Below, piece after piece: positions 1 to 64,000 of a DNA stretch of 64,000 bases. Below the pieces are notes generated by a model. The model was not told the DNA's origin and did no database searches. It saw nothing but the letters and a program-made list of their open reading frames with translations. The position numbers and the translations under genes were made by a program. Origin of the DNA: Tubulanus polymorphus (taxonomy: Eukaryota; Animalia; Nemertea). Each line of letters begins with the position of its first letter. Within the stretch, counting starts at the first letter, position 1. The stretch lies in contig NC_134028.1 in NCBI RefSeq assembly GCF_964204645.1, positions 21,138,345 to 21,202,344 of the forward strand, given 5' to 3'.

Positions 1-758
1 AAAGCAACCTTCTGTCAGTTCAGGTTCAATCATTAGAACACGTTTGCTGTACACTTCAGTACTTAATCAACTCGCCAAAGGTTATAACAGGTCAGAGATA
101 GTAAATGATTATTATCGGAGGAGCACTTGAGAAAATTTCGGCCGCCATTACGTCCATTAATCGGATGAATATTTTACACCTCGCACTGTACCTATCGGAT
201 ATATCCTAATTACCCGACCTTCCCAAATATGTCAATACCTCTAACCGGTTAACCATTAACAATATTCTTCACAGGAATATATATATTGAAAACTATTTTA
301 TATGCCTCAATTAAAGATTTGATTTTGTCCAATGTTTTGATTAATGAACTAACAACGATATAAGCGGTCATCCATCTGTAGTTAACGTCTCCTCAAGCCG
401 GACGAGATTGACTATTTCTCCATTTAAAGCCTTGCGCATCATTTCGCAGCATGAAATAAACATGGAACAGAAATGTTCTTTAAACGCTTGTTTGATTTAG
501 CGCGGTGCTCCAAAACAAGAAACTTTGCATCATACGTTTCTTGTTTCGCTGTGAAAAAACAGGTGAATCTACGTCTACCGGTAAGATAGAAAAATGCGTT
601 ACACCGCAAAAATCTGTTTCTTGTTTTGCGGTTTTTATGCTGTGTGCCCTAGGCTTAATTGTAAAGGTGATGTAAATGGGACGGGCAAAGAAATGTAACG
701 CAAATTTTGTGCATTTCAACGGATTAGATGGATGGCCCTAAATGTATTGTTATACCAC

Positions 759-791
<33 letters not shown>

Positions 792-831
792 GTTAATTAT
801 GTAATGATCATTTGCTATTTCTGATGTTTAG

Positions 832-846
832 GAGCTTCTCAAGGAG
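832..846 (+). CDS. Candidate 15-nt frame-preserving microexon of glutamate dehydrogenase (adds G-A-S-Q-G)
   Basis: tttgctatttctgatgtttag|GAGCTTCTCAAGGAG|gtaatc: good acceptor and donor, length a multiple of 3, no stop in phase 1 (the phase of the acceptor at 4401). The upstream exon is outside the window. Confidence 0.4.
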
Positions 847-2271
847 GTAATCTTATCGTTACGTTCTATATTTTATTTCTATATATATTACTCATTATAT
901 ACTAAACTGAAAAATCAAAACAAATCTATTTTGTGTTGAGATTGATTCTACTAATTCTACTGCTACACTCGTCAAGCTAAGCTTTAGTATGAAAATGACT
1001 TGGTTTTGAAGGCTATTGAACCGTTTTTGATGGTTCTTCTTCGGTGGCCTTTCCTAATCGTGAAATAAACCTTGGGCTATTAATGGTAACCTACTTAGCT
1101 TCTAGGGAATGTTGCGGGTATTTAGTGAGAGAATAAATCTCGAAATAGTAACAGGGAATGCTGCTCCTACGAGCCCAGCTAGTCAGCTAATGTCGCTCCA
1201 GTAGGGCAGGGTGACATTCTATTTCGCTCATTGTGCGCTTGTCCCCCGTTATCGCTCTACATGCACTTCAAATAACATACGTTTTTGGTTTTTAGCTATA
1301 ATAGGGTAGGTCCATGAATGAAACCTATCGCAAATTAGCTTATCTCCAATATTTCTCCGCTCTTCGCAAGGCCGACCTACGCCCGGCTTAACATACCGGG
1401 ATAACTTACGCGGCATAACGCCACTTTCTAATCTGGCTTGCTTTAAATCAAAGAGACCCAGTTCTTCTTAGACCGGTAAAAACTTCAATGAAACATTCGT
1501 CTTCCGGGTTATAAGACCGGGTTGTTTCATAACCCTGAAGTCCAAAGACGTTCACGTCAGGTGAGAAGCCAAATATACATACAGCAACACGTTAATAACG
1601 TGAAACAGTACTAGTTCAGCTGAACCATGTTCAACCACCTTCCACGTGTTTAATATTGTTTACTATTGTGTGAGATGGAGGAATCGTGACTATCGAGAAC
1701 TACCTTTCGCTGCCTATCCTATCTATAGCATATGCGTACATGATCGTTGAAGTTTAATACTTCAACGTACGATAGCAATAGCGTAACAGCCACCGATATA
1801 GAATAATATACAATGATAGTCGAACGTGCTCAATATTTCATTAACGACTTGGACAAATTCTCTGTCAGATCGGTTTGTTTGTTAGAATGTACATTTGTCG
1901 AGGAAATAGAACAATGGTTTTTTTTTATATACAAAAAAGAACAACTGTATACAGTTAGAGCCTAGGGGTAATACATATATACCGTATAGCCTAGTAGTAA
2001 TATACATATGCCGTATAGCCTAGAGGGGTAATACATGTATGAAAGGAAGTTAGAACTTTTGTATTAGAAATATTTTATTTGTGTCTATCCCACATGGTGA
2101 ACACAATGTTGTAATTTCAATTTTCTGATTACCAGTAGTGGAGTGACTGCAAGTTAGCACACTGAAGGCACGCTAGATAGAATCAATCAAACATTGTCTG
2201 CATCATTACTAAAACGGATGTCAATTGATTGCAGGCTGACAAAACCAACATACCGGTACATAACACATACA

Positions 2272-2468
2272 TATAATAACCTTATGATCACAGACATACA
2301 ATAACCTTATGATCACAGACATACAATAACCTCATGATCACTGACATACATTAACCTCATGATCACAGACATAGGTTAACCTCATGGTCACAGACATACA
2401 ATAACCTCCCTATGATCACAGACATACAATAACCTCATGATCACAGACATCAGTTATCTCATGATCAC
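2272..2468. repeat. ~26-bp minisatellite (CAGACATACAATAACCTCATGATCA-like), about 7 copies
   Basis: Tandem units read directly from the sequence. Confidence 0.85.
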
Positions 2469-3463
2469 GGGGTAAGGAGGTTTTAGTTTTAGTTAATATA
2501 AAGGCCTTTTACTTTTGTATTTTCCATGAGGTATAAACTTTATTCCATTCTTGAAGAGTATAGTTTGAATTTTCTACAGGATGATTCTCCACAGCGTCTA
2601 TGATGGCGTCACATTTCACCTGACACTTGTGGTTATATCACCACCACCCCTCCCCGGCCCCGGGCTCAGTTCATTTTAGGGATAATAAACGAATTGTCGC
2701 AATATTCGTCCATGTCACTCAAGTTATACGTTGATCATTTAGATTTGTTTTGATTTTTAGTAATGTGTACGGGTACTGTGTCATGTTTAAAGCTAACCCC
2801 GATCGCTGCAGCAAACCTTGTTTCAACCGTCATTTTCAAAGAGAGAAAATCATATACAATATGTACATAGCAAGAGATAAAGACCAGGAACAGGAAACTG
2901 ATTTGTGTTTTTAATTTGCCCTGGTCTCTATTGCATAAAATAAAACAAGAAACATATTGAAACAAACCTACCGCGCAATGACCATCGCCATTTTAATCAG
3001 TAATTTGATCTGTTCACATGTTTTTGAAACGATGATTTCGTGTGTACCTAAATCGGCGTGCTGGTTTTAGTAAACACTGTTTCGCGTAGCTAGCCGCGAA
3101 ACAAGCCGGAAACGTGTTTCTTGTTTATTCCTTGCAGTGTGCGCCAGGCTTAAATCAAGGTTTGTAGCAGGGAATATAGGTGTCATATTTAAAGTATAAC
3201 AATGCTAGCAGTTTTGCTGCAAATCAAACTTTGTGGTCATTGATGATTCATGCATGCAATTAAAAAATTCATAGAATTCGGTCACTAATATTTTTGCGCA
3301 TGTGACTTGAATATAGATATCGAAAAATATCCCCGATCTTTAATTTTTGTTTTCGCAAAACTCACCATTTCCCAATTCTGATGCCAGAACGATTGGTAGT
3401 TTTTCTAGTATTTCTCTTTAGTCCATCGTAGCCCATTATTCAAGAGTTCGGCTTCTTTAAGAC

Positions 3464-3819
3464 TAATGTCTATTTCAACTTGGCTTGAGAGCACATCAAG
3501 TGGCCTAGCTCAGTCAGTTTTGATGGTACATACCTGATAAAAGTCTATTAGGACCAGAAAGGACTGGCAGTTGGCCTAAAACATTGATTTTTAATCCATT
3601 TTGAACTGTATTGAAGGATATCCAAAAAGTCTTCATTGAAAGGGAATGAAGACTTTTTTGCCATCCCTCAATACAGTGAAGAATGTATTAAAAAACGATG
3701 CTTTAGGTTAACTGCCAGTCCTTTCTGGTCTTAATAAGACTTGTAGCAGGTATTTACTACAGAAATTGATCAAGCTAGGCCACCCGATGTGGTCTCATGT
3801 CAAGTTGAAATAGACATTA
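3464..3819. mobile_element. Foldback/MITE, nearly full-length inverted repeat
   Basis: taatgtctatttcaacttggcttgagagcacatcaagtggcctagc... is mirrored by ...gctaggccacccgatgtggtctcatgtcaagttgaaatagacatta; the inner arms (ggaccagaaaggactggcagtt / aactgccagtcctttctggtc) also pair. Confidence 0.75.
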
Positions 3820-4400
3820 ACCGTTTAATCCGTGAACACCTGGGCTCGGTTTTATAGACCGGTGTTAAATTATTGAACCTTGCGCGTACTGAAAACGGGA
3901 TCCAGTTTCTTATTTGTGGGTTTAGATTTTGACCTGTGAAGCCAAGATCAGGAGTCAGTTTCGCAAAAAGGTTTAAATCTTAAATCGATTTAAGACAAAG
4001 TGAATTGATGAAGAAATTGAATCAATTTAAGCAAAGCCTTTTTGTGAAACTGAACCCTGTTCATTTTCAGCTAACGCTTAGGGTCAGATTCTGACTCATA
4101 ACTATGAAACCAGGTCGCGATTTATAAAACCCGCAACAACTTTTTTTGGGCAAAACTGACCCCGAACTGCCCGGGCTACATATATAGGTTGCAAAACATG
4201 AACAAATATGATAATGTCTTCTTTTCAATTCCCGTGGCTTTAGTTGTTTGTGTAGACTTCAGTGATAGTTGTCTAAATCGACCCCCCCCCTTGTAGAGGG
4301 TTGCTCCCGGTGATCAGAAGAAGGAATATATTTCCATGATTATGATAGCGCCAGCTCGTTGTGTTGAATTGATGGATTATTTCGTCGTTTATATTTATAG

Positions 4401-9306
<4,906 letters not shown>

Positions 9307-10175
9307 AGATAAATCAATCAACTATTAATTATATTATACAATTCAACCTTTCTCATTTCTACGGTAACAACAGCAGACGCATATCTGTCATGTGTTAATC
9401 TTAATTTGAAATCATTCCGTTTTTGTGCCGTGCACCGCCCATTTTCTCCACTCAATCCCCTTCTAAACGTTCGCTGACCTGTCGTTTGTGTACCCTACAA
9501 AAATTACTTACAACTGTTGAAAAGAGTTCAATATCGAACATATGTTGTGAATTGTAAACGGATCTAAGAACTAGTCTTTTACGTGAATGTTATTAGAAAA
9601 TCTTTGGAAAAAAAAACATCATCAATGATACCAGCTTTTTCTGGGTTTCTTAGAATTAGTTTCGTCATTAGCTGTAATGATTGAAAGCATAATTTAAAAA
9701 GAATTGATTAATGATAAAATGTGTTAGTTGTGTGTGCGTGTCTGTTTGTATCTGTGTGTTTAACATTAGGTTCATCTCTTTGTTCCACTCCTATCAATGT
9801 CGCCATTGTACAAAGCTTGTTAATGATCATCTTAAAAACCTTGAAAATATCGTTGTTACTTTCGAATTGTCACTCTTTAATTGGTTGTGCATTTTTCATT
9901 TCTTAATTTTTTTCAATCGATCGCATGATTTGCTAGGTTTGTCGTTTATATAAACCTGGCTGTATTGACGACACTAGTCATTATCGATTTAAACCGTAAG
10001 GAATCAGGTGTCAATTTTTCACGTCTTTAAACTATGATTACATAAACACAGATGATATAGCACACTACCGGTAACTAATGAACGCTGTACATTAAATTGC
10101 TTCTTATGGGAGCATGAGCTTTATACTTTCATCATGTCATTATTTGTATAGATATATATAATGTCATATGTGTAG

Positions 10176-10181
10176 AATAAA
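10176..10181 (+). terminator. Probable polyadenylation signal of GDH
   Basis: AATAAA about 870 nt after the stop codon, followed by a GT/T-rich tract. Confidence 0.55.
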
Positions 10182-10274
10182 CTTAATAACTAAGAGTGAT
10201 GGTATCAAATTCAGTTTTGTTTTTATTTCTTGAGAGGCTTCTCCACGCGTGTCATAGCCAGAGCTCTCCAAGGG

Positions 10275-10665
10275 CAGGGCTATTTCATATAGATACTATG
10301 AGGATGTCCGACTCAGGACAGGGATTAATTTAGCCCTCTCCCTGGGTAGATGTAACAGCCATTAATAAACGCTCGGGTGTCATCTATCGGGCCAGGTATC
10401 CATTACTGGGTGGAAAGACCAGCTGGGTCAGACACTCATATCTAGCGGTATATGGTGGAATAGCCCGGTCCTGGGTCAGACAACCCTGTATCTGTATTGA
10501 ATAGCCCAGTCCTGGGCGACAGATCCTCATACCCATATAGGAAATAGCCCAGTCCTGGGTAACCTCATCTATATCAAGTAGCCTGGTCCCGGTCCGACAT
10601 CCTCATATCTATTAGATGAAAAAGTCCTGTCCTGGGTTGGACATCATGTCTAAATGAAATAGCAA
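10275..10665. repeat. Degenerate ~40-bp tandem and inverted repeat between the convergent GDH and TBL3 3' ends
   Basis: Repeated atagcccagtcctgggtcagacatcctcatatct units, with an inverted copy at about 10277-10325. Confidence 0.6.
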
Positions 10666-10771
10666 AATTTCACATGCTTGGGAGTAGTGATCATTCCGAC
10701 TAAAGTCCAGGCTTTGTACTGTAACCACTAAGTTAAATCATGCTGTTTTTGGTATCAATAATAATAAGATG

Positions 10772-10777
10772 TTTATT
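10772..10777 (-). terminator. Probable polyadenylation signal of TBL3
   Basis: tttatt (AATAAA on minus strand) about 30 nt after the stop at 10808. Confidence 0.55.
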
Positions 10778-10807
10778 ATATACAAAATATTGACATACAT
10801 CATCACA

Positions 10808-13800
10808 TCATGTGATCAATTTTCGTTTTCCTAGTTTTGTATTAAGAGTTTGTTTTGCTAGTTTTGTGTTTTCCTGTTTCCTCAGTTGAGGATGTTTAGA
10901 AACAAGTTTTTCACAGATTTTTTCAACAATAATTTCCTCCTCGACGGATGATTCCTCTTCGTCGCTCGAATCATTCTCATCTTCATCATCGTTTGACTCA
11001 TTTTCAAAGTCCATTTTATCAGATTCATTTGACTTTGTCTCCTCACCATCTGAATCATCTTCACTATCATCTTTTTCATTATCATCTTCACTAACGTCAT
11101 CTTCACTAACATCCTTTTCATCAGACCCCTTCATTAACAAGAAAAAGAAGCTATTTAAAACTTTAAGGAAGCTTTAAGCCCCGAGTAGGCTAAAAATGTA
11201 TCAGATATCTCAACTGTAGTAAATACCATACATCTTTCCTACAGCGTGGACCCAACTCTGGTTAAAACTAACAGATTTTCGGGTGCCCTGAAGTTTGTTC
11301 TAAGGTTCCAACTTAGATTCAATACTTAGTGATCTATTGAGATATCATAACGCACACGGTTTAATGAATCATTCAGATACTTACAGATGAATTTTTGTCT
11401 GTATCCATGAAGAATTTAACTGATTCGGTCAGACCACCATCGCCGATACCTTTCGTGTCCGTTTCGCTGAAATACACATCAGACGTCCAAATTTCAATAC
11501 AAACCGCTTATTTTCTTTCAGCAATACAGTGATTGAATATCCACAACATACCTCACGATTGTATCAAGTTTCATACATTGCCACGTGTAATCAATGAATG
11601 TAGATTGCTGCTGTAATCGACCAATTCGTAAATTATGTCTCTCTGAAATAGTATATAACATTAATCAGTTCCCAGTTTCTAAAGGGCTATGAGTTCGAAA
11701 CTGCAGTCAAGATAGGTTGAAGCACAGGTGTGAAATCGGTTTCTCAATTCAGTAGTGCTAGTGTGAATGTGAGAATGGACATGGCACTAAAAACCATGAA
11801 CAAGCCATTAATTTACAAAACAGCAAAACATGTTTTACAAACTAAGCTTATTCAGCTCTGGATTCAGTTTCATGAAAAAGTTTAACTCAAATGTTTGGTT
11901 AAGTTACTATTCGCAACTTCATACTCTCAATGAGGACAACAATTCAATCCAAATCTCTCATGAAACCGGACCCTGAACAATGTTTGACTGTGATGCCAGG
12001 CAAGTAAAACCGAGTTAAAAACTATTTTTCGCTTTCGGGACCCAAAGGTTTTAGTTTAATGGTTCCAAGGCGAAGGGGTGATACATGTGACCCCTGATGG
12101 TGAAGAAAATATGAAATTGGCTGTAGTTTTCAGATCGCAATCACTAGCTTCAACATTAAAATATAGCGCTACCTGTGTACGGCAATAAACCCTCTAATGA
12201 TGATTTTACATCAGGTAATTCCATTATTTCTTCGGGAGTGAAATTTCTCAATACCAAATTCAATATATACTGAGCCTCGTGACAATGTTTACTGTTTGAA
12301 TTCCATTTTACTGCGAATCGTAAAATTGCACCTGAAAAATACAAGCAAGAATTCATTCACATTTGAATAAAACCATTTTCTCTCATTGAAAATTGGATAT
12401 GTTCAGTCCATAATTGGAGCCACCCAAGATGGCTCGAAATGATATGGTTTGGATTTTCTGAAAGCACCCAACCATTACTGGTACTATTGCTTACATGCTT
12501 GAAAACCCTCCCGATAATGTAACTGCCAATTCATATCATCATCTCCTACAGTTTAATTCTATGAAGATATTGTTTCTGGAAGGTCACTATTTTGTTGTAT
12601 GCCACAGTCGACTTACCTATTTGATCCATTCTTAATTTTCGAAAAGTCTGTTCCAAATGTGTTTGACCAGCAGGTTCCGAAAGAATTTCTGTAAGAAATC
12701 GAACATACTTTAAACGTCAACTAAAATATTCTACTTATACAATGCATCCTCCCACGGCAGGGATTTGAACCTGATGGCATCGCTACACTCAGCCACGGCA
12801 TGAACCCCCGCCACACTAGACTCAGTGTGCAGATACATGGAAAACTATGAATGGGAAAACCTCAGAACTCATGTAACTCAGAATTGATTGGGCCCGAGAG
12901 CTACGCGGCAAGCGCAGTCTACTGCATATAAAACATTGGGCACAGTAGAGTCAAGTTGGCAAGTTGTACCTTTTTAACTTCTTTATTTCTCACAAGAAAC
13001 GCGTTTCGGCACAGTGTATTTTTTTAGTATGTTTACCTTTTACTATCGTGTAAACACGAAATGGCTGCTCAAGAGTTATAGCTATTCCGATAGCCTTCAA
13101 ATATTTCTTCTCGTGAAGTAGATTCATCAGCTCTTGTTCCCTATCAAATACGAAATAATTCGACATTCAAACATTGAATATCTCTTTTGACTGCAAGGTA
13201 GAAAGGACTTTGGATTTCTGTTAATGTTGCGCGCAGATAGCGGCTCAATTCCCGGGCCGGCTACCAAACTGAGTGCACTATACTGAGTCTTCTGGGGCCA
13301 AGCAGTCAACAAGAATAAATGTCAGCCTTACTAGCTGCAGTCACGGTAATAACAGTTTAAGTAAATGTACGCAAGTATTCTTACTTCAGTAAGAGATTTT
13401 CTTGGGTTTTCCGAGCTACTGCCAGTTCTTCAGCCGTCACATCCTGAAAACGACACAATATCAGATTTCCTTAAAACGTTGTAAAAAACAAAATAAATCT
13501 ATAGATTTTCATTTCATTTTCCATTCAATACCATATATAAGACTAAATCATGAAAAGAACCACAACTGTATGGACAAATAATCCATTCATCGTTTGAGGT
13601 CAAGTACACCAGGTGAGTGGAGCGTTTGCCCAAGGGCCTTGTCCTGAACTTCAGTTTCTCCCAAAACCCAGGAGCAAATGGGATCTCATCCCAGACTTGT
13701 GATGGTATGCTCTCGGTCAGTCTTAAGAGCAGCATCTAGATCAGTTGCGACTGGAAGAGACCACGGTATACAGAGATTTACCGTACCTTCCATAGTATGA

Positions 13801-16800
13801 TATTAGAATCATCGGCTCCTGTGGCGACTACATTTTCCTTTTCGCTGACAGCCATTGCCCAAATTTTACCATCGTGTTCATCGAAAGATTTCACGCATTC
13901 GTTCGATTTAATCGTCCACAGTTTAACGAGTCCATCGGAGCCGCTGAAAATTCATCACAGCAGACAAAGTTAGATTTATAACAGTCCCGGCCTCAACAAA
14001 TGCTTAATCTCTTAAAACGCGTAAGTACCGGTAAATGATGCTTACACAATAGCATTCCTTCAAATTGAAGGCAATATATTTTTCATAACTGGACAAACAG
14101 TGATGTAAATCAATTGAGATGAACTGAATTAATGCATAAATCAAACTGATGCCAGGAGGAACTGGTTCCTGATTTCCTGATTCATTAAAAAATTAAAACC
14201 TTAAATCGATTTAATTTCCTTGTCAATCCATTTCTCTCAATTTAAGAGCGATTTTTATGAAACTGGACCCCGAATCCAGATGCTTAATCCTATTTTTCTA
14301 TCGTAACATTTCAAGGATGGCCCCAAATCGAAATATGTTACCTCGACAAAAGCTGCATTCCTCTCGTTACGAACGAAACTTTCAGTACGGAAGATTCGTG
14401 ACCTTGAAACGTCTTCACGCATGTGAAATCGCTGAGTGCCCAAACTTTAATCGTACAATCAGCGGAGGACGTCACGACGGCCTGGTCAACGGGAGAAAAC
14501 TGTGTGCACCAAACTCCTCGCTTGTGTCCTCGCAGAACTCCAACAAGTTTCAACTCCGGAAGTTGCCAAATCTATGAAATACATGGACACTCGTGCTCAA
14601 ATGTGGTTCAGAATGAAGATAATGAACAGCTAACAATAGATGACCTCAATGCCAACGTAATAGAAAATGTGATAAACTACAGTTTTGCAATTAATGATGA
14701 TAATGAAATATCATTTGTATAGCGCCGATTTCACTGATTTTATGTTCAAAGGGAAGTTCAAGTTTAACAAAATCAAGTAACAATTATGTTTTTAGGAGTC
14801 TTTTTTGAATTTAGAGGTCCATGACGAATGTTTTTGGGTAGAGCATTCCAAAGGGTGGGAGCTAGAAATGTGATAGATCGTCGGCTGATTGCGGTATAAA
14901 TCAAACATATGTAAGCACCATGCAAATACTCGGTGAATTTCACTATTCAACTCCCCCTGGTGGTGAACATAGAAATCATGGTAATCCATGACTAATCTAA
15001 GGGCGTTTTTTACCTTTGCCGTTTTATCCTGAGAAGCCGAGACCGCGAGTTTATCATTAGGAGACACAGCGATGTAATTGATGTCTTTGTCGTGACTTCG
15101 TTCTGTAATTTGAGCGTTTAACGCGACCGGTTGTTCCCCGTCTACGTAATCGACAATATTCGATAACGACCACAGTTTCAACGTCAAATCTTCCCCGCCG
15201 GAGACCACAAACGACGCACTGAGTCTGCAATTATATCATATTTAGTGAAAAACTTAATACACCCTATTATACCAGTTCAAATTAAGTAAAATTAGCTTAG
15301 CCAAAGGTAACTTGAAACCTAATAACTTATCAGAATTTCGTTTTCGTATTTCTTGAAAAAATTAGCAGATTAGTTTTCTACAGTAAGTGTTATACTCTGT
15401 CCTGCTAGGAACAGATATCAATATAAAGCAATTCAAAATCCTAAATGAAAATATCGTACCTAGAAATAGCTAAAGCATTGACAGCATGGGTGTGACCGTA
15501 TCCAATAGCGACGCATTTAAACGATCGAGTTTCCGATTCGTATTTCCAAACGCGCACAGAATTATCCTTCGCAGAACTGACTAAAATATCATCGACCCGA
15601 TTACAGTCAATACACAACACCGTGTCGGTGTGACCGTCTAAAATCTGACAATCCCATGTCTCACGATTGAACACTTTTATCTGTTTACTGTTCGTCGCTA
15701 TGGCCACATTTTCCTCGGCGGCTCCGAAGAATTTTATATCCAAAATGTCGTCGTTGTATCCAACAAACTGTAAAACGAAACAAAGCGACATGAGATAATT
15801 TAACCCTTTCCGTGCTGACTAATTAATACCCTATAGTGCTTGAGAAAATGCGAAAAATTTGGGAAAATTCCACCCTAGTGTGTTGAATAACGGGAATAGC
15901 ACTATAATGTGTCTACACCGCAGGGCGGTGTATCGTTAGTGACTAATATTTCACTATGTTTGACAGGTGCTGCCATATTTCAAGAGAGATAATTACTAAT
16001 TACTAATTAAATCAATACACCGCAACGCAGTGTACTAGCAAAATCCATCACCGATTTATACACCGCACTGCGGTGTAGATGCACTGAAAGGGTTAAGACA
16101 AACTGACTAGAAGTAGCTGCGAAGCTGTTCAATTTCCGTAAAACCCAACAGGGATACGCTATGAACTACATTAGCTGTCCTGCATTTTCAACTATACTAA
16201 ACAACACAATCTAAAATCAATTTCCGTTTGATGAAAAACTCAGAATCCGTATTGTAATGAAAATATAAAATCCCACAATACTAGAATGACAAAACGAGTC
16301 CGCAATATTTCCTTAAACTATAAGCTGAAGGGAACATTTTTATTCCTATAGTGGGATTACGTATTAAACTAAAACTAAATCAAGCTATACTTTATGGTTA
16401 CAATTGTTTGATTGAAATTTACCTGTTTTTCTAACGAGAAATTCTCATCGTTATACAACAGTATATTGTGATCGACCGTAGTGACGACGACGGCGTTTAG
16501 ACCGGATACACGCGTGGCGTGCGAGATGACGTACGAGTGTTCAACGCTCTGTTCATGAACGCAACGAGAAGATGTAGCATTCCATACTTTCAACTTGCCT
16601 GAAAATATATACTACATACGTCACACTGGATTCTAGGACAATTGCCCCCCGAATAAAATACTTTTAGATTTGGATTAACACCACCTAAATACTTTACTTA
16701 GATATTCATTTGTATATTATTGAATATAGATTTATAAGATACAGAATTACTGATGTGTGCAGATAAAAAACTTTAAATCAGTCCTTGAGTTATTATAATT

Positions 16801-19800
16801 CACTTACCAAATTAAAGGAAACTTAATTAGTCCACTTATTAGCGCGATAGTTAACGTTGGTTCATTTATTGGAATTAGTTTGTGTTACTGTAGCCAATCA
16901 AAAACTAAATCAGTGCTAGAGTAATCTGCGCTAATTAGCTAGAATTGGTTCGCTTTGTCTGATTAATTAGAAATAAATATCACTTTAGGATAAAAAAGAT
17001 TTAATTTGGGGGGCAATTTTCCGGGGGGGGGGGGGGGGGGGCAAAACGTTGTGATAAAACATCTAACGACCGCTGTAAGATCGGACGTTTTTTGTCTCTC
17101 TATTTGTCATTAATTTCATTTTAGAAATGAAAATGTTTTGAGATGTAGTCATGAACCCAGATGTAGCTCGGATGATCAAAAAATAGAAGAGTGGCAAGGT
17201 TTAATGCAGTGGCGTTGGAAGTGCAGCAACGAAAGCCGCGGCAATAATTTACTGAATGACGTTTTTTTTTCTTTGAATACCACGTTTTTGAAGGAATTAA
17301 GTCAATTCGCCGCGGCAATATTAAGAATCTGTTCAAAATCGGCATTCGGCAGCAGCAATAAAACATTGCTTCCTACGCGCCTGTAATGTAATACTACCCC
17401 TTGTGTAAAGTCTCTCCCTCGGCAGATGAAACACTACATTCTAGCTGGTTCTAAGCACTTAGGGGGTCATTCTATAAGGACTGATGGGTGGTATTATCTA
17501 TAGGTATATCTCTAATGTATGTCTGATGCATGTGTGTATTTATGTATTTACTACAAAATACAAATTATTAGACGTTTATGATGTTTAAAATTTTGATTTT
17601 TATGCTTAACAATCTGATGTCAAATACAATACATAACAGTTATGTATTGTATTTGACATAAAATTTACCTTTAGCACCGGCTGTGATGAAATGAACATCA
17701 GTTTTCTCCGTTTTTACGCCGAACTGTGGAAAATCTTTACCTTCCTCGAGGATGATGACTGACTCGATTGACTGTAGAAATAACAATGAGTTTGTTATGA
17801 GATCAGCGTTGTAATTATGGACGCGAAATGGAAATGGAAACGTTGAACCCCCCCCACACAAACTCTACTGATAGAGCTAACAATTTCTGAATCACCCTGG
17901 ACTGCGGCAGCAGCTCACGAGTCAAATCATCGATAGTGGCTGAGCATTTGTTCCTTTGGATGTACATTGAATAGAAACAGAAGGAAATAACTAATTTTTT
18001 AAGTAGGGCCTCAAAAATCCTTCAGCAGTCTCTACTGCATTTGCCACAATGTTAAATCGTACATACAACTCAAACGCTCCCTTTCTGTTTCACACATCTC
18101 ATAGTGAAATATCAGACTTTGACAAACCTCATATACAGGAATCGTCTTTTTTCTTTTGAAATCTTTTGTATTCCACACGAGGACAACATTGTCGCGTCCG
18201 GAACTGCAAGAAGTTAAAGAAATGTTTACCGTCATATTGCAAAACCAAATTCTCACAAGATTGGCAAGATTGATTTTAATGAAATCAGTGGTCAATAGCA
18301 TTATCCAAATTTGACTTTTCCGGGTTTTGAGCGAAATTTGAGGGGCCAAGGCCTAAAACTCAGAATTTGAGGGATTTTGTACCCTAAAAATTGATTTTGG
18401 AATTTGAGGGGTTTTCGAGGGATTTGAAGGGCTGTAGGAACCCTTGAAACTGACCTGAGAGCGGTATTTCCATCAGCAGTAAATGCTAGATCAGTGATGT
18501 TACTGTAATGACCTTCTAAAACACTGATACATGAACTCATCTTTAGGTCCCAAACGCGTATAGTATAATCATCGGCCGCCGAGAACAACTGTAATCGTGT
18601 GATATCTGGATGAAACTTCGTCAAACTATAAATCAAACAACTCATCATCATTTCACAAATACTACGATTATTGTACGATAACCACACTCAAACGTGGTGA
18701 ACGGATAATAAGATAAAAACACACTATGTAAAATAACTTGTCACTCAGATATCAGTACCAATTTAAATAATGGCTTTTCTCTGCACAATTCCCTTCTTTT
18801 AAGTATATTACTTCATGCCTTGCCGAACATTAATTACTTACTCACTCACTAATTAGCCTGTTCTCTGAATATATATACCCCTGTTTTTAGTCAATACCTC
18901 ACATCTGACGATGATCTCTAGGGTGAGATCATGTATTTTATTTTCCATTGTTCGAATAAATAAATTCTTAAATTTAATTCGTACATAATAGTGGGTTTTT
19001 ATCTTGCAACGATTATCTTCATCGGTTTACTTTTCACGCCAGTTGTGGCTCGCGGGGGGTTTACTGTAGTAAATAATACATACGTCACGACACCTTGATG
19101 ACCTTTCAAATTGTGAGTGCAATATTGTTGAATTATATCCCAGATTTTAATCGTTGAGTCACTGCCACCAGTGGCGAGCAATGTCGACGTACAATCGAAC
19201 CCCATACTGGCAACAGGTGCCGTGTGAATCGCCTGCAAAATCATAGAAATCATCACAATTTAGCATTTAAGGAATATATCGCATTGAAACATGATATTTC
19301 TTTTAAATCTTAACATAGGGATTGTCCCTGTTATTTATTTGGCTGGTAAATTTTGTTTGATTTTTTTCGATTGAGTCTCCCTTACTGACCCACCACACCT
19401 GCCGGGAGCGAGGCCTTGATTTTGAAATCGGAAATCGAAGTGCAGATATAGTCGTGTGATCGGCGGTCGAGTTCACAGAATTATTTGTTTAAATCGAAGA
19501 ACATAATTGGAAATTCGGTTCCAGGTGTTAAATGGTATTTGCCATGGCAACCATTACATGTGAGAAGAGGTCTAAAACAAAACCATCTGTACAATTAATT
19601 AAGAAATCATTTTGACCTAATGGGACATTCAAAATTTTGTTAATTTTCAAACACCTTCAATTTTAGCACAGGATGTACATGCCAGTTTATTCCCCCAACT
19701 GATGCATGCGTTCATACTTCATGAATTACACTCGACTCCAAATTTCTGATGCAGTGATGAATTAATTTTCAAATGTCTCAGAGGGGCCAGTTATTAGATA

Positions 19801-21264
19801 CATTAGGAAAATTTATCTTTGTGACATAAATTACCTTCCATGATCTTTCTATGGTTTTTGTTTTCCAGGACCACTGACGCAGAACGAGATGTTGACTGGC
19901 AATAACTATATACTAGAAATAAAATGATGAAAAATAATATAGTTCCGTGTAGCAGCGTCCTTCAAATTCGAGATATAGGGAATTATAGATTCCACACGTC
20001 CTGTTATTTTGCAGATAATCATGTTTGTGTCACGAGTGAATTAACAGATATTAACAAACTCTGATTTTCGAATCAGTTCATCTTCATATAAAGACACAGC
20101 AAAATTTTAGGGTTATATCATTCGTTCTAAGATATTAATTATTCTGAGGATATTTTACTATTCACGCAGCTTCGATCATAAGCGGATAAACAGATTAATA
20201 TTTTGCTGTTGACATCAATTTTCGAATTGGTTCATCTCATCAATTAAGGACAAATTTGTCAATTTAATGCAACCTTTTACCTGGTCATCGGGGCTAACAG
20301 CAAAACAGGTCACCTCCGGATCATCTTCCTGAATGAGTAACACAAGATAATCATTCCAATGTTTCCCTTATAAGTCATTGCTTTTAATGCAAAAAAACCC
20401 TGACAGAATCAAATCATCTGTATTTCAATTTATTCTTTCAAACTTCACCTAAACTTTTAACAAAATACGTGCACAAATCAACCAGAAAGAAATAATTAAA
20501 AACAACCTACCTCGGCTAATGCATGCAGGACTTTTCCATCATTATAGTTCAACACCTGAACAGCATTTCCACACGTGCTGAAGAAATTTTGTCCATCTGA
20601 CGTAAACTGCAAATATTCAATACAATGGATATGAAACAAATTCACCAGGCAAACAGGTGCAAAATGCGAACAATCGAATCCACATAAAAATGGTACCTAT
20701 GCATCATATCAAATATGAAATAGCCGATAGTACGGCGCAGCCTAGGCCTACCTGAATTTGTCCACCAGTATAAAATGCTTCATATTTATTGACCACTTTA
20801 AAACTGAAATACAATTGAAGAATGTGTGAGTGTTTGTGTACCAACAGTACAGTACAGTAGAGTAGGCCTTTTGGTAGAACCAAGTAAGTCCTTATTTAGG
20901 CACTAAACAGCAGGTGGAGAGTGCTGGGTGGTTATTAAGAGGACAGACCGATCATATGCTGGAACTAATCGGTAGTAGATGCGATGGATCTCCTCTGTTG
21001 AAACTCGATCAGCGATAGCATAACGGAGATTTCCTTCCTTATCCTTCTTCTTCCAAAACAAAACCCGGAAGTAAATGTTTGACGGCCAAAATTCCCGATT
21101 TAATGAGACACGAACATCGTAAACAACAAATATAGCTAACGTATAGAATCATTGTCATAAACTCTTATTATAATTATGATTTATAAACTGATATCATCAA
21201 GGGGAGAAATACATTTCAATTAATTTAGCAGCAATTCTCACTTCGATTTCAGTTTCGCCGCCAT
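10808..21264 (-). CDS. TBL3: Transducin beta-like protein 3 / U3 snoRNP SSU-processome subunit UTP13 (WD40 + Utp13 domain), complete, with acidic C-terminal extension
   Basis: 21 GT-AG exons in consistent phase: 21242-21264, 20752-20803, 20511-20606, 20281-20328, 19835-19912, 19084-19232, 18455-18625, 18128-18203, 17669-17771, 16423-16598, 15460-15767, 15014-15224, 14342-14571, 13787-13943, 13385-13443, 13037-13140, 12617-12688, 12173-12331, 11552-11642, 11385-11466, 10808-11128. Translation MAAKLKSNFKVVNKYEAFYTGG...LATGGSDSTIKIWD...FVGYNDDILDIKF...LRGHKRGVWCTQFSPVDQ...EQELMNLLHEKKY...KWNSNSKHCHEAQ...LLPYTERH matches TBL3. Confidence 0.96.
12747..12840 (-). repeat. tRNA-derived SINE-like fragment in a TBL3 intron
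   Basis: Minus strand ...gtctagtgtggcggggg...GGTTCAAATCCctgccgtggga with a Pol III B-box; I could not fold a cloverleaf. Confidence 0.4.
15804..16092. mobile_element. piggyBac-type MITE
   Basis: TTAA|CCCTTTCCGTGC ... GCACTGAAAGGG|TTAA: TTAA target-site duplication and CCC/GGG termini. Confidence 0.85.
18688..19008. mobile_element. Degenerate copy of the Penelope-like terminal-repeat family seen at 52330-52662
   Basis: Shares caaacgtgg.aacggataataagataaaaac.cactat, ctgacgatgatctctagggtgagatc and tagtgggtttt motifs; the GAAAC part of the hammerhead core is lost. Confidence 0.6.
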
Positions 21265-21298
21265 CTTGTCTACCACGTGGGTAGTGTCATTGCGCAAT
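21257..21298. promoter_or_regulatory. Motif cluster at the TBL3 start: YY1-like AAGATGGCGG over the ATG, E-box CACGTG (21274-21279), palindromic C/EBP-type ATTGCGCAAT (21289-21298)
   Basis: Motifs read directly. Start-proximal E-boxes are typical of Myc-regulated ribosome-biogenesis genes; function here is untested. Confidence 0.45.
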
Positions 21299-21808
21299 AC
21301 ATTATACCACAGTGTTTAGGTTCGAATCCAATTGAAACTCATTTTGGTCTTCTGCGCCTATACTGTAAAAATCCAGGCTTCGGGCGTGTTGGGCACAGAA
21401 AAGGCACAGAAAAAAGTAAAATGTAAAAGGCATCACGCTGCAGTCCGATATTTTACAAGAAAAACAATAAAATGGTTGAAATGACTTTTACTGTGCAGTC
21501 GGGTTGATTCGTGTCCTTATTTATTTTGAGGCGTCGGTTCGCCCGTAAATTATCATAGAGTTCAAATTAATTTGATTTGAGTTCTATGATTATATCCTGT
21601 AACCGTTGCACCAATTGTCCTGTAAACGATTCTCATCTTGATGACTTCGTTCACTCGATAGTTTCCGATTCTGAAATCGAAAGATCAAGATTTGAACAGT
21701 GGGTTGAACAAATTCAATCATCTTTCAAGTGCCAGATTGAGATATACGGTAGTACTTTATTCTCATTCTGATGCGCATTACTTCTACGTTAGTTTGAATG
21801 GATTGATA

Positions 21809-22766
21809 ATGGTGGCCATTAAGGTATGTTTCTATCATCGTCATCATCATTATCATCATGCCGTTATCGTTATCGTTATCGCTATCCATATCAATAATAT
21901 ATCAACAATGTGATTATCATCATCATCATTATTATCATCATTAGTATTATAACTACTAGAATTATAATTTATCATTATAACCATTATCAATTATCATTAT
22001 CATTATTATCACTTATCGTATCACTCCCTTTATGGTACAGCCTCCGCTTTGGAGATGTTCTTTTCTCCAAATATTTGTGTCGTCGATTGCTAATAGCCAA
22101 TGGTACAAAGAAAACACTAAAATTCAATCAAACACACGTATTAATTCTTCATGTTTCTTCTATGTGACTAAAATATTCATTCTATGCTCACACTTTAAAA
22201 CTGTTAAGCATGGATAAGCTCCAGGACCGCGTACCGCTATAAAGCTGCTGTGGCAATAGATCGGGATTATGGCAGGTGATGATCCGCCAGGTGTAGTTAT
22301 ACCCTTAGTTTTCCCGATCAATGTTTTCTACATTTAAAATCCTGTCGACCGATTGTACTTGAGTCCCACTTAAAAATACACAGCGACGTTAATTATCTGC
22401 GTTACTTAAACCAATTAATTCTACGATCTATATTGGATACTGATTATCTAAATGAATTGCGAAACCAGGGAACAATATTCGGTTCGAGTTCTAGGCGCCG
22501 TAGAACAAGAGTACGTTGATGTTAGATTTGCGACAAAGTAATTTCTCTTTATAAACATCATTTTATTCACCCCTTTGAAACCTCTTCAGTTTCAGTTTCT
22601 GACAGTCTTAGCCGCATGGGGCGCTGGTGCGGTCGCGTGGACGTGTGCAGAATGCAATGCGATGTGTACAGCATCATGTGCCGGCAGATCAGTGGCTAAC
22701 TGCATCACTTCTATTTGTATGAGAATTTTGTCAGGGTGCTTCAGGTGTCTTCGCCAAACTCAGTAG
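21809..22766 (+). CDS. Secreted 8-Cys peptide, subfamily A, copy A1
   Basis: Exon 1 ATGGTGGCCATTAAG|gtatgt (21809-21823); exon 2 after ttcag at 22596 (in-frame alternative acceptor gives 22590) to 22766. Product MVAIKFLTVLAAWGAGAVA/WTCAECNAMCTASCAGRSVANCITSICMRILSGCFRCLRQTQ: signal peptide with AVA cleavage motif; structure conserved in A2. Confidence 0.82.
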
Positions 22767-23864
22767 TTGTTAACATACAATCAGTTTGAGATGCCGCGGA
22801 ATTTCAGTTTCAATACATATTAACAAAATCATATTAACAAAAAACAACAATGCATATTTCTTTCTTAGATTTCATTCTAATGTAATCAGATGTGCTGAAA
22901 ATGATTCCACTATGTGTCACAGAGATTTTTTTAACACCCTCAACACGCTAAGCGCCACACAGGGCATTATAAGCGGGTTCGATGTTTCTTTTTCCCAAGA
23001 ACAGAAGAACCTTCGACCAAAAAATTCAAGAACAAGAAAATCAGCATCTCATCTCCTTCTTAATGTTGTATAAATTTCGTCTTTCCATCGAGGGACTGCA
23101 GAGATAATTGATTTTCAATTTAACCTATTGTTTGAAAAGAGAGCGAAAATTGTCGCAACAATGGGGTACCTCGAGGGACCGCTACAATATGGCGCCTAGA
23201 AACTGGAAACTTCTATATTACTTTGTGTGATATCGAAATGTCTTCTTTCTATTGGTCATCCAAATGAATATTTGAGAAGGGCCAAAAAATGCAGATGGAT
23301 CCAAGGATTAGACAAGGCGACCTTAGTACGGTAGCTGTGTGTAGGACTAATAGTGTGGTACAAATATTGAAGTTATTCGAAGTGATCTTTAAGACTATTG
23401 CATTAATGACTAATTCAAGGAATTAAAAAGGAATATGTTTCTTGCGCTAAATTTCTGTTTGAAATCGGAAAAAACCGAAATTCAGCTACGGGTCAGGGTC
23501 TGAAACAAGAGACAGAAACATAAATAAGAGTCTCTATCACGAGAGAAAACCACGGAATTTGGGAAATATTATTATTGGGTTTTTTTGTACGTGGCAGCAG
23601 ATTTTGGTGAGTCGGGGAGAGATTATTGAATGACACATTCATTAGCGTCATTACTTTTCCTCAGTCTGAGAGTCTACGATTACAAAACTGAGTAAAGCTA
23701 ACTCAATATTAACTTCACTTGTATAAATAATTCAGAATATCGTATATGGACAGCTGGTTTAAAAACAAATTATTACACGACATCATTAATTATATCGTGC
23801 GGCATAATCGACCATCTTTCCAGCAGGCGCCAAGTGTTTTCTACCAAGTTTCTAGTTTGTAGAA

Positions 23865-25767
23865 ATGAATGACATGACAGCTAAACGCAGTAAGGTATGT
23901 TGTTTATACATAGAAAAGGTGCAATAGCACGGTTGGGTTTCATGGCATGGGCTTTAAACTTACTAGTAAAGCCTGGCGGCAGAAAAAGGGTAGATGGAAA
24001 CTTGTCGTGAAAACCAGGCTTAAACCTGGAAGAAATATATATTGGGTCATCCATTTATTACGTAAGTACAATAGGGGAGGGGTGGTGAATGTAAATTACA
24101 TCGCATCTGCGTACAAGGGGGGCAGGGGGTCAAATACCTTAATGACATCAGATAGTCAAGTCCAAAAACGATTTGCTTACAGTCTTATTTAACCAAAGCA
24201 CCACTGCGAGTGCTCAACGGGGCAAATCGCTCATGGAAGTGCTTTGAGGTAGGGTCATTTATTGAAGGCGATTATGATTTGTGCCACGAAGAGTAATCAA
24301 TGGTGGCTGATTCGGGACATGTAATAAAAAAATCACAAACGTTACAAATTTTTTTGCAGACGCTAAAAAGTCGTTTTATCGCGCAATAAAACGACAATTA
24401 CCAGTTAAAACGAGAAATTACCGCGATAAAACAAGAAAAAGTTGTTTTATCGCGCGATATAACGAACTTTTTCGTTTTATTGCCACGTTAAACGAAAAAT
24501 AGCGCGATAAAACGAAAAATTAACGCAATGAAATGATTTTTCATTCGTTTTACATCGTGATAAAACGAAAAAATAAATTCCGTTTTCTCCATTTTTCGTT
24601 TTAACGTGGCAATAAAACGAAAAATTCGTTTCATCGCGCGATAAAACGACTTTTTCTCGTTTTATTGCGCGATAAAACGACTTTTTCTCGTTTTATCGCA
24701 GTAATTTTCGTTTCATCGCGCTATTTTTCGTTTTAACGTGGCAATAAAACGAAAAAGTTCGTTTTATCGCGCGATAAAACGACTTTTTCTCGTTTTATTG
24801 CGCAATAAAACGACTTTTTCTTGTTTTAACGCGGTAATTTCTCGTTTTAACGTGGTAATTTTCGTTTTATTGCGCGATAAAACGACTTTTAGGCGTCTGT
24901 AAAAAAATATTTGCACCATTTGTGATTTTTTTTTTACATGGTCCGAATCAGCCACCATAGTAATCGGCAGAGTAAAGCGATTTGATACGAGTTGCTTGAT
25001 AAAAACGCCTCATCGACCTTGATGATTCTCCAAACATTGGGTGGTTGACGCTGTTGGATGATGTAATGGCGGTGATGCATTCAAGTTCGTGAACTGACGA
25101 AGTTTGATAAAGTATGCAATCTTATATGGTTAGGATTTGGATAATTAGAATCAGTAGAGGGGGTTATGGATGTAGAACGTACACACATGGGGGTAAATCT
25201 CGTGCGTACAGGTCAACAAGGTGGGGGGGGGGAGGGGAGTTGATAGAGGGCACTCCATTTTTGGAAACTTTTTGCGTACGTAATAAATCGATGACCCCTA
25301 TATACTTATCTTTCCTCAAATTACGTATAATAATCTATATATTTAAGTTACTATGAAAGAAGTACTTGTTATTCAGGTTTTATAGGCCGTCAGTATATTC
25401 TAAATGTGCCTAAACCATAAAGAAATCGATTTATCTACTTCAGTCACTGTTCATCCATAAAGTTTACAAGCACATACTTTCGGGTAATTACAAACTAGAC
25501 TTTTAAACGGTCTGTGCATGGAGCACCTCGTCACGTTCGATTAACAAGTTCCGTGTTCTTCTTCAGATGATTGTAATAGTTTTAGTTCTGCATGTTTTGA
25601 TAACGACCTCGGCGGTTAGTTCGGCAAACCCTGGTGATATAGACGCGTCAACTACGTGTAAAGAGTGTGAAGCAATCTGCAGCGAATCGTGCCAAGGGAC
25701 GGGACGTGAATATGATTGCACCTTACTTTTCATGCAATTATTATGCGGCAGATGTACGTCTGATTGA
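23865..25767 (+). CDS. Secreted Cys-rich peptide, subfamily B, copy B1 (7 Cys)
   Basis: Leader exon 23865-23894 (MNDMTAKRSK|gtatgt) plus exon 25567-25767 after ttcttcttcag: MIVIVLVLHVLITTSAVSSANPGDIDASTTCKECEAICSESCQGTGREYDCTLLFMQLLCGRCTSD. Sixth Cys replaced by Phe (TGC>TTC). Confidence 0.78.
24300..24958. mobile_element. MITE with long TIRs and internal TTTTATCGCGCGATAAAACG subrepeats, inserted in the B1 intron
   Basis: atggtggctgattcgggacatgtaa... / ...ttacatggtccgaatcagccaccat; agtaatc occurs at both flanks; absent from paralogous copies 2 and 3; short relative at about 46126-46186. Confidence 0.85.
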
Positions 25768-25838
25768 TAAGATGTATAAACTGTTCATCGAGCCTTCGAG
25801 AGAAAAAGTCAACTTAATTCAATGATATTCGTTTACAG

Positions 25839-26057
25839 TTTGTTTTCCATACTCTAGTCGTTGTTGTTTTGCATGAATTGATAACCACCTGGACGGGCAG
25901 TTGGAATCGTGCTATGGGCACATCTGCACCGACGTGTAAAAACTGTCTTGCAATCTGTAGAACATCGTGTCAATCAATGGATGAATCGATCGATAGTTAT
26001 GACTGTACCTATATTGCTTGCATGGGCTCAGTTTGCGGCCACTCTCTAATTGATTGA
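25839..26057 (+). CDS. Cys-rich peptide exon, subfamily C, copy C1 (alternative last exon of B1 gene; possibly decaying)
   Basis: Phase-0 acceptor gtttacag|TTT GTT... gives FVFHTLVVVVLHELITTWTGSWNRAMGTSAPTCKNCLAICRTSCQSMDESIDSYDCTYIACMGSVCGHSLID*. A 12-nt deletion removed the acceptor seen in C3, and the last Cys is Ser. Confidence 0.55.
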   Translation, partial: FVFHTLVVVVLHELITTWTGSWNRAMGTSAPTCKNCLAICRTSCQSMDESIDSYDCTYIACMGSVCGHSLID

Positions 26058-26589
26058 GTCCTGGAGTAATCATTCTAATTACTCCAAGATCCAGTCTACG
26101 TACATCGCTGAGTACCTGCATAGAATTAGATTTGACTGTGTTCATGACCCGACGCCTACTGACGACGGCCATGCGGCGTTCAAATCCTTTTGAGTTGAAG
26201 GTGGAAGGGGTCCATCCCCGAGCGAGAAGCATTTTATTTATTTTGTGATTTAACGTAAACAGTTTTAATAGAAAACTGTAGCTAAAATACAAAAAAATAC
26301 ATTTGAGAATTTGTATGATCCTCTTCTGAGTGATACGTAGTTCAATCGTCCGTCATTTTTATGATACGACGCGTGCGGGACAATATACCATAGAACTCAA
26401 ATTTTATTTGAGTTCTATGAAAATACGTACATCCATAGGGTTCACACGTATTTCTTTATTGTATGGCTTCAAGTCTTAGAGTTTTGATACTTGTTGGTGT
26501 ATCTATGGACCAAGCCCTACAAAATTTCATATAATTAGATCAAGTACATTTAGTTCAACAACAACAAAGACAAAGAACAAAAAACAACA

Positions 26590-26661
26590 TTCCCACACCG
26601 GGAATCGAACCCGGGCCACGCGGGTGAGAGCCGCGTATCCTAACCACTAGACCATATGGGA
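26590..26661 (-). tRNA. trnE-CTC: tRNA-Glu(CTC)
   Basis: TCCCATATGGTCTAGTGGTTAGGATACGCGGCTCTCACCCGCGTGGCCCGGGTTCGATTCCCGGTGTGGGAA; full cloverleaf, A and B boxes, T-run terminator. Confidence 0.95.
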
Positions 26662-27002
26662 CTACGAACATTACGATATCCAAATACATTTTTATTGTTT
26701 CTTGGCATTTTCTGTAGATGGCGGATGAGTGTAAAGCGCGGTAAATACGTAATATATAGTACCATTTTCCTTGAATACAAAATTAAGATTACTGGGTTGT
26801 TCTATTGAATGTTTATATGCGTGTATAATAATAAATAAGAATAGTTTTTTATGTATGTATGGAAATTACTACATTGAATGCGAAATTGACGGCTTGAGTG
26901 TGAATAAGTGACAGCAAAAGCCGGTTCAACTCTCCAAAGGTGCTTATGTAGTGCGTTTTTACTATATTGAGATTGAAGCAGTTTCGATGGAGTTCAGAAT
27001 GA

Positions 27003-27252
27003 TGAGGGAGAGGGAGAGGGAGAGGGAGAGGGAGAGGGAGAGGGAGAGGGAGAGGGAGAGGGAGAGGGAGAGGGGAGGGGAGGGGAGGGGAGGGGAGGGG
27101 AGGGGAGGGGAGGGGAGGGGAGGGGAAGGGATGGGGAGGAGGAGGGGAGGGGGAGGGGAGAGGGAGAGGGAGGGGAGGGGAGGGGAGGAGAGGAGGGGAG
27201 AGGGACAGGGAGAGGGACAGGGAGAGGGACAGGCACAGGCACAGGCACAGGG
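27003..27252. repeat. Polypurine microsatellite (GGGAGA)n / (GGGGA)n / (GGCACA)n
   Basis: Read directly; homology between duplication units 1 and 2 breaks at its left edge. Confidence 0.95.
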
Positions 27253-29026
27253 AATTGGATCATAGATCTCTAAATTCCAGAAAATAAGAAAACCCTCCGC
27301 ATATATTTACATACAATTCTAGTTGATCTGGTTATATTTGGATTGCGCCCTAAATTTCCCCATACATGGTTAAGATAATAGTCGGATAGGAGTTTTTCTT
27401 TTATACAAGAAACAAAATTAAAACAAGTCTCGGGACGAGGATTCATACATATCTAACAAACAAAGTTAGAGCAAGAAGTTTTGATTAGTTTTCATGCAAT
27501 TTAACCAATATTTCACACAGAAGATAAAATCATTTCAATGAGTATGGGAAATTGGCTAAGATCTCCAAGGAGAGGTAGAATAGGTGATATGTTATGGAGT
27601 CCAAGGATATGACGGAAGAAACGATTAACTATTTTTTGCATTAGACAAAGTTTGAAGATATCTTCTATATTGTCTTTTATAGTACTATTATCTCCTTTAT
27701 TTATGTTTTTAATCAAAGGTGTGACTCCCAAACCTCGCTACCATAATAGGTTTGATGAGACTGTTGAAAAGTTGCAGTTGTTGAATTTTTACACGTTTTT
27801 AGATACAATAGGTATACTCCATATGTATTTATAGTATACATCATATCTTTTGCCTAAAGACACTTGATGAAAAGGTAATTTCTGTTTAACTGCATCACCA
27901 GCATCAAAGTATCTATATCAAGTCACTTCATCGGTTCCCTCTGCCAAGAATAAACTAACACAAATAATCGTCATCGGTGTAGGTGTTCGTTAGTTATTAA
28001 TTCTCACCTCGGGCCTGATGCAACTTTTAAAAATTATATACTTCTTAGCCGTTCAACACTGAATTTTAATTAGGGAATTCAATACGCAAACTGCTCGAGG
28101 GGTCAAACTCCGGGTTGAATCTGGATCCAATTATCCAGTGTCGGTTTAATGTACGTATTTATTCAGTGATAGATCAATGATCAAAAATATAAACATTACT
28201 AAGTTTATCGATGTGATATCACTACGAGCATCTAGTCACGTTCAGACCTCATCCGCAATATTTCCTGGAAAGGCAGTGATAACATAGCATCAAGTGTATA
28301 TGAATAAAATATGCTTATAATCAAAGGCATCAGAATTGAAGAATATTCATTCCAAGGAAGATCATTTCAAGAACCCTTTGAATTATCCATGTGCCTCGGA
28401 GGAACACTTCAAATGTATGCCCGAATAGGTAGATTTTCAAATTGGAATAAAGCAATTCGCAAAATTAAATCTAATTTTTTCTGTAAATAGGCAAAATAGG
28501 GCATCTGGTTTTGATTAAGTTTTTCATGCAGGAATGTGCCCTTTTCTGGTAAACTTAAGCATATCCTGTAAAAATCATGGCTCCAGGCAAAACACAGCAA
28601 AAAGTAGAATGTAAATGACATCACGCTGTAGTCCGGTGTCTTGCAGGAAGAACAACAAAAATGGTTTTTTAAATGACTTTTACTGTGCAGCATTGGGGTT
28701 GATTCCTATAATGTACCTCTTTTTGAAAAAAGTGTCCTTTTTTGTTGAAAAAAGGTAGTCAAAATTGTACCCTGGTTCCGCCCCTGGTCTAAAGAAATTA
28801 GACCAGTAGCCGTTGCTCCGATTGTTTTATGTAAACGATTCTGATCGTGATGTCTTTCACTCGATAGTTTCCTGATTCTGAAATCGAAGAACACGAACAA
28901 TTATCAAGATTTGAACAGTTGAACAAATTCAACGCAACCATCTGTCATGGCCAGACATAGATATACGGTACGTTCTTTATTCTCATTCTGATTAGCATTA
29001 TTTCTACGTTTTTGAATTGATTGATA

Positions 29027-32941
<3,915 letters not shown>

Positions 32942-34237
32942 TTGTTTAGATACCATCAGTTTGAGATGCCGCGGAATTTCAATATTCATATCTCAATTAT
33001 ATCAACAAAAAACAAGATATATATCTTTCTTAGATTTTATTCTAACGTAGTAAAATGTGCCGAAAATTATTCCATTGTTTGTCAAAGTGATTACCGACGA
33101 ACCCGACACCAGAAAAAAATCAGCATTTCATCTCCTTTTAAGTGTATAACTCACGTCTTTCCATCGAGGGACCGCAGAGCTAATTGATATTCAATTTAAC
33201 CTTTTGTTTGAAAAGAGAGCGAAAATTGTCGCAACAATAAAGAAGTTTCCAGTTTCTAGGCGCCATTTTGTGGCGATCCCTCAAGGTCCCCATTGTTGCG
33301 ATAATTTGCGCTCATTTTTAAAACATAAGTTTAGATTGAATATCATATAGTTCTGCAGTCCCTTGCTCGATGAACTGAATTTATACACCATTTTGAAGGA
33401 AATGAAATGCAGATATTTGTTAGTGATTCTTGGAATTTTTGAACGCTGCAATTGAGAACAGTGACGATATGAAACCAAGGACCGCATATCTTAACCGCGC
33501 GTAAAAGAAATCGCGATATTTATTAACTTTGTGTGATATCGAAATGTCATCTTTCTATTGGTCATCCAAATACATATTTGAGAAGGGCCAGAAAACGCAG
33601 ATGGATCCAAAGATCAGGGTGACTGGTACGGTAGCTGTTGTGTAGGACTAATAGTGTGTACAAATATTGAAGTTAATTCGAAGTGATCTTTAAGACTATT
33701 AAGCACAATGACTAATTCAAGGAATTAAAAAAAGAATATGTTTCTTGCGCTAAGTTTCAAATCGAAAAAACCGAAATTCAGCTGTTTCTGAAACAAGAGA
33801 CAGAAACATAATTAAGAGTCACTATCTCTTGTTTCCGTGTTTCTCTGCGTCGTGTGCGTTGGACCTAACAGAAACCATCTGAGAAAACATATTTCTGAAT
33901 TCACCGCGAGAAAACCACGGAATTTCTTCGAAGGCTGTGGGGGTTATTATTGGAGGTTTTTGTACGTGACAGCAGTTTTTGGTGATTCGGAGAGAGATTA
34001 TTGAGTGACACTTTCATTAGCGTCTTTACTTTCCTCAGTCTGAGAGTCTACGATTACAAACTGAGTAAAGCTAACTCGATATTAACTTCACTTGTCTAAA
34101 TAATTCAGTATATCGTATATGGACAGCTGGCTTTAAAAAAAATTATTACACCTCATCATTAATTATATCGTGCGGCATAATCGACCATCCTTCCAGCAGG
34201 CACCAAGTGTTTTCTTCCCAGTTTCTAGTTTGTAGAA

Positions 34238-35406
34238 ATGTATGACATGACAGCTAAACGCAGTAAGGTATGTTGTTTCTACATAGAAAAGGTGCAATAG
34301 CACAGTTGGGTTTCATATCATGGGCTTTAAACTTACTCGTAAAGCCTGGCGGCAGAAAAAGGGTAGGTGGATACTTGTCGTGAAAACCAGGCTTTAACTT
34401 GGAGCGGTCATCCATTTATTACGTAAGCACAATAGGGGAGGGGATGGTGAATTGAATTACATCACATCATACATAGGGGGCAGGGGTCAAATACCTTTAT
34501 GACATCAGATCTGGTCCAAAAACGATTTGCTTACAACCTTATTTGAGCAATTATCTGTTCAGATAATTGATCGTAGATTTAACCAATGCACCAACTGCGA
34601 GTACCCAACGCGGCAGAGTAAAGCGATTTAATACGAGTTTCTCGATAAAAACGCCTCATTGACCTTGATGATTCTCAAAACATTCGGTGGTTGACGCCGA
34701 TTGGATGCTGTAATGGCGGTGATGCATTCAAGTTCGTGAACTTACGAAGTTTGATAAAGTATGCAATTTGAAGTTTGTTAAAGTATGCAATCTTGTATGG
34801 TTTAGATTATAGGATAATTAGAATCAGTAGAGGGGTGAAAATATGGATGTAGTACGTGCACACAAGGGGGTTCAATCTCGCGCGTACAGGGCAAGGGGGT
34901 AAGGGTCTCCATTTTTAGAATTTTTTGCATCCGTATAAAATCGATGACCCCTATATACTTAACATCTATATATTTCAGTTACCACGAAAGTATGACTTGT
35001 TGTTCATGTTTTCAACGGTCGCCAGTATATTTTAAATGTGCCTAAACCACAGAGAAATCGACTTATCTACTTCATTCACTGTACAATCCTATAGTTTACA
35101 AGCACGTACTTAGGGGGGGGCAATTACAAACTAGACTTTTAAACGGTCTGTCCACGGAGCATCTCGCCATGTTCGATTAACAGGTTCCATGTTCTTCTTC
35201 AGATGATTGTAATAGTTTCAGTCCTTCATGTTTTGATAACGACCTCAGCGAGTGGTTCGGCTTATACCCGTGCAATTTTAGACGCATCAACTACGTGTAA
35301 AGAGTGTCAAGCAATCTGCAGCCAATCGTGCCAAGGGATGGGACATGAATATGAATGCACCTTTCTTTGCATGGGATTATATTGTCACAGATGTACTTCT
35401 GATTGA
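34238..35406 (+). CDS. Secreted 8-Cys peptide, subfamily B, copy B2
   Basis: Leader exon 34238-34267 (MYDMTAKRSK|gtatgt) plus exon 35203-35406 MIVIVSVLHVLITTSASGSAYTRAILDASTTCKECQAICSQSCQGMGHEYECTFLCMGLYCHRCTSD*; AATAAA at 35414-35419. Confidence 0.82.
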
Positions 35407-35641
35407 TTGGATGAATAAAATATTTCATCGAGCCTTCGAGAGAAAAAGTCAACTTAATTCAATGAGGACTGCAATCAACTGATCAACCAATCAACCAATC
35501 AACCAATCAACTGAGCAGCGTTTAATTTATTTCGTGATTTTACGTAAACCGTTATAACTGTAGCTAAAATACTTGAATACTCGTCCGTCAGTCAGCAGCG
35601 TCGGCGGCGGCGGCAGCAGCGGCAGCAACAACAACAGATAA

Positions 35642-35664
35642 CCTAACCACTAGACCATATGGGA
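35642..35664 (-). pseudogene. 5' fragment (23 nt) of tRNA-Glu
   Basis: cctaaccactagaccatatggga is identical to the first 23 nt of the tRNA-Glu on the minus strand. Confidence 0.7.
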
Positions 35665-35875
35665 CTAAAACGTCCGTTAACCAAATACGTACGTATATCC
35701 ATGTATAGGGTTCACACGCATTTCTTTATTGCCTGGCTTCAAGTTTTAAAGTTTTCATACAATCTTCCTGATACTTGTTGTTGTATCTATGGGCCAAGCC
35801 CGACATTTTCATATAATTAGATCTAGTACATTTAGTTCAACAACAACAAAAACAAAGATCAAACAAAAAGCAACG

Positions 35876-35947
35876 TTCCCACACCGAGAATCGAACCCGG
35901 GCCACGCGGGTGAGACACACGTATCCTAACCACTAGACCATATGGGA
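35876..35947 (-). pseudogene. Degenerate tRNA-Glu(CTC), duplicate of 26590-26661
   Basis: Four substitutions: the anticodon arm CGCGGC becomes CGTGTG (T-C mismatch and G32), plus one T-stem change. Confidence 0.75.
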
Positions 35948-36747
35948 CTACGACTTACACATAATCCAAATACGTTTTGATTGTTTTTGTTTTTTTTTAG
36001 CATTTTCGATAGATGATTGACGGCTTGAGTGATGAATAAGTGACAGCAAACATATAAACATTTTACACATAACCAAAGGTGCTTTTGTAGTGCATTTTTA
36101 CTATATTGAGTTGAAGCAGTTTCAATGGAGTTCAGAATGATGAATGTTAGTATATAGCGGACACGAAACGAGTAATTACCGCGGGGTAATCACTCTGTAA
36201 ATTTATTGAACTCGTTCATACTCTGCATCCATTGCGTCGTCTATTGTTTCATTCACATCATAGTACACTTACCTTCACCTAAACCACCTGTTTCAGACAT
36301 CACAAACCGGTGTTAACCCGAGCAGCGGCAGCAGCGGCAGCAGCGGCAGCAGCGGCAGCAGCGGACGTAGCGGTGAAATCATCTCATCCATTCGAGTAAA
36401 CACACATCTCTCTAACCCCTTCGTTCGGTTAACAGTTTTAACTGCTGTTACGTATGGTGGTACTCGAATAGAGCAGTTTACGATGTTTAAAGATTCAATA
36501 AACACTTGATCAGATATCTCTGGTTTACAGATAACCAGAGTTTATCGTCTTCATACAGAAATCCATCATCCAATCGGCTGCTATTGACGTTGATTGAGTT
36601 TGTGATCATTACCGGCCGTATTTACATCCGCCAGACTCTTCAATCTCATTAAAAATACGCCAGACCAATAGGGAACTGCCGACGCTACTGTGGCAATCGA
36701 GGATTCCGCATACGGCAAGCAGAGGATCCGCCAGGTGTCTCAAGAAC

Positions 36748-36974
36748 GTAAGGCAAAAAAAAATTGATACCTTGTTTCTCCGCTCTGCTGAGCTTAAATG
36801 TTGACCCGGCCGGCCGCCTATCTACCCTATACATTACTTTTTTAAAAATCGCGATCAATTTCACCATAACAGACCCGGCCGCTATGGAAATGAACTGTTT
36901 ATGAATTTTATCATATTTTACAAAAATGACCCGGCCGCTGCGGAGAAACAAGGTATCATTTTTGTTTAGCCTAA
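36748..36974. mobile_element. MITE with inverted termini
   Basis: aggcaaaaaaaaattgataccttgtttctccg ... cggagaaacaaggtatcattttttgtttagcct. Confidence 0.65.
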
Positions 36975-37602
36975 TTACTCTGCTTTTACCTACTGTTTTT
37001 GTAAATAATCGTAAATACTGTTTTTTTCCTCCATATACCATGGGAATGGTGGAGTGTAATAAATATTCGTATTTGTTTTCGTATTCGTATTCAGTCTGCT
37101 ATGTGTACTTGGAGTAATGGTTACTCCAAGTAATGATTACTATATAAACTTTATTGTCAAAGTGATTACTCCAAGGTGTATATAACATATATTCTGTGGA
37201 CAGTCGTTGTGTTCCTTTTTCTCTGACAAATTTTATTGCCTATCTTATATTTTTTGATATGAGTTATAATTGTAAATACTGCTTGATGTCCCTCTGTATA
37301 CCTATTGTTGTTGATGAGTGTAGATAAATTACATTTCAAAATTTCAAATTTCGATGACTGCCGTTTCAATTCCATCTTCGTTTCAGTCATAATCGAATTC
37401 AATGAAAACTATTATCAAGCACTTAGTAGAAGTAAATGTTTGATGGGTCCTGTGATAATGTAAGGATTTGGCGGCCTAAATACAGTTCAACCGAGGATGT
37501 TACGGAGTATTGATATCGCTTTTGTACTTATATAAGTTTTAATCAATAAATGATAAAGTGAAAAACAAAACGGTGTTCCCGAAAGTGAAAAACAAAATAG
37601 AG

Positions 37603-37674
37603 TTCCCACACCGGGAATCGAACCCGGGCCACGCGGGTGAGAGCCGCGTATCCTAACCACTAGACCATATGGGA
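37603..37674 (-). tRNA. trnE-CTC: tRNA-Glu(CTC)
   Basis: Identical 72-nt sequence to 26590-26661; downstream T-runs. Confidence 0.95.
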
Positions 37675-38072
37675 CTGCTAACAAAGTTCCGAGGATTAGG
37701 GTTAGGATTTACACTCCAACCATTTCATAAATTTGTCTTAACAAAAATATAACAAAGTTAACAACAATAGATACACTATTTACAATACACGAGCTTAGAG
37801 GGATCTATGTATACATGTCTGAGCCTATTTAATGAATTTTGCAAATGGATTGTAGGATTTTTTAGAATATCGAAATTGCCAAAAGGGTTCAAATTCACGG
37901 ATTTCATTCAGTAGAGTGCAATTAAAAATAGAATGTAATTCATCACATTGCCAGCGGAACATAATCATTTCTAACTTAAAATCTAGCAGGGATAGTTATT
38001 TTTGCGGTAGCCCAGTTTTATCGGGACCGACATGATATCTAGGTATATCAAATGAACCGTTTTGTCCGGACC

Positions 38073-38578
38073 CTACTGTCTGTCACACCTACTCTCCGTG
38101 CGACGTTTTGGTCCGTAATTTCGTTAATAATCGGTTTATCTACCTTTATTACGCATCAATTTGTTCAGTGAGGAATTTGCATTCAGAAATAAACAACAAT
38201 TTTCACTTAAGTTGTTTTTGTTTTAATTTATGAGCGATAGTTTACTCAGCATACGCTCGCGTAATGCTGAAAAATCCGCTCCGCGGACGCTCGGAAACGT
38301 TACAGTGACGTCATCACCTGCTCATTAGCATATCAAAATACAGTAGGTGGAGCCACGTGACGGGCCATAAAAGCCGTTTTTCAGCATTACGCGAGCGTAT
38401 GCTAGGTAAACTATCGCTGATAGAAGAAAACACAAACAAATTTCTGCCAGTTCATGATTTATTTCTGAATGCAAATTCCTTACTGAACAAATTGATGCAT
38501 AATATTTACAGATCAACCGATTATTAACGAAATTACGGACCAAAACGTCACACGAAGAGCATGTGTGACAGACAGTAG
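38073..38578. mobile_element. Foldback MITE with arms over 200 bp
   Basis: ctactgtctgtcacac...gacgttttggtccgtaatttcgttaataatcggtt mirrored by aaccgattattaacgaaattacggaccaaaacgtc...tgtgacagacagtag. Confidence 0.85.
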
Positions 38579-40402
38579 TTTCATCCTTACACAAGTTTGG
38601 ACCTTGATCTTCTCATTTACAGGGCAACAAGAGTTTCCCTGTTAGGAAGTAAAAGTTGTTAACGTGGAAAGAACCGAGTTGATACGATTCACCTGGCGGT
38701 GCTAAGTACCGTAAAAATCAACTGATAAATCTTTGTTTATCTAAACCTTATGTTTGTGAAACCACGTCTATATCTGCTGGCTAATCCGTGTCCTATTGAG
38801 AATACAGGGACCTCACACCGGCAAACAACATCTTTACCCCGTTCCGTTAAAAACCTAGCGAATACAGAGTTTCTATGTCAAGAGAGAGATGATAAGACGG
38901 AAGATACGCCCGGTGAGGATAAGCAGCTAGCTGAATTTCAAAGGCTGTCGGGCTTTTTTGTAAAAGTTGTAAAAATAATTTATTCCCTTTTCTCAAGAGC
39001 CAGCGAGCTGGAGTATATAATTACGCGTAGTTCTCTTCATCGTTTCGGTTTCGAGCATTAAACGCATTTTACTGTGAATTTATGATCCAAACCAAGCGTG
39101 AAAATTTAAAAAAACAGAACGCTTCTAATTGGCGTTTAACATTCCTGTAATAGTTGTTCGTGTAAACGTTTGTTTGTTTTAGTGTTTTTATGTTTCTTGG
39201 TAAGACGCGCATCGGTTTAGGGTTTGTGCAGTTAACAGAAGAATCTTCGACATAGAAATCATTGCAGTATTGGATGAAATGGTTGGAGCCAGTTTTATAG
39301 ACTGGTTTTAACTTAAACCCGAGGTAGAGTGAAGTGCAGTGAAATCACACAAGAACATTTTTAGAATGAATAAAGAATTAACGCCATATCCATATATTAT
39401 TTATATTTTTACATGTTTAAAGATACAATTGGTATACTATTATGTATATATATAGTGTACATCATATCTTTTGCATATTCAACACTTGATGAAAAGGTAA
39501 TTTATCTTTAGCTGCATCATCAGCATCAAAGTTTCTATATCAAGTCACTTCATCGGTTCCCTCTGGCAAGAATAAACTAACACAAATAATTGTCATCGGT
39601 GTAGGTGTTCGTTAGTTATTAAGTTCTCACCTCGGGCCTGATGCAACTTTCAGACATAATATACTTTTAAGTCGTTCAACACTGAATTTTAATTAGGGAA
39701 TTCAATACGCAAACTGCCCGAGGGGGTCAAACTCCGGGTTGAATCTGGATCTAGTCATTCAGTGTCGGTTTAATGTATTTGGTTTAACGGTATGTGTCGT
39801 ATTTATTCAGTGATAGATCATTGATCAAAAGTATAAACATTTCTATGTTTATCGATGCGATGTCACTACGAGCATCTAGTCACGTTCAGACCTCATTCCC
39901 TTCCGGAAAAATATTGATGATAAATACATATACGTATCTCCAAGTACACACACACGCAACATACAGGGAAAAAGTCTCGAAATGATTAAATGTCAAATGC
40001 TATTCGTGACGTATTGAGTGCGATTCAGCAACATTCAGGCGAATATTCCGAATCGCGAAGAGCTGTAATAGTTTCGTGACGCGCGTTTGATCCAAGCTGT
40101 ATTCCCTGGTGCCAAGACCACGTGCCAGCAGTTATCCCATCAGATGGCGTGCACAACAGTGGAACAAGACTTCCATCATCCGTTCCAACTTAGTAAACCA
40201 AATCGTCTCTCGGATTGACCCGCCACGTACTTCCGTTTGGCGCCGGATCTTCACCGGTGCTCAGTAAATGATGACGTAGGTGTTGGGCGTTCAATTAACG
40301 ATATTCCAATTATCTTCTCAGACTAATGAGATATATAAACATATACAACAGTTTCGCAAGTATTTCAATACGCGCGATGTTCTTGCTCGTTTGATCTAAA
40401 CT

Positions 40403-43400
40403 TCACGAATATTTATCCGTTATTTTTCGTATCCAATTCGCGAAATTCGGAACTATCGTGTATATACCGAATTTACCTTTTTCGCCGCATCCTTCTCCGA
40501 AACTGGTCACGCCGTAAACGTGCCATCGATCTTTGCCGTTTCGATGTATCCTGCACAGTAAAGGTCCACCGCTATCGCCTGCGCACGTGTCTATTCCGCC
40601 GAGTTTGTAACCGGCGCAAAGTTGGTTTTTAGTAATATCGAAATCGAAAGCTTTCTCGCATTCTGCGCGACTCGTCAGCGGCACTTTAACCTCGCGTAGG
40701 ACATCCGTACCGTACAAATGTGTTTCCTTCATTTTACCCCAACCTAACGAATAACACATTGTATTAGGCGGTAATATATCGTCGGATTCCGGAACGCAAG
40801 CGAAGTTGACGCCCTCGTTCGCTCTGACCGGAGATTTCAGTTTGACCAGCGCGATGTCGCTGTCTATTGTATCCATGTTGAAATCTGGGTGTACGAAATC
40901 TTTACTGCGTTTGAAATCGATTTCGGTTCCTTCGTGTAAACCGAAATCGTGTTCCCCGATACGAACGATCACCTTCCTCCGTCTGCCCTTCCGGCGCAGA
41001 CAGTGAGCCGCTGTAAGGACCCACTGTGGGGCTATCAGTGTACCACCGCAATACTGCTCCTTCCAATGGTTCAATATTGCGACCTAAAAACAGAAATAAA
41101 AAAGAAACCGATCAGATATCTTTCTTTTTATTTGAACTTCGTAGTCCATTGTGTACATATGGCGTCATATTGTCCGTCAAGCAGCTCACTGAAAGCTTAA
41201 AATTAAGGTTAAGTTAGAATTGTTGCCCTCATTAGAGACATGGTCTAACCACAAGAGCATTAAAACCAACACGATTCGAATGCATCTAAGCCCGCTTGGC
41301 CAGTTGGTGAAGTCACAGTCGGCCATCTCGGATGACATCGTGACCTATTTTGGTCATGAATTGTGACATGGAATATGATAGCTATGTCTGGAAAAACTAT
41401 TAAATTCATGACCAAAATGTATAATTTCAGAATCATAGATGGCCGCCAGTCAGCCATATTGGATGACATATTACTTAATTCGGTCACGTGATGGACCATT
41501 CCATTTCATATACTCTTATTGAAAAATGAATGCTCTACGTGGAATACTATAGCAGATGATAGCCAAAATGTGCATTTTCAGAAACCAAGATAGCCGCCAA
41601 TCAGCCATCTTGGTTTCGATTACCACAAATATCGAGCTCGTTCGAGATATTTTGGTCATACCAGGGAAGTACACTGGTCATACACTATATATTCGAATTT
41701 GAAGACGATTGGAAAAAAATTGTGGTCTGTATAGTGTTCACAAGAAACCTGATGCGCGGACGCATGCAGTCCATACCAGCACTTAGACCCAGCCGTACAG
41801 CATAAGCTCGAATAGCCTTCACTCAAGAGCTAAAAATTTGAGTATGAATTCTTCAGGAAAAATGTCGATGTCGATTGATAGTTAGATACCAAAACGTCGT
41901 ATGTTACTAAATTTTGTTTTTAAACTTTTAAATTCGTATATAGTTGGTTTTGTATCTTAATTCACCGCACCCGAGTCAGGCTGAATGTAGGATACACTGA
42001 AAACATTGAATCGATGCAAAAATACGTAGGAAATATCGCTTTCCTTCCGGTAGCATTAAAACAATATAAAACAGAAATACCGTACGATATCTTTACGAGC
42101 CTGTAGCTGCGAACCGCAAAAATTGAGGGAATGTGCGGGAATACAGCATCTATATCCAGTCTCGGCTGGTGCGTCTTTAATCTCTTGTAATCAATCCTAA
42201 ATCAAAACTTGAAAATAATTCTCTCTTAGAGTTCGACTACTCACCTGCCAGGGCCAACTACCGCGTCTAGTCTCGTGACCCCCGACGATCCTCAAACTCG
42301 GAAACGATTTCCGAATTCCGCATTCAACATTGGCGAGCACATCTCGTACCGGTGAAGTGTTATGGGTGTCGTCCACTCCTGGCTCGCCACCGCGGTCTTC
42401 ATTTACTTCTTAAAATCAAAACAGAATGGACATACATTAATTAGGATCTGGATTCAATCGTTCATAAAATAATATAGCGCACTCTATTCGTTTGTAACGA
42501 ACTCGAAATGAGAGAAATCCTACTCGACTTACCCCTGTCATTTGTGAGAACTAGTTCGGTTGCTGTTCCTTTCTTTTTATTGGCGCATGCGCTGTCGCTC
42601 GCTCTGCACTTCCGCACTTGTTGGAGTATAGTATTCTTACAGAGTAGCTGCACCGTACATTTACGGATACGTTTTTTCGTACAGGCCCTGGTGCACGGCG
42701 ACCAATCGGACCAGCTGCTATAGACGAGCTTATACAGCATCGTCCCGAGCATCCTCTGGTCATCTGCTCGACTGTGAGGCTGGCCTCGCTTTTTCTTCGT
42801 TTTCGACCAACAGCCCGAGTTGTACCGGTAACAATGCCTCGTCTCTCTCAACGTTAGATTTCGACACGTTCGATGGTTTACGCAAACTCGACTGCGATAT
42901 TGGCGACATTTTCGACTGCACGGCGACCAATCGGTCCACTCCCCGAACGATTCAGATTGGAACACCGACAGCACGTGTTTTTCGATTGGACCGCTATGGG
43001 GGTCGTATTTCACATCCTAAATACATGAATACATGGATTATTTTCGATTCACGAACAAATAGGGTGTTATAGAAGTAATGCACGTGACGTCACTGTTATA
43101 CTGGACTGGACGGTTATTCACTGTAACGTCCAGAATGACGCGTGTGAACACGTCCGCATTATTCCTCCATTCCGAGCCATTCCAGGACCACACGAAGTAA
43201 ATCCCACAATGATTCAGCCATAGATGAAAAGTTCTCGAATGGACGTGTGTATATTTAAGCAAAGTTTTGGCTAAAGACATCATCAGGCGTACTGATTACA
43301 GAAAGAATTTACTTGATATTCATACAATAAAAATCAAACGGGACCGAGTGAGACTCGTTTTTTCATCTCTCACGGATATTGCGTCTCGACTTATTTCAGG

Positions 43401-46400
43401 ACCAGTGCATAAGTTAAGATGTTTTTTTCAAATATTTCTCGTTGCGGCTCGATTTAGCAGTGGCCTTGCTGCGGGTTGAGCTATACACACGGCTATTGTC
43501 GTGTTTTAAAAAAATATTGTTCTTTATAACTGATGAAATCGGCTCCGATAAAGACGTATTGTGAATATATATGTATATGTGTAATAATTGAACGATGGCC
43601 AAATCAGATTTGCAAGTCAATCCTTGTTAATTTCATCCGCATTATTTTCCTGCTGCGTTTGACACGTAGTTTACGATTTGAGACTTTTTATCGAATGTGT
43701 GTGTGTGTGTATTCTGATCTTATCGAATCGTTGCATTAACGCTAGACTAAAACACATTATAGAGATTAGTGAGACCCCCAACTAATAATCCATTTATCGT
43801 GGCAACGATTAAGAGGTTAAGCCTCGTCAAATCCCAAATCATCATCACCGATAGAACCAGCTTTTAATGATATCAAAATAGGCAAAGGGGGTGAATAAGT
43901 GGCAGCCATCTTGCAGAAAAGTCTTTCTATAAGTTTATTTTCTTCTAAGGCAAGCAGTTACCGGACCTATCCTATCCTTATTTTCTATTCCTATGTTTCT
44001 TCAATTGAATTAGTTGAGTCCATGATGAAAAAATTCTTTCCATGGACAGTCACTTTGTTTATGGAAGCCAACATTCCTTAATTATGAATACAGATTGGTT
44101 TCCCTCATGATATACTCATCGAAAGGCCAGTTTTACGTTCAAACTCCTCCGTGATAGCTAATCGACCACTCACTCGTGTAGTAGAATACACGGAAACGTT
44201 GAATCGTTACAGACAAGATGGTTACAAGTTGATTTACTTATTGATTAGAGCGAAGAAAAGTGATAAACGCCAGAACAACTTGAGTTCCGTGTAGAACGTG
44301 AATGAGTCTCACCGATTCGGTCGTGAAAACATGCCGGCAAATTAGCCAGTACAAGCGGTACCAGCTCGGGGTACACTGCTTCCACTAAATACCACCTCAG
44401 GGTACCGTGGTAACAAACTGTATCCACTAAATACCACCTCAGGGTACCGTGGTAACAAACTGTATCCACTAAATACCACCTCAGTGTACCGTGGTATACA
44501 CTGCATCCACTAAATACCACCTCAGGGTACCGTGGTATAGACTGTATCCACTAAATACCACCTCAGAGTACCGTGGTATGCACTGTATCCACTAAATACC
44601 AACTCAGGGTACCGTGGTATACACTGCATCCACTAAATACCACCTCAGAGTCCGTGGTATACACTGTATCCACTAAATACCAACTCAGGGTACCGTGGTA
44701 TACACTGCATCCACTAAATACCACCTCAGAGTCCGTGGTATACACTGTATCCACTAAATACCACCTCAGAGTACCGTGGTATGCACTGTATGCACTAAAT
44801 ACCAACTCAGGGTACCGTGGTATACACTGCATCCACTAAATACCACCTCAGAGTCCGTGGTATACACTGTATCCACTAAATACCAACTCAGGGTACCGTG
44901 GTATACACTGCATCCACTAAATACCACCTCAGAGTCCGTGGTATACACTGTATCCACTAAATACCACCTCAGGGTACCGTGGTATACACTGCATCCACTA
45001 AATACCACCTCAGAGTCCGTGGTATACACTGTATCCACTAAATACCACCTCAGGGTACCACTGCATCCACTATATACCACTTCAGGGTACGGTGGTTTAC
45101 ACTGTATCCACTAAATACCACCTCGGGGTACCGTGGTATACACTGTATCAACTATATACCAAACTTCCTGGTGGTTTAATTGTTTACATATATAAATCGC
45201 ATATGTTATTGGTAGATCGAAGGCGAATGTTTAGGATGCCTCAGAAGCCTAATTACTGAAAAACTGTAGCGACGTTGTATTTACACTCAAAGCAAAACTA
45301 TAGATACGTTGAAGATATGCGAGCTGGTAACTTCTTTCGCGTTACTGATTTTCCCTAATTTTACCAATAATTGAAAAATCGATCGTCACTGGCTAATAGT
45401 CAGGTAGAAAAAGGCAAATTTTCGAGATGCTAATTTATCAAAGTCTTTTGGTTAAAGAGAAGCTATTCAAATGACCGGATTCGAATACTGAAAAAATGAT
45501 ATACATTACACTTTACCCTCTAGAAAATATGACTGCCTCAATAAATCCGTTATGAAATTTCATTGCATTTCCTGAATAGTTTACATCAATAGATACCAGA
45601 TGACAATACGGCTATAAAATAAATTCGTTTTACATAAATCAAATGCCAATATGCAATCGAAAACAGTTTTGATTTTGTTGTTATCGATTATCAAAAGACT
45701 CGATAGTAACGGAGTTTATGAAGCCATCAGAGGAGCTAAACCATAAAATAGCTCTTAAGCTTACAACTAAATGATTATTACAAGTCTTTTTAAAGTTCTT
45801 AAAGGAAACCCTTACATTCAAAGTGTTGTTCCGTTGCGATATACAAAGAAGATCAAAATGCCAGGAGAAAAAATACTTCAAAGAAACTTCAATTTTTATT
45901 TTCAATCGATTTCTATCAGTGGCGTCCGCGAACGAGCTATAGGATTGAAAGACGGTTATTGTTTGAATGCGGTAATTTTTGACATTGTAGCAAAAGAGAG
46001 GTCAAGAGAAAGATTACAGAGCGGAGGATCGGATCACCTTAATCTTTTCTTCCAAGAATAAAATTTGTTTGTTTTCAGTCGTCGGATACTTAGGCCTGCT
46101 CTACTGCCGTGTATGGTATTATGTGTATGGTAGCTGATTCGGGCCGGCACTAGAACGCCCGATATGGCACGAATCAGCTATAACGTATAATATTCAATTA
46201 TTTTTGCAATATTTGAATAAAACTCGTCCACATTTGTTCATGACCTTTAGAAATTCGAAAATTGTATACCGTTCGTTTTAACATACGTCATATTCGATAA
46301 ACACAGGGACAAAATAATCATGCACGAAGAATCTATTTCCAATCAGCAATCATCAGGAATTGATATCATAAGCAGCCTTGCTCTTAAACACCGATTAATA

Positions 46401-48787
46401 ACAAATGGGAAACGACTTCATATTTATTGAAACATCCGATGCCAAAAAAAATCTGAAATTATGTCAATTCCTCACATCCTTTCGAAATACTGTAAAAGAA
46501 TATTTCATTTCTCAATATGTCTATATTAAATGATGTAATTCTGATTGATTCAATTTAATGTACCAAATGTCATGGAAACATTATATATTATATTATATGT
46601 TAAATGCTTTGTCGTGTAACTTGTAGGTATGAATTGGGTATGAATGGGCGTGAATGTGAGAGTGTGGGCGACTGGGCCCTTCGGGTAATACGTATATTTT
46701 AACTTCATCAGTCGTCCAGCGTCTAATATTACATTATTTTCTATCCTGCTACTTCATATTGTTATCAAAATCGTGAGTAAAACATCATCAAACATCATGC
46801 AGCAGCAACTAAGATAAAAGGTGCCCTAATCATTTGGCCGTGTGAATACCAAACCAAAATGGCAACGCCGCATATATGCTTCCATTAACAAAATGTGTCT
46901 TAGAATGCGATTGCCATAAAAATCGAACCTCTGAAGAGATCATCAAAGCGCTAAAGATCAAACCAATTGAATTGACAAGTATATAATATATACACCGTTT
47001 AGTTTTATTTGCCGAAGGTTCATCAATTATGATTTGAATTCGCGTCTACACACATACACCGCGTTCATATTGTCTTAAATAAATATTTTATCAATCGTAT
47101 TTTATCTATGAACAGATGAACTTGTAATACTTGTCTATATGGTAGAGAATGGAATTTGATATATTTGCCGTGAACCACTCCGATACTGACAGCACTGGTA
47201 TGGGGGCTTTTTTAAGCCGAGGTATGGAAGACTTGAAAATACTATACGCGATACGATTAGAAGACATTTTTCTCTCTATTCGAGTTTAGTGATGATGCAC
47301 GCAGATACGCGCGGATAAAGAAGATAATCCACGCTTCTTTCAGGAATCACCTCAGCAGGATGGATCGGACCCAGGGCCACCAATAACCATCGGCGGATCT
47401 AGGGGCACTGATAGGACTTGTGCGAGTCAAACTGATAGCAGTGCCCCTGAAATCCTGAGCCCTATTTCATCGCCGCAAATATAAAGAAGAAATTCAAGCT
47501 TTTGTCTTCACGGATTTCCGAGTCCATGTTTTACATTTCACTGTTGTCTATTTCAGCAAAAAGTCATCGAGACTCAAAAGAGATCTATTTCAAAAATAGT
47601 TTAATAATAATGTTTCCATTGGTATGAAATTTTTATCATCACACGAATGCAAGCTCACAGTGATTTTCAATATTAACTGATTCTCAGTTCAATCGAGGCA
47701 CGGAGTAAAGGTAGGTTGTAAGGGTCGGTTCTTTGTCTATGGGGTATATCAGTTATTTTAAGTTCACAGATTCACGGCATGTTAACGGTCAGAGGTACAT
47801 CAACAGCTGTACAGCATAACCGACGCCTTCTGTAGCATACTTCAAGTCAAAACTTCGGACAACTGATGCCGGGGGTTATGGACTGCAAGGTATTCATTCA
47901 TACACGATACGCAAAGACCGTACATTCATAACCCGAAAATAATTCTAAAACTGATAAACCATTCTACGCTAGTTCTGAACTATGATCGATAGGGTCATGG
48001 TTACAAAATCGTTTTTGAATGAATAACCTATTTGACTATACTTTCAGTAAAACAATAGTTGTCGTGTATAAAACCTTGGAATAATCATTTATCAAATGAT
48101 TACTCCAAAATAAAACCAGTCAATAAGTAAATATTAATAATGACGATGCTTATATAGCGCTAAAAGCGGGGGACGTGGCTGCTGCACAGAAAGACTTCAT
48201 ATTTCATAGTATTCTACTTATTTCTCGTTTCAGTAATTATATTCTAGTGATGTTTCACTTGTTTTCAATGAATTATTTCTCTGTGTACGGAATGCCGTAT
48301 AAGCAGCCGTCATTGTAACAGAATTTATGGTAAGAAATTTGTCAGAAACGATCGAAACTGAACCTTCAAAGTTCAGCGATGATATACGTACGTATGGTAA
48401 AGAATGTGCGAACGCAAAATAACGAATCGACTATACGATCTTTATGCCGCATTGTTGTAAAATAACTGAGTATTTCTTACATAATCATGATGACATAATA
48501 GTAAAACTTTGGAAGATAAACTGCGAAATTAATTCATATGCATTTGAAGTATACTCATTAAACTTCAATCTAATAAAAGGTCGGTTAGTCTGTAACTATG
48601 TGTAAATAATGGCATGCTTCAATTCCATATTGTGAAATTGATCGAAATGAAATTAATAGAAATCATAATATCTTACCTTTTGCGGTCGTTCGGAATAAGC
48701 AAGTTGTAATCCAAAAACTAGTAAAACAGCTATAAGAGGAGTCGGGTTACTGGTATGAAAGTTACAACTCAGCAATGTAGACTTCAT
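40403..48787 (-). CDS. Secreted trypsin-like S1A serine protease with two N-terminal thrombospondin type-1 repeats
   Basis: Exons 48677-48787 (MKSTLL...LIAVLLVFGLQLAYSERPQK, signal peptide), 42533-43016 (WTDWSPCSRKC; WSDWSPCTRAC), 42245-42408 (ECG...LR/IVGGHETRRGSWPWQ), 40403-41083 (TAAHC, DIAL, DTCAGDSGGP: intact triad, S1 Asp). Phases 0, 1, 0 are consistent. Confidence 0.92.
41290..41835. repeat. Interspersed repeat with recurring GATGGCCGCC...GCCATCTTGG motifs
   Basis: Motif repeated three times within a protease intron; typical of non-autonomous elements, family not identified. Confidence 0.5.
44362..45160. repeat. 35-36-bp minisatellite (CACTGTATCCACTAAATACCACCTCAGGGTACCGTGGTATA-like), about 21 copies
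   Basis: Contiguous units with no unique spacers, in protease intron 1. Confidence 0.95.
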
Positions 48788-50483
48788 CGCGACCGACGAC
48801 GCATGTGTCAAACGAACGAATTTACCCTAATTACGTATTATATCCAACTTCATAGCTTTGACACTTTTAAACAGAGCATAATAATCTCCGGCGCAATTAA
48901 CGCAAGAGACGAGTAAATTATGACACAAACGGTATCGTACTGTAGGTGCTACTGAGAGCCGCCGCGTATGATGTATATGCACAACGCGGTAGTGTGCGGG
49001 TACTCTGAAGCGGCGTGTTACAACCGGCGGCCGCTTTCAAACATAACAAAACCTGATCGAATGCAAATTAACGTAATCAGCTACGATGTAACGAACTGAA
49101 TTAATTGTGAGTTGTTTCGAGCTCGGAGACTGATTAATCGATAGGTTTGAGATTCTTGTTGGTTGTCGTTTAAATTACTATACTTAAACTTGATTGTCAG
49201 TTAATAAAAAACGTTTGACAAATAACATAGAATGACACATTTATAAAGATGGTAACAACAATTTACAGTCCGAAAAATCCGAAAAAAACACAAAACATTA
49301 TACATCTTATAATCGAATTGTCTTAAGCTTTTCCATAAGTTTTAAAATCTCGAGATGCTTTGAACATAGTTTGTTTTGCCCATTAAATTTATGAATTTAT
49401 CGGTGTTCGGGTGTACAAAATACTTTCTTGGGATGTGTTGAGATTAGGGTGTAGCGAATGTGAGACATACTAGTAAAACGCGGTATAAATCTTCAATTTG
49501 ATTCATATCACATCATTACAAATAGGGCAGGTTCGATTCTCATTAGGTACTGGTTGAGGTCGTCGCTCTCCACCCTCTGCCTTGGTTGTAGGTAAAAATC
49601 CCCTAGGTAAATATCCCGGGGTAAAATCCCCTAGGTAAAAATCCCCAAATATTCAAAGTAGGTAAAAATCCCCACTTGGTGATTTTCGAGAGCATTTCAA
49701 AGCAAAATGTTTCTCCAATTTTGTTCATTTGTAATGAGACTGAAATGTGTTTGAACTGCGCAATGGATTCTTTCGTTGGGATAAATTCTTTAAGTAAACT
49801 CTTAATACTCTCCTTAGAATAAAATAAAATGAATCTTTTATTTGTAATACACATAGGTTATGATTAAATGTGGCCTTTGTGTTGTCTCGACATTTCACGA
49901 AATATATACTCAATTTGTGCTCAATTTGTATGAAATGACGAATATTTGGGAATGTCGAGTCTGATAGCGAAAATTAATAAAAGCATTCGAGTTATGAAAG
50001 TCATAGTAAACACTTTGTAATGATTCAGTAATCAGTATACTGCCGAGAACGATTCTTATCTATACTACTTTTTTTGATTCAGTCATTTTGGCTTGTTGTG
50101 TAATAAGTAGGCTAATAAGCAAAACGATAACTTTCAGCTAATTTCGATAGCCCTCGACCAGAAGACATTGTTTATTTGGGTGTGAAATATGCAGATAGGT
50201 TGTCCTAAAAAGAGAAACAAACATTTATTCATCCCGGCGTTTGACGCGCGTGAAATACAACGATGCTTTATTCATGTAACAGTTTGTAACATGTTTCTGC
50301 AGAAATCTTCTCCATTCTATCGACCTGGATATGATTGGAAATCGGTCCAATCGAAGAAGGGCGATAGTGGATCTTGTCCAAACCTCCCCCTAAAAATATC
50401 TAACCCGAAAAATCCCTTTTTTCTATTTAGATGAATATAAAGCAAATAGAAGTGGTATTTTCTCGTGCAAAATGATGAATATA

Positions 50484-50768
50484 CAATGGTATTGAGATTG
50501 TTCTGAATAATTTCATGTAATTCATAGTTCATCGTCCTGGAAATCTTACCCAATTCTTCTCATAATTTCAAAGTATCTCTTACGTTGAGGGGAGACTCCC
50601 TTGAGCACCCCCGCGCGGACAATGGTATTGAGATTGTCGTATTGCGTATTGTTTCTGAATAATTTCATGTAATTCATAGTCCATCGTCCTGGAAATCTTA
50701 CCCAATTCTTCTCAAAATTTCAAAATACCTCTTTCGTCGAGGGGAGACTCCCTTGAGCACCCCCGCGC
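50484..50768. repeat. Local tandem duplication of about 140 bp
   Basis: caatggtattgagattg...ggggagactcccttgagcacccccgcgcg occurs twice in succession. Confidence 0.85.
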
Positions 50769-51125
50769 GTCGTTGGCTATGCCGCTGCGCAGTTAGCATC
50801 GTCAGTACGGTAACATTTCATATACTCATTATAGGCCCATTTTACTTCCGAGGACCCACCTCGACAACAACCCTAGATAGATCGGCTCGTCACAGGTATA
50901 GCTGGATCGGTTATTTTGGTGAAACACTCTTGAGACCGTACCTTAACAATAGATATACAAACAATAACATCGCAAGCAAAACATGATATTCTTGGACTCG
51001 ATTTCCCTTTTCATATTGAAAACCAAGAGTGAAATACGGATATATTGTTGTTGTTTTTCCCATAATGCCTTTATTTATCTTTGAAAGAAATCGTATTGTG
51101 TATTCGAACTCCTGGTATGTATCCA

Positions 51126-51706
51126 GGAGGGAACGGAAAAAATGGCCAAGGAAAAATGGCCAAGGAAAAAATGGCCACAGAAAAAAAGGCCAAGTAAGAT
51201 TAAATAGAAAACTAACTATCATTTCATTAACTAACAGGAAATCAAATGCATTGATGTTTTGACGTGGGACTCTCTGAGATTATTGGACCGATTCCTGAAT
51301 TAGTTTTGGTAATTTACGATGATCATATCTAACTTTGATGTTATCAGACACTGCACCAGTTTACTATATGAATTACCACACAATTTCAATGCATTTACCT
51401 TTGATAGTTTAAGACAGCCAGTGCCTTAATGGCTTACTTTGATGTTTTGAAATATTAATTTAGCTAATTTACTAAGTTTAAGTTTACCACTATCAAGTTT
51501 ATCCATTGATCTGAAATGAAATGTAATTCATCAAATTTCTGAACGCATTATACCGATTGTAATTGTTTTAAGCCCCATAGAAATAAATGATGCCATTAAA
51601 TTGAAAGCTTAATGTTTTATCAACATTGTCAGTGTTTCTCATAAATTTTCCTTGGCATTTTTTCCGTGGCCATTTTTTCCTTGGCCATTTTTTCCTGCAA
51701 TCCTCC
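51126..51706. mobile_element. Mutator-like MITE with subrepeated TIRs (GGAAAAAATGGCCAA)n
   Basis: ggaggg.acggaaaaaatggccaagg... and inverse ...ccttggccattttttcctgcaatcctcc. Confidence 0.7.
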
Positions 51707-51748
51707 CATACAGGTATTAGAACGTCGAAGGCTCGATTAACGCTTAAC

Positions 51749-51955
51749 TCAATCGACAAGACAGTGGCCACAAACTGAGCCCATGCAAGCAAAATAGGTA
51801 CAGTCATAACTATCCATCGATTCATCCATTGATTGACACGATGTTCTACAGATTGCAAGACAGTTTTTACACGTCGGTGCTGATGTGCCCATAGCACGAT
51901 TCGAGCTGCCCATCCAGATGGTTATCAATACATGCAAAACAACAACTACTAGAAT
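51749..51955 (-). CDS. Secreted 8-Cys peptide exon, subfamily C, copy C3 (alternative last exon joined to leader 53572-53601)
   Basis: Acceptor ttccatactcttcttcag| (homologous to the B acceptor), phase 0: ILVVVVLHVLITIWMGSSNRAMGTSAPTCKNCLAICRTSCQSMDESMDSYDCTYFACMGSVCGHCLVD*. No Met before the hydrophobic core, so it needs the leader exon. Confidence 0.78.
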   Translation of the reverse strand: MLVVVVLHVLITIWMGSSNRAMGTSAPTCKNCLAICRTSCQSMDESMDSYDCTYFACMGSVCGHCLVD

Positions 51956-52050
51956 CTGAAGAAGAGTATGGAAAACAAACTGTAAACGAATATAATTGAA
52001 TTAAGTTGACTTTTTCTCTCGAAGGCTCGATGGACGTTTTATTCACCGAA

Positions 52051-53601
52051 TCAATCATAAGTACATCTGTGACAAAAGAATTTCATGCAGAGAAACGTGC
52101 AATCATATTCACGTCTCTTCCCTTGACACGCTTGGCTGCAGGTTGCATGACACTCTTTACACGTAGCTGACACGTTATAAATACCACGAGTAGCCGAACT
52201 ACCCGCCGAGGCCGTTATCAAAACATGCAGAACTAAAACTATAACAATCATCTGAAGAAGAACATGGAACCTGTTAATCGAACATGGCGAGGTGCTCCGC
52301 GGACAGACCGTTTGAAAATTACAATAACCACATGCAAACGTGGTTAACGGATAATAAGATAAAAACCCCACTATTTACAAATTGAAAGAATTTTAAAATC
52401 GACAGTACACGACGTTTCGATCTCACCCTAGATATCATCGTCAGGTGTGAGATATAGACTTAAAACAAGGGTATATATAATGAGGAGAACAGGTTGATTG
52501 AGTGATATAATACCCTTGTTTTTTAGTCTATATCTCACACCTGAAGATGATCTCTAGGGTGAGATCGAAACGTCGTGTAAATTATATTTCAGATTTTTTG
52601 ATTGAATAAATTCTCGATTTTAAAATTCTTTTAATTTGTACATAGTGGGTTTTCATTTATTGCCCGCTCCCCCAAGTATGTGCTTGTAAACTTTATTATG
52701 AATGAACAGTGAATGAAGTAGATAAGTCAATTTCTTTGTGGTTTAGAATATCATTTAGAATATACTGGCGGCCTATAAAAACCTGAACAAGAAGTCACAC
52801 TTTCATAGTAACTTAAATATATAGATGAATATGAATAGTTTGATCAATGTTAAGTATATAGGCGGTCATCGATTCATTACGTAAATTTCCAACGATGGAG
52901 ACCCTCTACCTTGTTGACCTGTACGCACGAGATTGAACCCCCTTGTGCGTATACGTACTACATCCGTATTTTCGCACCCTCCCCCTCTACTGTTCTCATT
53001 ATCCTAATCCAAACCATATAAGATTGCATACTTTATCAAACTTCATCAGTTCACGAACTTTTTTGAATGCATCATCGCCATTACAACGTCCAATCGGAGT
53101 TAACCACCCTATGTTTGGAGAATCACCAAGGTCGATGAGGCGTTTTTATAAAGCAACTCGTATCAAATCGCTTTACTCTGCCGTGGCACAAATCATAATC
53201 GCCTTCAATAAATGACCCTACCTCAAAGCATTTCCATGAGCTATTTGGCCGCATTGGGTACTCGCAGTGGGGCTTTGGTTGAATAAGGTTGTAAGGAAAT
53301 CGTTTTTGGACCAAAATTTCTGATGTCATTAGGGCACTAAGCCCCTGCCCCCTCTGTATGATGTGATGTAATTTACTTTAACCACCCCCCCTATTGTGCT
53401 TACGTAATAAATGGATGACCCCATATATATTTCTTCCAAGTTTAAGCCTGGTTTTCACGACAAGTTTCCATCTACCTTTTTTACTGCCGCCAGGCTTTAC
53501 CAGTAAGTTTAAAGCCCATGCCATGAAACCCAACCGTGCTATTGCACCTCATCTATATAGAAACAACATACCTTACTGCTTTTAGCTGTCATGTCATACA
53601 T
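52051..53601 (-). CDS. Secreted 8-Cys peptide, subfamily B, copy B3 (inverted third copy)
   Basis: Leader exon 53572-53601 (MYDMTAKSSK|gtatgt) plus exon 52051-52251 MIVIVLVLHVLITASAGSSATRGIYNVSATCKECHATCSQACQGKRREYDCTFLCMKFFCHRCTYD*; AATAAA at 52038-52043 on minus strand. Confidence 0.82.
52407..52448 (-). ncRNA. Minimal type I hammerhead ribozyme-like motif
   Basis: ACAC-CTGACGA-t-GATATC-tagggt-GAGATC-GAAAC-GTC-GTGT; one stem II mismatch. Confidence 0.5.
52537..52578 (+). ncRNA. Minimal type I hammerhead ribozyme-like motif
   Basis: ACAC-CTGAAGA-t-GATCTC-tagggt-GAGATC-GAAAC-GTC-GTGT: core boxes, perfect 6-bp stem II, 4-bp stem I, loopless stem III as in Penelope-associated hammerheads. Confidence 0.6.
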
Positions 53602-53924
53602 TTGAAAGGGAAGAAAACACTTGGCGCCTGCTGGAAAGATGGTTTAGACGATTATACCGGATGATGTATAATAAATGATGTCGTGTCGTTTTAAGCCAGC
53701 TGTCCATATACGATATTCTGAATTATTTAGACAACTGAAGTTAATATTGAGTTAGCTTAACTCAGTTTTGTAATCGTAGATTCTCAGACTGAGGAAAAGT
53801 AAAGACGCTAATGAAAGCGTCACTCATAATCTCTCCCCGACTCACCAAAAACTGCTGCCACGTGTACAAAAAAACCCCAATAATAACCCCCACAGCCTCG
53901 AAGAAATCGCCATAGGGACGTGCG

Positions 53925-54050
53925 AACATACCGACATACCGACAAACCGACAAACCGACGAACCGACAAACCGACAAACCGACGAACCGACAAACCGACG
54001 AACCGACAAACCGACATACCGACATACCGACAAACCGACGAACCGACAAA
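53925..54050. repeat. 8-bp tandem repeat (ACCGACAA/GA/AT)n
   Basis: Read directly; marks the edge of the inverted third copy. Confidence 0.9.
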
Positions 54051-54059
54051 AAGACAAAT

Positions 54060-54487
54060 CCGTGCGTGGATCACCCTTATATAAAGTGGCTGGAAGCGAG
54101 GGGCTGCGTGTGTGCGTAGGTTACCCTTATATAGAGTGGCTGGGATCGAGGGGCCGCGTGTGTGAGTGGATCACCCTTATATAGAGTGGCTTGGATCGAG
54201 GGGTGGTGTGTGCGTGGATTACCCTTATATAGAGTGGCTGCTATCGAGGGGCTGCGTGTGTGCGTGGATCACCCTTATATTCACCCAGTCCTGAGAATGG
54301 CCGGTTCGCGGAGCTCCGTATACTGCCTATACTAAAGAGCTCGCGTGAATCAGGGGTCGCATTAGCGATATACTGACACTAAGGTTCTCAGTGAACCCTT
54401 ATATAGAGTGACCGGGATCGAGGGGCTGCGTGTGTGCGTGGATTACCCTTATATAAAGTGGCTGGCCGGATCGATGAGCTGCGTGCT
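54060..54487. repeat. ~50-bp minisatellite (GTGCGTGGATCACCCTTATATAGAGTGGCTGGGATCGAGGGGCTGCGT-like)
   Basis: About 6-7 degenerate units with one interruption. Confidence 0.85.
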
Positions 54488-54859
54488 TCCATCAGTTGAT
54501 TTTCACAATCAGGATTGTAGACATTGTCGACGAGTAGAATCGGCCGACATTTAGGATTGATAGATCTCTACTTTTACATGTTCTGGAGTTGAGCCGCACG
54601 TCCTATGGCGTAATGTCGTAAGATTCAATCAGTCCAATATTGGCGGATAAATTCCAAATACCAGTCCAATGTGATAAGTCTCTGCTGGAACTATTTAATG
54701 CTATAATGGACTTGAGCCTAAATAGTTAACACCGGACTCCGCAATCGCGGCCGAGTATCAACGGAACAGAATAATGGAACAAAGATTGAATCACCCGCGT
54801 GTTGAACAAAAGCGCGCGTAACATTTTAAATTATACAATTCGCCGCTTACATTCAGCGC

Positions 54860-54931
54860 TCCCATATGGTCTAGTGGTTAGGATACGCGGCTCTCACCCG
54901 CGTGGCCCGGGTTCGATTCCCGGTGTGGGAA
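54860..54931 (+). tRNA. trnE-CTC: tRNA-Glu(CTC)
   Basis: Identical 72-nt sequence; TTTTTT terminator about 5 nt downstream. Confidence 0.96.
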
Positions 54932-55615
54932 CATATTTTTCGCTCTTTTTAGTGTTATTTTTTCTTTATAAAATGTTAGTGATTTGCTAGTTACAGCCTA
55001 CATATTTGATCTACATGCCATAGTTCGCTTTAGCACCAACCCTTTTATTGATATGTTCATTATGACGATTAGCCGTTTTGGCCCAGGCATTTTGTTGCAT
55101 TCATGGCGATTTGTATGTACTTATACTTGTGAAAAACCGCTCCAGTTTTAAGCGTAAAATGACAAGAAAGAATTCTAATTACAGTGAATTTATTATTCAT
55201 TTTCACATATATACACGTTGGCTTCATGATAAAGTCACGGGTGATTGTGGGCTGATTGCGGGTCCATTGGGTAGTAATGCATTGACGTGGGCACAACTCG
55301 TCATAGACACACGTACACGTGTCTTGTTAGCTGCTAGGCGTAGACCAGGCCTGGGTTCGGGAGAACTGCCATCTGTCGTCAACACGATGCGAAGTCGGAT
55401 CCGGAGGCTAATTTTGAGAACTCGTCGCGTCCCAAAAGGACACCTTGATGTCCAACGGCAATATAAGCGCACGGGCTGTTGGACTGAAATGCAACATTTT
55501 ATTTTGTTTGTTGATGTAAAAGGCACCCACAGATTTGATGGACAAGTCGCCCCCTGGATCCACTCCCACTCTCTATATATATATTGTGTTGAAGTTCGGA
55601 GTGTAGGTGATAGGC

Positions 55616-58600
55616 TTAGAACCGATGAGTCGTTAACGTATGCCAATACGATATCTTGGTCATTGGTGAAGACACCATCGCTTTCTGCCAATGCATTAAT
55701 CCACTGTCAGCACCGCGTGGACCAATCACTATCTGCCCTAGGGGGCGACTCTTTCGCAGTTTACTCTTCGCGCATGCGGTGAATATAAGTTTCATGTTAT
55801 GACTGGTCGCGGGATTGACGTCGAATACAAATGATTCATTATATTCGGGATTCGTTTGTTTGCGTATTATTCTGGTTTTCCGAGTCTTCACAATTTCGTC
55901 CGAGAACATAAAACACACTCTCACAAAGACACCAACTAGAAAATAGCCATTTAAAATTGTTCACGACGGTGAATGTAAATGCACAAATCCCACCGACCTA
56001 TTAACTTTTGAAGTTGCTTTTTCCAAAAGAAAATATATAGAAAGCGACTTTCACTATCAAAATCATCTTTATATCTCTTTCTAAATGGTAATCTACTCCG
56101 AATTACCAAAAGTAGAATTTAGGACATATTTGAATCACCCGCTCGTTGATTAAAGTGTGCATAGCGTTTAATACACAGCATGCGCCCGAAATAATTGTAA
56201 TCCCATATGGTCTAGTGGTTAGGATACGCGGCTCTCACCCGCGTGGCCCGGGTTCGATTCCCGGTGTGGGAACAATTTTTTTCTTACGTTGCAATTTTTT
56301 AAATAAGCCTATTAAGCCTAATGTGTTACTAGCGAACTTTCCGCCGTTTTTACCTGTACTATCCTTTTCCCAAACGTTCGGAATATAAAGATCTTGACCT
56401 CGAAGAATCCCAACTGTTAACTTCTTAAATAATGGATCATATGCTAGTGATATATACAATTGTCCTTCATCCAAATCACTCTGAAAAACACAACGAAGAA
56501 AACATTTAAAACTGAAAGATTTGTGTTTTGCTCTTCTTTTTAGAAAATGCGTTTTGGTGGTTATGAATTTGAGCCGAGTAGTAGGCCGACTTTTCCATGC
56601 GGCCTTAAGCCTAGCGCACATCGACAAAGCGACTGGAGACAACTAGTTGCTAGTGAGCGAGTACCCCGCGCACATCGAAAATTTAGTAAAAACCAGTAAC
56701 TGCGTGGCTCATGCCGGTCGCTAAATCCATAGCGCACACATCGACAGCAACTGAGATGTGGTTAAGCAAATATTCTTGAGGGCATCACACGTCACGTGAC
56801 AAATAGCTTTGTTTTAGTCAGTTACAACCATGTGTTGTTGATTATGGAGCGCTCACATCGACGGATATGCGAGCAACTGAGTACAACTAGTTGCTCTAAA
56901 GTAGAACATGAGCAACTGGGTGGAACTGGAGATAGATATGGACGCTAACCAGTCGTAAGCTCGCTCACATCGACAAATTCGAGCAACTGATTGTATCCAG
57001 CCAGTTGCTCTCATGCGCCGAAAACTGCCTGGCAACTAGTTGTCTCCAATCGCAGTGTCGATGTGCGCTAGGCTTTAGGAAGCTTATATAGCCGCTAACA
57101 ACGCAGGCACCTAATGTAAGTACTATAAGAAGAGAAAGAAACAGAAGAAATAAGTTTGGTGTGAGAAGTAATTGGGCAAAAATGAAAACTTTTAGATGAC
57201 GCATAAGCAAATAAATAGTAACAGGGTTGGATGAACAAGGGATTGCACCGTCGGATGTCTGTATATTGTAATGATCAATAATTACACGAATCCTGTTGGG
57301 TTTTATTACCAGCGAAACACGAAAAATGCCTATAATCTATAGGGAAAGTACCGGTACGTTCGTAAAAAATCAAACGGCCCCTCAGACGCACACTTGGTAT
57401 TTGATCCAGCTTAAGAGATAATCGATTCACTTAGGATGACTATGTAATATTGTGATCTACGATGCTTAAGGAATAACAATAGGTATTAGTTTCACCTTAA
57501 TCATTATAGGAGAAATTAAAAGTTTTCCACATAACAGAATATTTTGAACTTATAACGAAATTCCCATTAGGAACTGACTGCGACTGTGACTTTGACCTGT
57601 TGACTCAATCATTTTGTGGGATCTATACGTATTAAATGGGAAAGCGTCATATGACACGGTTTAATTATAATTTTATCAACTCCGATAATGACAAATGAAA
57701 CTTTATGATTTCAGTTCAGCTATCGTCTGCAATAAAATTAAAAGGTTCAATTTGGTATCGGGTTATTTTAGAATGTTACAACCCGAGCAAATCACCTACA
57801 CCTCTCTCATATTGATGAAAAATATATATAAAATGTTTGTCCTTGTTTCAAATGTTTAAATGTTTTCTTTTCTCTATTTCTGGTCATTCCATCTGATATG
57901 ATGGCTGTTGGTCAAGAGTGTTGTTTCATTCCAATAAATTCCATCGGATAGAAAATGTTATTGCTGGTTTTTTCATCTGAACATAGGCTTTGCATTTCTG
58001 CTCCAATACGCGCGGTGCATTGGTACTCACCGGTAAAGACTCTTGTAAATCCATCCACATTTCATCTGCTATTGAGCTGTCGTCTGATATAGTTTTCAAC
58101 GGTAATAGCACGTGACCTTTGATGGAATCTCTTGAAAACCGATCGTATTCACAAACTGTAATCAATAACTTAGTTTCAGTTCTGTAATCCGCGGATAAGT
58201 TTGTAAACAGAAACTCCTCGTTGAAAACTGGGTCTGCGTTGCGATAGTTTTTACTGGTAAATTTCGTATCCTTGTTCGGTAGTATAGTTAACTTCAGGAA
58301 TGTCGTTTCCGATGACTTTTTGCGATATTTCGATCGCAAGTTCTCGGCCCTGTTTATTCTGACTAACAGCGATTTTCTCGCGTTTCGCGGCTCAACCGAG
58401 AAACACAATCTTCCGTGGACTTTTCGCGAACAAGCTGCGTTAACTGTCGCGGTTTCTTCGTCGTAACTGCTGTCGGAGAGATAAAGACCTTTATCCAATT
58501 CTTCTAAACTGATACTAAACGAATCGAAACTTCCCCTTCTCGGCTGATGTCGGGTCGACAGAGTCAATCTGTCGACTGACCGACACATCGTCGACATCCG

Positions 58601-58876
58601 CTGTAAATCCGTTAAACTTCGTCGCCTGTCGGCATTCATCTCATCACAACTCTCATAATCCAAAAAACTGTCTTGACTTCTTGTGACGAGCGGTTTTTGA
58701 AGTAACTGTATTACTGGTTCAGTTATGATAATAGTAGGTCTCCTACTCCCATCCGGGTCGCCAGGCTCGTACCCTGCATCGTCACTAGCAGCAGCAGCAG
58801 CAGCAGTATCCCCTTTAGACTGATTATCGTAACAAAATATACGACAGCAACATTTCCAAATCACTGAAACAATCAT
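55616..58876 (-). CDS. Synaptotagmin-like tandem C2-domain protein (SYT15/17-like; no evident TM helix, degenerate Ca2+ ligands)
   Basis: Exons 58031-58876 (MIVSVIWKCCCRIFC...HGRLCFSVE...DPVFNEEFLF...VCEYDRFSRD), 56354-56480 (GQLYISLAYDPLFKKLTVGILRGQDL), 55616-55935 (KTRKTRIIRKQTNPEYNESFVFDV...LGQIVIG...HW...YWHTL). Phases 0 and 1 consistent; the true start could be further upstream. Confidence 0.85.
56201..56272 (+). tRNA. trnE-CTC: tRNA-Glu(CTC), antisense inside the last intron of the synaptotagmin-like gene
   Basis: Identical 72-nt sequence; T-run terminator. Confidence 0.96.
56608..57074. mobile_element. PIF/Harbinger (Tourist-like) MITE
   Basis: TTA|AGCCTAGCGCACATCGAC ... GTCGATGTGCGCTAGGCT|TTA: perfect 18-bp TIR and 3-bp TTA TSD. 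Confidence 0.88.
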
Positions 58877-59219
58877 GTTTCGATGCGGTATCTTCACATA
58901 CGCGGGGAAATGAACATTTCAGTTGCATATGCGCGCAGCGACATTCTTAATCGTTTCTATTAAGTGCCTCCGTCCTGAATTCCAGGTTACGACGTATAAA
59001 GGCGCTTTTACAGCTTGTGCTCGATTGCTAATTATTCCATTATTCGGTATATTCAGCGAGAGCCTGTTTATCACTAGGACATCGTACATGATAACTGGGT
59101 TTGTTGACAATACAATCATAATCACATTTGTATACGGCAGGTCACCCTCTCCCCTTTCTCCTCCCCTCTCCCTCCCCTATATCTCTCCCGCTCCATCTCT
59201 CATATTTCTCTCCCCTCCC

Positions 59220-59455
59220 TAGGGGCGGATCCAGCGGGTCAATTTGACTATATTCCTTGATATTACTGCTCAATGATCTGCCAACGAAGAAGCAAGCATT
59301 GCATTGTAAAATCCATTAAAGGAAAATTTTGAAAAATAACTTGTTTTCCGTGTATCTGGGGCATTCATACTATGTACTTCTTAAGAATATGTTAGTCACA
59401 TTTTTTTCTGACTATATTCCGAAATACAGTGGAATATAGCTTGGATCCGCCCCTG
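59220..59455. mobile_element. hAT-like MITE
   Basis: aggggcggatcca ... tggatccgcccctg inverted termini. Confidence 0.6.
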
Positions 59456-59819
59456 CTCCCCACTCCCTCTCTCTCTAAGTGATTAAAAAAAATTCATTCG
59501 ATTAATGCAACTGCGGCTCGACAGCCAATTTCCGCTAGTTTAACCATATAGACTCTACAAGGAATTCATAATTGTTTCAACTCATGCTCATTCATTGTAG
59601 TACGCGCTCGTGTTGAACGGTCAATTAATAAAGGTGGCGCATGATACTAGAGTTAGTGAGACAGACACGCAGTGTATGTGTCGTATGTCGCTTTAACGGC
59701 TAATGTTATAACGTCCCGTTCGGAGCCTCATTCGTTTATTCGAGCTGAATAATAATGAGCCCGGCTCAAGGTCTATTATCCTGACCCCGTGTGTAGACGA
59801 TATCGTGCACCGCCCGAAA

Positions 59820-62342
59820 ATGAATAAAATTTTTCTAGTTCTAGCTGTTGGACTTGTCTTTGCTTTCAGCATCGAATACAGTAAGTTGAAGATAAATGTT
59901 TGTTATATTTTTGGCAGGGATTTCGGGCGTGTAATTGCGAGGAACGAGTCAGAAAACGGTTGTAAGTTGTAAGACATTTGTGTCGGAGCATGTAGGCCGC
60001 CATCTTGGAGGAGGTCCCCGAACATGGCGACCAGTATATATATATATATATTATATCATTTCATTAAATAAGTATTTCAGTTTGCCATCCTATTTTGCTA
60101 ATAGCCCCCTCCTTCGAATGATTCAATTCTAATTTCACAGCTAAAATCAAAACTCGATTTCCAACTAAGTCAGAACAATGGAATATGTTATACTTAATAA
60201 CAACTTGAAATCAATCATTCAATGCGATTTCATGTTACGAGGGTTAAGCTTATTTTCGTAATAGTTCACCTGATGAATTATTGTTTTATAGTATCACATA
60301 AAACAAGCAATTTATATTCAACCTCTTCGAGGTTTCTTCAAACTGTCCTCTTTCTTGCTCCGTTTTAGACGTAAGAAAGTATATGGACATTGTAAATTTG
60401 GGGTAATTAATTACTTCACGATATTTATGATATGCTGGTGATTTCAGATATCCTGTGGTATATGCGTATCATTTTGTAGTTGTGGACACACGCACTTCTA
60501 GTTTTCCGGCTTTCAAATCCTTATTTGTTCAAGGAGGCGTGATATTCTTCGAGTTATCGACGATCGATTCAGTGCATGATCTTGGAACAGCCTGGATTAC
60601 ATATATCGATAGAAAAGTTAACATTAAAAATAGATTTATATTTCCTTTTGAAAAAAGGTGATCTTTGAAGGATTACCTATCATGAAAAAATGTGTTTCTC
60701 TAAAATTGAAGTTAAGTATGCAGCATGGTCGTTTTTAGCAGGGGCAGATTTCCACCCGGAAACTTTGAAAAGGTGCCATTTTTCCAAATACTGGTACATA
60801 TTATTATGTCCTATAGAATTGGCCTTTTTCTTGCCCTCTAAATTCCAAATGCTCGGTACGACCGTACGCAGTCCTAATTTAAATTCGTTTCTGGTTGACA
60901 AACGTAGAATTTGCTACTTCACATTCGTATGCCACAGTTTCGGTAAAGGTAAACACTCAAAACCGTCAATTGCGAATATTTTAACATGATTTCGAAAACA
61001 TTTCGATATAAGCATTTACATATACCAGTCCTATTGACAGCTGTCGTGTCTCATCGTGAAGCTAAGGAATTCATCTCTGAATGATGAAATATCAATCTCT
61101 GTATGTCCTTTATTTACGTATATCGATGCAAGACCATCTAATGTAACATGATCAGATACGCCCAGACTCCTCAGACTAGATCAATATTTCCTGATATAGA
61201 AAGAAATTCTGCACACATAGATATCTTCCCACTCCGAATGCTTGTTTATTCCACCAGAGAAGTACATGAATATCACCAATACAACTGCGAATATATTCAT
61301 AGTTTGTTAATTACAATATCAGTGCATACAAGTACCGAGCAGGTAATTGGTAGACATTATTCCCATATGCTACGAATAGTATTTGCAATGCTAATAATAG
61401 GCTGAGTAAAGGAATATCAGACAATCTGTTCTCACAAATTGTACACCGAAATACGTTAAAGTGATTCGTAAGCGCTTTCAATAACATATTAGAATCGTTT
61501 TCTTAAACTTAGAAAACAATCTTATGTAATAACGAAATACGCTGTAACCCAAGCAATTTCAGTATCGCTCGCTAAAATTATTTTCTTCAATTTATCTCAT
61601 GCTTGTCACGTAATATTTATGTATTTTCAGCCTCTTCAATCAAATGTTACCTGTGTAACACCTATGCTCAACCTTTGAAGTGTAATGATTGGTTTGACAA
61701 TAGTACTCAGCCGGTTAGAGACTGTCCCGATAATACTACGCTGGGACCGGCCATCGGATGTCGAAAGATAGTACAAGAAGGTGAGTAGCAGATAAACGAC
61801 GATGAAACATTCTGAGTTCATATTGTGTTGTTAAGCAGATATTACGAAATCTCACGCTAGAAAATAAAATCTGAAATGTTTCCTTGAAATAGTAGTAGGT
61901 ATATCCTAATAGTCCTAGGAATACAGTAATCAGAAGGTAATTTTAAGATAAAGTCGAAACCAACTCGGGGAAACATTTCGTATCCGTTTTTCCTTCTTAT
62001 TGAGGAATCTGAAGTTATATTTTCGCCTCATTCGAACTCGCTATTTCGTGTATCAAACTAAGACGTATTTCTTTTTGGAATTTTGCAGCTGAATTCGAAG
62101 GTAAATGGAACGTTCGTATAGTTCGTCAATGCGCCTATCACGGGGAGCCAGGAGCGGATGAGGGTCGTGTATGCAAGGAACGCGTCGGCACCTACCGAGT
62201 ACGCGTCCGTTATTGTCACTGCAACAACAAAGATGGCTGCAATACAGCCACCGGTGCGAAGATTAGCTATGCAGCTTTGTTACCCGTCCTATTGATCACG
62301 GCAGCGTTTGGATACAAGAGTTTACACTGGACTTTATCATAG
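59820..62342 (+). CDS. crok: Ly6/uPAR three-finger GPI-anchored protein, crooked/quiver family
   Basis: Exons 59820-59880 (MNKIFLVLAVGLVFAFSIEY signal), 61631-61780 (IKCYLCN...KCNDWFDNST...DC...CRKIVQE), 62089-62342 (GKWNVRIVRQCAYHGEPGADEGRVCKERVGTYRVRVRYCHCNNKDGCN + hydrophobic GPI signal). 10 Cys; closely resembles Drosophila Crooked motifs as I recall them (FDNST, CRKI.Q, CAY.GEPG, C.CN.KDGCN). Confidence 0.88.
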
Positions 62343-64000
62343 TGATAACGAATTGAATTTAGAACCGGGTTTAATCGAGTAGTAAAGATTGACAGAAACT
62401 AACCGGAAATATAGAGCCTTTGTTTCCGATTAGTTTCTGATCAGTAGCGAATGATTGATGTTTTAACTCCACGTGGAAAAAACTCCGCGGATTTTAAGGC
62501 ATCTCTTTCGGTAGCTAGAATGTAGCCCACCATCTTACACAATTTAGAAACCTACATTCAATGAGAATAATGATCAATGGACGGTTTCTGTTATTTCATT
62601 AAAACTTACAAGCAGAATTTAGAACAAAATTGTTAGAGAATGAATACGAAGAACTTAAAGCTAATGGAGATTTTCGTAAAAGAGCTAATGCGATATTCGA
62701 ATTAAATTCTACTGTAGATAAAGATAGATATGTTACATTGTACATAGTCATCAATAGGTGTATTATTCTGTTTAGGAAGCTACTAAAGATTTGGTTTGAT
62801 TACTATTATGTGGAATCGATTCGCTGTTGAGATCATTGATTGTCGAATATCATTTTGATTTTACCTTCATCTTATCAGTCTCGAATGTCAGATAAAGATT
62901 ATATTAGGTTTCGACTCGTCCGTTGTAGAAATAATCGGTATATATATATATATATATGTGTGATTAGATTTTAAAGTACGGTATACCCATGTGTTAGTCT
63001 CCTATATGCGAGTCCGTTCCGCCCAGTTCAGTTAACTGTAAAGAAAATAAGTTGATTGTAGATTTATGTCAGCAACAGTAGCAGCAGTAGCAGCATCGAC
63101 AAGACTGTGATATACGAGAAAATGATACAGACCCTTAATATCGTGATCACTAGAAGATGTTAATACTTTTACGGCCGGTTTTTATAGATCGGTTTAAGCT
63201 GTGGACTATATCCGATGACCCTGGGGATAAAGAATGTTACACCATGAGCTTTCAAACAACTATCAAATCCCCGAGTAACTCTAGGGTTGAGTAACTTCAC
63301 GGAGCATTCAACTCTGGATGTGTTCCTTGGTGGCCAGTTTGATTGAAGTTAATACTGGTCTTCGGAACGGTTTTCGTGAAATTAAGTCCAATAATGTTAT
63401 TAATGAACAGGTCAATTACAGCGAATATGACCGGTCTTTATTCGACCGGTGAGCTTAATCTGGTCTGTGCGGTTAACTAATAGTCAGCTCTCTAAAACCG
63501 GCCGTTGAGGCCAAACTATTTCCCCCGTTGTACATGTTGTACATTTATTTTTTATCGATCTCATTTCCTGGCGGCGGAGGATTTGACCCAAGCGCGTGAT
63601 CAAATGCCTTTCATTCCATTATCGTCCAAGAAGCGAGTAGTAAATTATACGCGATTCCAATATGGAAATACGATTTCTTCGACCAATTAGCTAGGGACTC
63701 ATTCCTTGTATGGATGTGACATCATATTACATGTACATGAATTAATGGATTATTTTGTGATGTATATTGATTGAATAGCTGTGTACATTTGAAGAGTTAG
63801 AGAAAAAATGAATTTCGTTTTTTTTCTTATTCGAACGATCCCGTTTTCATCCAATTTCATGATAGATGAAGAGCTCGGCTTCAATAACAACATCGATATA
63901 AGAAAACGAAACATTTGAAGAAAGTGGCTATGGAATTTCTAGTTTAATTCGTTACGCTATTGTTGTGTATGATGATTGTTTGTTTTGCTCATATTCCCTC

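Follow-up and report, generated by a model that had tools for sequence, protein, structure and literature searches.

The unit at positions 51749-53601 (minus strand) of the window, by which is meant the whole stretch of 64,000 nucleotides analysed, is probably a single gene with one leader exon and two alternative last exons, B and C, each giving a different predicted secreted peptide with eight cysteines. This organisation had been put forward in the original prediction and is still the best supported reading; it has gained signs of protein-level selection on exon C, but it is still drawn from DNA, and the second locus cited in its favour is no clean replicate. The mechanism (alternative last exons, tandem cassettes) is already known; what is unusual here is the sharing of no more than 10 residues, together with the extreme economy of the cassette and a peptide family for which the searches run here found no relatives. 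Small secreted Cys-rich peptides usually diversify through duplication of whole genes, and toxin-like genes are described as having few documented cases of alternative splicing (PMC12758981). Should both junctions exist, hardly a smaller switch between whole peptides would be possible; with a silent C, the locus would be an ordinary peptide cluster of the birth-and-death kind. Gene predictors would miss C or call it a pseudogene, so that such peptides could be undercounted.

Organisation of the unit

The unit occurs three times in the window, as L1 (23865-26057), L2 (34238-35406) and L3 (51749-53601), and exons are numbered accordingly. The features of L3 are as follows.

53572-53601, minus strand: leader exon, coding part (10 residues, n-region of the signal), with three near-identical copies in the window
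52252-53571, minus strand: intron 1, leader to exon B, 1320 nt
52051-52251, minus strand: exon B3, with signal core, short linker, 8-Cys mature peptide and stop
52038-52043, minus strand: AATAAA, candidate proximal poly(A) signal of B3, 8 nt past the B3 stop
51956-52050, minus strand: 95-nt spacer between B3 and C3
52019-52031, minus strand: 13-nt element about 20 nt past the B3 stop, with identical copies after C3 (51737-51725), B1 and B2
51749-51955, minus strand: exon C3, with homologous signal core, 8-Cys mature peptide and stop, a phase-0 acceptor and no start codon
51125-51704, no strand assigned: fold-back repeat about 45 nt past the C3 stop, of high depth in the DNA runs
51070-51075, minus strand: first AATAAA past C3, candidate distal poly(A) signal, at +674 from the C3 stop and beyond the fold-back repeat

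The original coordinates of leader, B and C were borne out (53601-53572, 52251-52051 and 51955-51749), as were the 95-nt gap between the B stop and C, both acceptors with their common phase 0, and the homology of the signal cores (VVVVLHVLIT and IVLVLHVLIT). The leader has 30 nt of coding sequence and a consensus donor (AAG/GTATGT) in phase 0. Behind this one donor stand two homologous terminal exons in tandem, both with an intact acceptor in the phase of the donor and each with an open product. Their homology is far beyond chance (BLASTP E 8e-9; direct-repeat spacing 290-294 nt) and reaches about 35 nt ahead of the acceptor and about 27 nt past the stop. Exon B3 opens with its own ATG, and ATT stands at the matching place in C3. 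Acceptors ending TCTTCTTCAG were found only four times in the window, before B1, B2, B3 and C3. By a simple home-made pyrimidine score, computed for 6394 AGs, the C3 acceptor is among the best 0.19% and that of B3 among the best 1.7%. Another in-frame AG, not noted in the original prediction, is found 24 nt before the C3 acceptor (51981-51980; exon start 51979), and C1 is preceded by it as well. When joined by coordinates, the leader gives 76 residues with B and 78 with C, each product having eight Cys and a strong hydrophobic stretch; through the upstream AG (51979) the C product has 86 residues. Counted from the first Cys, the net charge is +2 for B and -3 for C.

The spacer holds, in this order, the B 3' end region, branch-point-like motifs (~52001 and ~51983), the in-frame AG, and the pyrimidine tract and AG of C. 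That C has neither a start nor a leader of its own stood up to scrutiny: the spacer contains no ATG, and no leader-like sequences were found in the window beyond the three unit leaders. Intron 1 contains three chance ATG..GT mini-exons, all before B and not kept in the other units. Because the leader is the only start codon found for C, alternative last exons are the best reading; with no other leader-like sequence, no in-frame fusion and a strong C3 acceptor, splicing to the shared leader is the simplest route.

The AATAAA expected about 8 nt past the B stop was located at 52043-52038 and, for B2, at 35414-35419; by chance, about 2.7% of sites would have this signal within ~30 nt. Of the two poly(A) sites expected, B thus has a candidate signal at +8, and C has no AATAAA near its stop, the nearest one downstream being at +674. 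Identity of the 13-nt element after B1, B2, B3 and C3 hints that the C3 flank has been 3' UTR.

In the proposed mechanism, the leader would be spliced to 52251 and the transcript cleaved just past the AATAAA (52043), giving B, probably by default. When the B poly(A) site is passed over, the leader would be spliced to 51955 (or 51979), with B and its poly(A) signal removed as intron, and the transcript would end further downstream, for instance at 51075. The U-rich stretch needed for 3' end processing of B would overlap the branch point and pyrimidine tract of C, so that B cleavage and recognition of the C acceptor would compete in the 95-nt spacer. The switch would exchange a cationic (+2) for an anionic (-3) peptide. 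Several points of layout count against the reading: C is intact in only one of the three units; there is no AATAAA near the C3 stop, with a fold-back repeat 45 nt behind; and the canonical AATAAA of B precedes C and would end most transcripts. The 3' end of C is the weak point of the shared-leader model.

Contigs of runs X1-X3 include the introns and cross the B and C acceptors without a break, as DNA would, and among the joints listed for these runs there was no GT..AG joint between exons. Run X4, guessed to be RNA, yielded 2 and 9 short pieces that left even the exons of the neighbouring WD40 gene uncovered, so it is uninformative. The tandem may have originated by duplication of the last exon or by fusion of two tandem paralogous genes with loss of the second promoter and leader; either would give the same anatomy.

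Sister units and signs of selection on exon C

The introns of the three units differ by about 10-13%. The features of L1 and L2 are as follows.

23865-23894, plus strand: leader of L1
25567-25767, plus strand: exon B1, with 7 Cys (sixth Cys lost) and TATAAA at +8 in place of AATAAA
25839-26057, plus strand: damaged exon C1, open from the upstream AG
34238-34267, plus strand: leader of L2
35203-35419, plus strand: exon B2 (8 Cys) with its AATAAA (35414-35419)

The same layout had been claimed for 23865-26057. This held only in part: C1 is without the B-type acceptor and the eighth Cys, and has a Glu in its signal core. A 12-nt deletion across the intron/exon border removes the B-type acceptor and creates an out-of-frame AG (17-residue product), while the upstream AG still opens a frame of 82 residues; the Glu replaces a Val, and 7 Cys are left. 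The loss of the sixth Cys from B1, together with the change from AATAAA to TATAAA, indicates that the whole L1 unit may be relaxing. In L2 there is no C exon; likeness to the other units stops about 57 nt past the B2 stop and is taken up again from the sequence that lies downstream of C1. C is therefore intact in one unit of three, being damaged in L1 and absent from L2. With B as outgroup, the damaging differences (the Glu, the lost Cys and the lost acceptor) were all assigned by eye to the C1 side.

L1 and L2 lie in a segmental duplication (~21400-28300 versus 28600-39900) that holds an A gene, the B unit and a tRNA gene. A further copy, partial and inverted, lies 15 kb away at 51700-54950 and holds the third B unit. 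Two more 8-Cys peptide exons, A1 (22590-22766, plus strand) and A2 (32765-32941, plus strand), lie upstream of L1 and L2, respectively, and show a remote likeness to B and C (tblastn E 0.011 and 0.040).

B3 and C3 are identical at 119 of 192 aligned nucleotides (38% divergence), with dS about 0.72 and dN about 0.49. First and second positions of Cys codons were kept in 16 of 16 cases, against 65 of 112 elsewhere (p=3.6e-4), in an alignment partly anchored by the cysteines themselves. When neutral change was simulated at 0.2-0.25 changes per site, the frame and all eight Cys survived in 0.9-0.35% of 20,000 runs. Together, these two results argue that C has been a protein-coding exon for most of its history; such deep constraint on the Cys codons would be no less compatible with a C that then formed a gene of its own.

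Since C sits behind B in both L1 and L3, the differences between C1 and C3 arose in that layout. Replacement sites changed at 8 of 157 positions, compared with 101 of 913 in the intron (about half the rate; one-sided p=0.012). Silent sites changed at 6 of 44 and match the intron rate (p=0.62), which argues against gene conversion. There are no internal indels in 201 nt, against 4.5 expected (P=0.011) from the intron rate of 19 events in 853 nt, a rate that may exceed what coding-like sequence suffers. Branch lengths were 0.022 for C3, 0.05 for C1 and 0.07-0.10 for the B copies. For the period after the split, comparison of replacement with silent sites within C gave p=0.085 and comparison of the whole C exon with the intron p=0.15, and neutral drift of 0.05 leaves C open with eight Cys in 28% of cases. 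The post-split constraint on C is thus modest. Taken as a whole, the sequence comparisons lend moderate support to a function for C where it now stands, on the L3 line at least. The mature region of B changes faster than the intron (27 of 139 versus 94 of 865; p=0.007), as would be expected of a diversifying secreted peptide.

No measurable extra conservation was found in the region of the C acceptor and spacer; windows of 66 nt taken from the intron are as well conserved in 56 of 848 cases, and conservation of the spacer was rejected as support.

Alternative explanations and known systems

C may instead be a stranded and now silent exon that is decaying behind the B poly(A) site. It would once have worked as an alternative exon, or have been the final exon of a neighbouring paralog whose promoter and leader were deleted. 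We judge this unlikely, though far from negligible. It would account for the loss of or damage to C in two of the three units, for the want of a proximal poly(A) signal and for the repeat inserted behind the stop, and pseudogenes occur in lophotrochozoan Cys-rich peptide families (PMC4558851). A silent exon fits poorly, however, with the deficit of replacement changes and the absence of indels since the L1/L3 split, with the short C3 branch and the strongest acceptor of the set, and with the clearly damaging differences all falling on the C1 side (B as outgroup, by eye). That C is expressed without this leader, from an unrecognised first exon or promoter of its own (in the intron, in B or far upstream) or with a trans-spliced leader, is improbable. 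The layout of a poly(A) signal, about 100 nt and a strong acceptor is operon-like. In nematode operons a poly(A) signal is likewise followed by about 100 nt and then a strong acceptor, and the flatworm spliced leader ends in AUG, so that such a leader would supply the missing start of C. C, which in an operon would be the downstream cistron, has no start codon of its own. Against such expression stand the lack in the window of another leader-like copy or a conserved ATG..GT mini-exon and, for trans-splicing, the place of the organism in a quick tree of the neighbouring protease, on the mollusc side among slow-evolving protostomes and away from arthropods. Trans-splicing and operons are reported absent from annelids (PMC7854359) and from molluscs (PMC3862624).

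A single mRNA carrying both B and C, with C either as a long 3' UTR of B or joined to part of B in a fused or two-domain product, is very improbable. The gap of merely 95 nt would suit it, and multi-module precursors exist in mussel MgCRP-I and in spider toxins, where the duplication lies inside one exon (in one frame for MgCRP-I; PMC4558851; spider multi-domain peptides, PMC13172734). B nevertheless closes with a stop, a fusion would make the signal core of C superfluous, and re-initiation would find no start codon. B and the spacer contain three donor-like sites, each in phase 1, against phase 0 for the C acceptors, and this mismatch rules out an in-frame fusion. An assembly artefact is hardly credible as the source of the B-C tandem, even though segmental duplicates and repeats abound in the region. 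The two exons are 38% different over their aligned bases, two diverged instances of the tandem exist, and contigs of the DNA runs lead from C into the spacer and from the spacer through B with no differences; these runs may be the source of the assembly and hence not independent.

For one gene with alternative last exons, the closest published parallels are the Drosophila genes PGRP-LC, CG42235 and pipe, in which tandem 3' cassettes are chosen one at a time (PMC6191721; PMC9013439). Like L3, they have a common 5' part and homologous 3' cassettes from tandem duplication, each with its acceptor and with a choice tied to 3' end formation, and PGRP-LC is an immune gene. Unlike L3, their cassettes are multi-exon, swap a domain of a larger protein and are selected by competing RNA pairings, whereas in L3 one exon of 200 nt encodes the complete mature peptide along with most of its signal peptide. 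Splicing has been demonstrated for the Drosophila cassettes and is our deduction for L3. As for docking/selector pairing, no inverted pair was found at either L3 acceptor among the 25 longest pairs listed per region. C and the intron form one inverted pair of 27 nt (74%), but its perfect core is short; the pair was put down to chance by a rough count and was not retained.

The calcitonin/CGRP gene (CALCA) yields two different secreted peptides and shares more 5' coding sequence between its products than L3. There, an alternative last exon and poly(A) choice alter the C-terminal coding region, splicing and polyadenylation compete, and the proximal site is described as weak, in contrast to the canonical proximal signal, 95-nt gap and 10 shared residues of L3 (PMC3647115). 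In the skin defence-peptide cluster of Silurana tropicalis (cpf-St4/cpf-St5), splicing to the neighbouring gene supplies the missing part of an incomplete tandem paralog (PMC3731216); there a gene without a terminal exon borrows that of the neighbour, and L3 is the mirror image, in that an exon without a leader would borrow the neighbour's leader. Duplicated exons with alternative splicing also diversify an immune or venom protein in insects (PpSerpin-1; PMC12758981), where part of a large protein is swapped and not, as in L3, a whole peptide. Reported splicing in conotoxin genes alters the propeptide, and cases of alternative splicing from scorpions and snakes are cited in the same paper (PMC3862624). 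In the literature searched, with most subscription papers outside its scope, no direct case was found of a gene for small peptides in which one leader serves alternative last exons that each encode a whole peptide.

The MgCRP-I family resembles that of L3 in its tandem paralogs, conserved signal, fast mature region, pseudogenes and Cys domain in the last exon, but has six Cys with an adjacent CC where the L3 family has eight non-adjacent Cys, which rules out membership (PMC4558851). We hold as possible, and only tentatively, a wider view in which this is an undescribed lophotrochozoan family of secreted 8-Cys helical hairpins whose 10-codon leader is joined to either of two whole-peptide exons, with the 95-nt spacer acting as a regulated cationic/anionic switch and the three units showing the cassette intact, decaying and lost.

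Peptide relatives and surrounding DNA

In both B and C, a hydrophobic signal core and a short linker are followed by the Cys pattern CxxCxxxCxxxC...C...C...CxxC. AlphaFold2 gave B a signal helix and a two-helix hairpin (mean pLDDT 64.6, with 78-83 over the Cys region) and mature C helices at similar places (pLDDT 66.3); both peptides are thus predicted to be helical hairpins, in models of modest confidence. We infer from the Cys spacing that the disulfides would be nested. A role in defence or signalling is a guess from the gene-family pattern.

Structure comparison with Foldseek gave no match with E below 0.001. Vanabin2 was found at E 3.5 (rmsd 1.2 over 35 columns), vicilin-buried peptides and luffin P1 were also weak (all E 3-10), and the best VIA-align Z was 3.7. 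These disulfide-stapled helical hairpins resemble the peptides in shape only, with no sequence likeness. The homologue search with B3 alone was blank; with an alignment of 7 sequences it gave 432 candidates (lengths 31-128 searched), none at E 10. HMMER with B3 over 1.84 billion representatives returned two long multi-stretch proteins. The sequence search of the PDB was blank, and no B exon matched a Pfam family up to E 1. In the Atlas, the best row for B3 was 0.81 (no relative) and there was none for C3. Eclosion hormone (PF04736) was considered and rejected, with no Pfam match and an Atlas row of 0.79 within the chance range. Metagenome contigs held 91 stretches with the pattern, none of them confirmed, and the DNA pattern was found in none. 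Relatives of the peptide family are absent from the searches run here, and the family is unplaced.

GC content of the window is about 38%. On the minus strand, 40400-43000 carries a thrombospondin-repeat and trypsin protease; its trypsin domain was checked by search, and the thrombospondin repeat was presumed by eye. The trypsin-type exon (40406-41074) has relatives in gastropods at 53-54% identity and in arthropods at 44-51%, with closer ones at 65%, and it groups on the gastropod side, apart from the arthropod clade, in a quick tree, which makes a lophotrochozoan, perhaps an annelid, the likely source of this animal DNA. By eye we take 14800-18700 (minus strand) to be WD40 exons of a TBL3-like gene, 55600-58900 (minus strand) to be C2-domain and synaptotagmin-like, and 62000-62340 (plus strand) to be a Ly6/uPAR-like exon. 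Five near-identical tRNA-Glu(CTC) genes are present (26590-26661, 35875-35947, 37602-37674, 54860-54932 and 56201-56273), three of them close to peptide units.

Three different fold-back (MITE-like) insertions (24300-24958, 52363-52653 and 51125-51704) are each private to one unit. The one in the L3 intron has its arms at 52363-52402 and 52614-52653 and is found only in L3; it is likely polymorphic, because a contig of run X2 has an identical B3 exon without the 52.3-52.7 kb insertion. The C3 3' flank and the L2 breakpoint share a likeness of 10 nt, which falls within an arm of the fold-back repeat and was discarded for that reason. The shared intron also has a 33-nt inverted pair (52852-52884 and 53400-53432; 85%), probably the ends of an older element. 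Upstream of L3 only, 8-nt and 50-nt tandem repeats with TATATAA motifs occupy 53926-54485, whose very high depth in the DNA runs marks a genome-wide repeat. Elsewhere in the window, 31293-31986 consists of about 116 copies of GTTACC (99% match) with TAT/TAATTA runs on its flanks, and 44372-45161 is a 41-nt minisatellite of about 20 copies.
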